From an uncultured delta proteobacterium (GTDB lineage Bacteria > Desulfobacterota > Desulfomonilia > Desulfomonilales > Desulfomonilaceae), in the NCBI GenBank assembly GCA_963700305.1, contig CAVOXB010000027.1, forward strand, positions 320,358-384,357: a DNA stretch of 64,000 bases, read 5' to 3'. The position numbers and the translations under genes were made by a program. This document shows positions 1 through 64,000 of the stretch, piece after piece. How positions within the stretch are numbered: position 1 is the first letter of the stretch; the number at the start of each line of letters is the position of its first letter. The notes below the pieces were generated by a model. That model was given only the letters and a program-made list of their open reading frames with translations. It ran no database searches and was not told the origin of the DNA.

Positions 1-1844
1 AGTTCGTGCAAAGCCCCCATAGACTTACCAAGCCTCTTATCCGCAAAGACGGCGAACTGCAAGAAGCATCGTGGGACGAAGCACTAGATTTTGCGGCCTC
101 CCGCCTCAAAGAAATAAAAGAAGCCCATGGCGGGGACAGCCTTGCTTTCTTGACATCAGCAAAATGCACGAATGAAGAAAATTACTTGCTTCAAAAATTC
201 TGCCGTGTGGGGTTCGGAACTAACAACATTGACCACTGCGCCCGTCTCTGACACTCCTCCACGGTGGCAGGTCTTGCCGCCGCTTTCGGAAGTGGAGCGA
301 TGACGAACTCGATCCCGGAGATAGAAGACGCTGAATGTATTTTTATAATAGGGTCCAACACAACCGTTGCCCATCCCCTTATCGCCTCAAGGGTCTATAA
401 GGCCAAAGCCAAAGGGGCCAAGATTATCGTAGCTGATCCGCGGCGAATTCAAATGGCCCACAACGCGGACATTTACGTCAAACAGAATCTCGGCTCGGAC
501 GTAGCCCTGCTAAATGGGATCATGAACGTAATCTTGTCTAAGGGCCTGCATGACAAAACATTCATAGAGGAACGCACTGAAGGCTTCGAGCAGCTCCAGG
601 AAGTGCTGAAGAATTATCCGCCGGAAAAAGCCTCCGAAATTTCGGGAGTCTCGGTCGAAGATGTTGTCCGCATTGCGGAAATGTACGCAGGAGCCGAAAG
701 CGCTTCGATCCTTTACACAATGGGCATCACTCAGCATACCCACGGCGTAGACAACGTAAAGAGTCTGGCCAATCTTGCCATGATGACGGGCAACCTGGGG
801 AAGCGCTCCTCAGGAGTAAACCCGCTTAGAGGCCAGAACAACGTGCAGGGTGCTTGTGACATGGGTGGATTGCCCAATGTCTATCCAGCGTATCAGGCTG
901 TGACTGACGAAGGAGTCAAGAAGAAGTTCCAGGATGCCTGGCAGGCACAGCTTTCCGCTAAGGTCGGAAAAACCATCATGGAAATGATGCACGACCTGGA
1001 AGAAGGTTCAATAAAAGGAATGGTCGTCATGGGAGAGAATCCGGTGGGTAGCGACCCCGACATGAACCACGTCAAACATGCCCTCAGCTCCGCCGAGTTT
1101 CTCCTGGTAATGGACATATTCCTTACGGACACGGCAAAGCTCGCTCATGTTGTGTTGCCGGGAGTTTCCTTCGCGGAAAAAGACGGCACTTTTTCAAATA
1201 CTGAACGAAATGTTCTGCGGGTCCGCAAAGCCGTGGAACCGGTCGGCGAGTCCAGACCCGACTGGGATATCATATGCGATCTATCGACCAGATTCGGGCT
1301 ACCCATGAACTATAGCTCGCCCAGCGAGATCTTTGACGAGATTGCCAAGGTGGCCCCCAGCTATGCTGGCCTGAATTATGAGCGTCTGGAAAAAGGACCG
1401 ATAGCTTGGCCATGCCCCACGCCGGATCATCCGGGAACACCCGTTCTGCATAAAGACCGGTTCACCAGAGGGAAGGGCCTGTTCCATGCGATTGAATACA
1501 GGCCTCCTGAAGAGCTCGCGGACGACGAATTCCCCATGCAGCTCACGACTGGTCGGTACTTCCCGCATTACCACACGGGCACGATGACAAGAAATTCGCC
1601 GACGCTGCATAGCGAAATGCCTGAAGGACACGTGGAAATTCACCCGGAAGATGCGGCCAGAATCGGACTTAAGAGCTACGATTTGGCCAAGGTGGTTTCG
1701 CGGCGTGGTGAAGTGGTTACGAAGGCCATAGTTACGGACATTATCAAACCAGGGAACATATTCATGAGCTTCCATTTCATGGAGGCCAACGCAAACGTGC
1801 TTACAAATGCAGCCCTAGATCCAATCAGCAAGATTCCCGAGTAA
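1..1844 (+). CDS. fdhA: Formate dehydrogenase alpha subunit (molybdopterin oxidoreductase), selenocysteine-containing. The 5' end lies outside the window. ORFs 6..251 and 264..1844 are one frame joined by the in-frame TGA at 249-251.
   Basis: Translation gives ...CRVGFGTNNIDHCARL-[TGA]-HSSTVAGLAAAFGSGAMTNS, the canonical Sec site of Fdh-H/FdnG-type enzymes. Downstream motifs are typical of the molybdopterin oxidoreductase family. The two ORFs are in the same frame (264-6=258, divisible by 3). Confidence 0.9.
249..300 (+). promoter_or_regulatory. Selenocysteine UGA codon (249-251) with a bacterial SECIS-like stem-loop immediately 3'
   Basis: About 11 nt after the UGA there is a hairpin CUCCAC-GGUGGC-AGGUCUU-GCCGCC..GUGGAG. 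Its apical loop contains GGUC, as in the E. coli fdhF SECIS. Confidence 0.6.
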
Positions 1845-1911
1845 CAAGGTATGCGCGGTACGAGTTGAAAAAGCGGACCTTGCTCAAACTGCAGTTTAGG
1901 ACCTTTCTGCT

Positions 1912-1941
1912 GGGAGGAACTTTTGTGAAAAAGTTCCTCCC
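1912..1941 (+). terminator. Perfect 13-bp stem-loop (GGGAGGAACTTTT-gtga-AAAAGTTCCTCCC) 68 nt after the fdhA stop. It is a putative terminator or attenuator, but no U-run follows it.
   Basis: Read directly from the sequence. The lack of a T-tract makes an intrinsic terminator uncertain. Confidence 0.3.
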
Positions 1942-2176
1942 ACATGCCCTCACCGAAAAATCTTTGATGCATATCTGGACAATCTAGTCACCATTTTTTA
2001 GCATAAGAACTATATTTGACCAAATATATGGGATGAGTGCCTACTGCGTCACGCAGATGGGCATCCGGAAGGAGCTCCTTTTGAGCACTACGGCTCGATA
2101 CAAAGCGAAGAAGCGATCAAATACGCCGGTGAGATACTTGAGTTCGTAAGTATTCAGATGGCCGGATCGCCACCAA

Positions 2177-2551
2177 GTGTACGAGTCGGCTCGTAAGTGG
2201 GCTGCTCGGGCTGGAGAAATTCATACCGAAGCGATACGAATTGGGTACTTCGGATCCTATGCGCGTGGAGAATGGGGGGTAGGAAGCGATTTGGATCTGA
2301 TTGCTGTTGTTACTCGCGGATCGGAACCGTTTGAGCGACGTTCCTTGGCATGGGATCTGGATGAACTTCCAGTTCCAGCAGAACTTCTTGTATACACCGC
2401 GACCGAATGGAAAGTGATTCAGGAGGAAGGCGGACGCTTTGCCAGGACTTTGAGCGAGGAGACAATATGGGTATACGACTATGCCCCCCCGCAGCCGAGC
2501 ATTCTTGACGATGTTATTGAGTGTTCTCCCGGCGGTTGGCCGACTTCATAA
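2177..2551 (+). CDS. Nucleotidyltransferase domain protein (MNT/Pol-beta superfamily, antitoxin-like), GTG start
   Basis: The GS-x9-DxD motif is present: IGYFGSYARGEWGVGSDLDLIAVV. An in-frame stop lies just upstream at 2147-2149. Confidence 0.6.
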   Translation: MYESARKWAARAGEIHTEAIRIGYFGSYARGEWGVGSDLDLIAVVTRGSEPFERRSLAWDLDELPVPAELLVYTATEWKVIQEEGGRFARTLSEETIWVYDYAPPQPSILDDVIECSPGGWPTS

Positions 2552-2561
2552 AGGCTTGCGG

Positions 2562-2786
2562 CTACATAACCACGCGGAACTCCATGCTGGTAAGATCGGG
2601 AATCCTGTTGGAAGCGTCCAGGATTTCCAGACTGACAAGATGTCCATTTTCGTCATAGTCCAAGATGACCCCAGGCTTGTCTTCATCGCTTTCTGATACT
2701 GGACCAGGCTTGAGGATCACGGTCAGTGTGTCGGTTTTTGTGTCAAGGGTGACGTTCATTGCTGTCTCCCAGTCACGGGTTCGCAT
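2562..2786 (-). CDS. DUF2283 family protein (74 aa) with no DUF4258 partner
   Basis: Small protein containing ...ILDYDENGHLVSLEILDAS, typical of DUF2283. Confidence 0.5.
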   Translation of the reverse strand: MRTRDWETAMNVTLDTKTDTLTVILKPGPVSESDEDKPGVILDYDENGHLVSLEILDASNRIPDLTSMEFRVVM

Positions 2787-2823
2787 AAGACGCGAGGTGC
2801 GATCCAGAAGAAGAATCCGTGCT

Positions 2824-3174
2824 TTAGGCGCTCACTACCTTTACGGAATAATGATCCGGTTTCATTTGTGCTGCAGGAACAATCACGTCGTTGAACCAAT
2901 TCTGAAAAGCTCTGTTTATGAGCTGTATTGCTTCTTCCCAGGAACCATCGTAATCGGATTCCTCAAGATCCTCGATAATCTCTGGTGTCAATCCCGAGAA
3001 TTCGGCGAGGTCTTCTCGAGACATGCGCAATTTATTGCGGATATCGTAGATTTGCCGGGCAAGATCAGCTTGCCTGCGGAGGAGTCCCACGCAGGCGATA
3101 CGCTCGGGATGTCCCTTGATGTATCGACTGTACGCCCATTCCAGCGCATCGTTACTGAATTTCTTTTCATCCAT
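2824..3174 (-). CDS. HTH (XRE-like) antitoxin, HigA-like
   Basis: 116 aa. It overlaps the upstream toxin gene by 8 nt and has a helix-turn-helix-like middle region (MSREDLAEFSGLTPEIIEDLE). Confidence 0.55.
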   Translation of the reverse strand: MDEKKFSNDALEWAYSRYIKGHPERIACVGLLRRQADLARQIYDIRNKLRMSREDLAEFSGLTPEIIEDLEESDYDGSWEEAIQLINRAFQNWFNDVIVPAAQMKPDHYSVKVVSA

Positions 3175-3547
3175 CGTCCGATTCCCAATTGAAGGTATGA
3201 GATTCCGGGTCCGCGTGATGTCTGGCCCATTTCACTTTAGCTCGTTTGATCTCGATAGGTGGGACCCTCTTGACGTCCTTGTGGAATCCATGCGTTATGA
3301 TTGCTGTTTCTCTTTCGTAGAAGAAGTGTAACATACGCAGGCGGACTTTCTTTACTCGCGCTCTCAATTCCCAGATTCCATCTCCAAGATGTTCGGTTGC
3401 AGGGAATCCGAGTTCATACACCTGGTCGCGCAATCTCTCGAGCCGTTCATAACACGCGTCCGGCTCTTCATCAGATAGCTTGTCGAGCCAATCCTGAATG
3501 GGGACTTTATCTCTTTCCTGATAGAATAGGACTCGAACTGATGGCAA
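3167..3547 (-). CDS. RelE/ParE-superfamily toxin (Gp49/HigB-like)
   Basis: 126 aa. The sequence ...WELRARVKKVRLRMLHFFYERETAIITHGFHKD resembles the phage Gp49-like HigB toxin family. Gene order is toxin first, then HTH antitoxin. Confidence 0.6.
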   Translation of the reverse strand: MPSVRVLFYQERDKVPIQDWLDKLSDEEPDACYERLERLRDQVYELGFPATEHLGDGIWELRARVKKVRLRMLHFFYERETAIITHGFHKDVKRVPPIEIKRAKVKWARHHADPESHTFNWESDDG

Positions 3548-3629
3548 TGGTTCATCGCTCGCGAGTTCTCATTATACCGAAAGAGCAGTCAAATCCAAGA
3601 TCCGCTTTCTGGGTTGCGCCGACAGGGGA

Positions 3630-4817
3630 TTACATAGGCTTCTGGGCCCAGCGATAGACCTTTTCAGCGGCTTTGAAGTGATTGGGAGAATTGAGGACGA
3701 CCACCATGTGCTCTTTGTCTTTGTCCTTGAACAGGGCAACTATGCACCTGCCTGCCAAGTTGGTGAATCCCGTTTTTGCTCCAACAAGCGGCAAATTCTT
3801 GGTAAGTAGCTTATCATTGGAGACTAGAGCGTAATCACGGGGGGTAGAATTTCGGGTTCGCATGGTATGGGTCCGGGTGCTGCTGATTTTGGATATCAGC
3901 TGATTCTTGAAAGCAGCTCGCGCAATTATGGCCACGTCTTCCGCACTTGCCATATTGGCCTTGCGGGCCTCAAGATAACGGCCGTCTTTTCGGCCAAGCG
4001 TCATTTTGCTGTCCAACCCACTGGGAGTGTGGAAACTCATCTTGGACGCACCTAGCTTAAAGGCTTTTCTGTTCATGGCTGCAATAAAACCGTCTCTGCC
4101 GCCGCTGGGATACGCTCTGGCAAGAGTCTCGGCACAATCGTTTCCCGATTCGATAAGCAACCCGTGGAGCAGATCTCTGACCGAGAGCTGATCACCTGCC
4201 TTGAGCCCCACGACGTGGCGTTCAACCTGCCCTATGTCTTCCGGGACTTCGATAACTTTGTCCAGGTCCATTTCTTCGACGACAATCATTGCGGTAACGA
4301 GCTTGCTGATGCTTGCAATGGGCAGTGGGGCGCACGTGTTTTCCGCCAACATAACCTTGTTTGATGAGCAATCCACACAATAGAGGGCTTTCGCCTTGAC
4401 GGGCGGCCTATAGCCGTTCAAACCTTTCGCCCCTCCTGCCGCTGACAATGTCTTCCCATGCCAGGACGGTTGGACGCTGGCTGATTTTAAGGGCGAGACG
4501 CTGGCGAGTCGTTCGGTGTTCGCACTGAGCTTCTGGGCCGGCATTGCGATAAGGTTTTTCGGCTTGGCAGGGAGACTGGGTTTTTTTGATTGGGTGAGAC
4601 GATTCGCACGTTGAATCGGAAGCGACTTCTCCGGCACTTTTTTCTCGTGAATTGAAACTTGCTGACGCTGAGGTTGCGGTTTAACAACCGCTCCCGGAGG
4701 AGACGCGTTCATCATTTCGCTAATGGATATCGCAGAACGAACCGGTTCCAGAGCGAATACGACGCCTCCGTTCAACAACAGCAGTCCCAGTGAAAATGCC
4801 AGAAACTTGAGGAACAA
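3630..4817 (-). CDS. D-alanyl-D-alanine carboxypeptidase (peptidase S11, PBP5/6-like) with a Pro/Lys-rich linker
   Basis: N-terminal signal peptide. SxxK motif (ASISKLVTAM) and SGN motif (LIESGNDCAETLA) are both present. Confidence 0.75.
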   Translation of the reverse strand: MFLKFLAFSLGLLLLNGGVVFALEPVRSAISISEMMNASPPGAVVKPQPQRQQVSIHEKKVPEKSLPIQRANRLTQSKKPSLPAKPKNLIAMPAQKLSANTERLASVSPLKSASVQPSWHGKTLSAAGGAKGLNGYRPPVKAKALYCVDCSSNKVMLAENTCAPLPIASISKLVTAMIVVEEMDLDKVIEVPEDIGQVERHVVGLKAGDQLSVRDLLHGLLIESGNDCAETLARAYPSGGRDGFIAAMNRKAFKLGASKMSFHTPSGLDSKMTLGRKDGRYLEARKANMASAEDVAIIARAAFKNQLISKISSTRTHTMRTRNSTPRDYALVSNDKLLTKNLPLVGAKTGFTNLAGRCIVALFKDKDKEHMVVVLNSPNHFKAAEKVYRWAQKPM

Positions 4818-4998
4818 CGCCCCTCCTGAGCAAAAGCCGGTCGATACTCAAAGGCCGGAACAAATGATTACTTCAAAAAATGATCGCAATCCAGAAAATT
4901 ATTCCCAGATCTTGGGAACATCCTTTGAAATCCTAACAAAAATATACACAAAAAGGAAATGTGTCAAGCCAAATCCGTTGAAAATAGATCTAATCAGC

Positions 4999-5838
4999 TT
5001 ACGCGCCACCATTGAATCTCAAGGATGTCGGCCCGGTGAAGCATTCAGGTTCTGGTGAGAAGTCCTTTTCTATCATTGCGTACGCACTGTGGTTGTGGAT
5101 GGATTCGAAATTTTCGGCCTCTATACGGTACCAAGGAAAATTATTCTTTTCAGCGAGGCGCGATAAGGCCATCCTCACTACGTCTTCCACGAACATTGGG
5201 TTTTCGTAGGCCTTTTCCGTAACGAATTTCTCATCGGGTCTCTTAAGTAACGAATAAATCTCCGAACTGACAGAAGATTCGACGACCTCAATGATTTCTT
5301 CAATCCAGAAAAGCTTCTTGAATCGCAATTGGACGCGCACTATCCCTCGCTGATTGTGGGCGCCGTATTCGGAAATCTCTTTGGAACACGGGCACACGGT
5401 GGTGACCGGGACTTCTACCCCTACAATCAAATCGAACCGTTCAGCCAGCGATCCTCGCATGAAACAGGTGTAGGACATCAAACCCGGTGTTCCCGTAATG
5501 GGCGCGTTCTTCTCTATAAAATATGGAAATTCAACATTCAAATGGGCGCTTTTTGCATTCAGCTTGGTCTTGATTTTCTCAAGAATTTCGCGGAATTTCT
5601 CCATTGAAATTTCTCCGCGAAATTCATTGAGCGCTTCAATAAAGCGACTCATATGCGCGCCCTTGAAATCGTGAGGCAGATTCACGAATAGGTCAAAAAG
5701 TCCCACGGTATGCTGCAATCCCTTTTGGCGGTCCTTGACCGACATTGGATATCGTAAGCCTTTTACGCCCACCTTATCGATGGGAATCTTCCGCTCGTCC
5801 GGTTGGTTCTGGATGTCAGGTAGGCATGCGTAGTCCAC
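4999..5838 (-). CDS. folE2: GTP cyclohydrolase FolE2/MptA (type IB)
   Basis: N-terminus MDYACLPDIQNQPDERKIPIDKVGVKGLRYPM matches the FolE2 (DUF198) signature. Confidence 0.8.
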   Translation of the reverse strand: MDYACLPDIQNQPDERKIPIDKVGVKGLRYPMSVKDRQKGLQHTVGLFDLFVNLPHDFKGAHMSRFIEALNEFRGEISMEKFREILEKIKTKLNAKSAHLNVEFPYFIEKNAPITGTPGLMSYTCFMRGSLAERFDLIVGVEVPVTTVCPCSKEISEYGAHNQRGIVRVQLRFKKLFWIEEIIEVVESSVSSEIYSLLKRPDEKFVTEKAYENPMFVEDVVRMALSRLAEKNNFPWYRIEAENFESIHNHSAYAMIEKDFSPEPECFTGPTSLRFNGGA

Positions 5839-5923
5839 TAAAACTTCTCCTTAAGGCCCCCACATTTGTTGCGGCCTCCGCGATCGGTGAGCAGAGGTCG
5901 TGGTCTGTTTGACCTGGTGCTTG

Positions 5924-6301
5924 TCAGTCAGTGTCCCTAATATAACACGCTCTGGACGTATCTGACTCCCATACTGTCACGCTGTACAAAATTCCGGCAC
6001 GGTCCTCGAGCTGTTCATAGGTCTCATGGAAAATGTGGGCAGCGATATTTTCTGCCGAGGGTTCTATTTCGTCAAATGGTCTGATATCATTAAGATACTT
6101 ATGGTCCAGTTTTTCAAGGACGGGCCTGGCCGCATTCTTTAGATGGTTGAAATCAATTACCATTCCGCCTTTGCCGGGTGACGAAGCCCGAGCGGCGATC
6201 TGGACCTTGTAGTTGTGGCCATGAAGTTGCTCGCATTTACCGTTATATTCACGCAAGCGATGTGCTGCTGAAAAGCTCAGAATAATCTCGACTTCGTACA
6301 T
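5924..6301 (-). CDS. queD: 6-carboxy-5,6,7,8-tetrahydropterin synthase
   Basis: MYEVEIILSFSAAHRLREYNGKCEQLHGHNY is the classic QueD/PTPS motif (CxxxHGH). It is adjacent to folE2. Confidence 0.85.
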   Translation of the reverse strand: MYEVEIILSFSAAHRLREYNGKCEQLHGHNYKVQIAARASSPGKGGMVIDFNHLKNAARPVLEKLDHKYLNDIRPFDEIEPSAENIAAHIFHETYEQLEDRAGILYSVTVWESDTSRACYIRDTD

Positions 6302-6393
6302 GAGTTGAATCTCCAGGTTGCAAGAAATTTAATAAACAACTTTAGGAAAATAAAGAAACATCTGGATAGCTTGGTAAAAACAGTAAAAAACCG

Positions 6394-6423
6394 TTGACAC
6401 GGTCGCTCCGCCGGGATTATACC
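6394..6423 (+). promoter_or_regulatory. Candidate sigma70-type promoter (TTGACA-N18-TATACC) upstream of the protease gene
   Basis: Hexamers read directly. A GGAG RBS precedes the ATG at 6493. Confidence 0.25.
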
Positions 6424-6492
6424 CAATCCACTCCCCGGATAACCGCATTCCGACTGCGGCGACATTCCGGAAACCGTTTGAAGGAGTCATGA

Positions 6493-7500
6493 ATGACGGC
6501 TTTCCGATTCGGAACCCCCTCTATAATGATTGTTTTCCTCGTCTGCATATTCTCTGTTTCCGTGTGGGCTGCGGATGATCCTATGGTTCGAAAAGCTGCC
6601 ACCCCGTCATCTCCCGGGAGCGCTTCAGGTTACAAGTCCAGTCTTGGTGCGGATTCAGGTCCAGGAAAAAGACTTCAGCTTGGGTTGTCACCCGTTCCCT
6701 ACAAACCCGAACTATCCGAAGAGCCGCAAGAGCAACCTGCGGTACGCGCTTCTTCTTTCCCAGATATAAGAGACCTTGTCAAACGAGTCAATCGCTCCGT
6801 GGTGTCCATCCGAATGCTTGACGCAGGGTCGTCCTTTTCGCTCGGTTCCCTGGGTTTTTCCGGCGATCAGGGCAGCAAGGCGATGGGTTACGGATCGGGG
6901 TTTATAATTTCCAATCAGGGCCATATTATCACCAATGAACACGTTTTGCGAAATGGAACTCAGACGGAGGTGGAAATCCTGGGAGGCAAGAAGTTTCTCG
7001 CGAAGACGCTCTTCAAGGACGCGAAGAATGACATCGCCCTATTGAAGATTGATGCTACCAATCTCCAGTCCGTGGTTTTGGGAAATTCAGACGCTGTGGA
7101 TTTGGGCGAGTGGGTGGTAGGAATTGGAAATCCTTACGGAATCGGTCAGTCCATCATGATAGGGATCGTAAGCGCACAAAAGAGAGTCGTGCCAGGGTCC
7201 GGATATCCACCATTGATCCAGATCGACGCTGCAATGAATCTGGGCAATTCAGGCGGCCCACTGTTCAATATGGATGGTCAAGTCATTGGAATCAATACCA
7301 TACTGTTGTGGAAGAGCCAAGGAATCGGATTTGCGACCCCCATCAATGTGGCCAAGGAGTTTCTCGAAAAAAGAAGTTATCCCACTGTGAAAGCCGCTTC
7401 TGCACAACCGCATGGGCCTATGGGCCCGGCAGGTGACGATCCACGCGCACTACAGGGCCAGTTCAATCCTTTGGATCCTCCGTGGAAATTCGGGCGATAA
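6493..7500 (+). CDS. Trypsin-like serine protease (S1C/HtrA-like protease domain without PDZ), secreted
   Basis: Signal peptide present. The catalytic triad context is visible: ITNEHV (His), DIALLKID (Asp), GNSGGPL (Ser). Confidence 0.75.
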   Translation: MTAFRFGTPSIMIVFLVCIFSVSVWAADDPMVRKAATPSSPGSASGYKSSLGADSGPGKRLQLGLSPVPYKPELSEEPQEQPAVRASSFPDIRDLVKRVNRSVVSIRMLDAGSSFSLGSLGFSGDQGSKAMGYGSGFIISNQGHIITNEHVLRNGTQTEVEILGGKKFLAKTLFKDAKNDIALLKIDATNLQSVVLGNSDAVDLGEWVVGIGNPYGIGQSIMIGIVSAQKRVVPGSGYPPLIQIDAAMNLGNSGGPLFNMDGQVIGINTILLWKSQGIGFATPINVAKEFLEKRSYPTVKAASAQPHGPMGPAGDDPRALQGQFNPLDPPWKFGR

Positions 7501-7653
7501 GTTAGACTCCACGTACCATTCGAACGGTCCATCTGAGGTAATCATCCAGAGCTGCCGATGATTTGCCTGCTCGGATTTGCTTTGAAAATAGTCAAATTTG
7601 ATCGAACCTTCTTTCAAGGAGAGTTCAGGCCCTTGAATTGATCTCGAACAGCC

Positions 7654-9114
7654 TTGCTCAAATCAGTGCCGGACGTGAGGGAAAACATGCCTTCAAACAA
7701 AGAAAAAGGGAAAAAAGCAGACGTTACGAAAGAATTAAAGGAAAAACTCTACCAAGAACCTACACGGAGTTGGGATAAGTTTTCCGCAACCGAAAGAAAA
7801 CAGGCTTTCGATTATGCTGAACAGTTCCGTAATTTTCTCAACGAGGCCAGAACAGAACGAAGAGCGATTCAAGTTTTTGTAGATCGAGCGTCTAAACAAA
7901 AATTCAAAGAATTAACAGCTGCAGGCAAAAGCACGAAAGTTTTTCAGGCCATGCGAGGCAAGACCCTCGCCGTCGCAGTGATCGGAAAAAAACCGATGAC
8001 AGAAGGGCTCAGGATCATAACTGCACACGTGGATTGCCCGAGGCTGGACCTCAAGCCAAACCCTCTTTATGAAGAATCCGGAATGGCTTTCTTGAAGACC
8101 CATTACTATGGAGGCATCAAGAAATACCACTGGGTTGCACGATCGTTGGCCATTTGCGGGACAATTATCCGCGGAGACGGGTCGACGCTGGAAATTCAGG
8201 TGGGGCTCGATCCTGACGATCCGATCTTCACCATCCCCGACCTTTTGCCGCACCTTGCCCGAAAACAAATGGACCAGAAAGCCTCGGAATTCATTCCGGC
8301 TGAAAATTTGAACGTTGTTGTAGGCTCAACGCCTTTTGACGACAAGGATGCGGATGAACGAGTCAAACTTGCCCTTTTGGATCTGCTGAACAAGAAGTAC
8401 AACATTACCGAAGAGGACTTCACAAGCGCCGAGCTTCAGATTGTCCCATCTGAATCAGCCCGAGACGCGGGATTCGATAGGGGTTTGATAGCTGGTTATG
8501 GCCAAGATGACAGGGTTTGCGCATACACCTCCTTCACGGCGGCAATGGAAACCGAAAAACCTGAACACACGGCAGTCGCTGTCTTCTACGACAAAGAAGA
8601 GATTGGCAGTGAAGGCAACACCAGCGCGAAGTCCCGCTTCCTGGAGGCCTTCGTTATGGATTTGATGCAAAAGACCGGGATTCAGCCAACCGCGCGCGAC
8701 CTTTACAGAGTGTTCATGAACAGCAAGGCCCTCTCCGCGGACGTCGCGGCCGGACTCGATCCAACATATGGTGATGTATATGAAAAGCGCAACAGCGCAA
8801 AATTGGGCTACGGAATAAACATCACCAAATATACTGGACACGGCGGAAAATACATGGCTTCCGACGCGAACGCCGAATATGCAGCGTGGATTCGCAAGCT
8901 GTTCAATGACAACGGAATAGTCTGGCAAGCGGGAGGCCACGGGAAAATCGACGAGGGTGGCGGAGGCACCGTGGCGAAATTCCTCGCAATGACAGGAGTG
9001 GACATCATAGATTGCGGTCCCCCGGTGTTGAGTATGCACTCGCCCATGGAAATCAGCTCAAAAGAAGACATTTGGATGTGCCACAAAGCATTCAAGGTGT
9101 TTTTGAACAGCTAA
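7654..9114 (+). CDS. M18-family aminopeptidase (aminopeptidase I-like)
   Basis: 486 aa. Metal-site-like motifs TAHVDCPRL and GYGQDDRVCAY. Family placement is by recollection, not alignment. Confidence 0.55.
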   Translation: MLKSVPDVRENMPSNKEKGKKADVTKELKEKLYQEPTRSWDKFSATERKQAFDYAEQFRNFLNEARTERRAIQVFVDRASKQKFKELTAAGKSTKVFQAMRGKTLAVAVIGKKPMTEGLRIITAHVDCPRLDLKPNPLYEESGMAFLKTHYYGGIKKYHWVARSLAICGTIIRGDGSTLEIQVGLDPDDPIFTIPDLLPHLARKQMDQKASEFIPAENLNVVVGSTPFDDKDADERVKLALLDLLNKKYNITEEDFTSAELQIVPSESARDAGFDRGLIAGYGQDDRVCAYTSFTAAMETEKPEHTAVAVFYDKEEIGSEGNTSAKSRFLEAFVMDLMQKTGIQPTARDLYRVFMNSKALSADVAAGLDPTYGDVYEKRNSAKLGYGINITKYTGHGGKYMASDANAEYAAWIRKLFNDNGIVWQAGGHGKIDEGGGGTVAKFLAMTGVDIIDCGPPVLSMHSPMEISSKEDIWMCHKAFKVFLNS

Positions 9115-9419
9115 ACGCTTACTGCAAAACACACTCGTATTTCCGCATGACCGCAAGGGGTGAGTCGCCCTTGCGGTCATGCCCTGTCAGAACGACCGCG
9201 CTCTATCAAACATCTCGGATTTGTAGCTTGAGCAATTGTTATCAGGTGCGATATACCTGATTCTGGCATGGTTTTGGCGAGCCCCGCATGTGCGGTTCCA
9301 ATGAATAATTAATTAGCAGCTCTAAGAAAGGGCGTGAGGATTCACTTGGTATCCTGTTAGACAGTATCGCGCCTGTCTTTCTGGTCATTGCTCTGGGATA
9401 CGTCCTGAGACGCCAGGGC

Positions 9420-10268
9420 ATGATTGACGAGAAGTTTCTCAACGTCTCAGATAGGCTGATCTATTTTATTTTCTTTCCAGCCCTGCTTTTCTGGAAAATC
9501 GGGAAGCCCTCACCATCTGGAGGTCTGGATTGGAATTTGATATTGGCGGTAATCTCGGCGGTATTCGTAATCTTCGTGCTGGGTTTGCTGTTCGTGAAAT
9601 TGTTTCGAATTCAGGATTATGAGGTCGGGTCTTTTTCCCAGGGGTGCTACAGGCTCAGCACATACATCGGTATGGCCGTCATTTTCTCCGCTCTTGGGGA
9701 AGAAGGCGTCAGGAGCTTTGGGGTCCTGATCGGGTTCGTCATTCCGTTCATCAATATACTAGCGGTGTCTTCTTTGATCTGGTTTTCCGGTGAGTCTTAT
9801 GCATGGAATCGCCAGGCGCTGATTCTTGGCAAGGCAATGATTTCCAATCCTCTTATTATCGCCTGCGGCTGCGGAATAGCTTATTCGAGTCTCAAGACGC
9901 CGTTTCCCACTTTTGTGGACAACACTCTCGGCCTAATGGCTCTGCTGGCACTGCCGCTCGCTCTCATATCAATCGGCGGCTCGCTTACTTTCACCAAATT
10001 CAAGGGGAATGCGTCATTAGCTCTTATTTCGACAGTCTTCAAGCTCGTCTTGCTGCCCATCATCGGCTATTTCTTGCTCTGGACTTTTGACGTTTCCGGA
10101 CTTTCGTCCAAGGTGGCAATGCTGTATTTTGCCCTACCCACGTCTCCATCCAACTATATTCTTTCCGCTCAATTGAACAGCGACGTGGATTTGGCCGGCG
10201 CGACGGTGGTGATTTCGACTCTACTATGTGTCGTGTCACTGTCTGTCGTACTGATTATCTTTTGCTGA
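9420..10268 (+). CDS. AEC-family (auxin efflux carrier-like) membrane transporter. The N-terminus probably extends upstream using a non-ATG start.
   Basis: The upstream in-frame translation LDSIAPVFLVIALGYVLRRQG matches the AEC N-terminal consensus. The protein has multiple TM segments. Confidence 0.65.
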   Translation: MIDEKFLNVSDRLIYFIFFPALLFWKIGKPSPSGGLDWNLILAVISAVFVIFVLGLLFVKLFRIQDYEVGSFSQGCYRLSTYIGMAVIFSALGEEGVRSFGVLIGFVIPFINILAVSSLIWFSGESYAWNRQALILGKAMISNPLIIACGCGIAYSSLKTPFPTFVDNTLGLMALLALPLALISIGGSLTFTKFKGNASLALISTVFKLVLLPIIGYFLLWTFDVSGLSSKVAMLYFALPTSPSNYILSAQLNSDVDLAGATVVISTLLCVVSLSVVLIIFC

Positions 10269-10287
10269 GGGACGAATGGCGACGACA

Positions 10288-10725
10288 TCAGCAGTTGTCT
10301 GGAAGGGCTTCATTCCCCAGGGCCTTCGCTAAGACGCTTCTAAGAGCCTTTAAAGCCACTTCCGCGCACTGCTTTTTTTCGGGGGGCAGTCCTCCAAGAT
10401 AATCAATTAAATCCTGACTGGTGAGACTTGCCGCCTCGGACAAGGAGAGCCCTCGCGCGATACACGTGACCGCACTGGAACATGCAACAGTGGGGCCGCA
10501 GCCATCCGACACGAAGCTAATGCGGTCAATTTTGCCTTCGTTGATAGCGACATACATTACGACCGTCTCACCGCAAGTACCGTCAGTTGCGGCATAATGA
10601 TCGAACCCATCAGGTATCCCAAAGTTTTCAGGCTCCATGAACAATTCGACCACTCGAGGGGAAAACCTTTTCCTCGCGTCTTCGAGTATCATTTCTTGAA
10701 TTTCATCGAACGGGTCCTCAGGCAT
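10288..10725 (-). CDS. NifU/IscU-like Fe-S cluster scaffold domain protein
   Basis: Three conserved Cys regions: TCGETVVMYV, DGCGPTVACSS, KKQCAEVALKA. Confidence 0.65.
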   Translation of the reverse strand: MPEDPFDEIQEMILEDARKRFSPRVVELFMEPENFGIPDGFDHYAATDGTCGETVVMYVAINEGKIDRISFVSDGCGPTVACSSAVTCIARGLSLSEAASLTSQDLIDYLGGLPPEKKQCAEVALKALRSVLAKALGNEALPDNC

Positions 10726-11012
10726 GATCGGACATCCTAATAAAATTGATGGATGAGACTAGTCAATTATAGCGCCTCAATCCACTCTTGCAAGAGTCCC
10801 GCAAATACTGACAAGCGAAGATAGTTGAACCTGCTTGAAACCAGATAGGGGTTGATTTTCAACAAAAAAAGGGTAACCTCCCTATCCTAAATAATACACT
10901 GAGCACGAGGCTGGGTTTCACACTGGCAATATAAGCGGAGCTGCTCTTGAAAAGAAAGTCCTCCTCGATTTTTGCTAGTTGAATACGATCGGCATCGTAG
11001 GGAGATTATCGA

Positions 11013-11991
11013 ATGGCCGTTAGCAACAACGGTAAACTGGTAATAGTTACCGGAGGTGCTGGATTTATTGGAAGTCATCTGGTTGAAGGTCTCCTGGAGA
11101 AAGGAGAGAAAGTCAGGGTTCTGGACGATCTGAGCACCGGAAAAGAAGAAAATCTTCATAATCTCGGCAACAGCCGCTGGCAAATGGGACGAGATTTCGA
11201 GTTTGTAAAGGGCGACATAAGAGATGCGGATACGGTAGATAATGCAGTCAGAGGTGTTGACGCAATTTTGCACCAGGCGGCCTTGGGAAGCGTTCCCAGA
11301 TCAGTCGCTGATCCGCTGACAACTCAGGGGGTCAACGCCGGACGGGACCTTGCAGGTGTTTTGGGCGGCTCACAATCATGGAGTCTCCAGAGTAGTGTAC
11401 GCTTCGTCGTCTTCGGTTTATGGAGACAGCGAGCTGCTGCCGAAAAGGGAAGGCGAAGAAGGCCAACCGCTGTCTCCTTACACGCTGACCAAAAAGGTCA
11501 ATGAGGAATTCGGCAAATTATTTAATAGCCTGTACGGCGTTGAGACCATTGGATTACGCTATTTTAATGTATATGGCCCCAGACAAGATCCCACATCCGC
11601 GTATGCCGCTGTTATACCCAGATTCTTGACCGCGTTGCTTTCCGGAAATCCGCCTGTGATCTACGGAAGTGGCGAACAGAGCCGAGATTTCACATATGTC
11701 AAAGATGTGGTCGACGCGAACCTCCTGGCATTGGACGCTCCTGACTCAGCATGTGGGGCTGCATACAATATAGGGCGCGGGGACCAGGTGGACCTCTTGC
11801 ATCTTTTGGAAACGCTCCAAAAGCTTCTCGGCACGGACATCAAGCCCATATTCGATCCTCCAAGGCCGGGTGATGTCATGCATTCCTCCGCGGACACTTC
11901 CCGCGCGGAAAAGATGCTGGGATTCAAAGCGACAAACGACCTGATGTCCGGTCTGGAAAAAAGCATTCACTGGTATAAGGAGAATCTCTGA
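11013..11991 (+). pseudogene. NAD-dependent sugar epimerase/dehydratase (UDP-GlcNAc/UDP-Glc 4-epimerase, WbpP/TviC-like) disrupted by a +1 frameshift near 11343
   Basis: N-terminal frame: VIVTGGAGFIGSHLVEGL...HQAALGSVPRSVADPLTTQGVNAG. It then continues in the +1 frame as GTLQVFWAAHNHGVSRVVYASSSSVYGD...YxxxK. Removing one C from 'gccggaCggg' restores a contiguous protein. Confidence 0.75.
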
Positions 11992-13118
11992 AAAAGCCGG
12001 TCAGAACAAATGAAAACCCGGAGCGGGGTCAGGTAGGAGCACCGGGTTTTCGGCCTTGCGCAGCTTTAGGAGCTGGTAGGCAAGGTTATCCTAACATAGA
12101 TACGCCGCTAATGTCAACCGTTACTTGATTTATAGCCCATTGTCATTTAATTATTCAGACTAATCCATGCAGTACAGTGGATGATTTGAGGGAAGGCTCA
12201 CAATCGGTGCATTAGGCTGAGTCTGAGAACCATCTATGATAGACAGGACAAAATTCCCCCCATTGGGTAGCCATATAGGGCCCTGTGTGCCAAATATGGC
12301 CCAATTATAATATGTTAGAACAAGCAAGGAATATATTAGAAGTGGCTGGAGCTTGCGGTGTTTTGGCGACAATCTTGATATGATAGTCGAGAGGGGAAGG
12401 TGACTTTTGAAGTCTAGATAGATAACTGTTTGTAATTAGAACTAAATCGGCTACACTGTCGCCTTCGAAATAAAAAGAGTCCGACCCTAACCCCTATACC
12501 CTCGCCGGACTCAACTAACATGCCAGGATCAGAAATCCCGGACAAACAAAATTTATTCCAGAAACGGATGAACCATACACTTGAAGAGGCTCGTTTGTCA
12601 AACTAGAAACTACTTTAAGCATTACACACATTTTATTACAGGTACATGTAACGCTAATGTAATTAACTTTCTGGTATATGAAGTTAACTTGATGCGCAGT
12701 TTGCTTCTTAATTACAGCTAGTTGAGGTTGTCATGGCTTCTGCAGGCTTTGTTGTAATATTTTCGGAGTAGCACATTTCTTTTTTGCACAAATATTTGCA
12801 TCGGCAATCGTTCAAGAACTTCTATCGTTTGCTCTTTTCACCAAAGAAGACTGGACAAAGATTACTACCTTGAGGATGTCCATTAACCGGCGATAAATCA
12901 CCGGCCTATTATCCAATGTTCCTCCGGAACAGGATACAAGAGGAAGCTAAGTTAGCACCTACAAGGGAAGGGGGGAACTTTTGATGTCCTCCCCTTCCTC
13001 TCCGATTCTACCTTGCCTGAATGTGTCCGGTATCAGACGATTTCCACGAGTTCTATCTCGAAGATAAGATTTTTTCCGGCCAGCGGATGATTGGCGTCCA
13101 AAGTGATGTTCATTTCGG

Positions 13119-13460
13119 TCACTTCGGTAACCATGACAGGGAAAAAGTTGCCGTCCGATCGACGTATTTCCAGTTGTTGGCCCAGCTCAGGGTTGAGATC
13201 TGGCGGTAATTTTTCTCGATCAAGACAATTACCATCTCTTCGCGATGAGGTCCGTAGGCATCTTCTAAGCCGATTTTCGTTGTCTTGGATTCACCAATGT
13301 TCATCCCGATCACCGCTTGTTCGAAGCCCCCAATAACCTGCCCCTCACCGATCTTAAATTCTAGGGGATCTCGGCCGGACGAGGTGTCAAACACTGAACC
13401 ATCTTCAAAGGTGCCTGTGTAGTTGATCTTGACTGTGTCCCCTGTTTTTGCCTCTGGCAT
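13119..13460 (-). CDS. FKBP-type peptidyl-prolyl cis-trans isomerase (SlyD/FkpB-like)
   Basis: MPEAKTGDTVKINYTGTFEDGSVFDTS...EFKIGEGQVIGGFEQAVIGMNIGESK matches the FKBP domain. The start was chosen at the internal Met that has an RBS. Confidence 0.75.
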   Translation of the reverse strand: MPEAKTGDTVKINYTGTFEDGSVFDTSSGRDPLEFKIGEGQVIGGFEQAVIGMNIGESKTTKIGLEDAYGPHREEMVIVLIEKNYRQISTLSWANNWKYVDRTATFSLSWLPK

Positions 13461-13681
13461 TTTCTTCTCCTCTCGTTCTTGATGGAAGCGAAGGCGAGTC
13501 AGTGAGTGGTCAGGGGGTAACAACAGCGGCGGACCTGCAATTATTCACCAGCCCTTACGGACAGGCCTAAGCATGTGCTCGCAGTCTACTACACTTTCTG
13601 CATGCAGTAGAGAGGAGCCTGAGTGGCAACACCCGAATGGCTGAGATATTGCTCCCCCTCCAGTGATCCGGCTCGTTGTCT

Positions 13682-14194
13682 TCAATCAGGTCTGACTTTG
13701 CGAAGAAATTCTATAATGAATACGGTTAGTATGCCTTCAACGACCATGACAGGGATTTGAGATAGAACGATCAGGCGTGCGGCTGTATAAAAGGATTCGC
13801 CTGTGGCCAGGAGTGAAACCGCCACCAGCAGCCCTGAAGCAAGTATAACCCCGGCGCCCGCGGAAAATTCAGCAGCGAATCGTACTTTCTTAGCAGGACT
13901 CTTTATCCCTTTTCGACAAATGTAATAAAAAACTACAGCAGGAAAGGCCATGTTAAAGGTGTTGACTCCCAAAGTCGTCAATCCGCCGAACTGAAATAAA
14001 AGCGCCTGAAGCGTCAACCCCACCAGAATTGCAGGAAAGGCAGCCCACCCCAATAGCAGTCCGCAAACGCCGTTCAAAACGAGATGCGCAGCGGACGGCC
14101 CTACCGGAACATGGATCAGAGAGGCCACAAAGAAAACTGACGCCAGAACGGCTACCTCGGGCAGTTTCTCATAATCTGTCCTTTTCAGTCCCAC
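13682..14194 (-). CDS. CbiM/NikM-family membrane protein (ECF-type Co/Ni transporter substrate component), N-terminally short (170 aa, GTG start)
   Basis: LTLQALLFQFGGLTTLGVNTFNMA and [16 protein letters not shown] match CbiM core motifs. No in-frame extension is possible (upstream stop at 14246-14248). The N-terminal MHxxxG metal-binding segment is therefore absent. Confidence 0.6.
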   Translation of the reverse strand: MGLKRTDYEKLPEVAVLASVFFVASLIHVPVGPSAAHLVLNGVCGLLLGWAAFPAILVGLTLQALLFQFGGLTTLGVNTFNMAFPAVVFYYICRKGIKSPAKKVRFAAEFSAGAGVILASGLLVAVSLLATGESFYTAARLIVLSQIPVMVVEGILTVFIIEFLRKVRPD

Positions 14195-14278
14195 AGCAAC
14201 TCCGGCCGCTGTGAAAACTGCCCCCGCAACAAGTACCGGGGGCGCTCAACACTCCTTCGGATATGTGCATGCGCTACT

Positions 14279-15142
14279 CTATTTCATGGGATAAGCATAA
14301 ACCCAAATTACTGCAGCCAATTCCACCTTGCGGTCCTTGCCTTCGTGATTGATGGGTTTGTCTCCTTCCATGATCGCTGAAAATCCCCACCAGCCGTCTT
14401 TCGGCATCACGAAATGGAACACACCATTGGCGTCAGCCTTGATCACCTGAGTCACATGTGCGTCAGTAGGGGCTTTTGTGACACCTTTCCCCCACCATTC
14501 CACTTCCACATCTACTCCCGGAACCGGCTTTCCGTCTCTGACGACCTGACCTGAAAACAGGTTGCCCACGTAAAGGCTGTAAGGCCGAGCCATAGGTAAG
14601 ATCTCAGTCGGGAGTCCGGCAAGCTCGGCTACTGGTTTGTCCCAACCTTCCTCAGCTCCCAATGCGTCAACTATGACTTTCGTCACATGCACGATGAATT
14701 TGTCTTCTGCCGGCTCCCAATATGGCTTCGGGTAAAGAAAAAACATATAATCGCCCGGTTTGGCGATTTTGAATGTTGCTTCCCAGGTGGACTTGTTGTC
14801 AACTTTTTTTTCTTTTAAAGTGTCCATCAGATTTGTTACGGAGTCTCCAAGGACCACGCCGAATTTTTCCGGCTTGGCCATTTCCATCTGAGGACCACCC
14901 TCGAAAGGATGTGTGAATTGAAGCATGAGAGTGATTTCTCTTTTGTCCTCTTTTCCCACGACATCTTTCGAAGGTATGATCATTGCGAAATGGGCTTCAA
15001 GCTCGCCATGGAAGCCCAGAGCGCTGAACATGATAAGTGTTGTGATTACGATGAGTTTTCTCAAAATTAAATCCTCCGGTGCTAGAATCTCACGAGTTTT
15101 CTTATTCGTAATACGGATGACATAAAGCGTAGCACTTGACAA
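14279..15142 (-). CDS. DUF4198-like periplasmic protein (Ni/Co uptake-associated, NikL/CbiL-like). Signal peptide and a transthyretin/carboxypeptidase-regulatory-like beta domain.
   Basis: Signal peptide present. The GQVVRDGKPVPGVDVEVEWW motif is typical of this family. It lies directly upstream of the CbiM-like gene. Confidence 0.5.
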   Translation of the reverse strand: MSSATLYVIRITNKKTREILAPEDLILRKLIVITTLIMFSALGFHGELEAHFAMIIPSKDVVGKEDKREITLMLQFTHPFEGGPQMEMAKPEKFGVVLGDSVTNLMDTLKEKKVDNKSTWEATFKIAKPGDYMFFLYPKPYWEPAEDKFIVHVTKVIVDALGAEEGWDKPVAELAGLPTEILPMARPYSLYVGNLFSGQVVRDGKPVPGVDVEVEWWGKGVTKAPTDAHVTQVIKADANGVFHFVMPKDGWWGFSAIMEGDKPINHEGKDRKVELAAVIWVYAYPMK

Positions 15143-15214
15143 GCTTTATTTGGACTATCGTGGCACTATTCTGGTTTGGTCTGGTTCTCGATGAGGTGAA
15201 ATCATCAGGCCGAG

Positions 15215-15412
15215 GTGCTAGAAGCGAAGATGCTGATGGTACTAAAGAGAATTCTCAGGATTGCGTTGGCTTTATACATCGCCATAGGCTTGTCCGCATG
15301 CGCGGCATTTACCATAAATGAATCCGGAGAGCCGGACGTCGACCAGAAAGGGTCCGCAAAGAGAATTCCTCTACCTCCAACAATCAAGGACTTGGATAGA
15401 GATCCTGAGTAA
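15215..15412 (+). CDS. Small putative lipoprotein (65 aa)
   Basis: Signal peptide with lipobox LSAC. Only a weak call. Confidence 0.25.
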   Translation: MLEAKMLMVLKRILRIALALYIAIGLSACAAFTINESGEPDVDQKGSAKRIPLPPTIKDLDRDPE

Positions 15413-15510
15413 CCGCCTCGACCTTGAGTGCAGAAATGTTCATTTCCGGAGGGTGTGGACCAAGAGGCTTGTCCATTGACAGGGTTATAATGGTAGTCTA
15501 ATCTTGAGCC

Positions 15511-16299
15511 ATGCAGAATAGAGTCTCCGGAGTCAGTATGAAAGGGGTTAACGGGCGAGTCTTCCGGCGATCCTTTTTTCTGGAGACTCTGTGGAACTAC
15601 GAAAAGATGCAGAATGTAGGGTTTGTTCACTGCTTTTTCCCCGCCCTGGAGAAGCTGTATACTAATGAACAGGACAGGCAGGAGGTTGTTGCCCGCCATC
15701 TGGAGCCGGTTAACACTCATCCGTCCATGGGGCCCTTGCTTGCGGGGCTTACCGCTCGATTGGAACACGACCTGGAAGCCTCCACGGTCATTCCTTACAG
15801 AAAACGAGTCATGGCCACACTTGCCGCGGTGGGTGACCGGATCTTTTGGAGCCACCTGAAACCCTTGGCGTCTGTTTTCGGCAGCATATTAGGATTCATT
15901 GCTTTCGGGTCTTTTATTGGCAGTATGGTGCTGCTCGTAATATACAATTTTCCGCATTTGTTCTTGCGTGCACGTGGGTTCAAGATTGGCTGGACTGAAG
16001 GTCTTCAGGTCCTTCAGATGCTCAAATCCCACGGGATAACGGCTCTGGTCACAGGCGTCAGAGATCTGCTCTCGCTGGGGCTGGGTCTTCTGGCTGGAAC
16101 AGTAGTATACTTGGCTGTGAAGGCTCCTGATTCTGTGTGCCTGTCGAGATCTTTCACAGGCGTTTGTTTGGTTATAGGCGCATTAGGAGCTTTTGGATTG
16201 TTAAGGAAACGGGTTTCCCCTTCGGCGGTGATTTATCTGATCGCTTTAGGGGTGTTTTCTGTTTTTCTAATTTTTCAGACGGGGAACTTGTTTGTATGA
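15511..16299 (+). CDS. PTS mannose/fructose/sorbose-family EIID component, with no IIC/IIB/IIA partner in the window
   Basis: RRSFFLETLWNYEKMQNVGF...ARHLEPVNTHP...AAVGDRIFW aligns with ManZ/IID family signatures. Its stop overlaps the ptsH start (ATGA). Confidence 0.75.
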   Translation: MQNRVSGVSMKGVNGRVFRRSFFLETLWNYEKMQNVGFVHCFFPALEKLYTNEQDRQEVVARHLEPVNTHPSMGPLLAGLTARLEHDLEASTVIPYRKRVMATLAAVGDRIFWSHLKPLASVFGSILGFIAFGSFIGSMVLLVIYNFPHLFLRARGFKIGWTEGLQVLQMLKSHGITALVTGVRDLLSLGLGLLAGTVVYLAVKAPDSVCLSRSFTGVCLVIGALGAFGLLRKRVSPSAVIYLIALGVFSVFLIFQTGNLFV

Positions 16300-16583
16300 T
16301 ACTGGAAACTGAAATCACGGAAACAACTCTCAGAGTAGGTAACCAATTAGGGATTCACGCAAGAGTGGCTACCATGATGGTTCAGGCTATGCAAAATTAT
16401 ACCTGCCAGGTTACGTTGGTGAAAGATGGTGTGGAAGTTGATGCCCGAAGTGTGCTAGGATTATTGCTTTTAGCCGCCACACCAGGAAGTGAACTTGTCG
16501 TACCAGCACACGGCCCGGATTCCAGGCAAGCAATTCAGGAGATAAGCCGACTTATACAAGATGAAGAGACCGAAGAAGGTTGA
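16296..16583 (+). CDS. ptsH: Phosphocarrier protein HPr
   Basis: 95 aa. MILETEITETTLRVGNQLGIHARVATMMVQ contains the active-site His15 context (GIHARVA). Confidence 0.85.
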   Translation: MILETEITETTLRVGNQLGIHARVATMMVQAMQNYTCQVTLVKDGVEVDARSVLGLLLLAATPGSELVVPAHGPDSRQAIQEISRLIQDEETEEG

Positions 16584-16635
16584 CAAGAAAAAATCCCGGA
16601 CGCCCAAAGTAAGCGAAAACGATACCAACAGGTTG

Positions 16636-18394
16636 ATGAGGGGGATTGGAGTATCCGGAGGTGTGGGAATAGGCCAAGCTGTCGTAATCGAACGCCTTAC
16701 CACGGAAATATGCCCCAAGCGCATCCTCAATCCCGAGGAAGTGCCTCTCGAGATTTCACGATTCGAAGCTGCCGTAGAAACCGCCGCAGAACGAATAAAA
16801 GCCATTAAGGGGCACATAGACCCGCATCATCCTCTGGGTGAGCACGCGTACATTCTTGATACTCACATTTTGCTCCTTAAGGACAAGATGTTTTATGAAG
16901 GCACAAAGAAGGCCATAGACGCGGAACGACAGAACGCGGAATGGGCTGTATCCGAAATAGTCATGAAAATCACGTCCGCGTTCGATACAATTGAAGACGA
17001 ATACCTGAAGGAGCGAGCGCGAGACATTTATTTTATTGGTGAGCGCGTCCTGCGAATACTGATGGGTATTTCTACGGAAAGTAAGATCCATCAGCTTCCC
17101 CCTAATTCCGTCATAATATCTCATGATCTATCACCTGCTGATACGGCGCAGATAAAAAGAGAGTGCGTGCTTGGCTTTGCCATAGACATGGGAGGACGCA
17201 CGTCTCACACCGCCATCATGGCGCGGTCCTTGAAAATTCCCGCCATAACCGGTTTGGAGAGCATCAGCGGTCAAGTCCAGACAGGTGACACGATAGTCAT
17301 AGACGGCAGTACCGGTATTGTGATCATCAATCCCGACCCTGAAATGATTTTCAGGTACAGGGAAAGGCAGGAGCTATACAAAAAATATCAGCAGTCTTTG
17401 ATGGCCTACGGCAGATTGCCTGCGGTCACTCGCGACGGTTCCAGAACAGTTAGGATCTCCGCTAATATCGAATTGGTGGATGAGCTTGAATTCGCAAAAA
17501 GCCACGGAGCGGAAGGCATAGGGCTTTTTCGGTACTGAATACCTGTTCTTGGGCAGGCCTGATCTGCCTTCGGAAGAGGAACAGTTTGAAGTCTATCGCC
17601 AGGTGTTGAAGGAGAATGCTCCCAATCCTGTGACAATTCGAACTCTGGACATCGGCGGAGACAAGATCGCCATAAGCGTGGGCGTCTCACATGAGACCAA
17701 CCCGGCAATGGGATTGAGGGCGATCCGACTCTGCCTGAACCGCCCGGATATTTTCAAGACTCAACTCAGGGCAATTCTCAGGGCCGCCGTTGATGGTGAG
17801 TGCCGGCTCTTGATTCCAATGGTCTCCTGTCTTACGGAACTCGTGACCACGAAACAGCTGCTGGAAGAGGCAAAAAAAGACCTGGATTCCGATGGTCTAC
17901 CGTATGCCCAGCACCTCAAGTTGGGGATTCTGGTTGAGGTACCTTCCGCTGTCGCCATTGCGGACATTCTGGCGAAGAATGTAGATTTCTTTAGTATCGG
18001 AACAAACGATCTGATTCAGTACGCTCTGGCCATTGACAGAGTCAACGAGCACGTAAATTACCTTTATGACACCCTTCATCCTGCCGTTCTAAGGCTGATT
18101 CGCCAAATAGTGAGTGCAGCGCAGGCTGGAGGCATTCCTGTGTCCATGTGCGGTGAAATGGCCGGCGATCCGGTCAACATTCCTATTCTCTTGGGTCTCG
18201 GGATTGACGAGCTTTCCATGAACGCCCTAGCCATCCCTATGGTAAAGAAGCTGATTCGAGCCATCAGCATGGACGAATGCAGAGAACTCACATGGCAGGC
18301 CTTTCAATTTTACGACGCCCGGGAAATCCACGGGTTCCTTGAGTCCTGGATCACAGAACGTTTCCCCAAAGACTATTTCATAGACCAGTCCTAG
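16636..18394 (+). pseudogene. ptsI: Phosphoenolpyruvate-protein phosphotransferase (PTS enzyme I) split by a +1 frameshift at about 17533
   Basis: ORF 16561..17538 ends ...GAEGIGLFRY*. ORF 17549..18394 continues in the +1 frame as (TEYLF)LGRPDLPSEEEQ.... Canonical EI reads GIGLFRTEFLF. Deleting T17533 fuses the two frames. The catalytic His (GGRTSHTAIMARSL) and the PEP-binding C-terminal domain are both present. Confidence 0.85.
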
Positions 18395-18402
18395 CGGTTT
18401 CC

Positions 18403-18876
18403 ATGACGCAGAATGACGGTATTAAAATAATCTGTAAGAACCGTAAAGCGTTCTTCAATTTTGAAATTGAGGACACTTTCGAAGTAGGAATCTGTCTATT
18501 GGGTTCGGAAGTGAAGTCTTTGCGAAATGGCAAAGCCAACCTCTCGGATTCTTACGGCAAATTTCGCGGCGGCGAAATGTTTCTGGTAGACGCTCATATT
18601 TCTCCTTACGCGCAGGCCAACATACAGAACCACGATCCGCTTCGTGACCGCAAGCTTCTCCTGCACAAACGCGAACTGAAGAAGCTGACCGGAAAGATCA
18701 CAGAGCGCGGCTATTCGTTGGTTCCGTTGAAAATGTATTTCAAGCGTGGTAAGGTCAAATTGGAAATGGCTTTGGCAAGGGGAAAAAAGACTTACGACAA
18801 AAGAGAAGCCATTAAGAAGAAGGATCAGCGCAGAGAGCTCGAGAGAATGGTGAAATATCGCCAGAGATCGTCCTGA
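18403..18876 (+). CDS. smpB: SsrA-binding protein
   Basis: ...FNFEIEDTFEVGICLLGSEVKSLRNGKANLSDSY...LLLHKRELKKL is the SmpB signature. It lies directly upstream of tmRNA. Confidence 0.9.
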   Translation: MTQNDGIKIICKNRKAFFNFEIEDTFEVGICLLGSEVKSLRNGKANLSDSYGKFRGGEMFLVDAHISPYAQANIQNHDPLRDRKLLLHKRELKKLTGKITERGYSLVPLKMYFKRGKVKLEMALARGKKTYDKREAIKKKDQRRELERMVKYRQRSS

Positions 18877-18984
18877 GCTGGGAGGGCTTTGTGCGCTATT
18901 CGTGGATTGCGGAAAAAATTAGAAACAAATTCTCAGGATAAGTTGTCTCTAATTTGAACGCAAAGTGTCTTCCTATCTTTCATA

Positions 18985-19341
18985 GGGGGCGACATGGTTT
19001 CGACGGGGATAGTTGAGGTCAAGGCTGCATGTCGAGCACTCCGGTGACTCGTTAAACCGCCGGTAAATAAATTTACTCGCCAATAATCACGAGTACGCAC
19101 TAGCCGCGTAAGGCTAGCGTTTCTCTGCTTTTCTCCTGCGGGGGTGGAAGAAGCGACGGTCAGCAGGATAGCCGAGTTTCCGTGCCTGTTGGGAACAACG
19201 CGAAAAAAAAAGCGGGCTGGTCCGACGAGAAACCTTGTCTGAGGGGGTCTCAGCGGACGAGAAACAAAACTCGGAATAAGCATGTAGACGCCTTCGGCTG
19301 AAGATTTCCGGACGCGGGTTCGATTCCCGCCGCCTCCACCA
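18985..19341 (+). ncRNA. ssrA: tmRNA (SsrA). Tag reading frame 19079-19111 encodes ANNHEYALAA*.
   Basis: 5' GGGGGCGACAUGGUUUCGACGGGG. 3' GGACGCGGGUUCGAUUCCCGCCGCCUCCACCA. The acceptor stem has the G3:U70 identity pair. The resume codon is GCC and the tag ends ...YALAA-UAA. Confidence 0.9.
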
Positions 19342-19433
19342 GTTAACTTGTTGATTTTATTGAAATCGAACCCTCAGAAAGTTATCAGTAAATTAGTAAC
19401 CATTTCCGTGTTATATAATATCAGTGAGGCGAA

Positions 19434-19514
19434 ATGGTGAAACTCAAGGTCATCGTTCACGAAGCATCAGAAGGCCATTTGCCGGACGAGAATGATTTCA
19501 TCAACTGCCAGTAG
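19434..19514 (+). pseudogene. HicB-like (UPF0150) antitoxin N-terminal remnant (26 codons then a stop)
   Basis: MVKLKVIVHEASEGHLPDEN resembles the HicB N-terminus (MKYKVIVHEAEEGGYWAEVP...). It is truncated. Weak call. Confidence 0.25.
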
Positions 19515-19609
19515 GGTTGGATCCACACGCTCAACGGCAATCCGTCAATTAGAGTTCCGGGCGGAACGATTGAACTGATCCTTTGCGCCTTGCTGATAAC
19601 TCGGGAGCC

Positions 19610-22600
19610 TCATTCCTCCGCGCCTCGCGACTCCAACAGCCTGACGATTTCCCTGTTGTCCTCTTCCTCAGCCAACTGCAGAGCTGTATTGCCGTTAGCT
19701 GCCTCGGCATGTACGTCGGCTCCGCTGTCCAGGAGAAATCTCACTGTTTCGAGGTCTCCTTTCGCGGCCACAGCCATAAGCGTCGTCTTGCCGTCCTTGT
19801 CTCTTGCGTTCACGCTGGCGCCTCTGTTGACAAGGTGCTTCACGAGTTCGAGATTACCGGACAGGGCAGCGTACATGAGGACTGTGGAGCCGTCCTGGTC
19901 CTTGGCACTTACATCGGCGCCTTTTTCAAGCAAGGTTTTGACTTCTTCCAGGGAACCCTTCTTGGCTGCTTTCAATAGCTTATCATTGACTTCAGAGTAG
20001 GGCGTGCTTCGAATTGGAGGTCTGAAAATCACAATACCATAGGATGACGGGCCTAGTTCCCTGATTCGAATTTCATACGCTTTTTTTATGCACTGCGCAT
20101 CCTGACATTCATTGCGTTCATTCTCCAGCCATTGATTTTGGCTTTGAATCATTTCCTCTTTTTTCCTAGTTCGGTCGAGCACTTGCTGGTACGCCATAAC
20201 TAAGGAATTATCCAGCGTCAATAATTCATCACTGGCGCAGATTATCTTCTCTACTTCTGATCTCGCTTTTGAGCAATCAAAGCTTGCAGCGTGGATGTTT
20301 CCGCCAAATGCCCGCTTGCTATCTTGCGTTTGTGGCGCTGGTTGGGGTGGTTCAATTTTGAATTTGTTGAAATCTAAAACGCGCAAAGGCCCCGGGTTTC
20401 CTTGTGGCAATGGAACGCCCTTAGGGATAAAGAAGGCTGCTGGGTCGCTATCTAAACCTGCCGGGAATGTGAACGGCTTGAGGACCACGTACGTATTGTG
20501 AATTCCTGGACGCCTGGGCATTGCACGGGCTTGGCCGGCGATCCGTGGATCTGTTTTTGGTGCGTTGGCGATTTCTGCATTCACCCAGGCATCCGCATCG
20601 GCATCAGTAGCCTTGCGCAACAACCCTTTTCGAACCGCGTCCTTTAGACCTGCGCGGCCCGCCCGTGGCGCGGTCTTATCATAGAACGATTCTGGGGGAT
20701 TGGATTCAGAAGTAATGAGTTTTTCTCCTGCCGGTACAGGGTCGCCCACGACAGCCTTGCCATTCTTGGTCAGATAGACGAGATCCACGGGGTGCCCAAA
20801 GAGACGGCGTGACATAGGGTTGAACTCGAGGAGTTCCTTTTCTGCTTCGCCGACAACGGCATAACCACAAGGGCCCTTGTTGTCATAACTGGAATTCAGC
20901 ACAGGAACGTTAGCATCCAGACCGGCAACGGCCTGGCGATGATACCCGCTCACAAACACGGCTGCAATACGGGTGGCTGCAGTCCATTTGATATTCCAGA
21001 TAGTCGGTCCGTAAGCTCCGAGCATGATCACTACGGGCTTGGTGGAATAGTTCACCGTCACATCCATTTGAGTTGCTTGATTTCCGCTTTGGTCTATCTG
21101 GAAATGTAGTTTTCGTCGCGAATAGCCTCCTGCAGCAAATATTGCGTAATTCTCGGGAAGCGCCAGGCCTGGAAACTCGCAACCTTTTCTGGTTTGGTCC
21201 TCAGATAGCCCTTCCTGATCTTCCCCGAGTTCCTCAAGCGCCTTCTTGTATGCCTTGAGATGGTTGAAATTGTAAACAAACGAGTGCCCAGGATCCCCTT
21301 TTGGCTGTGGTACTCCCTCCGGGACGAAAAGGTTTGCCAAGTGGCCACCATAGAGCCCTGCTGGGTAAGAGAACGGCTTCAGTACAACATACGCATCCCA
21401 TGTATGGGGACGCGGGGGCTTGGGGCGGCCTTTTCCGGCAATCAATGGCACATCTCGATCAGGTCCGTTGGCTATCAGCGCATCAACCCAAGCGTCAGCA
21501 TCCGCTTCCGTCGCTTTACGCAAGAACCCTTTCCGAACAGCGTCCTCCAAACCAGCCGGGCCAGCAATTGGTGCTGTCGTGTCATGGAAGGATTCCGGGG
21601 AATTGGATTCTGAAGTAATGAGTTTTTCTCTCGCCGGTACGGGGTCGCCTATGACAACTTCGCCATTCTTGGCTGGATAAACCAGATCCACGGGGCGTCC
21701 GAATAGATTACGTGATATCTGGTTTATCTTTTCAGAATTTTCTCGTTGTCCGACATAGAAATATCCACAGGGACAAGGTCCTCGGTCGGCAGAACTCGAA
21801 TTCAGCACGGGGACAGTGGCATCGAGACCGGCAATAGCCTGGTGGTGATACCCGCTTACGAGCACACCAATGATGCGGGTGGTCGCAGTCCATTTGATGT
21901 TCCAGATCGTCGGTTCGTACGCTCCGAGCATCAATACGATAGGTTTGGAGGAATAGTTCACCGTCACATCCATTTGAGTCGCTTGATGCCCGCTCTGGTC
22001 TATTTGGAAATCCAGCGTTCGTCCCGAATAGCCTCCTGCAGCGAATATTGCATAACTCTCGGGAAGCGCCAGACCTGCAAACTCACAGGTTTTCTTGCGA
22101 TGATCCACAGATTGTCGTTTCCGCTCCTCTTCCTTTTTGTAATCAGGGGCGGAAGCAGCGTCAGAAGGCAGGGTGGATTGAGTGGTCAGATGACATTTGC
22201 TGATCTTCTCGATTGCACGGGGAATAGCTTGGCTCGCCTCACTCCATCTCGGAGGTTCACCCGGATGCAGCGCCCAAGACACCTCTTTCACGAGTTTAAC
22301 AGTCTCAAGCTGATGCTTAAGGGCACTAAGAGCCTTCTCCTGGCTCTTAGCAGACATGCGGCAGACGACGGAATCGCCGTAATCATATTCGCCGCCCAAG
22401 ATCTCAACCACAGTGCGTAGTGTGGTTAGTCTCTTCAGCCCTATCAGGAGATCGTCAAGATTTTGCTCCAGGAGAGTGATGCGTGGATCTGCGGCAGAAT
22501 CCTTGTTTTTGGCAGAATCCTTGTCTCTGACAGATTCATCATCTGCGTCAGAATCACCTTCTGGGCCAGAATCAATATCTCTATAGAAACTGGAAAGAGA

Positions 22601-23263
22601 GTGTGCGGCACTGGCTCTCACTTTGGGATCCGGGTCATGCGCCATTGCTTTGATCAACAATGGCACAGAATGATCACCACTCATGAAAGAAGCCGCCTTT
22701 GCCCTCACCACTGGAGAAGGATCTCTCAATCCAATTTCGTTGTATTTGTCCCTTTCCGGATGACCTTGCTGATTGATTACTTCCAGCGCCTTTTGTCGTT
22801 CGGTTGCCGACTTGCTATTGAGGAAACTCGCCGTCTGGTCCTCAGCAAGCGCTGGATCGACCCTATAGTAATGACAATCCATCCCGAGGTTACCGGCGAA
22901 CGCTTCGTTACGAGTCCTGAAGCCCGAGACGCGTAATCCGTCCTGCACGGAATTGGGATCATCCTGCTTCGAGCCCTCCAGCCGGACAAAGGGCAGATAG
23001 CAGTCTGATGAGGAGATTTCAAGAAGGACATGTTGCTCGTCAGCTTCGACAACTGTGTAGGGGACATTTTTACTCTTGCACTCATCCCAGGTTATGTTCT
23101 CTTTCCGCAGGACTATGATGGAAGTCATGCAGGCGCGGGATTCTCCCTGATATGTTCCGATAAAAGACGGCGGCACTTCTGCGCCGAAAGCCACTGAGGA
23201 GACGGCAAGCGCCAGAAGAATGGCCAAAAGCAGCACCCTATCAGAAGTAGAACTCATGACCAC
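19610..23263 (-). CDS. Large secreted multi-domain protein (1217 aa): signal peptide, HEAT/PBS-lyase repeats, two tandem ~330-aa repeats of an unrecognised domain, an LprI/DUF1311-like domain, and C-terminal ankyrin repeats
   Basis: Signal peptide MVMSSTSDRVLLLAILLALAVSSVAFGA. HEAT-like segment DPSPVVRAKAASF...HDPDPKVRASAAHSL. Duplicated module CEFAGLALPE(S/N)YAIFAAGGYS...TQMDVTVNYS. DUF1311-like segment FDCSKARSEVEKIICASDELLTLDNSLVMAYQQVL...WLENERNEC. Ankyrin repeats DGSTVLMYAALSGNLELVKHLVNRGASVNARDKDGKTTLMAVAAKGDLETVRFLLDSGADV. Confidence 0.7.
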   Translation of the reverse strand: MVMSSTSDRVLLLAILLALAVSSVAFGAEVPPSFIGTYQGESRACMTSIIVLRKENITWDECKSKNVPYTVVEADEQHVLLEISSSDCYLPFVRLEGSKQDDPNSVQDGLRVSGFRTRNEAFAGNLGMDCHYYRVDPALAEDQTASFLNSKSATERQKALEVINQQGHPERDKYNEIGLRDPSPVVRAKAASFMSGDHSVPLLIKAMAHDPDPKVRASAAHSLSSFYRDIDSGPEGDSDADDESVRDKDSAKNKDSAADPRITLLEQNLDDLLIGLKRLTTLRTVVEILGGEYDYGDSVVCRMSAKSQEKALSALKHQLETVKLVKEVSWALHPGEPPRWSEASQAIPRAIEKISKCHLTTQSTLPSDAASAPDYKKEEERKRQSVDHRKKTCEFAGLALPESYAIFAAGGYSGRTLDFQIDQSGHQATQMDVTVNYSSKPIVLMLGAYEPTIWNIKWTATTRIIGVLVSGYHHQAIAGLDATVPVLNSSSADRGPCPCGYFYVGQRENSEKINQISRNLFGRPVDLVYPAKNGEVVIGDPVPAREKLITSESNSPESFHDTTAPIAGPAGLEDAVRKGFLRKATEADADAWVDALIANGPDRDVPLIAGKGRPKPPRPHTWDAYVVLKPFSYPAGLYGGHLANLFVPEGVPQPKGDPGHSFVYNFNHLKAYKKALEELGEDQEGLSEDQTRKGCEFPGLALPENYAIFAAGGYSRRKLHFQIDQSGNQATQMDVTVNYSTKPVVIMLGAYGPTIWNIKWTAATRIAAVFVSGYHRQAVAGLDANVPVLNSSYDNKGPCGYAVVGEAEKELLEFNPMSRRLFGHPVDLVYLTKNGKAVVGDPVPAGEKLITSESNPPESFYDKTAPRAGRAGLKDAVRKGLLRKATDADADAWVNAEIANAPKTDPRIAGQARAMPRRPGIHNTYVVLKPFTFPAGLDSDPAAFFIPKGVPLPQGNPGPLRVLDFNKFKIEPPQPAPQTQDSKRAFGGNIHAASFDCSKARSEVEKIICASDELLTLDNSLVMAYQQVLDRTRKKEEMIQSQNQWLENERNECQDAQCIKKAYEIRIRELGPSSYGIVIFRPPIRSTPYSEVNDKLLKAAKKGSLEEVKTLLEKGADVSAKDQDGSTVLMYAALSGNLELVKHLVNRGASVNARDKDGKTTLMAVAAKGDLETVRFLLDSGADVHAEAANGNTALQLAEEEDNREIVRLLESRGAEE

Positions 23264-23523
23264 ACCTCCTTGTTAACCCGCCAATGGATTGGATTAATCT
23301 GCATAATGTGCGGACTCTCGATCTTCTTCGGCATACCACGCCATTCTGGTGATTGCCAGAGAAATACTAAGGTCTCTGTGTCGGGATCAAGCCCGCCGTG
23401 CATTGCCTTGTCGCCCTTGGGGACAACATGCCATCGGTTCGTGAATCTGTGATGGCATCGATAAGGAAAATAGGAGGAAATTTTGCGCAAATTCAGTGCA
23501 ACGATCAGATTGTCCTGATCCAT
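23254..23523 (-). CDS. Hypothetical small protein immediately upstream of, and overlapping, the giant gene
   Basis: The ORF frame runs on through the IS200 left-end hairpin, so its true 5' end is probably the internal Met (MDQDN...) or has been disrupted by the IS. It overlaps the 1217-aa gene start by 10 nt. Confidence 0.3.
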   Translation of the reverse strand: MDQDNLIVALNLRKISSYFPYRCHHRFTNRWHVVPKGDKAMHGGLDPDTETLVFLWQSPEWRGMPKKIESPHIMQINPIHWRVNKEVWS

Positions 23524-23569
23524 CAGGAGGTCACCACAGCAAGAGCCATTGTAGCGTAACCAGAAAATG

Positions 23570-24190
23570 GTAAGCCCCCGGCTTTGCCGGGGAGACTCCC
23601 CAAGGTTTGACCGTGTGAGGCAGTAAGAGGCAACCTCCCAGAACACACCAAATTTCAATTCTGGGAGGTTTTCATGAAAGACTATAAGAGCCTAAATCAC
23701 ACGAAGTGGGATTGCAAGTATCATGTGGTTTTCATTCCCAAACGCCGGAGAAAGCAGATTTACGGTTCCCTTCGGAAATACCTGGGAGAGATATTTCATG
23801 AGTTGGCTCGCCAAAAGGAGTCCCAGATAGTGGAAGGACATCTGTGCTCGGATCATGTCCATGTGTGCATGAGTATTCCACCCAAGTTTGCTGTGTCCAA
23901 CGTGATCGGGTACATCAAAGGCAAGAGTGCGATCTCCATTGCAAGGAATTTCACAGCGAGAAAGCGGAACTTTGCAGGAGAGAGCTTTTGGGCTCGTGGC
24001 TACTATGTCTCAACAGTGGGTTTGGACGAAGAGTCTGTAAGGAAGTACATTTCGCGAGCAGGACGCCAAAGACGCAAGGCTCGATCAACTGAACTGGCTT
24101 TCTGACGACGACCCGTCCCCTTCAGGGGACTCATGAGCTGACCCCCTTGGGGGGCTAACAGGAATATGCCCCCGGCTTTGCCGGGGGTAA
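23570..24190 (+). mobile_element. IS200/IS605-family insertion sequence (tnpA only) with subterminal hairpins
   Basis: Left-end hairpin CCCCGGCTTTGCCGGGG at 23575-23592. Right-end hairpins GTCCCCTTCAGGGGAC, CCCCCTTGGGGGG and CCCCCGGCTTTGCCGGGGG at 24100-24188. Confidence 0.7.
23674..24105 (+). CDS. tnpA: IS200/IS605 family transposase TnpA (HUH Y1)
   Basis: 143 aa. MKDYKSLNHTKWDCKYHVVFIPKRRRK...HLCSDHVHVCMSIPPK contains the HuH motif (HVHV) and the catalytic Tyr region (GYYVSTVG). Confidence 0.85.
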   Translation: MKDYKSLNHTKWDCKYHVVFIPKRRRKQIYGSLRKYLGEIFHELARQKESQIVEGHLCSDHVHVCMSIPPKFAVSNVIGYIKGKSAISIARNFTARKRNFAGESFWARGYYVSTVGLDEESVRKYISRAGRQRRKARSTELAF

Positions 24191-24231
24191 TTTAACCTAA
24201 CTGATATGTTGCGATTTATCGGTGCCTCAAT

Positions 24232-24260
24232 CGGGTTCGATTCCCGCCGCCTCCAACAGT
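24232..24260 (+). repeat. attR-like direct repeat of the tmRNA 3' end (CGGGTTCGATTCCCGCCGCCTCCAaCAGT)
   Basis: 24 of 24 identical to tmRNA 19315-19338, with continued identity after one mismatch. No D-arm or anticodon arm upstream, so it is not a tRNA gene. Confidence 0.6.
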
Positions 24261-24439
24261 AACAACTTAATATGATTGGACGTTTCTTAACCGAAACGGA
24301 GTGTAATAGGGGAGGTTCTGTCGGAGAACGGAGCCCCACGATGATAAGGGAACCTATGTCCTGAACGGTTCTCAGACAGTAAGTCCGTCGGCTGGCGACG
24401 TCAGTCCGGAAGAGAAATCGGTCGAATCGTCCTCATTGG

Positions 24440-24781
24440 TTATCTCGCTCTGTAAGCCGAGTGCGCCAACAGGGCCGTCAGGACAGCATGCACCACGACC
24501 GCCGGCCACAACAGCGGCCCCGCCCATTCGCTAAGGATGCCGATGTAAGCCAGATAGGCTGTCACCAGGGCGCTGTAGGTCAGCATGCCGAGCAATGCCA
24601 ATCCCGGCAAGCAAGCGATACCCAACGCAATCAGGGCGATGCCGGCCACACGAGCTACCGGAATCGAAACTCCGGTAAGCTCGGCGCCGAGCAATACCCG
24701 TCCGACAAGCCCTGGAACAACCAGCAGCGCCAAACCCGTGGTCGCTTCGGCCACAGCGGCGAGAGTCAGCAGTCTTTTCAT
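24440..24781 (-). CDS. Small hydrophobic membrane protein (113 aa), GC-rich
   Basis: Three to four predicted TM helices. It sits in the GC-rich segment with the sulfatase. Confidence 0.4.
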   Translation of the reverse strand: MKRLLTLAAVAEATTGLALLVVPGLVGRVLLGAELTGVSIPVARVAGIALIALGIACLPGLALLGMLTYSALVTAYLAYIGILSEWAGPLLWPAVVVHAVLTALLAHSAYRAR

Positions 24782-24804
24782 TCGTCGAACCGCGTTCAGT
24801 CTCG

Positions 24805-27288
24805 CTACCGGGCGACAGCCTCAGCGGCTTGTTTGTGTTCCGTTTCGGCGTGCTGCGCCGGTTCGAGTTTGAAGGTCAGCTTGTTGATCTTGCCGGTGAA
24901 CTTGAATGGGACGTCGTAGCGATACTCCAGCATCGCGACCCCGGTCCGCGTGTCCTGGCCTATATCGAAGGTTTCGTCCTCCGGGAACGTGATCGGGGTG
25001 GTGTGTTCCAGGGAATTCCGGGCCACTTCCTGACCGTCCACATACAGCACGCCCGTACCTCCCTTGCCCAGGCCCGGGCCGGCAGACTTGAAGTCGAAGA
25101 CGATGGTGTGCTTCCCCGATTTCAACTCAGGCCCCTCCCATGTCGTGCGCTTGAGATCGAGCAGGTTGTAGAGAAACACCACCTTACCGCGCCCGAAGCC
25201 GAACTCGCCCTTGCTCAGGAACAGGCCGTAGCCGCCGAAGCGTCCGCCATCGGTGACGATCATGCCTTCCGCTCCACCTTCAGGAATTTCTACCTCGGCA
25301 GTAATTGTGTACGACTTGTTCAGGATGTTCGGTGCGCCACTGTTAGGGACGCCGGTCAGTTCTCCCGAATAGGTGAAGACCGTTCGTCCCCCCGTGAGGT
25401 TCGGCCGAGGCGTGTTCCAGCGCGCGAGCGACGAGTTGTCGAGCGGCAGCACGTCGTATTTTTGCGCCTCCAGATAGAAGATGGCCTGCATCTGCTTGAG
25501 CTTCTCCGGCATCTTGGCGGCCAGGTCGTTGAACTGGGTGGGGTCCTCCTGGACATTGTAGAGCTCCCACTTGTACCCGGTTATCACGTCCGGCGGCGTG
25601 GCGGTGCTGAGCTCCCAGGGAAGGTTCGCCGGTGTCGTGCACGCAACCCAGCCATCGTGGTAGATGGCTCTGTTGCCGAGCATCTCGAAGTATTGCGTGG
25701 AGTGCCGGGTCGGGGCATTGGCGTTTGCCTTGTCCCAGGTGTAAATCGTGCTCACTCCTTCGATGGGGCGTTGTTTGATGCCGTTGATCGTCTCGGGTGA
25801 CGGGATGCCTGTCGCTTCGAGGATTGTCGGCACGACGTCGATGACGTGATGGAACTGGTGGCGGATGCCGCCCACGTCCTTTATGTGGCCAGGCCAGGAC
25901 ACCGCCATGCCCTGGGCCGTCCCTCCGAAATGGGACGCCACCTGCTTCACCCACTTGAACGGCGTGCTCATCGCCCACGCCCAACCTGCCGCAAAGTGTG
26001 GGAACGTCCGTTCCGAGCCCCAGAACTCGTACCAGAGAAACTGGTCCTTGACCGGAACGGCAACGCCATTGAACGTGGTGAACTCGTTCGGCGTACCGTT
26101 GAGCATACCCTCAGCGCTCGCGCCGTTGTCACCGCTGATGTAGATGATCAAGGTGTTGTCGAGTTGCCCGAGGTCTTCGACGGCCTGGATGACCCTGCCG
26201 ATCTCATGGTCGGTGTACGCGAGGTACGCCCCGTAGACGTCGGCCTGCTTGATGAAGAGCTTCTTCTCCTCCAAGCTGAGTGAATCCCACTCCGGCAGTT
26301 CCTTCGGCCAAGGCGTCAGCTTCGCGTTCTCGGGCATGATGCCCAGCCGCTTCTGATTAGCGAAGATGGTCTCGCGGACTTTGTTCCAGCCCTCATCGAA
26401 GAGATGCATGTCGCTGACCTTCTTGATCCATTCAGAAGTAGGATGATGCGGCGCGTGCGTGCCGCCCGGCACGTAATAGACGAAGAACGGTTTATCGGGC
26501 GCGATCTCTTTGAGCTGCTTCATGTACTGGATCGCCTCGTCGGCCATGGCCGTGGTCAGGTTCCAGCCGGGGCTGCCCTGAAAGGGGTAGATAGACGTCG
26601 TGTTGCGAAACAGGTTCGGTTGCCACTGGCTGGCGTCGCCGCCAACGAAGCCGTAGAAATACTCGAAGCCCAATCCGTTCGGCCACTGGTCGAACGGCCC
26701 GGCCTGGGTTGCCTGATAAAACGGTGTGTTGTGGTTCTTGCCGAACCACGAAGTTGCATAACCATTGTCCCTAAGGATGGCGCCTATTGTGCCGTTCTCC
26801 TTCCGGATGATCGAGTCGTACCCCGGGAACCCCGTCGCGATTTCGCCCACGACGCCGAAGCCGGCCACGTGATGGTTGCGTCCCGTGATAATCGCAGCCC
26901 GCGTCGGTGAGCACAGCGACGTGGAGTGGAAGTTCGTGTAACGCAGTCCATTGTTCGCGATGCGATCCAGGGCCGGGGTCGGGACAACGCCGCCGAAGGT
27001 GCCCGGCGCGCCGTAGCCGACATCGTCCGTCATGATGAGTAACACATTGGGCGCGCCCTTCGGGGGAACGACGCGTGGCGCCCACCACGCCTTCGACTCA
27101 GAGGCTTTCTCCTTGATCACCCCCCCAAATTTCGGGTCTGGTGGAGGAAGCTGCTTTCCGTCAATGGTTGTGGTCGCATCCGGTGAGCCCGGTACGCCGG
27201 TGATCTGCTGAGCGTTGCCGGGACTGGCAACAGCCGTGACGAGGGCAATCAAGGCTACGTACATCAATAGTTGATTTCGAGGACGCAT
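24805..27288 (-). CDS. Arylsulfatase (Cys-type sulfatase family S1), secreted, with a roughly 300-aa C-terminal extension
   Basis: Signal peptide (MRPRNQLLMYVALIALVTAVASPGNAQQ). Sulfatase signature LIMTDDVGYGAPGTFGG...TNFHSTSLCSPTRAAIITGR (C-x-P-x-R). GC is visibly higher than in flanking DNA. Confidence 0.85.
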   Translation of the reverse strand: MRPRNQLLMYVALIALVTAVASPGNAQQITGVPGSPDATTTIDGKQLPPPDPKFGGVIKEKASESKAWWAPRVVPPKGAPNVLLIMTDDVGYGAPGTFGGVVPTPALDRIANNGLRYTNFHSTSLCSPTRAAIITGRNHHVAGFGVVGEIATGFPGYDSIIRKENGTIGAILRDNGYATSWFGKNHNTPFYQATQAGPFDQWPNGLGFEYFYGFVGGDASQWQPNLFRNTTSIYPFQGSPGWNLTTAMADEAIQYMKQLKEIAPDKPFFVYYVPGGTHAPHHPTSEWIKKVSDMHLFDEGWNKVRETIFANQKRLGIMPENAKLTPWPKELPEWDSLSLEEKKLFIKQADVYGAYLAYTDHEIGRVIQAVEDLGQLDNTLIIYISGDNGASAEGMLNGTPNEFTTFNGVAVPVKDQFLWYEFWGSERTFPHFAAGWAWAMSTPFKWVKQVASHFGGTAQGMAVSWPGHIKDVGGIRHQFHHVIDVVPTILEATGIPSPETINGIKQRPIEGVSTIYTWDKANANAPTRHSTQYFEMLGNRAIYHDGWVACTTPANLPWELSTATPPDVITGYKWELYNVQEDPTQFNDLAAKMPEKLKQMQAIFYLEAQKYDVLPLDNSSLARWNTPRPNLTGGRTVFTYSGELTGVPNSGAPNILNKSYTITAEVEIPEGGAEGMIVTDGGRFGGYGLFLSKGEFGFGRGKVVFLYNLLDLKRTTWEGPELKSGKHTIVFDFKSAGPGLGKGGTGVLYVDGQEVARNSLEHTTPITFPEDETFDIGQDTRTGVAMLEYRYDVPFKFTGKINKLTFKLEPAQHAETEHKQAAEAVAR

Positions 27289-27952
27289 CGCTGTCTCCTC
27301 CATCAAGAGATTCTTAACCTTTAATATCATTTATTTTTCGACCTTAACCCGGCATTCAAAGAAGGCCTCGCAATTCTACCTTCGCAGCGGGCGATGAAAA
27401 TTCACGGATTTGTTACCTGCGACCCGCTCAGGCCTTTTGTAACACCCCACAGTGTCCTAGATCATCAAATCCGTCATCAACATTATCAATAAATTCTCCT
27501 ATTCAGCATAACTGTCCCCACGCGTCTCCGTCAATCAGAATCCTTCGCGTTTCCGCATATCATTGATGATTGCCTAGAGCGGCGCCAGAAAAAGGGCCTG
27601 ATTCAAGAATGAACAAATCGCTAGTCAAGTCCCCTCCCGGCCAATCATCGACAGAAACAGCCCACTTGAAAATCAGCTCGTTTAGCGGAAAGGACGTCGT
27701 GCATTTCATCGGATGCAATCTACCAGAAGACAGAGGTAATAGCATGATATGACAGCATTTAATGACTTGTGGATCGGGTTAGATTCCGCGTCTTCCCCCT
27801 GTGATTGCTAGGCATTGATGCTTTGTACCGAAAAACAAAGGCGTGCAAACCAATGCGCACCTTGGTAGTGTACTCGTCATTTGTGATCTCGAATTGTTTC
27901 CAAGGCGCGGGACAAGCAACGGTAACCCACCAAATAAAATTGCAGGCAAACC

Positions 27953-28207
27953 ATGTCTGAGACTCCGTTTAAATCCTGGAATCGCACTGCAGTCCGATGC
28001 TTGGCTAGTTCCAGGGCAGACGAAAGGCCCCTCTCGTTTTTGGTGGGCGATGACGAGATCCAGGTTGCCTCGGTTGTGGAGTCCTGGCGGGAACCGGATT
28101 ATCTCTATTTCAAAGTAGAGACCAGAGCTGGCCGGATATATGACCTCAGGCATCATGAATATGAGGATTCTTGGCAGGTAAGAGAATCGCCGCACCAGGC
28201 AACCTAG
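27953..28207 (+). CDS. Hypothetical protein (84 aa)
   Basis: ORF only, no recognisable motif. Confidence 0.2.
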   Translation: MSETPFKSWNRTAVRCLASSRADERPLSFLVGDDEIQVASVVESWREPDYLYFKVETRAGRIYDLRHHEYEDSWQVRESPHQAT

Positions 28208-28273
28208 AACCACGTCAATCGCAAGCAAATAGCCTGAAAAACCCGGCGCTCTATGTCAAAGAAACAGAAAAAA

Positions 28274-28801
28274 TCAGAAAAACACAGACCCGAACCAGTG
28301 AAAGAAGGCGTATGTGCTGACCATACCCTCGATAGCTGCTGCTCCAAGCAATGCCCAGCGGGAGCGCTGGGTCGGCGCTACGAAAGCCGAAAGGATGAAG
28401 GCGGCGGCCAGCAGCGGCGCTGCGAACATCAGCAGAACCGCGAGAAACTCAGCGATGACCCATCGGGGCTCATGGAGTGGCCAGGAAGAAGCAAATGCGA
28501 TTACCGAAGCGGCGGCTATGCCGGTAACGGCAAGCGCCAATGATATTATTGAGATGGCGGTCCAGAATGGTCGAAAAAGCCGCAGAAAGTAGAGTGCCAA
28601 TCCAGTCGGGAAGAGCGCCACAACGCCAAATACGAACATAAAAAGGATGCTGTCTCCGAATGCATACATTCCCGATGAAGCTTGCGCATCTGGACCCTGC
28701 GTATGAAGGATTCTGTAGTAAACAGAAGCACTTGCAACAAGACACGCTATGAGATAACCTGCAAGGACTGCGCTGACCTTGATGAGTCTGTTAATGAACA
28801 C
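28274..28801 (-). CDS. Hypothetical membrane protein (175 aa, about 5 TM)
   Basis: Hydrophobic helices, no recognised family. Confidence 0.4.
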   Translation of the reverse strand: MFINRLIKVSAVLAGYLIACLVASASVYYRILHTQGPDAQASSGMYAFGDSILFMFVFGVVALFPTGLALYFLRLFRPFWTAISIISLALAVTGIAAASVIAFASSWPLHEPRWVIAEFLAVLLMFAAPLLAAAFILSAFVAPTQRSRWALLGAAAIEGMVSTYAFFHWFGSVFF

Positions 28802-28910
28802 CCTCCAACAGTAACGCGACTGAAACTCGTAGCAAACCAGGATGCAGTCGGACTTTATCCGGTTTCCGCGTTTTTAGGTGATAAGATTCGTATCTGTTTG
28901 GACTCTGAAC

Positions 28911-29252
28911 TCATCTCTCTTCCGCAAGAACTGACTTTGTTTCTTCTTCAAGAATTGGGATCTTATCTTGGATTGCCGTCCATGCAGTCTCCAGGTTCAC
29001 TCCGAAATATTCGTGGATAAGTATGTTACGAAACCCAATGATTTTTGCCCACTCGACATCGAGGTATAGAGACTTGACGTCCTGCGGTAGACGATTCGCT
29101 GCCTCCCCTATGACTTCGAAGTTCCGGATGACTGCGTCTTGGGTCTTGAGGTCAGCCTGGAATTCTTCAAATGACATTCATTCAGTAAACCTCCGAATCT
29201 TCCGGCAAGATTCGAGGATGTCATCGAGATAGAGCCTAAAGTCCCGGGGCAT
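28911..29252 (-). pseudogene. hepT: HepT-like toxin (HEPN/DUF86) copy 1, interrupted by an in-frame TGA at 29178-29180
   Basis: The minus strand reads MPRDFRLYLDDILESCRKIRRFTE-[TGA]-MSFEEFQADLKTQDAVIRNFEVIGEA...RNILIHEYFGV (the Rx4HxY HEPN motif). The paralog at 30209-30556 has YTAGFSYEQF at the equivalent position. The start overlaps the mntA stop by 17 nt. Confidence 0.7.
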
Positions 29253-29535
29253 AAATGGTCTCCTCCAGGATGGCGGTGCGTATTCTCGGCTTTATGGTGT
29301 CTGAGATGACGAGATCAACTGGTCGTTCAAACAGTCCTTCCAAAAAAAATTTCAGATCGAAATAGTTGTCAAATGTGGCGCTCTCGAATTCCACGAGGAA
29401 ATCCATGTCGCTGGCCTCTGTTTGCTGATCGTGGGCGTACGATCCGAAAAATCCGAGGCGACGCACTCCGAAGCCACGAATCATTTCCAGATTCTCCTCA
29501 AGCCTGCGTAAGATTTCGTCGCGGTTCACTTCCAT
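29236..29535 (-). CDS. mntA: MntA-like nucleotidyltransferase antitoxin copy 1 (intact)
   Basis: 99 aa. RRLGFFGSYAHDQQTEASDMDFLVEF shows the GSxxxxxx...DxD minimal nucleotidyltransferase motif. Confidence 0.75.
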   Translation of the reverse strand: MEVNRDEILRRLEENLEMIRGFGVRRLGFFGSYAHDQQTEASDMDFLVEFESATFDNYFDLKFFLEGLFERPVDLVISDTIKPRIRTAILEETIYAPGL

Positions 29536-29576
29536 TGCCTCAATCTATTTCTAGCTAAGAAATACTTGTCAAATTT

Positions 29577-30212
29577 TCACAAAACTGCTCGGATCAGTTC
29601 TTTGAGAAGAACGGAGTCTTTCGCAGAAATCGAGAATATTTCAAAGCCTGCGGCCGAGATGTCCAGGTCCTCACCTGGCTCTACCCATTTAAAAAAGGCT
29701 TCCAAGCGTATCTCGTCTGTATCGAGCAGATCCTCCGGATGAATGGCGATGGTGATTCTTTCTCCTGTCCGCACGCCGAGCCCCATGACGCACCCGCCTT
29801 TTTCATTTATGTCAATAAGTAACCCCGGCGGAAGCTGCGGACAGTCGATACAGGAAACAGGTAGGAGTCGCTTCAAGGGATATCGTGGAGTTGACCTTTT
29901 GTCATCGGTTTCAACTTCGTAATCGTAGAGGATGGGCCTCCAGTAAACGTCACTTGAGCTGACCGCGCCCTCACGGATAAGACTTAAAAGCCTTCTTCTC
30001 AGTTCAGCCGCAGTAATTCGATACTTCTCCATGAGCTCCAAATCGGTCATGCTGCTCCCAAGGTCACTTATGAATAAGTCTTCTGCACGCTCCATGATTT
30101 GAGACTCCGTTTCTTTCGCAGAACTACTCTTAGCATACTGGAGATATTCATTGATCGCCATTGTTTTGAGCAATCGCGCGATCTTTGGGGCGCTCTGCCG
30201 GCTCCGTATCAC
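29577..30212 (-). CDS. Hypothetical protein with a possible C-terminal PilZ-like (c-di-GMP-binding) domain and an N-terminal HTH-like segment. Co-oriented with hepT copy 2, with a 4-nt overlap.
   Basis: RSTPRYPLKR (RxxxR) followed about 25 aa later by DINEKGGCVMGLGV, which resembles the PilZ (D/N)xSxxG motif with S replaced by N. Assignment is tentative. Confidence 0.4.
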   Translation of the reverse strand: MIRSRQSAPKIARLLKTMAINEYLQYAKSSSAKETESQIMERAEDLFISDLGSSMTDLELMEKYRITAAELRRRLLSLIREGAVSSSDVYWRPILYDYEVETDDKRSTPRYPLKRLLPVSCIDCPQLPPGLLIDINEKGGCVMGLGVRTGERITIAIHPEDLLDTDEIRLEAFFKWVEPGEDLDISAAGFEIFSISAKDSVLLKELIRAVL

Positions 30213-30556
30213 TCCTTTGGTTCGAGAATGCGTTGCACGCTATCTCTAACCCGCGGCAGATCGTTTTGAATTATCTTCCAGATCACATCGAGCTTGATCC
30301 CGAAATACTGGTGCACAATAATGTCTCTTAATCCGGCCATATCTCGCCACGGAACCTCAGGATAGTGGGAACGTATTTCTTCTGGGATGTTTTTCGTTGC
30401 TTCTCCAATAATTTGAAGGTTCCACACTACTGCTTCAACAGTCTTTTGATCGGCAGCGAATTGCTCATACGAGAATCCCGCTGTGTATCCTAAGACTTTT
30501 CCGGAGGCTTCCAGAATATCGTCCAGGAATACTCTATAATCCCTCGGCATAAACAA
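30209..30556 (-). CDS. hepT: HepT-like toxin (HEPN/DUF86) copy 2 (intact, 115 aa)
   Basis: MFMPRDYRVFLDDILEASGKVLGYTAGFSYEQF...RDIIVHQYFGI (Rx4HxY). Confidence 0.8.
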   Translation of the reverse strand: MFMPRDYRVFLDDILEASGKVLGYTAGFSYEQFAADQKTVEAVVWNLQIIGEATKNIPEEIRSHYPEVPWRDMAGLRDIIVHQYFGIKLDVIWKIIQNDLPRVRDSVQRILEPKE

Positions 30557-30827
30557 CCTCGTTAAGGATGATTGGTCTGAGCCTCGGCTTCACTGCGTCC
30601 GCAAAAACAAGATCCACGGAACAGCCAAACAGCTGCTCAAGGAACTCTTTCAGGTTCAAGTAGTTTTGGAGCGTAGCATCATAGAACTCCACCAGGAAGT
30701 CTATGTCGCTGGACTGTTTCTCTTCGCCACGCGGCATACGAACCAAAGACACCTAGGCGATGCACTCCGAAACCTCGGATGGCCTCACGATTCTCCTCTA
30801 ACGTTTTCAGGATGATGTCGGAAGTCA
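30534..30827 (-). pseudogene. mntA: MntA-like nucleotidyltransferase antitoxin copy 2, with a frameshift (1-nt insertion near 30730)
   Basis: Upstream frame: MTSDIILKTLEENREAIRGFGVHRLGVFGSYAAWRR. ORF frame: (R)MPRGEEKQSSDIDFLVEF.... The expected contiguous sequence is ...GVFGSYARGEEKQSSDIDFLVEF. Confidence 0.7.
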
Positions 30828-31244
30828 TAGCGATGATCTCCGAATCACATCATGGTTGTCCGGATCATGTTGCCAATGGGATGGATGTTCCTCAAAGTAT
30901 TTTCGACTAGCGTGCAAGCCTTTTCCTTCCGGACGACGTGTTCGTAATAGTTGCGTTGCCAGGGTTTCGCGCTCTATTGATCCCCATAATTCGTATTCAG
31001 GTGTCGAATAAATTCATTGGTCATCACCGTTTTGAAGCATGCACGATCTTTGGTAGGGGGTCACCCGCGTGTGCGCCCGAATCTGAGCAGACGCGTGGGT
31101 CTGCCTCTACCCCTGGGATTATGCCATGAAAATGGTTGGTTGGGCATAATCACATAAGCATCACTCTCATAGTGGAAATTTGTTCTTCTAGCGTCTTACA
31201 CGAATGAAATTTTCATACTTGAAATACAAAGACACGCATTGTTC

Positions 31245-32762
31245 CTATTTCTTGACCTGCTTGTCAGCCGGTAGAGAACTGTCAAGAGTCTTGCCCGTAT
31301 CCGTGGCTTTACCCAGGAATTCGGGCAATTGCAGGCCTACTGTTTTCGCTAAATCATGCATCGGAGGAAGGACCCCCAAAAGACGGCGACCAAGATCCGA
31401 AACACCACCATCGCCGCCGCCGTCCCACACAACCATTTTCTCGATGGGGAGATTCTTTATTGCCTCAGCCTGTATATGGGTCAGGTCCACAATCTTTTCA
31501 ATCAAGAGAAGCGACGCAGTGAGCGAAGGATCTGCCGCACATGATCCGATAAGAGACTTGTAACCAGCAGCTTTTGCGTCCAGTTGAGCCTGAGCACCCT
31601 GCGCTTCAGCCTGCATGCGAACGAGAATGCCTTCAGCTTCGCCTTTTGCAACCAACACTTTTTGTTGTCGCTGGGCTTCTGCGTTTACCACGGCCTTTTG
31701 CCGCTCGGCCTCAGCCGGCACAACCACTTCGGCGTTCAATCTGGCTTCCTCTCGGCGTGCCCGAGCCTGTTCTGCCAGCTTCTGAGATTCTTCCTGAGCG
31801 ACTCTAATTGTGGCATCCGCCTGGACAGAGGCGCTTTGTGCTTTGGCTCTGGCTTCTTCCTCGGCAACTTTCTGCGTGGCCTGGAAACCAGCTTTGTTTG
31901 CATACGCCCCGGATTCTGTTTCTACAGCTTGCGCATCAAGCACGGAAGTTTTCTGTCGGCGGTCGCGAGAGGCTTCTGCCTCTCCTATGGATGCGCCCGC
32001 TTCTGCTGCAGCGACTGCTTTGCGGCGATCCCGCTCGGCTTCAGCTTCTCCTACGGACGCTTGCGCATTGGCTGCTGCAACGGCTCTGCGCTGGTCGCGC
32101 TCGCGTTCAGCCACTCCTATTTTTCCCAGCTTCTCCTGTTCAGCCACATCGATAATCGCCTGGTTTACGGCTTCCGCTGCCGCTTTTCTGCCTAATGCCT
32201 TTATATAGCCGCTATCATCCTCGATGTCCTTGATATTTACATTGATGACACTAAGACCTATTTTTTCAAGCTCCACAGAGACAGCGTCATTGACTTTTGC
32301 CATGAACGCTTGCCGATCCCGGTTGATCTCTTCTATTAACATGGTGGCGATTACCGCACGCATCTGCCCGAGAATGATGTCTTGTGCCTGTTTTCGGATA
32401 TCGTCGATAGTCTGCCCCAGGAGTCTTATTGCGGCGTTCTGCATAATGCCGTGTTCAGTGCTGATTGCAGCGGTGACCGTAGTGGGCACGGAGACACGGA
32501 TGTTCTCCCTAGAAAGAGCATTCGCAAGTTCGATAGGAACAACGAAAGGCTCCAGGTCCAACCATTCAAACGACTGCAGAACAGGCCAAACAAAAGCCGC
32601 TCCGCCGTGCACGCAATTCGCAGCTCCCTCTCCGGTTTTTCCGTAAATTACGAGGATGCGGTTGGATGGGCAGCGTTTGTACCGTCCAACAAATACCCAC
32701 AGTAATCCGCATAGAATTACCGCAAGCAGCACCGTCAACGTGACGGCAGTCATCATGTTCAT
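31245..32762 (-). CDS. Flotillin-like SPFH/band-7 protein (YqiK/FloT-like) with a long Ala/Glu-rich coiled coil
   Basis: N-terminal TM segment, SPFH domain, then the repetitive AEAERDRRKAVAAAEAGASIGEAEASRDRRQ coiled-coil region. Confidence 0.8.
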   Translation of the reverse strand: MNMMTAVTLTVLLAVILCGLLWVFVGRYKRCPSNRILVIYGKTGEGAANCVHGGAAFVWPVLQSFEWLDLEPFVVPIELANALSRENIRVSVPTTVTAAISTEHGIMQNAAIRLLGQTIDDIRKQAQDIILGQMRAVIATMLIEEINRDRQAFMAKVNDAVSVELEKIGLSVINVNIKDIEDDSGYIKALGRKAAAEAVNQAIIDVAEQEKLGKIGVAERERDQRRAVAAANAQASVGEAEAERDRRKAVAAAEAGASIGEAEASRDRRQKTSVLDAQAVETESGAYANKAGFQATQKVAEEEARAKAQSASVQADATIRVAQEESQKLAEQARARREEARLNAEVVVPAEAERQKAVVNAEAQRQQKVLVAKGEAEGILVRMQAEAQGAQAQLDAKAAGYKSLIGSCAADPSLTASLLLIEKIVDLTHIQAEAIKNLPIEKMVVWDGGGDGGVSDLGRRLLGVLPPMHDLAKTVGLQLPEFLGKATDTGKTLDSSLPADKQVKK

Positions 32763-33373
32763 TCCTCCTCTTTGAGGGATGTGACTTCAAGCACGTTGTC
32801 TTCGCCGATTCCCACGACAATGATTTTGGTCCCGGCAGGTAGAGGCAGTCCGTCTAGGGAACGAGCCTTTAAGAAGCTGATAACGCCGCTGGCAGAAACT
32901 CGAATCTGTCCGACGCCCTGTTCGGGAATATCCAGGTAAACAGTTCCATCAGTTCCAACTGCAGTCCAGAAACTAATATTGCCCCTCTCCTGCAAGCGAA
33001 GAAGAGCATACAGCAGATAGGAAACTGCAAACATGGCAACCAAGCCCCAAAAAAAGCTATAAAGCACCGCAAATGTCGGCGTGGTCCCGCCGGACAAATA
33101 GAGTGTCCCCGCCCAACTAAACAAAGTCCCAAATGCAACAATCGATCGGACTGAGACGAGAGTAAACGTTACCGCACCCTCACCACCATGCGACGCGTGA
33201 TCATGAACGTCCGCGCCATGGTCCATGGCCGCTCCATCGACTTGGACGTGCGAGTCAGGGTCCATGCCGACCAGGATAGCAATTACTTGCCAAACGAAAA
33301 GAACACTGAATAGGAGAGCGGATGACGCGAAGACTTTGTTCAATAGTGAAAGTCCTTGCCACCATGCTTCCAT
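32759..33373 (-). CDS. NfeD-like membrane protein (YqiJ-like), co-transcribed with the flotillin gene
   Basis: 204 aa. Membrane segments plus a C-terminal OB-like segment (IIVVGIGEDNVLEVTSL). The 4-nt overlap with the flotillin gene mirrors the E. coli yqiJK arrangement. Confidence 0.6.
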   Translation of the reverse strand: MEAWWQGLSLLNKVFASSALLFSVLFVWQVIAILVGMDPDSHVQVDGAAMDHGADVHDHASHGGEGAVTFTLVSVRSIVAFGTLFSWAGTLYLSGGTTPTFAVLYSFFWGLVAMFAVSYLLYALLRLQERGNISFWTAVGTDGTVYLDIPEQGVGQIRVSASGVISFLKARSLDGLPLPAGTKIIVVGIGEDNVLEVTSLKEEE

Positions 33374-33716
33374 TGTTTGTGCCCCAGGCTGAGATCGTAT
33401 TTCCGTCCGAAAGGGACTAGTCGCCCGATTGAGAATGACAGACCTAATGGCGGAAGATTCGATCTTCCACCAGGATGCGTGACGCTACATGAGAGTTGTC
33501 GGTATGGACGAAGGGTATCTCTTTGATGAGCTGGAATCAAGCAAAACCGAAAGGAAAAAATCGCTTCTCAAACCGACTCCTCTTGCCCCCTTTTTGAAAG
33601 GGAGGATGAAAGGCCCTTCAACCTCCGTTTCTTAAAGGGGCATAAGAGGTTTTCAACACCGGCAAGGTTCAATTTTGATGCCCATATTTACATGGTGTAG
33701 TCAAGTCGCCTCCCTA

Positions 33717-33917
33717 TTACTTGATCTGGGAACTACCCGCTTCAAATGTGCACTTGGAGAAATCAATCGTCTGACTGCAACCCTTGCAGATGTGTGACTT
33801 TTCGAATTCGTCCGAGAAAATCTCCTTTTCTTTACCGCAATTGGGACACTTGCAGATAAACGATGAGAGATTCTTGTGTGCCTGCAAACCGGGACAATGT
33901 AGTGGTGTGTTATCCAT
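33717..33917 (-). CDS. Small zinc-ribbon protein (66 aa)
   Basis: Two CxxC pairs (CKCPNCGKEK ... CKGCSQ). Confidence 0.4.
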   Translation of the reverse strand: MDNTPLHCPGLQAHKNLSSFICKCPNCGKEKEIFSDEFEKSHICKGCSQTIDFSKCTFEAGSSQIK

Positions 33918-34146
33918 AGTGAGACTCCTTATATGATCTTAAGCTTTCCCTCTCCGTCTTATAAGGACGTTGAAGCAAGTTGAGGGCCCCTGCAAGAAAG
34001 CGTTAACAACAGATTCTCAATCTCGTTGACAGGATTGTTGCTCCATTGTATGTGGAAAGCTCTCCACGTTTCATTTCATATTGTCCCGGCCGCTACGTTT
34101 TATAGCTTGGAGTGTTGCAGTTTCGGGCTTTGGTTCAGGAGGAATT

Positions 34147-34371
34147 ATGAGTTTTCTCCCGAGGCGCTCGCCCGTTCCTGTGTGGGGCTTTATTCTGGTT
34201 TTCATTTCGACCATGGTTACTGCTGTGAATGCGCAAGAGTCCTTCAGGATGGGGTTGTCCGGTCTGCCTTCCTTCATTGGTTCCGGCTTCTTCTGGACGG
34301 GCGCAGTGACAATTCGGCCGACCGTACAAGTTGGAGATCAGAAAATCTCGAGAAGCGGGGTGTTGAGTTGA
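34147..34371 (+). CDS. Small secreted/membrane hypothetical protein (about 75 aa)
   Basis: Strong RBS AGGAGG 6 nt before the ATG. Signal-peptide-like N-terminus. No homology recognised. Confidence 0.3.
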   Translation: MSFLPRRSPVPVWGFILVFISTMVTAVNAQESFRMGLSGLPSFIGSGFFWTGAVTIRPTVQVGDQKISRSGVLS

Positions 34372-35120
34372 GGAAAGGGACTTCCGTTTCCAATCTTGAA
34401 TAAAAGTTGAGCGCAAAAAAGGTGATTCCGAACCCGTAGACATGCCGCTCGGAATTGCTAGACGCTTAATTTTCCTATCTAATATTTAGTTTTCTTGTCG
34501 CTGAATGACAAAACGGTTGACGCGTGAGGCGGCGTCATATAATTCATAAGTTACATTTTTGTTCACTACCAGGCGAACACGTCATCAATTAGGTTGCCAT
34601 ACCAATTGGTGAACTCTGTGCAATATTTTTTGCTTATTAATTCCCCTGAGGGTCCTTGCCCTAAGATCCCCCTGATGCGGTACTAATTTGCGCCGCCTCA
34701 CTACGCTCTTTACGTAGTGCAAATCGAGTGCCAAACAACAAATTCCCTTTAAACAATGGTATCCGCGATCCAACTCATTTCTGAATTTCTTACCATAGGG
34801 TAAAAAAAGCCCGTTCTGTCCCGTGCTCAAGTCCCGATCCCGCGTCCAAGGACGGGATCGCACTGTAAAGATTGCACCTTTGATTAAGATTGACGGCTTA
34901 TGCGAGGCGGGGCTAAAACGCCCATGTCTTTAGCATTGGGGAAAACTAGTCACTCCCATGCGCGATTTTGTCAGCTTTGGACCAGGACAATTGTATCGAG
35001 ATGGAATTTTGTAGGTCGAGTGCCGGCTTTTCAGACATTCATCGTGCGGTCAGTCCGAATCCTGGTTGAAATGATGTCCTGATGCCAGTCGCAGCAACAT
35101 ATAGCAACCCCAAAAATAAT

Positions 35121-35450
35121 GTCCGTTTCCTCGTCATTCCTGCGAAGGCAGGATTCCAGAATCTGGACCCCGGATCAAGTCTTAATGCTTTTGAATTAGG
35201 ATTAATTCCCCGGATCACGCCGTAGGCGCGATCGTCACCCCGACGAAAGTCGGGGTCCAGTATTAGCGTTTCGGTGCATTGAAAAACCTGGATTCCGTCT
35301 TCCGACGTAATGACGATAGGTGGTCTGCATTCGCGGATTGACGGCTTGAGTCGACAGCATTGGGATCAAGTCCGGGGTGACGGGTACAATTCCCTTAAAT
35401 TGGACAAGAATTTTGGCAATTGGTATAAGCTTAGGATTTCGGCCCTCTGG
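35121..35450. repeat. Repeat family 1, copy A. MITE-like element 35121-35315 bounded by about 28-nt hairpin-containing terminal inverted repeats (CGTCATTCC..GGAATCCAG), plus an adjacent partial module at 35350-35450.
   Basis: Left TIR CGTCATTCCTGCGAAGGCAGGATTCCAG. Right TIR is the reverse complement of CGTCATTACGTCGGAAGACGGAATCCAGG. Internal hairpins CCCCGGATCA.., CCCCGACGAAAGTCGGGG. It shares the GGATCAAGTCCGGGG...AAATYGGACAAGAMTTTTGGCAAYTG module with copy B. Confidence 0.6.
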
Positions 35451-35486
35451 TAAAGATTGCGGGAAATACGCTGTGACGAAATCTTT

Positions 35487-36170
35487 TTATAGAGGACTTT
35501 TCCGCGCTATTCCCACGATACCAAATCTGGATTCGTGCCGAACGCCTTGCACCAGATGGAGATTCTGCAATTCGAGCGCTCTCAGGAATTGAGGACCGTC
35601 GAATCGGTCCTCTGTGGGGTGACGCACCAGGCGCTTCATGAAGAAGTTGGCGTAAAGGGGTGGATAGATCTCCTCAAAATAGAAAAGGCCGCCAGGCCGA
35701 AGCACTCTTGAGATCTCCGATATACAGCGCCTCCAGTCCAGCACGTGGTGAATTATGCCGAAGTTCACTACTGCGTCGAAGGACGAGTCTCCAAAAGGCA
35801 GATCCTGAGCGTCTCCCACATAGAATGATATTTTTTCTTTGAGGACATCAGGGGTGCCTCTTGCTGCCCGGACGACCAGGCGTTCTTCTAAATCGAATGC
35901 TACGACATCGCGGAATCCCATCCTGTTTACCATCAATCCAGCTCCGCGACCCAACCCGCATCCTATCTCCAGGGCGTTTTCTGCATTTGTCTTGCCCACC
36001 AACTTCAGCCATTCCCGAATCTCACGGATTTGAAAGAATACCCGAACCGGGCTGTAAATCCAGACGCGTTCCGGCCAGTTCATGAGCATTTTTTCTTTGT
36101 CGGAAAGACCCAGGTTGAAAATCCGTCGAAACGGTACTATCAGGGGCCTAATATTATTATTGCACTTCAT
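35487..36170 (-). CDS. Class I SAM-dependent methyltransferase (UbiE/COQ5-like)
   Basis: Motif I LEIGCGLGRGAG and post-I DLEERLV. Motif II/III region FDAVVNFGIIHHV...RVLRPGGLFYF. Confidence 0.7.
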   Translation of the reverse strand: MKCNNNIRPLIVPFRRIFNLGLSDKEKMLMNWPERVWIYSPVRVFFQIREIREWLKLVGKTNAENALEIGCGLGRGAGLMVNRMGFRDVVAFDLEERLVVRAARGTPDVLKEKISFYVGDAQDLPFGDSSFDAVVNFGIIHHVLDWRRCISEISRVLRPGGLFYFEEIYPPLYANFFMKRLVRHPTEDRFDGPQFLRALELQNLHLVQGVRHESRFGIVGIARKSPL

Positions 36171-36182
36171 TGTCTAATCGAA

Positions 36183-37142
36183 TCAAAGCGGTAGCAAAAT
36201 GGAAATTAGCACGACGACAAGAAACCCCAAGGGCATGTAGCTCGCCTTGTTGAACAAAGAAGCTGCTGCTGCGTAGGTCGGATTGTAGTAGACCTCCCGA
36301 GCCGGCTCGAGCAGCAACTTCCAGGAAACGAGAGCTGCGCCGATCAAATAAAATGGGCCGATTCCAGGTCCAGCCGTCCAGTAGATGGCTATTCCTGCCA
36401 GGGTAGCCATAGAAATTCCTGCAAGGAGTATAAAAACCGATTCTCTTAATCCGAGGACTGTGATCGTGGTACGAGCGGATACTTTGGCATCATCCTCCAT
36501 ATCGACTATATCATTGGCAATATTTTGACCGCCGACCTCCCATGCCGCTAGCCATAAGAATAGCACAGCCACAAAACCCGGTGCAGGACTAGGGTCGACA
36601 GCGTACACGCCGGCCAGTCCGCCGGTAGCTTTTACAATTGCGGATGGAATAATCTTCAGATGACTCACACGTAGCAACTTGCAGTATAGCGATTCCATGG
36701 AAGAAGAAATCAGGAACAGAAGCCCACAAAACGGATTGAGCCAATATGCGCCCGCCAACGCGATCATCGCCCATGCAGCGAACCAGATTGCACCGCTTCT
36801 GAAAGACAAAACACCACGGGCTACTGGATGACGCGTCAGAATTTCATCGACGCGCACCACTTCTTTGGAGTCCGGCGTCGGGACTAGTCTTTCTTTGTCA
36901 ACGCGGCAATCGATGAGGTCGTTAAGCGCATATACGGCGGTATAGCCTGCGAATGCCGTAATCAGCCCAACGAGAACGACCAACACACGCGGAAAGCTCC
37001 CCAGCCACAGCATGGCAGCCATTGCTGGCGTGCACATATCAAGCAGCCCGTGAGGCGTTCTGGACAAACTGAAAAACAATCTTAGGTTTATTGAAGGCAG
37101 GCCGCCCAACCATTCCGAGAGCCGGACGCTGACTTGATTCAT
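36183..37142 (-). CDS. UbiA-family aromatic prenyltransferase (membrane)
   Basis: NDLIDCRVDKER matches the NDxxDxxxD first Asp-rich motif. Multiple TM helices. Confidence 0.75.
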   Translation of the reverse strand: MNQVSVRLSEWLGGLPSINLRLFFSLSRTPHGLLDMCTPAMAAMLWLGSFPRVLVVLVGLITAFAGYTAVYALNDLIDCRVDKERLVPTPDSKEVVRVDEILTRHPVARGVLSFRSGAIWFAAWAMIALAGAYWLNPFCGLLFLISSSMESLYCKLLRVSHLKIIPSAIVKATGGLAGVYAVDPSPAPGFVAVLFLWLAAWEVGGQNIANDIVDMEDDAKVSARTTITVLGLRESVFILLAGISMATLAGIAIYWTAGPGIGPFYLIGAALVSWKLLLEPAREVYYNPTYAAAASLFNKASYMPLGFLVVVLISILLPL

Positions 37143-37215
37143 TTAACAATCCTCTACAAGTAATTGTCGCCCAAGCGGATAGCTTGGCTGCTCCGCATCG
37201 CACAATAGCTTACAA

Positions 37216-38028
37216 TTAATGACTTTCATAAGGAAAAACCAATTTTCCACCCAAGAACCCAATACAAGAAGCAATTACTGCAAGGGCCCAGAGTGCGCCT
37301 GCATAGGCCAGCACGGAGATGGCGGGAAAACTAAGTGGGTCGTCCAACAAAAACGATCTCGCGAGCACTGCGAGGATCGCAATCGTGAGAGAAAGCCACG
37401 CTAGATGTCGCTTCTTGGAAATGATCTTTGAATCACGTAGCTCGTAATTAATCCACCATGTGAAATAGCCTGAAGCCATTGCCGGAGGTATCGAAATTGT
37501 CGCAATTAATAAGCAGCAATAAGCAGCCCACTCGGTTCTAGGCGAATTCGATAATATTCCCAGGGTCTCCAACAGAGGTGCACCCATGAGGAAACCTAAT
37601 GGAAAATGGACTGCAGCAGGATGAGGATGCCTTCGGAACCATGGATAAGCATCCAAGAGTGCTTCTACTTTCGCTCTCAATCCCTCTGTGGGCACTTTTT
37701 CTACGCGGGCCAACAATCCGACCGTCTCGAAACGTTCCAACACTTCTAGGCCGTGAGGGGCGGACAAGATGTCATTACTCAGATCCGCACCGGCCTTGTG
37801 CCGTTTCATGTGAGTGCCGCTGGGCCATTTCTTGCTTGACGTTAAGTCGTAAACCTTTTCGTTTACCGCTACTAATGCTTGTCTTCCGTCCAGTCCATTG
37901 TTTTCGGCAAGTTCTTCGCTACTAATGGATTTCACTGCTTTCCCCGAACTCTTCAAGCTTATGATTCCATGAATAAAATCGAACTGTACAGTTACGAACC
38001 GGACGGCCGCACAATAGATGTCAGGCAA
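37216..38028 (-). CDS. Cytochrome b5-like heme/steroid-binding domain fused to a C-terminal multi-TM (DUF2231-like) domain
   Basis: ELAENNGLDGRQALVAVNEKVYDLTSSKKWPSGTHMKRHKAGADLSNDI fits the cyt-b5 fold signature. The C-terminal half is hydrophobic. Confidence 0.5.
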   Translation of the reverse strand: MPDIYCAAVRFVTVQFDFIHGIISLKSSGKAVKSISSEELAENNGLDGRQALVAVNEKVYDLTSSKKWPSGTHMKRHKAGADLSNDILSAPHGLEVLERFETVGLLARVEKVPTEGLRAKVEALLDAYPWFRRHPHPAAVHFPLGFLMGAPLLETLGILSNSPRTEWAAYCCLLIATISIPPAMASGYFTWWINYELRDSKIISKKRHLAWLSLTIAILAVLARSFLLDDPLSFPAISVLAYAGALWALAVIASCIGFLGGKLVFPYESH

Positions 38029-38068
38029 TCGGGCCGATCTAAAGATCCACGGGGCAGCCTCACATTTT

Positions 38069-38401
38069 CTATATCAGAGCGCGCAATTTCCAACAATTTT
38101 CGCCCGCAGGCTGAGTGACCTCAAATTGATCGCCTGAAGAGTGTTTCTTCAGAACGTCTTTGAGTATCCTGAAGGGCTTCAAGACGAAGAAATCATGGTT
38201 TTCGTCCGAGTCGTCCGAGACCACAGTTACAATCATCTGAACATTTTCATCGGCATAGATGGCTTCTTTGCCAACTAAAACACGGGGGTATCGAGGATTG
38301 CTCGATATTTCGCAAGTGCCAAGCTTTTCTGCTGCTTTGACGCTCTTGGCCTCTGTTTGGTGCGAATGTCCTGAGCAGCTTCTACATCCAGCCATAGTCA
38401 A
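38069..38401 (-). CDS. Hypothetical protein (110 aa) downstream of dnaX. Not YbaB-like.
   Basis: ORF only. Confidence 0.3.
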   Translation of the reverse strand: MTMAGCRSCSGHSHQTEAKSVKAAEKLGTCEISSNPRYPRVLVGKEAIYADENVQMIVTVVSDDSDENHDFFVLKPFRILKDVLKKHSSGDQFEVTQPAGENCWKLRALI

Positions 38402-38497
38402 TCTCCTGAATTGAATCTATCCGCAGGTTAGAAATTTGCGGCTTGTCTGTCAAGTCAGTCGGCGTCGGAATATTTCTCATGGGATCATTTATGAGCG

Positions 38498-40231
38498 TTA
38501 CACTTTGATTGTGCTCAAGATTTTTATATCTTCTACGAAGCTGCCCTCAAATTCCGCGAGTGCAGCCTTTGTGATGGAGTTTTCTATAGCTTCGGTCTTG
38601 AGCGCCCGAATGAAATCGCTCTCGTCACTAGATAGCTCGGCAAATTGATCGGAGGTGTCCAGCGAGGTAGGCTGAGCCAATGTGAGTGTCTTTATTTTTG
38701 CGCCCCCGAAAAAATCCTCGATCGTTTGATTTAATTCGGGTTTGTTGTTCAGTATTGTCTCAAAGCTTTTCTTGTGAATTTTCTTGTTGAACCCGATCTC
38801 CACCTCCGTAGTCCCGAAATTCAGGAGATTTCCGTGTTCCATAACTGAGAGCAGCCTGGATTCATTTAATGGCCTTAGTAATTCCTTCAAATCCATCCAC
38901 ACTTCATCAGGAGTGCCTGAGGGCAGAGGTGTGATCTTGGTAATAGTGAATTTGTTAGAAGGAATCTCCTCAGCAACTGTGACAGCCCCGGGAACTGCGA
39001 CCTCTGTGGGCCGTGTACTGACGTGTCTTCGGTCAGAAGGTTCCGGTTTGCCCCGCGTTTCAGGCCGCTTCGTAGGAGGAGCGCCTGAATCCATGCGACG
39101 AATGATCTCGGACAAGTCCATCAGTTCAGGCGCGTACGCCATCTTGAGCACCGTCATTTCCAAACTTATCCATGGATTGCCCGAGCGCTTTATTTCTCCC
39201 TCGCTCTTGACCAGTATACTGAAGAAATTTTGAAGCTCATGTGGGGAGGATCGCTTCGAGAGCTGTTCCATCTCCTCTAGTTCAAATGGGGGTGCGTTAA
39301 TCAGTCCCTCAACTCTGTCGTTTTTGTGGACAGCAGCCACAACTATCAAATTGCGCATGTATTGAATCATGTCCAGAACGAACTGCTCCGGATCGTAACC
39401 CTCGTGGAACAGCTCATGAACCACTGCCAGTGCGGCTGCAGGATTCCGGTCAATGATTGAGGTCATGAGGCGTCCGAAGCGGTCTATACCCGCTATTCCA
39501 AGAATGCTTACGACATCTTTGGCGGAAATCCTCTGCGAAGTGAACGCAATCACCTGATCTAGAAGGCTCAACGCATCTCTGAAAGATCCCTGGGCTTCTC
39601 TTGCTACAAGGGTCAGAGCGTTTTCATCCGCCTCTATCTTTTCTTCCGCCAGAATGCGAGCCATTCCCTCGGCGATTTCATTAATGGAGATGGTCCTGAA
39701 ATTAAACCGCTGACAACGGGAATTAATGGTTGCAGGCACTTTGTGGGATTCAGTGGTAGCGAACATGAATTTTGCGTGACGAGGTGGCTCCTCCAAAGTC
39801 TTGAGCAGTGCGTTAAAAGCGTTTATTGAGATCATGTGGACTTCATCAATAATTATGATCTTATAAGGCGAGCCGACCGGAGGGTATTTTATATTTTCGT
39901 TAATTTCACGGATATTTTCCACGGAAGTGTTGGACGCACCGTCGATCTCTTGCACATCCACGCTTGTTCCCCTGCTGATTTCCTTGCATGACGAACACTT
40001 GTTGCAAGGATTGGGATCCGTTTCCGCCCGCCCCGAGCAATTTAGCGCTTTTGCCAGGATCCTTGCTACGGTGGTCTTGCCGACTCCGCGGACCCCGCAG
40101 AAAAGAAAAGCATGAGCCACCCTGCCCGACAGGATGGAATTGGACAAGGTTTGCACCACATGGTTTTGTCCAACCACCTCTGCGAACGTTGAGGGTCTGT
40201 ATTTTCTTGCTAAGACGAGGTACGAAGACAT
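38498..40231 (-). CDS. dnaX: DNA polymerase III subunit gamma/tau
   Basis: MSSYLVLARKYRPSTFAEVVGQNHV...FLFCGVRGVGKTTVARILAKALNC shows the Walker A motif and a Zn-finger-like Cys cluster (CNKCSSC). Confidence 0.9.
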   Translation of the reverse strand: MSSYLVLARKYRPSTFAEVVGQNHVVQTLSNSILSGRVAHAFLFCGVRGVGKTTVARILAKALNCSGRAETDPNPCNKCSSCKEISRGTSVDVQEIDGASNTSVENIREINENIKYPPVGSPYKIIIIDEVHMISINAFNALLKTLEEPPRHAKFMFATTESHKVPATINSRCQRFNFRTISINEIAEGMARILAEEKIEADENALTLVAREAQGSFRDALSLLDQVIAFTSQRISAKDVVSILGIAGIDRFGRLMTSIIDRNPAAALAVVHELFHEGYDPEQFVLDMIQYMRNLIVVAAVHKNDRVEGLINAPPFELEEMEQLSKRSSPHELQNFFSILVKSEGEIKRSGNPWISLEMTVLKMAYAPELMDLSEIIRRMDSGAPPTKRPETRGKPEPSDRRHVSTRPTEVAVPGAVTVAEEIPSNKFTITKITPLPSGTPDEVWMDLKELLRPLNESRLLSVMEHGNLLNFGTTEVEIGFNKKIHKKSFETILNNKPELNQTIEDFFGGAKIKTLTLAQPTSLDTSDQFAELSSDESDFIRALKTEAIENSITKAALAEFEGSFVEDIKILSTIKV

Positions 40232-40265
40232 TACTGCGAGGTGTCCGTTGCCGGCCTATGCGGCC

Positions 40266-40372
40266 AAGTCCGGTGATCGGGTGAGGGCCGGCCCCCGAGA
40301 TTACTTCCGCTGCTTCCTTCCGGACCTGACGGGTTCAGTAACTCCAGGCCGCCCTCACCCGGTCACCGGATA
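40266..40372 (-). ncRNA. ffs: Signal recognition particle RNA (4.5S RNA), small bacterial type, immediately upstream of dnaX
   Basis: The minus strand reads ...CCGGUGACCGGGUGAGGGCGGCCUGGAGUUACUGAACCCGUCAGGUCCGGAAGGAAGCAGCGGAAGUAAUCUCGGGGGCCGGCCCUCACCCGAUCACCGG. It contains the conserved domain IV motif GUCAGGUCCGGAAGGAAGCAGC inside a long terminal helix. Confidence 0.8.
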
Positions 40373-40847
40373 TTTGCTTTTCACCGGCCAAATGAGGGAA
40401 GAACTGGCCAAATCTAAAAAGATCTTTTTACCAGAAAAAGGGGGCCTGCGTCAAGAGCATGATGGGCAAGACCTGCATCCGTTCGCTTGCGTGGTAAAGA
40501 TTGTGATCGCGAGCAGAAGCCAGAGCAAGCCAGCGCTTGGCCATTTTTTCGTTCTGCTTCTTTGGTCCAGAAAGGTCCAGATTCGAAATTGACAGATCAT
40601 TAGCCGAGCCTAATCTAGTCTCTTACGAAGGTTCGTGATAGCGACTTCCTTTCTGTTATACGTTTCCAAATGAGAATCCGTAGTGTAAATGTCCTTTACC
40701 TCATATCTACTATATCTCTCTTTTATATATATATTTTTTGATACTACGCTTGCCTCTCATGATGCCGCTGTCACGGTTGAACGGCGCCAGACCCGCGAGA
40801 CTGGTGATTTCGAGCGCGACTTGCCTCGCCCAGCGGAGCCAGGTCTG

Positions 40848-41480
<633 letters not shown>

Positions 41481-41615
41481 CTCCCTTGTGGATACGGCCT
41501 CAGAAGGCCCAGCGACTGTTCGGGCTTTTCGCACGTCGGCTCCGGCGATCCAGCTATGGGACAGCCTTTGAAGGCCCAGGCGTTAACGATCTGCCGGTCC
41601 GTTGTCTAGCTTTCT

Positions 41616-41987
41616 TCAGAAAACCAAACGGCCGTGCGACCCCCCTATACAGCTAGTACTGTGGGTGACACAAATAGTCTTGTAGGCGGTTAATGACGCC
41701 AAGATCAATGAATCCATAGAAGGAATTCCCAATCCATGAGATAGCCGAGCAGCCCGGCTGAGTATTTCTGAATCCAGCCATGCTACCAAAGTCACAGAAT
41801 TTATGGCGTCCAGGATTGCTTCGCATTCCTTGAGTTTCCCTTTCAGGCCGAGGCGTTCAATCTCGAACAATGTCAAGGAGGAAACGACGAGATCCTCTTT
41901 GTCATCAAGACCTGATTTCCAGATTGTTAACGCTTCGGGGTTTCCATTCATAAGTTCAATGAAGAAACCAGTATCAAGCCCTATCAT
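41616..41987 (-). CDS. vapC: PIN-domain protein (VapC-like toxin). The C-terminal region is atypical.
   Basis: N-terminal MIGLDTGFFIEL is the PIN Asp motif. The C-terminus ...VTHSTS lacks the usual final acidic residue, so it may be inactive. Confidence 0.5.
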   Translation of the reverse strand: MIGLDTGFFIELMNGNPEALTIWKSGLDDKEDLVVSSLTLFEIERLGLKGKLKECEAILDAINSVTLVAWLDSEILSRAARLSHGLGIPSMDSLILASLTAYKTICVTHSTSCIGGSHGRLVF

Positions 41988-42204
41988 CTATTCTACCCTG
42001 TTCAAGCTCATCCCAGATGTCGGACGAAACGACGCCGGGATGGATCAGCTCAAGAAGACGGGTTCCCGCTTCCTTTTTTCGTTTCTGTTTCAGATATGCC
42101 TCAAGGGCTTTGGCTGTAAACGCCGACAAGGATAGGCCTTCGTTTTCGGCTGCTTGCTTCAATGTCGGTCCGATATTATCGGGAACGTGCACTGTTATTC
42201 GCAT
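41974..42204 (-). CDS. vapB: Ribbon-helix-helix (CopG/VapB-like) antitoxin
   Basis: MRITVHVPDNIGPTLKQAAENEGLSLSAFTAKALEAYL has an RHH beta-strand and helices. Overlaps vapC by 14 nt. Confidence 0.55.
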   Translation of the reverse strand: MRITVHVPDNIGPTLKQAAENEGLSLSAFTAKALEAYLKQKRKKEAGTRLLELIHPGVVSSDIWDELEQGRIDDRA

Positions 42205-42356
42205 GACGCCCTCCGCAGCATATACGTGTGTATGAGCATAACATGCCACTTAATTAATGACCACTAAGATCCCCTACGGTTCAGTGACCACAGTGACCAT
42301 GGACTAAGAGGCCCCTATGACTAGAAATCTTACCACATCAATCAACCTAAAAATCT

Positions 42357-43103
42357 TCAAGGCTCTATCGAGTCGGGGTTCCGTCCCAACAGTCGCAACA
42401 AATTGCCTCCTAATACGGCTCTTGTATCCATTCCGGAAAAGAGACACTCTATCTTGCGCTTTTCGTGAGCAGGCGTGCCGAAGGGATAATCCGAGCCGAA
42501 CATTATACGATCGCATCCGTAAGTGCTCGAGAAATCCTTGATCTCGTCACGACTCCCCAGCGCTGTGTCTACCCATACACTCTCATTTTCAAACACACCT
42601 GCCCGTTTGAGTTGATAGTAGCCGCCATTCAGTGCTCCCATGTGAGGAATAATCACCGTTGTTTTGCCGGCAATTTTCTTAAGATACTTGATCGTGTTGT
42701 GGAATTCTTCCTCGAGAACCACAGGCAAATGTTTGCCGCAAATTTCTTCAATTATTCTGTTACACTCAGATGTGCCGTACGAATAAATGGGCTCATCGGA
42801 ATGGCGATGCCATTTTATGCCTACAAAGCCATCCGGAACTGGAGGAAAGTCGTTCCATACGAAAAAGTAAGGGAAGACTACATTATCGGTTGCTTTTTCC
42901 AGGAGATAGCTATGTACACGGCCTCGGCTTTGCGCGTATTCAAGCGAGTCCTTGAAAAGAGGATCGTATCGGTCGTAAATCTCTTCAACCGGCGAAAACA
43001 GTACTCCCCCATCTATTTCGCCTGCTTGCCATTCTCTTGCGATTTCTTCATACGGAATTGTGAGTCCGCAATGAGCATGAGCATCCAATATCAAATCCGC
43101 CAA
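42357..43103 (-). CDS. Amidohydrolase-2 family metal-dependent hydrolase (TIM barrel)
   Basis: N-terminal LILDAHAHCG (HxH) and C-terminal IMFGSDYPF (Asp) motifs. Confidence 0.65.
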   Translation of the reverse strand: MADLILDAHAHCGLTIPYEEIAREWQAGEIDGGVLFSPVEEIYDRYDPLFKDSLEYAQSRGRVHSYLLEKATDNVVFPYFFVWNDFPPVPDGFVGIKWHRHSDEPIYSYGTSECNRIIEEICGKHLPVVLEEEFHNTIKYLKKIAGKTTVIIPHMGALNGGYYQLKRAGVFENESVWVDTALGSRDEIKDFSSTYGCDRIMFGSDYPFGTPAHEKRKIECLFSGMDTRAVLGGNLLRLLGRNPDSIEP

Positions 43104-43120
43104 GACGACCCCCAGCTTTT

Positions 43121-43591
43121 TTATCGTGATTCCATAAACTTTGAAGGAAACTGATCCGAATGCGCCAGAGGGAAATCAGGCAGAACGATCAGCGTAGAGG
43201 TTCCATGGGCCAATACCTTGCCTTCCTGATCCGTCACTTTGGCTTCTCCCAATCCTAGAGTCTTACCTAATTTGATCTTCTTGCCCTTGGCAATGAGTTT
43301 GCCGTTCTTGGCGGGTGCGAGGTAGTTAAGTTTCAAATCTACAGATGTCATGCCCGAGCTTTCATCCACTTCCGCGAACAAGCACCAAAAAGCAGCCGCG
43401 TCGATTATGGAAGAGAATACGCCTCCATGAACCACGCCGAAAGGTTGAAGGTGCTTTGTTTCAAGAGAAATCTCGAGCAAAGAACGGCCAATGTCGAAAT
43501 CAAGCAACTTCATGGACAACAAGCTGAAATAAGGGCATTGATTGACATCTGCTTTTACCGCTTGTACATATTCGGGGTTGATTTTCGGCAT
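43121..43591 (-). CDS. PaaI/4HBT-family hotdog-fold thioesterase
   Basis: QPFGVVHGGVFSSIIDAAA...LKLNYLAPA is typical of PaaI-type thioesterases. Confidence 0.7.
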   Translation of the reverse strand: MPKINPEYVQAVKADVNQCPYFSLLSMKLLDFDIGRSLLEISLETKHLQPFGVVHGGVFSSIIDAAAFWCLFAEVDESSGMTSVDLKLNYLAPAKNGKLIAKGKKIKLGKTLGLGEAKVTDQEGKVLAHGTSTLIVLPDFPLAHSDQFPSKFMESR

Positions 43592-43637
43592 GTAGTCTCC
43601 TTAAAGCACGTATCCAAAAAAAGCAGGCCGTTTTTCT

Positions 43638-44567
43638 CTAAAAAAACCTCATTCTTGGCCTGACACGATCGTCAAGTCTGGTTATGCCTTCCTTTCGTGC
43701 ATCATCCAAGGCGCGGGCGTATTCTTCTCCAGTCACTGATCTATTCACACCCTTTTTGCCCACAGCTTTTCCGCACGGTCTGTACTGATCCATAATGTTT
43801 ACGTACGTATTTCGGGAGAGGCCTGCCAGGAACCGCATGGCTTTGCGGGTATCCGCCAGGCCATCAGGCATTACGAGATGTCTCACAAGAAGCCCACGCG
43901 TGGCTATTCCCTGCTCGTCAATCTGTAAATCACCCACTTGTCGGTGCATTTCCGTGATGGCCGCTTGAACCACCTGCGGATAATCCTCGGCGTCCATGAG
44001 TTCCTTGGATATTTTTGGGTCCATGAATTTCAGGTCGGGCATGTAGACGTCCACAACACCGTCCAGGAGTTGCAGGGTCTCAACCTTGTCATAGCCGCCG
44101 GTATTGTAAACCAGCGGGACGCTCAATCCATTGCCTGCGGCCCAATAAACCGCTTCCAGTATTTGTGGGACCAGATGTGAGGGCGTGACGAGATTTATGT
44201 TGTGACATCCCATCTGCTGCAATTTAAGCATGAGCCCTCCCAGAGCGGTCTCATCCACTTCTTCGCCTTCCATGAGATGGCTGATCTCGTAATTCTGGCA
44301 AAATATGCATTTGAGATTGCAGGAAGTGAAAAATATTGTACCTGAACCGCCTGACCCCACCAACGGTGCTTCCTCACCGTAATGCGGATGCGCTGATGCA
44401 ACCATCGCCCGAGCCCCGAGACCACAGAGGCCTGTTTCTCCCTCAAGCCTGTTCACCCCGCACTCGCGTGGGCACACACCGCAATTTTTGAGCAAAGCCC
44501 GCGCTCGGGAGATCTTTTCCGGGAATGCTCCTTCTTGCATCGTCTTGAGATAAATCGGCTCAAACAT
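43638..44567 (-). CDS. Radical SAM enzyme of the PFL-activase-like AmmeMemoRadiSam-system type, with no AMMECR1/MEMO1 partners in the window
   Basis: N-terminal Cys cluster CGVCPRECGVNRLEGETGLCG followed by the radical-SAM motif CNLKCIFCQN. Confidence 0.65.
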   Translation of the reverse strand: MFEPIYLKTMQEGAFPEKISRARALLKNCGVCPRECGVNRLEGETGLCGLGARAMVASAHPHYGEEAPLVGSGGSGTIFFTSCNLKCIFCQNYEISHLMEGEEVDETALGGLMLKLQQMGCHNINLVTPSHLVPQILEAVYWAAGNGLSVPLVYNTGGYDKVETLQLLDGVVDVYMPDLKFMDPKISKELMDAEDYPQVVQAAITEMHRQVGDLQIDEQGIATRGLLVRHLVMPDGLADTRKAMRFLAGLSRNTYVNIMDQYRPCGKAVGKKGVNRSVTGEEYARALDDARKEGITRLDDRVRPRMRFF

Positions 44568-44707
44568 TCGTATCTTCCTTTATCCGTGTTATTCCAGTGC
44601 GAATTCGCTTCCTGTGAACATACGAACATCCAACCAATCTAAAGAGTAGCATTTCATTATGATGTTAAGACTCATATGGAATTCTTTTTGGGGGTTGATG
44701 GACTGCT

Positions 44708-45448
44708 TCAATACTCTACCCATTGAAGACACAGACCATTCGGCGGTGCGGCCGGACCGGAACGTGATCGATCGCAGGACGCCAGAATTTCAGAAAAATC
44801 CGAAGACCTGATTTTTCCTCTCCCCACAAGCACAAGGGTCCCCACAATGGAACGCACCATGTATCTCAAGAACCCCGTGCCACAGATTGCGAAAGACAGT
44901 AGTCCCTGGCCCTCGTCAAATTGCCATTCCGCCCTTAGAATCTGCCTCACGGTGGAAGGCGTGCCATCTGTAGGACTGCCGAAAGCTGCAAAATCATGGG
45001 ACCCTACGAGAAAAGACCCCGCCTCTTCCATAGACTTCAGATCCAGGGCATAAGGAATGTGCCAAGCATACAACCGGTTCATTGGAGACCTGAGGGACCG
45101 ATTCAGAATAGTATAAACATACGTTTTACAATGCGCAGAGTGTCTTGCATGGAAGTCCTCCGGGGTAGGCGCCAAATCGCGAATCATCACGTCCGAAGGC
45201 AGTAGAGCGTTGAGGCTCCTGTGCAAGTCCGCAGGTGAGCGATTCCATTCAGCAGTGAAATGAGCCACTTGGCCAGTGGCGTGCACTCCTGCGTCAGTGC
45301 GTCCAGCCCCATGAACCCGAGTCAACTTGCCGAAGATCCGGGCGAGGGCGGTCTCCAATGCCCCTTGAATCGTGGGCAACTCCTTCTGCAGTTGCCATCC
45401 GTGATACGCTGTGCCGTCGTATTCAACTACGGCCATGAATTTGGTCAT
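44708..45448 (-). CDS. truA: tRNA pseudouridine(38-40) synthase
   Basis: MAVVEYDGTAYHGWQLQ...VHGAGRTDAGVHATGQVAHF contains the catalytic Asp motif RTDAGVHA. Confidence 0.85.
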   Translation of the reverse strand: MTKFMAVVEYDGTAYHGWQLQKELPTIQGALETALARIFGKLTRVHGAGRTDAGVHATGQVAHFTAEWNRSPADLHRSLNALLPSDVMIRDLAPTPEDFHARHSAHCKTYVYTILNRSLRSPMNRLYAWHIPYALDLKSMEEAGSFLVGSHDFAAFGSPTDGTPSTVRQILRAEWQFDEGQGLLSFAICGTGFLRYMVRSIVGTLVLVGRGKIRSSDFSEILASCDRSRSGPAAPPNGLCLQWVEY

Positions 45449-45564
45449 TTTTGTGCCGAAAGATTGAATGGGTCTAGAATAGCGGCAGACAAGTAATGAC
45501 CATAAAAAGATGAATCATTTCCAGTCCCCTAACTTTAATGCTATCCGAGGAGGGATAGCATTGT

Positions 45565-45632
45565 GAGGCAGGCTTTCGAGCCTGCCTGTCCTAAAATGGC
45601 AAAAATGGCAGGCTGGAATGCCTGCCCCGCAA
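45565..45632. repeat. Repeat family 2 (REP-like) paired unit: GCAGGCTTTCGAGCCTGCC - 18-nt spacer - GGCAGGCTGGAATGCCTGCCCC
   Basis: Homologous paired hairpins at 53641-53707 with a near-identical spacer, and more degenerate copies at 47927-47952 and 57034-57096. Confidence 0.55.
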
Positions 45633-45643
45633 TGCATGCAATA

Positions 45644-46252
45644 TCAGCCTTGGACAGAGGCCTGTTCGCACATTCTCAGGAAATACCGGTGAATTCTATC
45701 ATCCGATGACAATTCAGGGTGAAAAGCGGTAACCATTAAAGAGCCTCGTCGCGCGGCGACTATTCGGCCATCTTTGAGGCGACTGAGGACCTGAACCTCG
45801 GTTCCCACTTTTGTAATCACGGGAGCCCTAATGAAAACGCCGTGAAATGAGCCGCCTTCCAGTCCCTCTATTTCAAGATCTTCCTCGAAGCTGTCCACCT
45901 GTCTGCCAAAAGCGTTTCGCTCCACGGTCATATCCATAACCGCTAGAATGGCCTGTTGCATTCCCACTTCCTTGGCCATGAACACCAGTCCCGCACATGT
46001 GCCCCACACCGGGATGGACTTGGCGGCCTCTTTCATGGGTTCTATGAGGCCGTGCCAGTCCGCGAGTTTGCCTATGGTTGTGCTTTCTCCTCCGGGGATG
46101 ATCAGACCGTCGAGATTTTCCAGTTCTTCCGGAAGTCTGACTTCAACAACTTCGACCCCGAGTCCCCTGAGAATTTTGCAGTGCTCGCGGAACGCCCCTT
46201 GAAGGGCCAACACTCCTATTCTCATGGGCTTTTTACCATCCTCGGGCTGCAA
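45644..46252 (-). CDS. pdxT: Pyridoxal 5'-phosphate synthase glutaminase subunit
   Basis: [15 protein letters not shown]...[11 protein letters not shown]...WGTCAG (catalytic Cys). Confidence 0.85.
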
Positions 46253-47114
46253 GCCGCTCCGTCTCAGGCAATGTCGTCACTCCGATTCCCACCATGGGCT
46301 CTCCGAGTCCTTTGCTGATTTCTGCCAGAATTTTAGGATCGTTATAGTGGGTCACCGCCTGAACGATGGCCTTGGCTCTTAAAGAGGGGCTGCCGCTCTT
46401 GAAGATTCCCGAACCGACAAAAACGCCATCCACTCCGAGTTGCATCATCAACGCGGCATCCGCAGGGGTAGCTAGTCCTCCAGCAGCGAAGTTCACCACC
46501 GGGAGGGTTCCCTTTTCCGCTGTTTCTTTGACCAATTCATAGGGAGCCCCTATTTCCTTGGAGTAGGACATCATTTCGTCAGGTCGCATGGTTGTCAGCC
46601 GGCGGATTTCACCCAGCACTGCCCTCGCATGCCGAACCGCTTCAACCACGTCACCGGTCCCGGCTTCCCCTTTTGTACGGATCATTGCCGCTCCTTCGCC
46701 GATGCGCCGGAGCGCTTCGCCAAGATTTCGGCATCCGCACACAAATGGAACCTTGAAATCATGCTTGTTTATATGATTATGCTCGTCAGCGGGGGTGAGG
46801 ACTTCGCTTTCGTCTATATAGTCGACGCCGATGGCTTCGAGTATCTGCGCTTCCACAAAATGGCCAATGCGACACTTCGCCATTACCGGAATACTTACGG
46901 TTTTCATAATTTCGAGAATCAGACCGGGATCGCTCATGCGGGCCACTCCCCCGTGGGCACGAATGTCCGCGGGGACCCTTTCGAGGGCCATGACCGCGCA
47001 GGCCCCGGCATCTTCCGCGATTCGGGCATGTTCAGGGGTTACAACGTCCATTATCACTCCGCCCTTTAACATTTGGGCGTGACCTCGTTTAACGGTTTCG
47101 GTCCCTGTTTGCAT
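46233..47114 (-). CDS. pdxS: Pyridoxal 5'-phosphate synthase lyase subunit
   Basis: [45 protein letters not shown] is near-invariant PdxS sequence. Confidence 0.9.
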
Positions 47115-47256
47115 TTACCTTCTCCGAAAATACTTTAAGATTTGACCATGCTTCTGAAGTGACTTACCGAATTCTAAATTATAGCACGATTTCGCAGGAA
47201 TCCCAGAGGACGCGAGGGGATTTCGGGCAGAAATGTCCGTGGTCCAAGAAAAAAGA

Positions 47257-47727
47257 TTACGGATGAGATATGCTTTGGTGGTGCTCCCTGTCTTCGGGAA
47301 TGAGAACCGGCGTCGTGTGGTTGAGGTTCATTCTTTCAGGTTCTTTTTTTCTTTTCCAAATGCGGCTCATCTCGGCAATGCGCGTGAGCTTGCCTGAACC
47401 ATGAGAGCGATCCTCACGAGCGGGGATAGGTTTTCCTGTCACCTCGCCGTACACGGCGTTCAAGACTTCTTGAAGGCTGTTGAAGATAGTCTGTACGATG
47501 GCAGGGTCCAGGTCGAAATCGCCGCAATGGGTTCGACCTTTTTCGAGAGCATCTTCCGTTATGTTGTACGCTGCCAGTACGCTCCGAATGATGTTTCTTT
47601 TCCTATGAATCTCGCGCCAGGCAATCCAGGAGGCGAAAAGAGAAATCATTCCAAAAACCACACACATAACAAAAACGATCACATTGAAATACTTGATCGT
47701 AATGTCCAACAGATTCATTGATTCCAT
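47257..47727 (-). CDS. Hypothetical protein with an N-terminal TM helix
   Basis: The start was chosen at MESMNLL. No recognised family. Confidence 0.35.
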   Translation of the reverse strand: MESMNLLDITIKYFNVIVFVMCVVFGMISLFASWIAWREIHRKRNIIRSVLAAYNITEDALEKGRTHCGDFDLDPAIVQTIFNSLQEVLNAVYGEVTGKPIPAREDRSHGSGKLTRIAEMSRIWKRKKEPERMNLNHTTPVLIPEDREHHQSISHP

Positions 47728-47926
47728 GTTCGGCTCCTTTCCGGAAAGCAAAAGAAGGCAATACTGTCCCGGCGGTCCACCCCTATCAGGAACCGGAGAA
47801 GCCGTCAATGACAAATCGAAAGGAAATTACGCGATTTCAGCCTGACTTACCGGAATTTAGGTGTAATTGAGATTAGTCGTCGCGACTGCGGCATGGCCTT
47901 CGGACAGGCGCGCTGAGAACGGTAAA

Positions 47927-47952
47927 AGCAGGCTGCAAAGCCTGCTCCACAC
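47927..47952. repeat. Repeat family 2, single unit (GCAGGCTGCAAAGCCTGCTCCACAC)
   Basis: Matches the second hairpin unit of family 2. Confidence 0.4.
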
Positions 47953-48086
47953 GGATCTGCATGTGTTGCCAGAATTAATGCCCGATTGGGGAAAAGAATA
48001 ATTCGTAGGTGCCAGCCTCCGTGCCGGCACATCTTCGAAAATGATCAATGATGTCTATAAAATGAGCCGGCAAGGACCTGGTCACT

Positions 48087-48518
48087 TTACTTTTTCTGCT
48101 CTTCTATCTTCCTGATTTCCTCTTTCACGAAGTCTTTGAATGCATCATCAGGTGACATGAGAGCGGCCATCTCGGCCTCCAGATTGGACGGACGAATTTT
48201 ACAGATCCAGGCCTCTCCGTAAGGGGATTCGTTCATCTTCTCAGGTTCGTCTTCCAGCATTGAATTGACTTCCGCCACTTCGCCGCTTACTACCGCGTAA
48301 ATCCTGCCCACCCACTTTCCGGATTCAATCGAGCCGTATGGCTTTCCTTGAGCGAGTTCATCCCCCTCCTGAGGAAGATCGACAAATGTTATTTCTCCGG
48401 CTTGCTTAGAAATAAATTCCGTAGCGCCTGTCACAACAAGATCACCCTCGACTTTTGCCCAGAAATGGTTCTTTTCGTATGTTAGATCGTCGGGGAAAAA
48501 ATAACCTTCATAGTCCAT
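48087..48518 (-). CDS. GcvH-like lipoyl-carrier protein (glycine cleavage H-protein family), adjacent to hdrB and hdrC
   Basis: ...GKPYGSIESGKWVGRIYAVVSGEVAEVN... The lipoyl-Lys context (ES.K) is conserved. Confidence 0.7.
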   Translation of the reverse strand: MDYEGYFFPDDLTYEKNHFWAKVEGDLVVTGATEFISKQAGEITFVDLPQEGDELAQGKPYGSIESGKWVGRIYAVVSGEVAEVNSMLEDEPEKMNESPYGEAWICKIRPSNLEAEMAALMSPDDAFKDFVKEEIRKIEEQKK

Positions 48519-48580
48519 TGCAGCCTCCTTCGAAAGGCCGATTTGCGATCGACCAAATACCTAGAATCAATTGCACAACC

Positions 48581-49456
48581 TCAACCCTCAACGATCTTCA
48601 GAAGACCGGAAGGCTTAACACGATTGAGTTTGAATCCCAGTTGCTCTGAAGTCAGGCCTAACGCCAGACCCAGGATCTGCGGATAGTAGACTACAGGAAC
48701 TTTTAGATCAAGACCGGCACTCTTGGCTATCTTTTTTTGCTGACCCTCGTACATCACGTTGCAAAATGGACAGACAAGGACCAATGCATGAGCCCCGGTT
48801 GCCGCCACATCCTTGAGCTTCGTAGCCGCCAAGGCATTGGCAGTTATTTCGGAAGTTCCGAGAACTCCCCCTCCGCAACAGTCCTGAAGCGACGGATACT
48901 TCGCGACACTAGCTCCGGTAGCTTCGATGAGTCCCGCTAGCGTCCTAGGCATGTGCGGCGAGTCAAAGCCTGCAGTGAGCTCGGAAGGCTTGAGATAATG
49001 ACAACCGTAATGTGGAGCTAGCAACACATCAGTCAACGGTCGAACAACAGCGCTTCTGATTGCCTCCACCCCGATCTCTTCCCACAGTAGCCTCATATAA
49101 TTGCGAACCCGCACGGGGCCTTCGTAGCGCAGCCCTACTTTTTCCAGCCGCTCGTTTACTTTGGCTTTTAGATCCGGGTCAGAGTCAAGCATATGCGCGG
49201 TTTCAGTAAGGGTTCCCGCACACGCATTGCACAGCGCGCATATTTCTAAACCTTCTCGGTCGGCAAGCGCAAGATTGCGCGTGGCCGTGGTGATCGTGTC
49301 GAAAACGTCAAGCGACTTCAGCGGAAATCCGCAGCAGCCGAACGACTCATGATCACGAAAAGAGATCCCAAGCCTCTCAGCGGTCAGCCGAGCCGACACT
49401 TCATAATTCAGATTGCGGACCGGAACAGTGCACCCAAGGTACAAAAGCGCTTTCAT
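48581..49456 (-). CDS. hdrB: Heterodisulfide reductase subunit B-like protein (two CCG domains)
   Basis: N- and C-terminal Cys-rich CCG motifs (CTVP...CCGF, CPFC...CCGG). Confidence 0.75.
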   Translation of the reverse strand: MKALLYLGCTVPVRNLNYEVSARLTAERLGISFRDHESFGCCGFPLKSLDVFDTITTATRNLALADREGLEICALCNACAGTLTETAHMLDSDPDLKAKVNERLEKVGLRYEGPVRVRNYMRLLWEEIGVEAIRSAVVRPLTDVLLAPHYGCHYLKPSELTAGFDSPHMPRTLAGLIEATGASVAKYPSLQDCCGGGVLGTSEITANALAATKLKDVAATGAHALVLVCPFCNVMYEGQQKKIAKSAGLDLKVPVVYYPQILGLALGLTSEQLGFKLNRVKPSGLLKIVEG

Positions 49457-49550
49457 GAAATTTTTCTCTTAGCTCCTCGTTTCTGGGTTCCAGCCTGGGG
49501 CATACATAGATTCGTTTCATAATCGCCGACAGGACAAACTATAAAAATGA

Positions 49551-50015
49551 TCACAACAGGCCCGCGTAATCTTCCGGATGCTCGACAATCCGAGGCAGAC
49601 CCAGTTTTTCTCGTTTCTCGTTTTCGAAATCAGTGACCTCGTACAAACGGCCGTGCTCTTTGAGCAGATTCCTTTGGGCAGTCAAACCCGGAGGAATGCA
49701 TGCCTCCGCTACAGCAAGATTTTTCAGGGCGAACATGACTTCAGTGAATCGCACGTTTTGAGGACACACCTCATGGCAACCATAGCAGGACGAACACAGC
49801 CAGAGGAAGTCGCTTTCCAGCACTTCTTTCTCCATTCCCAGCAGGATCATCCTAATGATTTTGCGCGGATCGTATCGCTTGTCCACCGCTTCGACCTGGC
49901 ACGCTGAAGTGCACGCTTTACAACCGAAACAAGCTCGAATGCCTTCCCCGCCCGGTTGTTGTGCCACACGGTCTTTGAAGCAAGGGTTGAAATCATTTAT
50001 TTTCTTGCGGCTCAT
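49551..50015 (-). CDS. hdrC: Heterodisulfide reductase subunit C-like 2x[4Fe-4S] protein
   Basis: CFGCKACTSAC ... CSSCYGCHEVCP, two ferredoxin-type CxxCxxCxxxC(P) motifs. Confidence 0.75.
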   Translation of the reverse strand: MSRKKINDFNPCFKDRVAQQPGGEGIRACFGCKACTSACQVEAVDKRYDPRKIIRMILLGMEKEVLESDFLWLCSSCYGCHEVCPQNVRFTEVMFALKNLAVAEACIPPGLTAQRNLLKEHGRLYEVTDFENEKREKLGLPRIVEHPEDYAGLL

Positions 50016-50037
50016 GGGGAACTCCGGCGAGGCTAGA

Positions 50038-51642
50038 TCAAGTTGTCCTTGCCCCGGAATCGATAAATTTAAGGGCGTCCATTCTCTTCAATGCAGTCAG
50101 AAGAGCGTCGGGTGTATTCCCAGCCAACGGGACGAACATCACTTGCTCGGCGTTTATCCCGCTTTGTGCAAGCAATGCTGCCGCATGGCGAGTTTTTTCT
50201 TCAGCCAAAGACGTGCCGTAAACCGAGGCACAGTTGCCCTTGAAGCAGCCGGTCACTATCACACCCTTTGCCCCTTCCCGAAAAGCGGCAAGGATGTGAG
50301 CTACATCCACGGTCCCCGCGCACGGCATCTCTATGAGCACGGCGGAATCATGGATTTGATCGGCAATGTAACTTGCGGCCTGTGCACCGGAATGAGAGCA
50401 CACAAGAATAACCGTTTTCTTACCTGCGTGGCCTTGAAATTCTGCTCTTATTCGTTGAGAGATCTCTTGATCCTCGGAAGAATGCTCAAGCTTGATGGCA
50501 GACATCGGGCACGCTGTCGCGCAAATCCCGCAACGCATACAAGAGCCAGGATCTGCGAAAGCGTATCGTGTGAATCCCATTGCTCCATGAGGACACAATC
50601 GAACACATGTCAGGCAAATCGCACATTTGTCGGGGTCAATCTTTGGAGGTCCAGGAGCCTTTGCGTTCGAGCCGGGGACTTCCAAGCTCTTGAGATAAGA
50701 CGGAATGACCTCAATATCTGAATCCACCAACTCCGGAGAAAAAATCCCTCGAGAAGCCCCCACGGCCAGGATTCCTGCCTTGGGTGTTTCAACGGAAGAG
50801 AATCGCGGCGACTCCGGCTGCAAGTAGGGGATGCAAGCAGGAGATGATGGCAACGCGGCCCAAAGAGGCTCCAGACCCTGTGGAGGCAAGAAGTCTTCAT
50901 CCACCACAACCAGGTCAGGGGTCAGTTCCATTTCCAGGCCCAATAGAGGTTCCCTGAATATCATCGTGAGGCCGTCTGAAGCTTGCTCAAAAACCGGACC
51001 TTCACCGTCGAATTTGAAAAACAGGGTCCCGTTTTCCCTGCATTCTCGATAACGTCTTTCCAGACCGTCCGCTGCTACTTTGAGATTCCGCGTAAATACG
51101 TGACACTGAATCTGGTCTGCACTTCGGAGTTTCTCGATTGCGGCCAAGATTCTGGCAAACGTCGGGGGATCGGATTCTCCCTCCAATCCGAAGAGAAAAG
51201 CCGCATGAAACCAATCCCATCGAGATTCTGGCAGCGGTTCACCGGCTTGGAGCTTCAGTTCCAGCTCTGATAACGAAATAACCCGACTATCGGCCTGAAT
51301 TCCGTACGCTTCAAATTTCGGCTTCACACGTGGAGGTTGAGCCGCAATGATGGCTCCGACCCGTTCTCTACGGCGACCAGAAGGTGTGCGCAAGACTATC
51401 TGAAAGTCACCGGCGAAGCCCTGGATTTCGTCCAGCGTAGCGTCCGGAATGACTCTGATATTGCTGTCAGACGCGTTGTTTTCGACTTCTCCGACGAGCA
51501 GGATCTTGAATTGATGTTCCGAAAGCCTGCAGGCCAGTTGAAAACCCGTACGATCACCACCGAGCACCAGCACGCAGCGGAAATCCCGCTCTCCAGGCTC
51601 GTTCCCGGTGAGGAAAACAGAATCACATGCCACCGTTTTCAC
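50038..51642 (-). CDS. HdrA-related protein (degenerate nucleotide-binding region, 2x[4Fe-4S] ferredoxin domain) fused to a C-terminal MvhD/FlpD-like domain
   Basis: CAICLTCVRLCPHGAM...CMRCGICATACPMSAI (dicluster ferredoxin). MvhD-like C-terminus: VILVCSHSG...EMPCAGTVDVAHILAAFREGAKGVIVTGCFKGNCASVYG. Confidence 0.65.
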   Translation of the reverse strand: MKTVACDSVFLTGNEPGERDFRCVLVLGGDRTGFQLACRLSEHQFKILLVGEVENNASDSNIRVIPDATLDEIQGFAGDFQIVLRTPSGRRRERVGAIIAAQPPRVKPKFEAYGIQADSRVISLSELELKLQAGEPLPESRWDWFHAAFLFGLEGESDPPTFARILAAIEKLRSADQIQCHVFTRNLKVAADGLERRYRECRENGTLFFKFDGEGPVFEQASDGLTMIFREPLLGLEMELTPDLVVVDEDFLPPQGLEPLWAALPSSPACIPYLQPESPRFSSVETPKAGILAVGASRGIFSPELVDSDIEVIPSYLKSLEVPGSNAKAPGPPKIDPDKCAICLTCVRLCPHGAMGFTRYAFADPGSCMRCGICATACPMSAIKLEHSSEDQEISQRIRAEFQGHAGKKTVILVCSHSGAQAASYIADQIHDSAVLIEMPCAGTVDVAHILAAFREGAKGVIVTGCFKGNCASVYGTSLAEEKTRHAAALLAQSGINAEQVMFVPLAGNTPDALLTALKRMDALKFIDSGARTT

Positions 51643-52672
51643 TTGTCCTCCCCGGTTTGGATTTTTCTATATAGGAAGCTACTTCGCCAGCGGTCCGGAT
51701 TGCATCGAACATGCTTTCCTCTATGGAGCGAGGTCCTTTGGCCGCTCCGGTAACAAACAGTCCGCTGCGTTTCGAGCCAGCTGCCAAAACATCTGGGCCC
51801 AGAAATCCGTCAGCACCGACATTAAGGCCCAAGAGATCTGCCAGTTGCGCCGAAGACTCACCCGCAGCGATGCCTACGCTCAATACCACCAGATCATAAG
51901 CCTCGAAAACTCTCTCATCTGTCGGTCCGTGATAAACCAGCTCCGGCCGACCATCCGAATCCTCACGAATCTGAGACGGAATCGCCCTCACGAGCCTCAT
52001 TTCTTTCTGAGCGGCTAGAAGGCGGGAATCGAAATCGCGGTCAAAAGATTGTATGTCCATGTAGAAAATAGATGCTTCTAATTCCGGAAAACGGTTTCGC
52101 AACAATCGGCCTAGTCTCAGTGCGTAAGCACAACACACTCTAGAGCAATAATTAGCCCCAATTTTGGGATCACGACTGCCTACGCATTGTATGAAGGCCA
52201 CCCTTTTGATGCCTTGACCCAAAGAGTTTGCTCTGAGACGGTATTCCAGCTCCAGTGAAGTGATTACGCCCGGAATACGGCCGCAACCAAACTGGGGTTT
52301 CATCTGAGGGTTGAACGTTGTAAAGCCGGAAGCAATTACAAGCGCTGATGCGTGAACCTGAGTTTGATCAGTGCTACCGATCTTAGAGAGATTGAGCTGC
52401 CACCCGTCCTGTGTCATATGAGCTTCGGAAAGCGAGGAGTTCGTCATCGTGAAAACTCTTTTCGAGTTCTTCGCCTTTTGAAGCGTCTCTTCCCACAAGC
52501 ACGCTCCACAGCGCTGACATTGATCCGTTGCTTTACAACAGAGTCCGGCAGCGTGACCACCCAAGATTTCCTCTTTTTCCAACACGAGTGAGTCAAACCC
52601 TAGACGCGCCAATTCTGCAGCGCACGAAAGCCCGCCGATACCGCCGCCAATAATAACTGCGTCTCGTCTCAT
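51623..52672 (-). CDS. hdrA: Short HdrA-like FAD-dependent oxidoreductase (FAD domain only, 349 aa)
   Basis: VIIGGGIGGLSCAAELARLGFDSLVLEKEEILGGHAAG (FAD GxGxxG). HdrA hallmarks FIQCVGSRD, YCSRVCC, IFYMDIQSFDRDFD, DLVVLSVGIAAGE are present. The N-terminal Fe-S and C-terminal ferredoxin domains of canonical HdrA are absent. Confidence 0.7.
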   Translation of the reverse strand: MRRDAVIIGGGIGGLSCAAELARLGFDSLVLEKEEILGGHAAGLCCKATDQCQRCGACLWEETLQKAKNSKRVFTMTNSSLSEAHMTQDGWQLNLSKIGSTDQTQVHASALVIASGFTTFNPQMKPQFGCGRIPGVITSLELEYRLRANSLGQGIKRVAFIQCVGSRDPKIGANYCSRVCCAYALRLGRLLRNRFPELEASIFYMDIQSFDRDFDSRLLAAQKEMRLVRAIPSQIREDSDGRPELVYHGPTDERVFEAYDLVVLSVGIAAGESSAQLADLLGLNVGADGFLGPDVLAAGSKRSGLFVTGAAKGPRSIEESMFDAIRTAGEVASYIEKSKPGRTSENGGM

Positions 52673-52850
52673 AAAATTGTCCCATAATTCGGCATTATGA
52701 ACATTTTTAATCCAGAGCTTGGGAGGCTGAAAATCTCGAAGGAAAGCCCGATGCAGACAAAAAAAACGGAATCAGGTATTCCTGGTTCATCTCTTCATCA
52801 AACGGCATGTCGCAGTGTAAAAGAAATGACTGTCGATCAGCCTCTGCAGC

Positions 52851-53528
52851 TCAACCCGAGGGAAACCTCTTCTGAAATTCCGGACGAACCACTTTGCCCG
52901 GATGTGAGCTTCTATCATAGCTCCTGGGCGGCACTATTTCCATAAGAATATCGAGCCGCGATTGCTTTTCCAGCCTTTTGATGATTTGAACCCAGGCACA
53001 ATCTCTTTCCGAGTCAGTCTCACATTTTCCGTTAGTGGGGCCTCCACAAGGGCCGTTCAGGAGACTTTTCGCGCACATGGTCACCGGACAGATTCCGCCC
53101 GTGATTCCTAGATAACATTGATTGCACGATCTACAGCGCTCAGTCCACACCCCCGCGTCTTCGGCTACTCCTATGAAGCTGGTATCAACTCCGGGGAAAA
53201 CAGGAGTCTCCGGGTACGCTTGCGCAAGAAATTGTATGCCTGCACCGCAGGCAAGAGATACGACAGCGTCTACTCGGGACACACGATCTCTGAGAAGATA
53301 CAAAAACTCTCTGTCACACTGGCGCTCAACAGTGGCTGCAGACACTTGCATGTCTTTGCCTTCGACTGAGGCTGCAAGTTTTAGCTGAGTAGCCAGAAGA
53401 CCTGCTTCCTTTTCACCACCGGCAAGGCACACAGCGACGCACGTGCCGCAACCCACGACGAGAATTCTCGAGTAATTATTTATCAGGGCTTTGATTTCAG
53501 AAAATGGCTTGGGTTGGGCGACTATCAC
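52851..53528 (-). CDS. Protein with an MTHFR C-terminal-like zinc-ribbon domain (MetV-like)
   Basis: CRSCNQCYLGITGGICPVTMCAKSLLNGPCGG is the MetV/MTHFR_C signature. Confidence 0.55.
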   Translation of the reverse strand: MIVAQPKPFSEIKALINNYSRILVVGCGTCVAVCLAGGEKEAGLLATQLKLAASVEGKDMQVSAATVERQCDREFLYLLRDRVSRVDAVVSLACGAGIQFLAQAYPETPVFPGVDTSFIGVAEDAGVWTERCRSCNQCYLGITGGICPVTMCAKSLLNGPCGGPTNGKCETDSERDCAWVQIIKRLEKQSRLDILMEIVPPRSYDRSSHPGKVVRPEFQKRFPSG

Positions 53529-53640
53529 TCGTACCTCCGTTTCCGGGACTCCGCCACTTCAAAGGATACTGGATGGAAGCGAGAACTGTCAAGGATGGCA
53601 GGTGACATTCACTCGACCTTGTACAGAAAGCACTTTGTGG

Positions 53641-53707
53641 GGCGGGCTTTCCAGCCTGCCTGCTCTAAAGAGCCAATGATGGCAGGCTGGAAAGCCTGCC
53701 CCACGGC
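53641..53707. repeat. Repeat family 2 paired unit (GGCGGGCTTTCCAGCCTGCC - 18-nt spacer - GGCAGGCTGGAAAGCCTGCCCCAC)
   Basis: Near-identical architecture to 45565-45632. Confidence 0.55.
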
Positions 53708-53789
53708 TTGCTCACATCCTCCAACTGCGTTCATCGGTTGCCCCAGGCTAAAGAAAATATAAGTTTCCCTCGAAATCGGCAAAAGTGGA

Positions 53790-54785
53790 TCAAGGAATTA
53801 AAACAGCTCCCGCCGTCAATTCACTATGCTTCATCATGGCAAGGACTTCGTTAGCTTCATACATAGGAAATTCATTTACTACAGTTCTAATCGGTATTTC
53901 AGCTGCTATTTTAAGTAGTTCCGCCGCATCTCGGCGAGTAGTGTTCGCTACACTGCGTATGGTGCGTTCCCAGTAGAGCAAGCCGTAGTCCATTTCAGGA
54001 ATCGCTGTCATCGTGATGCCTGCAAGAACCAAAGTCCCTCCCTTATCCAGAGCCTCCAGAGCGACCGGCACCAACGAGCCCGCAGGAGCAAAAATGATGG
54101 ACGCGTCCAGCGGTTCAGGAGGCTTTTGATCAGCAGTGCCCACCCATGCTGCTCCCAATTCACGCGCCAATTTCTGATGTTTAGAACTTCTGGTAAAAAC
54201 GTGAACGCGGCAGCCCATTTTTACTGCGACTTGAATCACTACATGAGCCGAATTTCCGAATCCGTACATTCCGAGCCTGCCGCCTGGCTTGACGTCACTC
54301 AACCTGAGGGCTCGGTAACCGATGACCCCGCCGCACATCAAAGGAGTTGCCTCCGCATCGGAAAAGACAGACGGAACTGCAAATGCAGATTCTTGCGGAA
54401 TCACAATGAATTCTGCATACCCGCCGTCCGCGTTATAACCAGTGAATTTGGCGCTGCTGCAGAGGTTCTCTCTATCCTCAGAACAAAACCTGCATGAACC
54501 GCAACTGGAGAAAAACCAAGTGACTCCCACTCTGTGTCCTTTGCGGTACAAATCAGCACCAGTACCCGTTTTCTCTACAACTCCCACAACCTGGTGGCCG
54601 GGAATCACAGGGAGCTTTCTGAGTTCCAGATCTCCTTCCACTGTATGTAGATCAGTGTGACAGACTCCGCAGGCCGACACCCTGATTAGGATTTGCCCGG
54701 GGCCGGGCGCTGGCAAAGGCAATTCCCTTAACCTAAGTGGCTTTTGCTCTATTGGCGCAGTATGTTCGAGTAACATCGCTTTCAT
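53790..54785 (-). CDS. Zinc-dependent alcohol dehydrogenase (MDR family)
   Basis: GVCHTDLH (catalytic Zn), structural Zn Cys cluster (CGSCRFCSEDRENLC), GxGxxG (GMYGFGNSA). Confidence 0.8.
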   Translation of the reverse strand: MKAMLLEHTAPIEQKPLRLRELPLPAPGPGQILIRVSACGVCHTDLHTVEGDLELRKLPVIPGHQVVGVVEKTGTGADLYRKGHRVGVTWFFSSCGSCRFCSEDRENLCSSAKFTGYNADGGYAEFIVIPQESAFAVPSVFSDAEATPLMCGGVIGYRALRLSDVKPGGRLGMYGFGNSAHVVIQVAVKMGCRVHVFTRSSKHQKLARELGAAWVGTADQKPPEPLDASIIFAPAGSLVPVALEALDKGGTLVLAGITMTAIPEMDYGLLYWERTIRSVANTTRRDAAELLKIAAEIPIRTVVNEFPMYEANEVLAMMKHSELTAGAVLIP

Positions 54786-54859
54786 GAATTACTCCTGAAG
54801 CCGAGTTGCAGATTGAATTATAGCGGGTGACAAAATTTTGGCGGATTGGTGGCGGCTAC

Positions 54860-54978
54860 TTCCCGTCATTCCTGCGGAAGCAGGAATCCAGGATCTGGGC
54901 CCCGGATCAAGTCCGGGGCGACGGCGTCACTCTCGTAAATCGGACAAGACTTTTGGCAACTGCCATAACCTGCTCGGA
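54860..54978. repeat. Repeat family 1, copy B (CGTCATTCCTGCGGAAGCAGGAATCCAG...CCCCGGATCAAGTCCGGGG...AAATCGGACAAGACTTTTGGCAACTG)
   Basis: Shares both the TIR hairpin module and the internal module with copy A. Confidence 0.55.
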
Positions 54979-55019
54979 TCAACTATTCACATGGCTTTGG
55001 GTCTGATTCGGGATGCTTG

Positions 55020-56984
55020 CTATTTTACGACGTCTGTCGACAACGTACTCTTGTCAGTAAAAGTCAGAGTAACCGTAAGTCTTGCATTGGGATCAGACAG
55101 CAATCCGTTATCCGCCGCATATAAATGAAGGGTCTTCCTACCGGAGAGGGGTAACTGCATGGGGCTTGGTTTCGTGTTAACCAGTTTATATATTTCTGGG
55201 TAGACTGCCACGCCGAGAAACATTACGGGAGCCTTGGGGTCGCTGGACCATCTCATTGTTCCATCGGAACCGCTGATGTCCACGCGGGCCAATTTCTTGT
55301 CGTCAACCTGGAGCCTCGTGATGAATGTCCCGTCAAGATAGCCGTCTTTTCCGGGTCTGGTTGATGTGTTCACCAGGTCAGCTACGAAGCCCCTGAATTC
55401 AGAAGTCACAACACCTTTCGCCTTGGGAGATTCATCTGTGCCCGGCACCACGCTGGAAGTGGATGCCGGCTTGAGAAATAACTGCTGGTAAGAGGACCCA
55501 TCCGCAAGATGGACGATCATCCGGAATTGCTGAGTAGAGGTTGTCACGTCTCCAGAATCAGCAGCATATATATTGAACTGGACCCGATTATCTACAGGTA
55601 TTCTAATGGTTCCGTCAGGTTTGTTTAGCAGGGCTGTCGGCGCGGAACGATAAGCCGCGGCCAGACCCCAGGCTTTGGAGTTCGGTTGAGTGCTCCATTT
55701 CCTAGAGGTTCCGCTCGCTGTTTCTATCTCGATCCCTGTGATCTCATTCTTTGGGATGATTTCTATGTCCAAGCTGAAGACAGCGTCCGCAACACCATCC
55801 GGCTTTATGCCTGGATAAGGCCCAACTGCATCTGTAGTGACAAATCCTAGCCAGCTCGGCTGAAAATTGACTTTCTTCGAAGCGCCGGCCGGGACCTCCT
55901 CCTTCGACTCCTGCGGAGATGCCGAGGCTTTTTGCACCGGACACCAGGATACCCCTCCATCACTGAACGTCACAGAAACCCTGTAATTGGTTTTTCCGCC
56001 TTCAATGCTGCCGTTGTCAGCGACGTACAAGTTAAGCTCGACCCGGTCCTGCACGCTAATCCTTACTGTACCGTCGCGGCTGTTCAACAGCTTGACCGGG
56101 TCTGACGCCAACGCTACGCCAAGGGCCCCGTTCGGGCTGCTCGCAATGCTATCCCAGGCGGATTTAACCCCATCCGTGTTTCTGATCTCTACTCCAGTTA
56201 TTTCCTTGTCTTTGGCTTCCATTGTCAGGACAAATAGTCCGTCGGCCTTATCGTCACCTGCTATGTTTTTTCCGGGATTGACAGCGTCGTAGTTGGAGAC
56301 TCCTTTTAACACAGCGGACATTCGGACAGGATAAGCTGCTTGTTGCGCAGGGGCCTCTTCCGCTGGCCCCGCTTCAATTTTCACGGGCAAAGCCCAAGAC
56401 GTCCCGTCTGCCGCTATGACTTTGACCTGATATTTGCGATTTTTGTTGGCAAAATGCCCGTCATCTGTCGCCATGAGCAAGAGATAAGGATCATCCTGAG
56501 GATTAATGCGTACTTGTGCAGGTTGGCTGTTTATGATTTGTGACGGGGTTTTGGCTTTTGCCACGCCAAGGTAGGCTTCCGGTGCGGTTTTGGCTGAACT
56601 CCACACTCCAGGAGGTCCTGAAAGCGTACGGATTTCAATTTCGGAAATGGTTTGTTCGCCCGGACTGGACTTGAGGCTGAGCGTAAACACCGCGTCGGGT
56701 TTGCCATCGGGCTGGGCCTGGTTCTTGCCAACGCGGTCTGTCTTCTTGACTCCAACGAAAACTGCTTCGCCTCTGGGCTGACTCTGGGCAAAGATCAGTC
56801 CTGCAAGGGACAGAAGCGCCCCCGTGAGGAGGAGTCGAAAAAACAGCTTGAAAAATGAGGATTTAATAACCAGCCGGAGCCTCCCCTCAACTGGAAAACC
56901 AGAAGCCGCAAAATTCATCCATAATTGGCAATCTAGTTGACAACATTTCGGAATGTCAACTAAAAATTCCCGTCCTAGAAACAA
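55020..56984 (-). CDS. Secreted protein composed of four tandem ~110-aa repeats of an unrecognised domain
   Basis: Signal peptide present. Repeated blocks resemble G(K/D)xDAVF(T/S)L...EI(T/S)(G/E)IEI....G...W...............LLN...DG(T)IRI.V.....L.(L)YAAD.G. Confidence 0.55.
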   Translation of the reverse strand: MFLGREFLVDIPKCCQLDCQLWMNFAASGFPVEGRLRLVIKSSFFKLFFRLLLTGALLSLAGLIFAQSQPRGEAVFVGVKKTDRVGKNQAQPDGKPDAVFTLSLKSSPGEQTISEIEIRTLSGPPGVWSSAKTAPEAYLGVAKAKTPSQIINSQPAQVRINPQDDPYLLLMATDDGHFANKNRKYQVKVIAADGTSWALPVKIEAGPAEEAPAQQAAYPVRMSAVLKGVSNYDAVNPGKNIAGDDKADGLFVLTMEAKDKEITGVEIRNTDGVKSAWDSIASSPNGALGVALASDPVKLLNSRDGTVRISVQDRVELNLYVADNGSIEGGKTNYRVSVTFSDGGVSWCPVQKASASPQESKEEVPAGASKKVNFQPSWLGFVTTDAVGPYPGIKPDGVADAVFSLDIEIIPKNEITGIEIETASGTSRKWSTQPNSKAWGLAAAYRSAPTALLNKPDGTIRIPVDNRVQFNIYAADSGDVTTSTQQFRMIVHLADGSSYQQLFLKPASTSSVVPGTDESPKAKGVVTSEFRGFVADLVNTSTRPGKDGYLDGTFITRLQVDDKKLARVDISGSDGTMRWSSDPKAPVMFLGVAVYPEIYKLVNTKPSPMQLPLSGRKTLHLYAADNGLLSDPNARLTVTLTFTDKSTLSTDVVK

Positions 56985-57033
56985 GCATTCAGTTGGAGTG
57001 CAATGAGCCTACCGAGAGATCTTGAGCCGTGCG

Positions 57034-57096
57034 TCAGTCTTTCCAGCCTGCTATTGTTGGCTTTTTTGGACAGGAAAGCTGGAAAGACTGCCCCAC
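57034..57096. repeat. Repeat family 2, degenerate paired unit (CAGTCTTTCCAGCCTGC ... GGAAAGCTGGAAAGACTGCCCCAC)
   Basis: Similarity to 53641-53707. Confidence 0.4.
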
Positions 57097-57203
57097 AAAA
57101 GATCTTCCGACACTGATCGCAGCTGTTTGGTTTAACTTTGACATGGCGGCTTCACAGATCTTACAATCATTCCCCATTACTTTGTCCATGCGGGAGGCTT
57201 GAC

Positions 57204-57989
57204 GTGATAAAAATCGGCATGATCGGAGGGTCGGGCTTCGACGATCCTGATTTTCTAACGGACGTGAAGTTGATAAAAAAGGGGACGCCGTTCGGCTCTA
57301 TTTCGCATGATCTAATGATCGGAAAGGCCGGCGAAACGGAAGTGTTCATTCTCCTCCGGCACGGAAAAGGGCACAGGATAATGCCTTCGGCGGTGAACTA
57401 CAGAGCGAACATCTGGGCGCTCAAAGAGATTGGGGTAACCCACATTATTGCGACGAGCGCGTGCGGGTCTCTGCGAGAAGAAATCGAACCCGGACACCTG
57501 GTGTTCCCAGATCAGTTCATTGACCGCACCACCTCCCGCAAGAGCACGTTCTACGAAGGCGATCAGGTAGTTCACATTTCCGTTGCCGATCCATTTTGCG
57601 AGAGACTACGGAAAATTCTCAACGACACTGCAAAGTCCGAAGGAGTAGCTCACCACGAGAAGGGCACGGTCGTCACTATAGAAGGCCCGAGGTTCTCCAC
57701 ACGCGCGGAAAGCCGCATGTTTCGCATGTGGGGTGGGGACATAATCAACATGTCCACCGTCCCGGAGGCTGTGCTTGCCAGGGAAGCCGGCATCTGCTAC
57801 GCGGTAGCAGCCATGAGCACCGACTACGACTGCTGGCACCACAGCGAAGAGCCTGTTACCTGGGAAATGATAGTAGAGACCATGAATAAGAATGTGGAAA
57901 ACGTAAAAAGAATCTTTTTCCAGGCCCTTCCCCGCATAAACTACGAGGACTGCGAATGCAGGACTGCCATAGAAACCGCTGCAGTTTAA
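57204..57989 (+). CDS. mtnP: S-methyl-5'-thioadenosine phosphorylase
   Basis: GTG start with a GGGAGG RBS. IKIGMIGGSGFDDP...GVTHIIATSACGSL are MTAP signatures. Confidence 0.85.
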   Translation: MIKIGMIGGSGFDDPDFLTDVKLIKKGTPFGSISHDLMIGKAGETEVFILLRHGKGHRIMPSAVNYRANIWALKEIGVTHIIATSACGSLREEIEPGHLVFPDQFIDRTTSRKSTFYEGDQVVHISVADPFCERLRKILNDTAKSEGVAHHEKGTVVTIEGPRFSTRAESRMFRMWGGDIINMSTVPEAVLAREAGICYAVAAMSTDYDCWHHSEEPVTWEMIVETMNKNVENVKRIFFQALPRINYEDCECRTAIETAAV

Positions 57990-58049
57990 GTTGTGTTCAC
58001 TTTAAGTAAGGGCGCCTTAGAATGAGCCCAGAGAATTAAGGAGGGAGTC

Positions 58050-59759
58050 ATGAATGTTGCGGAGCGAATTGTCGCCGCACTGGGTAGCGAGCCAGCGGAC
58101 TTGCTGCTGAAAAACGCTCGACTTGTAAATGTCTTTTCCGGAGAGATTCATCCAGTGTCCGTTGCCGTGAAAAAGGGCCTGGTAATAGGTTTTGGAGATT
58201 ATGAAGCGGCTGAGACAATTGATTTAGACGGACGGTACATTGCACCTGGATTTATAGATGGCCACCTTCACCTCGAATCCAGCATGCTCAGCATCCCGGA
58301 GTTTGCGAAGAATGTAGTCCCGTGGGGCACCACTTCAGTGGTCGCGGACCCTCATGAGATAGCCAACGTGATGGGGGTTAAAGGAATACAATATATACTC
58401 GATTCCAGTGAAGGGCTCCCTGTTCGGGTTTTCGTCATGTTTCCCTCGTGCGTGCCGGCCACCCCTTTTGAGACTTCCGGCGCGGAATTGACTCACGCGG
58501 ATATGATTCCTTATAAAGATCATCCCCGCATCCTGGGCCTGGCCGAAATGATGAATTTTCCTGGACTGCTCTTTTCAGACCCGGAAATCATCAAAAAGAT
58601 CGAGGTCTTTCAAAGCAAAGTCCTTGACGGGCACGCTCCGGGTCTCTCGGGAAAAGGCTTGGCTGCGTACGTCGCTGCTGGCATTGGTTCGGACCACGAA
58701 TGCACTTCGTTGGATGAGGCCAAAGAAAAGCTCCGCATGGGCATGCGCATAATGATCAGGGAAGGTTCCGCTGCCAAGAATCTCGATGCTCTGCTTCCAC
58801 TCGTAACTGAGCATAATTCCAGAAACCTGTTGTTCGTAACCGACGATTTGGACCCTGAAGACATCATGGAGAAAGGTCATTTGAACAGCCTCATACGAAC
58901 AGCCATAAAGAAAGGGATCGATCCGGTTCGAGCAATTCAAATGGCCACATTGAATCCCGCCTCGTACTTCAAGTTAAAGGGACTTGGAGGAGTGGCTCCC
59001 GGATACACGGCGGACCTGGTAGTGCTGGAAGACCTGGTGGATGTCAAAGTGACACGAGTGTATCAATCGGGCGTGCTGGTAGCAGAAAACGGCAAGACAA
59101 CCGCCGTGGTTAAGCGACACGGCAGCGAGCTCCCCAAGAGCATCAACGTGGATTGGGGCAAGGCGAGCGATTTGTCCATTGAAGCTCTAGGAAACACGGT
59201 AAACATCATTGGAGTTGTTCCGGGCCAGATCGTCACCAGACGAATCATTGAGAAAGCTCCGATCTCGGATGGAAAAGTGGTGGCAGATCCAGACAGAGAT
59301 ATTCTCAAGATTGCGGTAATCGAGCGTCACAAAGGCACAGGAGCACATTGCGTGGGGCTGATTCGAGGATTCGGCCTCAAGAGCGGAGCTATCTCAAGCA
59401 CCGTTGCTCACGATTCCCATAACATTATAGTAGTTGGTGCAAAAGAAGAGGATATGCTCATGGCTGCTCGCGAAGCGGCTGATATGGGGGGCGGAATGGC
59501 CGCGGTGGAGAATGGTCAAGTGCGTGCAAAATTGCCCCTTCCCATTGCCGGGCTGATGTCGGATGCTGGAATTGAATCTGTGCGCGCAGCTCTGGTGGAA
59601 CTCGGCCATGCGGCAACGGGAATGGGATGCAATTTGGAGAATCCCTTTGCAACGCTTTCTTTCATGGCGCTCACTCCAATACCTGAGCTAAAACTGACCG
59701 ACCAAGGGTTGTTTGATTCCTCAAATTTCAGATTTATTTCATTGTTCGACGAGTCTTGA
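58050..59759 (+). CDS. ade: Adenine deaminase
   Basis: 569 aa. ...IAPGFIDGHLHLESSML shows the metal-binding HxH motif. Matches the Ade family. Confidence 0.85.
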   Translation: MNVAERIVAALGSEPADLLLKNARLVNVFSGEIHPVSVAVKKGLVIGFGDYEAAETIDLDGRYIAPGFIDGHLHLESSMLSIPEFAKNVVPWGTTSVVADPHEIANVMGVKGIQYILDSSEGLPVRVFVMFPSCVPATPFETSGAELTHADMIPYKDHPRILGLAEMMNFPGLLFSDPEIIKKIEVFQSKVLDGHAPGLSGKGLAAYVAAGIGSDHECTSLDEAKEKLRMGMRIMIREGSAAKNLDALLPLVTEHNSRNLLFVTDDLDPEDIMEKGHLNSLIRTAIKKGIDPVRAIQMATLNPASYFKLKGLGGVAPGYTADLVVLEDLVDVKVTRVYQSGVLVAENGKTTAVVKRHGSELPKSINVDWGKASDLSIEALGNTVNIIGVVPGQIVTRRIIEKAPISDGKVVADPDRDILKIAVIERHKGTGAHCVGLIRGFGLKSGAISSTVAHDSHNIIVVGAKEEDMLMAAREAADMGGGMAAVENGQVRAKLPLPIAGLMSDAGIESVRAALVELGHAATGMGCNLENPFATLSFMALTPIPELKLTDQGLFDSSNFRFISLFDES

Positions 59760-59992
59760 TAGTTTCGCGAATGGACGAATGTGATCCAAACCCCTGCGTC
59801 TCGTCTGCCACGACAGCTATTTTGCGCGTCCATGCGGAAACGCGCGAATCAATGGCTCGAGGAAAAGCGCCCTTAGGAGTCAAAAAATAACGCACGCGTT
59901 ATGGTAATGTTGGGCGACCTTGAGGTGGCTACGAAATGGCGCAATGGCCGTCAGTAGGGGTCGGCGTCCTGCCGGCCCAATGTTGTTGACTT

Positions 59993-60086
59993 TTGCCGTC
60001 ATTCCGACGGAAGTCGGAATCCAGGCCGTTCAATGTTTTCTGGACCCCGGCTTTCGCCGGGGTGACGACGTGGGCTGAGGTCACCC
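59993..60086. repeat. Repeat family 1, copy C (CGTCATTCCGACGGAAGTCGGAATCCAGG...CCCCGGCTTTCGCCGGGG...)
   Basis: The first hairpin is the reverse complement of the right TIR of copy A. The second hairpin is nearly identical to the IS200 end hairpin CCCCGGCTTTGCCGGGG. Confidence 0.55.
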
Positions 60087-60184
60087 TATTTAACTCAACA
60101 GTATTGGGAAGCCGGCCCGAGGCAAGACTGCCTTATATTGACGCCGATGGCAAAAACGCCTCGAATATTTTCTCTGATCAACAT

Positions 60185-61144
60185 TCACAACGCTTCCCGC
60201 AACCTCGAAATCATGGCGCTCCAATGTGAATGATCCTTGAAAATCATCAGGCGCCCATCCAGCCCGATAAGTTGATTGTTTTGCTTTCGAGCCTTCATCC
60301 TGTACTTTGAGGCAAGGGTCACGGCGTGCTCCACAGGCTTCTTCATGTGAACGGTCCCGACTATTTTAATTTCAGGGTTTTTCGCCAGAAGGGTAGGGAT
60401 CGTATCGAGTACATCTTTATCGAACCAGCAATCAAAGTACGCTATTTTCGTCAATCTCGATCTGAAGACTTCCGCGTACGGATCGTCCTCGGGGCTTCGT
60501 GCAAGCCAGTTTCCCAAAGAATTCAGAACCCTTCCACCTCCGGAAAAACCAGCCAAAGCTAAGGTGGTTTTCTCCTTTTTTATGTGCGGAAATCTCTTTC
60601 TGAAGGCCTTGAAAATCCTGTTTACAGTCCTGAACAGTATTTCAGGCTTTTCGCCCGACGGAGGGGAAAGCGAAGCCCAACGATCTTGGCTCCTGAATTG
60701 ATGCAGATTGGGCGTATCTACAAATCCCACAAAAAGAAACGGACGATCTCGCCTTTCGGCGGCCAATAATTCCAATTCATTGCGGAAATCTCGATAGTAG
60801 TCCTTGGAGTGCATTCCGTGAAAATAGAGTATCAATTCGACTTGATCGAATCGTCTGAAATCATGACTTCCAACAAGCCACACGTAGCGCAGCTCATCGT
60901 CCCATGGGGGCACCCGCCACTTCTGATACGGAATTTTACCGCCCGGGCCGACGACCAGGCCCCTGTTTTCTTCCATAATGGGTAATTGTGTTTGCTGATC
61001 AATGTAAGGAGATCGGGAGAGCAGAGTGCAAGAGCATCCACAAAAACATACCGCCAGGACCAGTATGAATCGAAATACGCATACAGCCCATTTAGACCCC
61101 TTCGGGGCTGCTCGGCTATATTTACTGTTCCAGAGCGGAATCAT
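60185..61144 (-). CDS. Putative alpha/beta-hydrolase-like lipoprotein
   Basis: Lipobox-like FCGCS and a GxSxG-like motif (GFSGGG). Weak family assignment. Confidence 0.45.
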   Translation of the reverse strand: MIPLWNSKYSRAAPKGSKWAVCVFRFILVLAVCFCGCSCTLLSRSPYIDQQTQLPIMEENRGLVVGPGGKIPYQKWRVPPWDDELRYVWLVGSHDFRRFDQVELILYFHGMHSKDYYRDFRNELELLAAERRDRPFLFVGFVDTPNLHQFRSQDRWASLSPPSGEKPEILFRTVNRIFKAFRKRFPHIKKEKTTLALAGFSGGGRVLNSLGNWLARSPEDDPYAEVFRSRLTKIAYFDCWFDKDVLDTIPTLLAKNPEIKIVGTVHMKKPVEHAVTLASKYRMKARKQNNQLIGLDGRLMIFKDHSHWSAMISRLREAL

Positions 61145-61227
61145 GAGGATGAAAATCCCTCCATGTGGGATTTCCCTCCCCAGGCGGTCAATTTTATCAG
61201 TGTAAGGACGTCGTTGTCAACAGAGCA

Positions 61228-62169
61228 TCATTTTATATCATCAGCAACGCAATTATCAGCGTAAAATTTAAAGAATTGTCCCATGATGAAATTCACAGTG
61301 GTCTGGTTTACATGAAAATTCTCTCTTCCCTCGGCGAAAATGGAGTTTCCCATTAAAGGCATGTAAATGGTCGCCATTTCATAAGCTGGAAAATAGAAGA
61401 CATTTTCATGGTTTTCGGCAAATTGGTCAGCAACGGCCCTCAACGTGGATTTAGAGTTGCAGCTCGCTGCTATCACGTCCGAGTCTCTTCGGAAAGTAGC
61501 CCAGAGGTGAACCGGCGACACTGTGACGACTATCTTGCATGAAGGATTGTGCCTCGACATGATGGAGTGTATGCGCTCCAGGTTTTCAAGATTCTCATCG
61601 TACCTACTCACCCGGAACCTGTACCTGCTCATGTCCCCGCGTTCATTGACATAGGGCCCGGACGGCAAGCATATGACAGAGCCGTCTTCAACGTCCTCCC
61701 ATATCTCCGTGAGCCCCAGGGTCAGAATCGGTACCTCCGCTTTTTCGAGAGCCAGCCGAGAGTATGCACGGTGGTCCCGGAAATCAGCGTTGGCCTGCTC
61801 TTCGTTGTCGTAGAGAATAATTCTGCGGTAAGGGTCCTGAATTTTTCGGGAGGCAGGCGCTTTCCACCATCTTATCTGAGGATTCCATTCCTCGAAGGTG
61901 TACTGGAAGATCTGCCGCATAGAAAAGGAGTTGTAAAGCCGCTCCCAGGCGGCGCTTGCATGTTTTGATGCTGGGTGGTGGGTTTCCTCGGTAATGTAAG
62001 AATATCCCTCTCTTAAGAGCACTGTCTTTATCTCTCTGGCAAAACACGACCCCATGGAAGCAATGGGAGTGGATCGAGTGATCGAAAGATCTTGTCTCCC
62101 AGGGTGAGGGTACAAATCCATCCGCAAGAGGATTGTCGTACGAACCCGGCCACACTTGCCAGGATTCAA
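61228..62169 (-). CDS. GSCFA-domain protein
   Basis: The eponymous motif IASMGSCFAREI is present. Confidence 0.6.
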   Translation of the reverse strand: MNPGKCGRVRTTILLRMDLYPHPGRQDLSITRSTPIASMGSCFAREIKTVLLREGYSYITEETHHPASKHASAAWERLYNSFSMRQIFQYTFEEWNPQIRWWKAPASRKIQDPYRRIILYDNEEQANADFRDHRAYSRLALEKAEVPILTLGLTEIWEDVEDGSVICLPSGPYVNERGDMSRYRFRVSRYDENLENLERIHSIMSRHNPSCKIVVTVSPVHLWATFRRDSDVIAASCNSKSTLRAVADQFAENHENVFYFPAYEMATIYMPLMGNSIFAEGRENFHVNQTTVNFIMGQFFKFYADNCVADDIK

Positions 62170-62395
62170 ATGAATGAACAGGATGAACGTCAGACTTGGC
62201 CATTGGATGCCTCTTCAAAGCGGTAAGACTTGGAGGAACCTTTCGATTGTTAACACGTTCGCGTGCAAGCGAACACATATCTGTTAAATCGCGGAAGCAC
62301 GGAACTATTTGCAATATTTAGGAGTTTTTGGGGAGGGGTCCGGGGAGACCCTTTCTGCAAAAAGGGTCTCCCCGGGAATTCTTCCCAAGGCTCTT

Positions 62396-63619
62396 CTAAG
62401 CTCCGTATTTCGCCTGCCTGAGGGCGTGTGCGGTGATAAGTTTCATGAGGTCTACTCCCTTGAATTGACCCAAAGCACCTCGCAAACAGTGGCTTTCACC
62501 GAATTCAGTAACGTCCGGGTTTCGTCGCGTCAGTCCGGGTGCCCACAGGAGAACCGGAACCGGATGCCAACTGTGGGATTTTAAGACTGCGGGAGTTGAA
62601 TGGTCTCCGGTGACTACCAACACGTCAGGCTTAAGCTCTAAAATTCTTGGGATAACTTGGTCTACTTTCTCGATTTCAGCCACTTTCGCGTCAAAGTCGC
62701 CATCTTCCCCGCGGCTGTCGGTGTACTTATAGTGCACGAAGAAGAAATCAAAAGAGTCCCATTCCCGCTTCAGGGCATCTACCTGATCATCGATATTGGC
62801 CAGTTGTTCAATAAGTGTCATGCCTACCAGGCTGGCAAGTCCTTTATACATCGGATATACAGCCAAAGCGGCGGCCTTCAATTTGAATACACTTTCGAAC
62901 GTCGGCAAACCGGGCTCCCTGGACCACCCGCGCAGAGTAACCATATTTGCGGGTTTTTGGTCCTTGATTCGTTCGCGAACTTTTTCCACCCACTGATTCA
63001 CAAGGTCCGCAGTTCGTTTTGCCTCGGCCGAACCGTCCTGAACTTGCACCCGGAGGGGCTTGAGGCCCGTCTTCTGCGGGTCTGTTTCGTTAAGATTTTG
63101 AGACAGGCCGGGGCTTCTCAGGATGAGGGCGAACCTGTAATCCCTTACCGGCTTAACTATCACTTCCACGCCTGGCAGGGTAATGTCCTCTATCAGGCTC
63201 ACCATTCGAGCGCATTCCTCAGTCGAGATCCGTCCTGCTCGGCGATCCGTGATCACGCCGTTTTGGTCTACAGTGCAGAAGTTGCCTCTGGCCGCTACAT
63301 CGTTCTCCGACAGTTCAAGACCGATCCCCACCGCTTCCAGCACGCCTCTTCCTATAAGTGATTTCAGAGGATCATAACCGAAAAGGCCCAAGTGTCCTGG
63401 TCCGCTGCCCGGCGAAATACCGATGCCCACAGGATTCATGAGTCCCACCGCGCCTTCTCTGGCCAAACGGTCTAGGTTCGGGGTAGATGCGGCTTCCAGC
63501 TCCGTTGGACCTCCCGTTTCACGAGGAAGACCCCCAAGACCGTCCATAACTAAAAGAACGATCTTCGTTTCGCCTCCCTGGGTCAAATTTTTCATTAGAT
63601 CCAAATCAGTCATTTTCAC
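62396..63619 (-). CDS. apgM: Cofactor-independent phosphoglycerate mutase, archaeal type
   Basis: IVLLVMDGLGG...TPNLDRLAREGAVGL and the C-terminal metalloenzyme domain (VVTGDHSTP) are present. Confidence 0.8.
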   Translation of the reverse strand: MKMTDLDLMKNLTQGGETKIVLLVMDGLGGLPRETGGPTELEAASTPNLDRLAREGAVGLMNPVGIGISPGSGPGHLGLFGYDPLKSLIGRGVLEAVGIGLELSENDVAARGNFCTVDQNGVITDRRAGRISTEECARMVSLIEDITLPGVEVIVKPVRDYRFALILRSPGLSQNLNETDPQKTGLKPLRVQVQDGSAEAKRTADLVNQWVEKVRERIKDQKPANMVTLRGWSREPGLPTFESVFKLKAAALAVYPMYKGLASLVGMTLIEQLANIDDQVDALKREWDSFDFFFVHYKYTDSRGEDGDFDAKVAEIEKVDQVIPRILELKPDVLVVTGDHSTPAVLKSHSWHPVPVLLWAPGLTRRNPDVTEFGESHCLRGALGQFKGVDLMKLITAHALRQAKYGA

Positions 63620-63977
63620 CCTCCGAAATCAAAATTGTATTTAAGCACCAGAAAGTTAAAGGACTGGAGTTAGTTTGCGTTTTCGGCTTATTACCGACGC
63701 TTCTGCCACCTTCGATAACCCTGAGTGCGAGATTTCCGTCGTAGGCCCCTGATTCCAGAAGGGCCCGTCTGAAACGCGGCATATAAATTAGCTCAAATTC
63801 GGGATCCTTACCTGGAAAAAGGCGCATGGCAAATTCTTTTACACCGCAAATCATGGAATCCGCTTCAGACATTGAGACGCTGCCGGTCATCAAAAGCTGA
63901 ATCAAAAGGTCGGTCATTATTCTTAACTGTCGAATCCTACGATTCTCTTCCTGAATTTCCGGCTGCAATAAAGTCAT
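63606..63977 (-). CDS. Hypothetical protein (123 aa)
   Basis: ORF only. Overlaps the apgM start by 14 nt. Confidence 0.3.
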   Translation of the reverse strand: MTLLQPEIQEENRRIRQLRIMTDLLIQLLMTGSVSMSEADSMICGVKEFAMRLFPGKDPEFELIYMPRFRRALLESGAYDGNLALRVIEGGRSVGNKPKTQTNSSPLTFWCLNTILISEGEND

Positions 63978-64000
63978 TCAGAAATCTCCTCTCGCAAAAG

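Follow-up and report, generated by a model that had tools for sequence, protein, structure and literature searches.

Six genes of the window, the whole 64-kb stretch of DNA that was analysed, combine Hdr-type proteins with MetV and a GcvH-like lipoyl protein (Table 1), and the question they raise is which redox reaction such a combination could serve. The six minus-strand open reading frames (48087-53528) have the coordinates given in a first-pass annotation of this DNA, the gene identities assigned there are correct according to Pfam and NCBIfam, and so is the operon-like layout: the genes are co-directional and the gaps between successive genes from metV to gcvH' are short (178, -20, 22, 94 and 62 nt). 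Judged by spacing and synteny, the six genes are predicted to form one operon that is conserved in Desulfomonile and its relatives. Promoter and terminator scans of the region returned site numbers no better than those of shuffled sequence, and the promoter-like site upstream of MetV is weak evidence. The layout, not recognised by the first-pass annotation, is not unique: D. tiedjei DSM 6799 has the same six genes in the same order with the same downstream genes (pdxS-pdxT-truA), and about a dozen MAGs of Desulfomonilaceae and 'Syntrophaceae' have the same layout, some of them without MetV. A Zn-alcohol dehydrogenase gene is located just upstream of the operon in the window and in two related loci (L003 and L015).

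Table 1. Features of the MetV-Hdr-GcvH' gene cluster, with positions in the window
Feature	Position	Strand	Description
MetV	52851..53528	-	225 aa, GTG start; PF12225, E 1.7e-35
Short HdrA (HdrAs)	51623..52672	-	349 aa; HdrA-type flavoprotein; best NCBIfam match HdrA2, 189.6 bits
HdrA-like/ferredoxin/MvhD fusion (HdrAp)	50038..51642	-	534 aa, GTG start; Fer4 x2 + MvhD/FlpD (PF02662, E 4.7e-21)
HdrC	49551..50015	-	154 aa; two CxxCxxCxxxC motifs; TIGR03290, E 5.5e-26
HdrB	48581..49456	-	291 aa; two complete CCG motifs; PF02754 x2; TIGR03288, E 5e-67
GcvH-like lipoyl protein (GcvH')	48087..48518	-	143 aa; PF01597, E 4.3e-36; lipoyl lysine K68
Promoter-like site TTGACA-18-TATCCT	53563..53592	-	35 nt upstream of MetV start; consensus scan 10/12

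HdrAs consists of a thioredoxin-reductase-like FAD domain, the HdrA-type cluster cysteines and an additional four-cysteine motif, with the sequence motifs GGGIGG, C163-VGSRD and Y175-CSRVCC. It matches the HdrA of 5odc (E 9e-44) and aligns end to end with sHdrA (6tjr, 349 aa, E 4e-35), which bears out the earlier comparison with the equally long short HdrA of sulfur oxidisers. The earlier statement that it keeps only the FAD domain holds in part: ferredoxin domains are absent from the N-terminus, the insertion site and the C-terminus, but the additional motif (C46, C52, C55, C58) is invariant in the alignment, as are G9, G11, G14, C163, C176, C180 and C181. Most relatives of HdrAs have about 410 aa and an inserted 2x[4Fe-4S] domain, which is deleted in the window, D. 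tiedjei and one further locus (L021). The bifurcation markers E356 and K409 of M. thermolithotrophicus correspond to E143 and the invariant R186 of HdrAs, respectively.

HdrAp is a FAD-less protein of the HdrA fold that carries a C-terminal ferredoxin domain and MvhD. An HdrA-like pseudo-flavin domain is followed by a 2x[4Fe-4S] ferredoxin domain and an MvhD [2Fe-2S] domain, and the profile aligns with residues 436-655 of methanogen HdrA and with MvhD. The AF2 model (pLDDT 85) has HdrA (8rvy_A, E 3e-20) and sHdrA (TM 0.71) as its top fold matches. The family has the motif GGDxxG in place of GxGxxG; the homologue alignment contains no conserved cysteine in residues 1-330, and the invariant cysteines are C340/343/346/350, C368/371/374/378 and C415/441/466/471.

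The motifs of HdrC comprise C29/32/35/39 and C74/77/80/84, and the protein is 84% identical to its D. tiedjei counterpart. HdrB aligns over its full length with methanogen HdrB (9sfi_C, 207 bits, E 4e-60) and scores 226 bits against TIGR03288, under the curated cutoff of 345; its CCG motifs (C9, C41, C42, C76, C79; C152, C193, C194, C229, C232) are the predicted disulfide-reducing site. The HdrBs linked to GcvH, that of the window included, form a single clade with 23-32% identity to the Moorella-type and Armatimonadota-type HdrBs. We take MetV to be the subunit with iron-sulfur and zinc-ribbon-like character in methylene-THF reductases of the MetFV type. It shares 77% identity with its D. tiedjei counterpart, and an alignment of 14 MetVs, some of them of the Moorella type and adjacent to MetF, keeps all 13 of its cysteines without exception.

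The reported absence of MetF was borne out across the 64-kb window, where tblastn with four MetF probes detected none, and D. tiedjei is absent among the 120 best MetF homologues. The cluster has lost metF in the window and in six other loci (L001, L002, L003, L006, L007 and L014), whereas MetF (PF02219) is encoded between MetV and HdrAs in three close relatives from the Desulfomonilaceae (L015, L004 and L008). In other, distant clades MetV-MetF adjoins the same HdrA pair, as HdrL-MvhD-MetV-MetF-HdrAs-HdrAp in six Desulfarculales-like loci and, in Armatimonadota and related loci that also have formate-THF ligase close by, as HdrAs-HdrAp-HdrC-HdrB-MetV-MetF. Given these relatives with metF inside the cluster and these distant clades, the locus is predicted to be a MetFV-Hdr-type reductase module whose metF was lost in cis, and the proposed link to the MetFV-Hdr complexes of acetogens is strongly supported.

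The window system shares with the MetFV-HdrABC-MvhD complexes of Moorella thermoacetica and Sporomusa ovata (PMC9430772) the MetV cysteine set, an HdrA-type FAD domain, MvhD, HdrC and HdrB, an HdrA without the inserted ferredoxin domain and, in its close relatives, MetF inside the cluster. However, the acetogen HdrA is one protein of 101-163 kDa, with two TrxR-like domains in S. ovata of which only one has bifurcation-type residues (PMC9430772), whereas the window HdrA is two separate proteins, and the second TrxR-like domain has lost both FAD and cluster ligands and forms a fusion with MvhD. The window HdrB is only 27-29% identical to Moorella-type HdrB and closer to methanogen HdrB; further differences are the dedicated GcvH-like gene after hdrB and the lack of metF in cis.

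GcvH' scores above both the NCBIfam GcvH equivalog cutoff (TIGR00527, 117.4 against 115.85) and the subfamily cutoff (132.4 against 117), and is about 39% identical to an E. coli GcvH sequence. Its motifs ES-G-K-W-V-G-R and N-H-F-W stand in place of the canonical ES-V-K-A-x-S-D and x-H-E-W. Glu12, Glu14, Ser67 and Asp68 of the E. coli H protein, which hold the aminomethyl arm (PMC7733448), are replaced by Asn, Phe, Gly and Arg. By these residues, GcvH' is a putative paralogue of GcvH in which the lipoyl lysine persists but the residues holding the aminomethyl intermediate do not. The gene comes immediately after hdrB in 15 loci, two of them outside Desulfomonilaceae (L027 and L031), and GcvH' appears not to be a passenger, tracking a single HdrB lineage that is distinct and methanogen-like. 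The 64-kb window contains no lpd, lplA or lipS gene; in L021 the order is HdrAs-HdrAp-GcvH'-LplA-LipS2-like-LipS1-like-Mrp. Both the tracking of one HdrB lineage and these adjoining genes strengthen the earlier suggestion of a lipoate-linked module.

With about even confidence, we propose that the operon encodes the electron-transfer half of a Wood-Ljungdahl MetFV-Hdr-type methylene-THF reductase together with a dedicated lipoyl carrier, the substrate of HdrB. We infer that HdrB uses lipoyl-GcvH as its dithiol/disulfide substrate, which is wired via FAD, MvhD and MetV to MetF. The lipoyl group of GcvH' would react at the non-cubane clusters of HdrB; gcvH' lies directly after hdrB, and HdrB supplies a plausible catalytic site for this chemistry. 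Electrons would pass between HdrB and MetF by way of HdrC, the FAD of HdrAs, the ferredoxin and MvhD domains of HdrAp, and MetV, with MetF provided by a gene elsewhere in the genome, so that dihydrolipoyl/lipoyl (about -290 to -325 mV) would be coupled with methylene-/methyl-THF (about -200 mV). Dihydrolipoamide dehydrogenase could join GcvH' to NAD(H), and would then replace the NAD(P)H-binding domain of the giant Moorella-type HdrA, which is absent from the window system. Ferredoxin could be a third partner, bifurcating or confurcating, but this is less likely in the window operon, whose HdrA has lost the inserted ferredoxin domain. The intact redox cofactor sites of HdrAs, HdrAp, HdrC and HdrB favour the proposal; the Arg in HdrAs at the position of Lys409, one of two bifurcating-flavin markers, counts against it, as do the missing inserted ferredoxin domain, the absence of MetF and of lpd, lplA and lipS from the 64-kb window, and the classical Moorella-type and Armatimonadota clusters, which function without a neighbouring GcvH.

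An earlier paper formulated a model in which GcvH/LpdA is the donor for MetVF, though its authors considered this unlikely for MetVF-only enzymes (PMC8760232), and GcvH has been proposed as an HdrB disulfide in Culexarchaeia (PMC9723716). The clostridial Wood-Ljungdahl gcvH/lpdA clusters and the donor model have in common with the window a lipoyl H protein linked to MetV(F) and dihydrolipoyl-GcvH as the partner in methylene-THF reduction, possibly with ferredoxin. The clostridial clusters lack Hdr proteins, however, whereas the window H protein is a diverged paralogue encoded next to HdrB. GcvH' is a candidate for the redox partner long sought for MetFV-Hdr-type methylene-THF reductases.

GcvH' might instead be a bystander, an ordinary or paralogous H protein of glycine cleavage that is a neighbour through shared C1/THF metabolism, with HdrB acting on a different thiol/disulfide, for instance DsrC or a small molecule. 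The clostridial clusters with gcvH and lpdA offer a precedent, the MetFV-Hdr clusters of Bacillota and Armatimonadota have no GcvH, and a protein that passes both GcvH cutoffs, and whose top relatives of solved structure are all canonical H proteins, could serve glycine cleavage. The gene also adjoins pdxS in several loci, but its adjacency to hdrB is kept where pdxS is not beside it (L002, L003, L027 and L031) and across HdrAp sequences just 30% identical. A bystander is made unlikely by this adjacency, by the exact tracking of one HdrB lineage, by the replacement of all four aminomethyl-arm residues, by the lack of gcvT or gcvP near gcvH' in any of the loci, and by the dedicated LplA/LipS2/LipS1 set in L021.

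Somewhat less probable still is that in the metF-less lineage of the window and D. tiedjei the MetV-Hdr-GcvH' system has been repurposed for another redox partner, methylene-THF no longer being its substrate. MetV has stayed highly conserved (77%) where metF is gone, in the window and the six loci; the window and D. tiedjei lack, along with metF, the inserted ferredoxin domain of HdrAs; and the genes upstream encode Zn-alcohol dehydrogenase (window, L003, L015) or, in D. tiedjei, aldehyde:ferredoxin oxidoreductase. However, these upstream genes vary among genomes, and that of D. tiedjei is on the opposite strand. MetV is known in no role except as the partner of MetF, every one of its cysteines is kept, and the nearest relatives that have metF in the cluster (L015) otherwise show the same layout, all of which speaks against repurposing.

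A role in sulfur metabolism, with HdrB processing lipoate-bound sulfur in the manner of the sHdr-LbpA system of Hyphomicrobium denitrificans (PMC6067878, PMC10332631), for example in thiosulfate disproportionation, is very unlikely. The two systems share a short HdrA of about 349 aa, a GcvH-like lipoyl protein encoded with Hdr and, in L021, the lipoylation set typical of sHdr-LbpA, and D. tiedjei disproportionates thiosulfate (PMC12998232). Against this, the window has one HdrBC pair instead of two and no 'hyp' gene, GcvH' lacks both conserved LbpA cysteines, and no sulfur transferase gene (DsrE, TusA, rhodanese) was found among the scanned window neighbours. HdrAs differs from sHdrA in its additional four-cysteine motif and in the residue at the K409 position, which is Arg instead of Asn, and the neighbouring MetV, MetF and FTHFS genes of relatives point to C1/THF metabolism. 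The likeness to sHdr systems suggested by the first-pass annotation thus does not make this an sHdr system, and the window is also without lipoate-assembly genes.

HdrA2B2C2 of Methanosarcina acetivorans (PMC5296606) likewise has an HdrA-fold domain with a C-terminal MvhD fusion and a methanogen-like HdrB and HdrC, and HdrA2 is the top NCBIfam match of both window HdrA-like proteins. In the window, however, the fusion lacks the FAD motif and the HdrA cluster cysteines, the flavin being on the separate short protein, and the substrates differ, Desulfomonile not being known to use CoM-S-S-CoB or F420. QmoAB(C), or the QmoAB-HdrCB of Gram-positive sulfate reducers, also contains two HdrA-like proteins, a short flavoprotein and a longer one with ferredoxin and MvhD-like parts, and HdrC- and HdrB-type genes come after them. 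A Qmo identity was rejected, since QmoC and nearby aprBA or sat are absent, the QmoB-like protein is without a FAD motif and the recurrent neighbours are MetV and MetF. No Qmo model is among the best 25 NCBIfam matches of either HdrA-like protein, and HdrC has a sub-threshold qmoC match (60 bits, cutoff 300). The homologues carry the JGI label 'QmoB'.

The two hdrA genes overlap by 20 nt (51623-51642) in different reading frames, the sole support for a single gene split by assembly error or frameshift. That artefact, raised earlier as a possible frameshift fusion of hdrA and the MvhD-fusion gene, is refuted, its probability being negligible: HdrAs and HdrAp span overlapping stretches of the HdrA2 profile (positions 311-562 and 417-764), both have many full-length homologues with matching ends (more than 100 for HdrAp), and the separate hdrAs-hdrAp pair recurs in more than 40 loci. 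The overlap is a normal gene junction, as the N-terminus of HdrAp from its GTG start (MKTVACDSVFLTGNE) agrees with those of homologues (MKALGCDSVFLSGNQ and others) and the same junction in relatives is a 4-nt overlap.

The six genes that the first-pass annotation had described as a hybrid Hdr-like string were recovered from the ORF listing of the window as six minus-strand open reading frames at exactly the coordinates proposed, and Pfam and NCBIfam returned the identities assigned to them: MetV, a short HdrA-type flavoprotein (HdrAs), an HdrA-like/ferredoxin/MvhD fusion (HdrAp), HdrC, HdrB and a GcvH-like lipoyl protein (GcvH'). The intergenic gaps are 178, -20, 22, 94 and 62 nucleotides, and this spacing, together with synteny, suggests that the six genes form one operon. 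Promoter and terminator scans of the region yielded no more than shuffled sequence did, and searches for a riboswitch or leader RNA 5' of metV or hdrA gave only sub-threshold chance matches caused by a palindromic repeat. This element (GTGGGGCAGGCTTTCCAGCCTGCC, approximately 20 nucleotides, GGCAGGCTGGAAAGCCCGCCCCAC) occurs twice, once between a zinc-dependent alcohol dehydrogenase (Zn-ADH) gene and metV and once between pdxT and truA; its arms have four matches in the window and none in shuffled sequence. The copy upstream of the operon folds at z = -5.1 and is the source of three spurious Rfam matches. The element resembles either a REP-like repeat or a bidirectional terminator.

Features of the window, with strand, size and principal matches
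Feature	Position	Strand	Size	Match or score
MetV	52851-53528	-	225 aa	PF12225, E 1.7e-35
HdrAs	51623-52672	-	349 aa	HdrA-type flavoprotein (Pfam, NCBIfam)
HdrAp	50038-51642	-	534 aa	two Fer4 motifs, MvhD/FlpD domain
HdrC	49551-50015	-	154 aa	TIGR03290
HdrB	48581-49456	-		two CCG domains, TIGR03288
GcvH'	48087-48518	-		PF01597, lipoyl lysine retained
Palindromic element, metV copy	53637-53704			
Palindromic element, truA copy	45563-45630			
Molybdopterin oxidoreductase ORF	264-1844	+		
The same gene, cut by window start	1-1844	+		
ptsI, first ORF	16561-17538	+		
ptsI, second ORF	17549-18394	+		
tmRNA	18985-19341	+		188.9 bits
HEAT/ankyrin repeat protein	19610-23263	-	1217 aa	
G+C-rich region	24000-28000			
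Sulfatase-family gene	24805-27330		841 aa	
Small SRP RNA	40272-40364	-		53.4 bits
Possible IS remnant	40848-41369	-	173 aa	PF01548 positions 68-148 (partial)
Protein of no known family	55020-56984	-	654 aa	no Pfam or NCBIfam match

HdrAs and HdrAp overlap at 51623-51642, and it had been suggested that they might be a single hdrA gene broken by a frameshift. This was ruled out: the two proteins match overlapping stretches of the HdrA2 profile (311-562 and 417-764), full-length homologues of both are known, and the two-gene arrangement recurs in more than 40 loci, mostly with a 4-nucleotide overlap. There are 247 relatives of HdrAp in the database, of which the best 120 are nearly all 500 to 560 amino acids long with 93-100% query coverage, and the GTG start of HdrAp puts its N-terminus in register with these homologues. 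No exact-match record was found for the 534-amino acid HdrAp, and the only source traced for a 100%-identical GcvH' was a 1.2-kb Logan contig.

The genome of D. tiedjei DSM 6799 (CP003360.1) contains the same six genes in unchanged order, and in both D. tiedjei and the window the operon is followed on its 3' side by pdxS, pdxT, truA and a radical SAM gene. The six-gene cluster had gone unremarked in this published complete genome, and literature searches for the gene combination found no description of the Desulfomonile cluster. Annotations in that genome read 'hydrogenase iron-sulfur subunit' and 'glycine cleavage system protein GcvH', and JGI names homologues 'QmoB'; analysis of the operon corrects these labels, including 'glycine cleavage system protein H'. 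A profile of the HdrAp family, run against one genome per species, identified 80 loci (numbered with the prefix L), which were annotated by BLAST with the proteins of the window. The order HdrAs-HdrAp-HdrC-HdrB-GcvH is common to approximately 12 Desulfomonilaceae and 'Syntrophaceae' MAGs, with MetV upstream in some and not in others. In a separate clade (L020, L022, L024, L026 and L033), HdrAs-HdrAp precedes a longer HdrC-like ORF (approximately 235 amino acids), and HdrB, MetV and GcvH are absent.

Among known Hdr systems, the MetFV-HdrABC-MvhD complexes of acetogens share with this cluster an HdrA flavoprotein, MvhD, HdrC and HdrB with intact cofactor motifs, as well as most of the other sequence features tested, but in the window HdrA is split, MvhD is fused to HdrAp, and metF is missing in cis. 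As previously noted, MetF (PF02219) has no detectable match anywhere in the 64-kb window. In the close relatives L015, L004 and L008, MetF, identified with NCBIfam among others, lies between MetV and HdrAs, and MetF is found in the same cluster in at least four further clades. Six Desulfarculales-like loci have the order giant HdrA-MvhD-MetV-MetF-HdrAs-HdrAp, and Armatimonadota and related loci have HdrAs-HdrAp-HdrC-HdrB-MetV-MetF, in most cases with formate-THF ligase upstream. All 13 cysteines of the window's MetV are invariant in comparison with MetV proteins that adjoin MetF, including those of Moorella-type clusters and of Desulfofundulus and Thermoanaerobacteraceae loci. Because of these gene orders linked to metF and metV, and of the retained MetV cysteines, the HdrAs/HdrAp pair can be classed as a recurrent partner of MetFV and a variant of the acetogen MetFV-HdrABC-MvhD reductase (PMC9430772). 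The resemblance of MetV and MvhD to this acetogen system, which had been noticed from the sequence, is thereby borne out. The lineage to which the window and D. tiedjei belong has lost metF from the cluster; a homology search for the MetF of D. tiedjei with the MetF of a Desulfomonile MAG found no D. tiedjei-labelled protein among the best 120 matches, with only about a quarter of proteins being named.

HdrAs has the FAD motif, the HdrA cluster cysteines (C163, C176, C180 and C181) and a further invariant motif, C46-x5-C52-x2-C55-x2-C58. An inserted 2x[4Fe-4S] ferredoxin domain, present in most HdrAs relatives (approximately 410 amino acids), has been lost from the HdrAs proteins of the window, D. 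tiedjei and L021. Of the two residues that flag a bifurcating flavin, E356 and K409 (PMC9430772), the first is retained as E143, and the second position is occupied by an invariant arginine (R186), where the sHdrA of sulfur oxidisers has asparagine. In HdrAp the motif is degenerate (GGDxxG), and the first 330 residues contain no conserved cysteine. The AlphaFold model of HdrAp (pLDDT 85) still matches the folds of HdrA and sHdrA, and the eight ferredoxin-type and four MvhD cysteines in the C-terminal part of the protein are all invariant. We infer that HdrAs and HdrAp together resemble an asymmetric HdrA(-MvhD) dimer with a single flavin. The HdrA of S. ovata has two TrxR-like domains, of which one alone is 'bifurcation-type' (PMC9430772).

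The cluster motifs of HdrB and HdrC are complete, and HdrC has no membrane part. The alignment of HdrB to methanogen HdrB (207 bits) covers the whole protein, and its identity to the HdrB proteins of the Moorella and Armatimonadota types is only 23-32%. GcvH' lies directly 3' of HdrB in 15 loci, including L027 and L031, where HdrAp is approximately 30% identical to that of the window, and all of the GcvH-linked HdrB proteins group in one clade of a quick neighbour-joining tree (one of two such trees, both built without support values and without sHdr, Flx-Hdr and Qmo references). GcvH' has its lipoyl lysine (K68) in the sequence IESGK and narrowly passes as a GcvH family member (TIGR00527, 117.4 against a cutoff of 115.85; PRK01202, 132.4 against 117). 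In nine aligned loci, the copies directly after HdrB have ES-G-K-W-V-G-R and N-H-(F/Y)-W, whereas four solved H proteins and E. coli GcvH have ES-V-K-A/T-x-S/A-D and x-H-E-W, keeping H-E-W and the aspartate four residues past the lipoyl lysine, with Ser67 replaced by alanine in one. In E. coli, Glu12, Glu14, Ser67 and Asp68 hold the aminomethyl-lipoyl arm in the cavity of the H protein (PMC7733448); in GcvH' these are replaced by Asn17, Phe19, Gly71 and Arg72, respectively.

Neither gcvT, gcvP nor lpd was found in the window or adjoining GcvH' in any locus examined, and a GcvH homology search for paralogues returned a list filled by orthologues at least 77% identical. Probes for lipoate genes (LplA, LipS1 and LipS2) found none in the window and, among all loci, matches in L021 only. 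This locus, from an uncultured deltaproteobacterial MAG (6946-14327), has the order HdrAs-HdrAp/MvhD-GcvH'-LplA-LipS2-like-LipS1-like-Mrp, so that GcvH' directly follows HdrAp, with no intervening HdrC or HdrB; its GcvH' motifs are intermediate (RKWIGT, DHSW). The genes after GcvH' encode lipoate-protein ligase, two radical SAM proteins that both score below cutoff (LipS2-like, 209.7 bits against 270; LipS1-like, 193.4 bits against 230) and an Mrp-type Fe-S carrier. The LplA gene is split into overlapping ORFs (10336-10719 and 10700-11407), possibly by a frameshift. Only 0.9% of bacterial genomes contain lipoylation sets of the LplA/LipS1/LipS2 type, which go with sHdr-LbpA clusters (PMC10332631). 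The position of GcvH', its co-variation with HdrB, its diverged cavity and the lipoylation genes of L021 argue for a dedicated partnership with the Hdr module, and with HdrB in particular.

The cluster lies outside the sHdr, Qmo, HdrA2B2C2 and Flx-Hdr systems. A short HdrA (about 340 amino acids) limited to the FAD domain is also found in sHdr systems, to which the first-pass annotation had likened it, and residues 5-329 of HdrAs align to residues 4-334 of sHdrA (6tjr) with an E value of 4e-35, but the extra four-cysteine motif is absent from 6tjr. The lipoyl protein of sHdr systems, LbpA, has two strictly conserved cysteines, near its N- and C-termini (PMC6067878), whereas GcvH' has a single cysteine, C106, within the conserved strand GWICKI. 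The sHdr core hdrC1-hdrB1-hdrA-hyp-hdrC2-hdrB2 is absent: the cluster holds one HdrC and one HdrB, no others were found among the window ORFs scanned, and the window contains no sLpl(AB), LipS1 or LipS2 genes nor, among the neighbours scanned, DsrE or TusA. Membership of the sHdr family was rejected on the single HdrBC pair and the missing LbpA cysteines. The idea of a lipoate-linked module is strengthened, in that GcvH' tracks a clade of HdrB and is accompanied by lipoylation genes in L021, but the likeness to sHdr-LbpA is not borne out, as the cysteine pair is lacking and the window has no lipoylation genes.

The 'QmoB' label was likewise rejected: QmoC is absent (HdrC scores 60 bits with the qmoC profile, cutoff 300), the neighbours are MetV and GcvH instead of aprBA and sat, and HdrAp has GGDxxG where QmoB binds FAD. 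HdrA2B2C2 has a single HdrA2 with FAD, four [4Fe-4S] clusters and MvhD, whereas here FAD and MvhD are on separate proteins, and the two HdrA-like proteins score 119 and 190 bits with NF040770 (cutoff 1100). FlxABCD-HdrABC can be dismissed, as neither the cluster nor its flanks contain Flx-type genes.

To our knowledge, the coupling of methylene-THF reduction to energy conservation is an open problem of Wood-Ljungdahl bioenergetics, and neither the second electron partner nor the HdrBC substrate of Hdr-containing reductases is known. A tentative proposal from these sequence comparisons, to which we give less than even weight, is that, in one family of MetFV-Hdr methylene-THF reductases, the dithiol/disulfide on which HdrB acts physiologically may be a diverged, dedicated lipoyl H protein, with lipoamide, via dihydrolipoamide dehydrogenase, as the missing electron partner, possibly with ferredoxin-coupled bifurcation. 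HdrB would be the site of reaction for the lipoyl/dihydrolipoyl couple of GcvH', and electrons would pass through HdrC and the HdrAs flavin to HdrAp, by way of its ferredoxin and MvhD domains, and on to MetV and MetF. The giant HdrA of Moorella has an NAD(P)H-binding domain (PMC9430772); the system of the window has none, and dihydrolipoamide dehydrogenase acting on GcvH' could supply the NAD(P)H link. Within the window there is no metF, lpd or lipoylation gene. Relatives that retain the inserted ferredoxin domain could carry out ferredoxin-coupled bifurcation, which is less likely here. The potentials for the proposed couple are those discussed in PMC8760232, where the same GcvH chemistry was formulated for MetVF and judged unlikely for Hdr-free enzymes, and GcvH has independently been suggested as the HdrB disulfide in an archaeal cluster (PMC9723716). 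If the proposal is true, protein-bound lipoate would have a third role, besides acyl/aminomethyl carriage and sulfur carriage in sHdr. A specialised lipoyl protein encoded right behind a methanogen-like HdrB is a testable candidate for the HdrB substrate of Hdr-linked reductases, in a lineage with a cultivated representative, D. tiedjei DSM 6799, whose genome is complete, and Hdr modules are evidently paired with GcvH-like lipoyl proteins beyond the sulfur oxidisers too.

Several other features of the window were noted. The 654-amino acid protein upstream of the operon has no internal repeats detectable by BLAST, and a protein 55% identical is encoded at the corresponding upstream site in L003, L014 and L015. 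In the 1217-amino acid protein, HEAT repeats lie towards the N-terminus and ankyrin repeats towards the C-terminus, which is unusual for a bacterium. Two ORFs in different frames make up ptsI (PEP-utilising enzyme I), with the break near 17530-17545 within the conserved motif GIGLFR|TEYLF; the split reflects a frameshift error or else marks a pseudogene. The region containing the sulfatase-family gene has 55-59% G+C, compared with approximately 50% elsewhere, and may be horizontally acquired; the 173-amino acid ORF with a partial IS110-family transposase match is likely an IS remnant. The tmRNA and the small SRP RNA both score above the Rfam gathering threshold. Near the window start, the ORF for molybdopterin oxidoreductase reads on upstream through an in-frame TGA (approximately 249-251) in the context NNIDHCARL-TGA-HSSTVAG, which is the classic setting for selenocysteine in formate dehydrogenase alpha subunits; formate dehydrogenase catalyses the opening step of the methyl branch of the Wood-Ljungdahl pathway.
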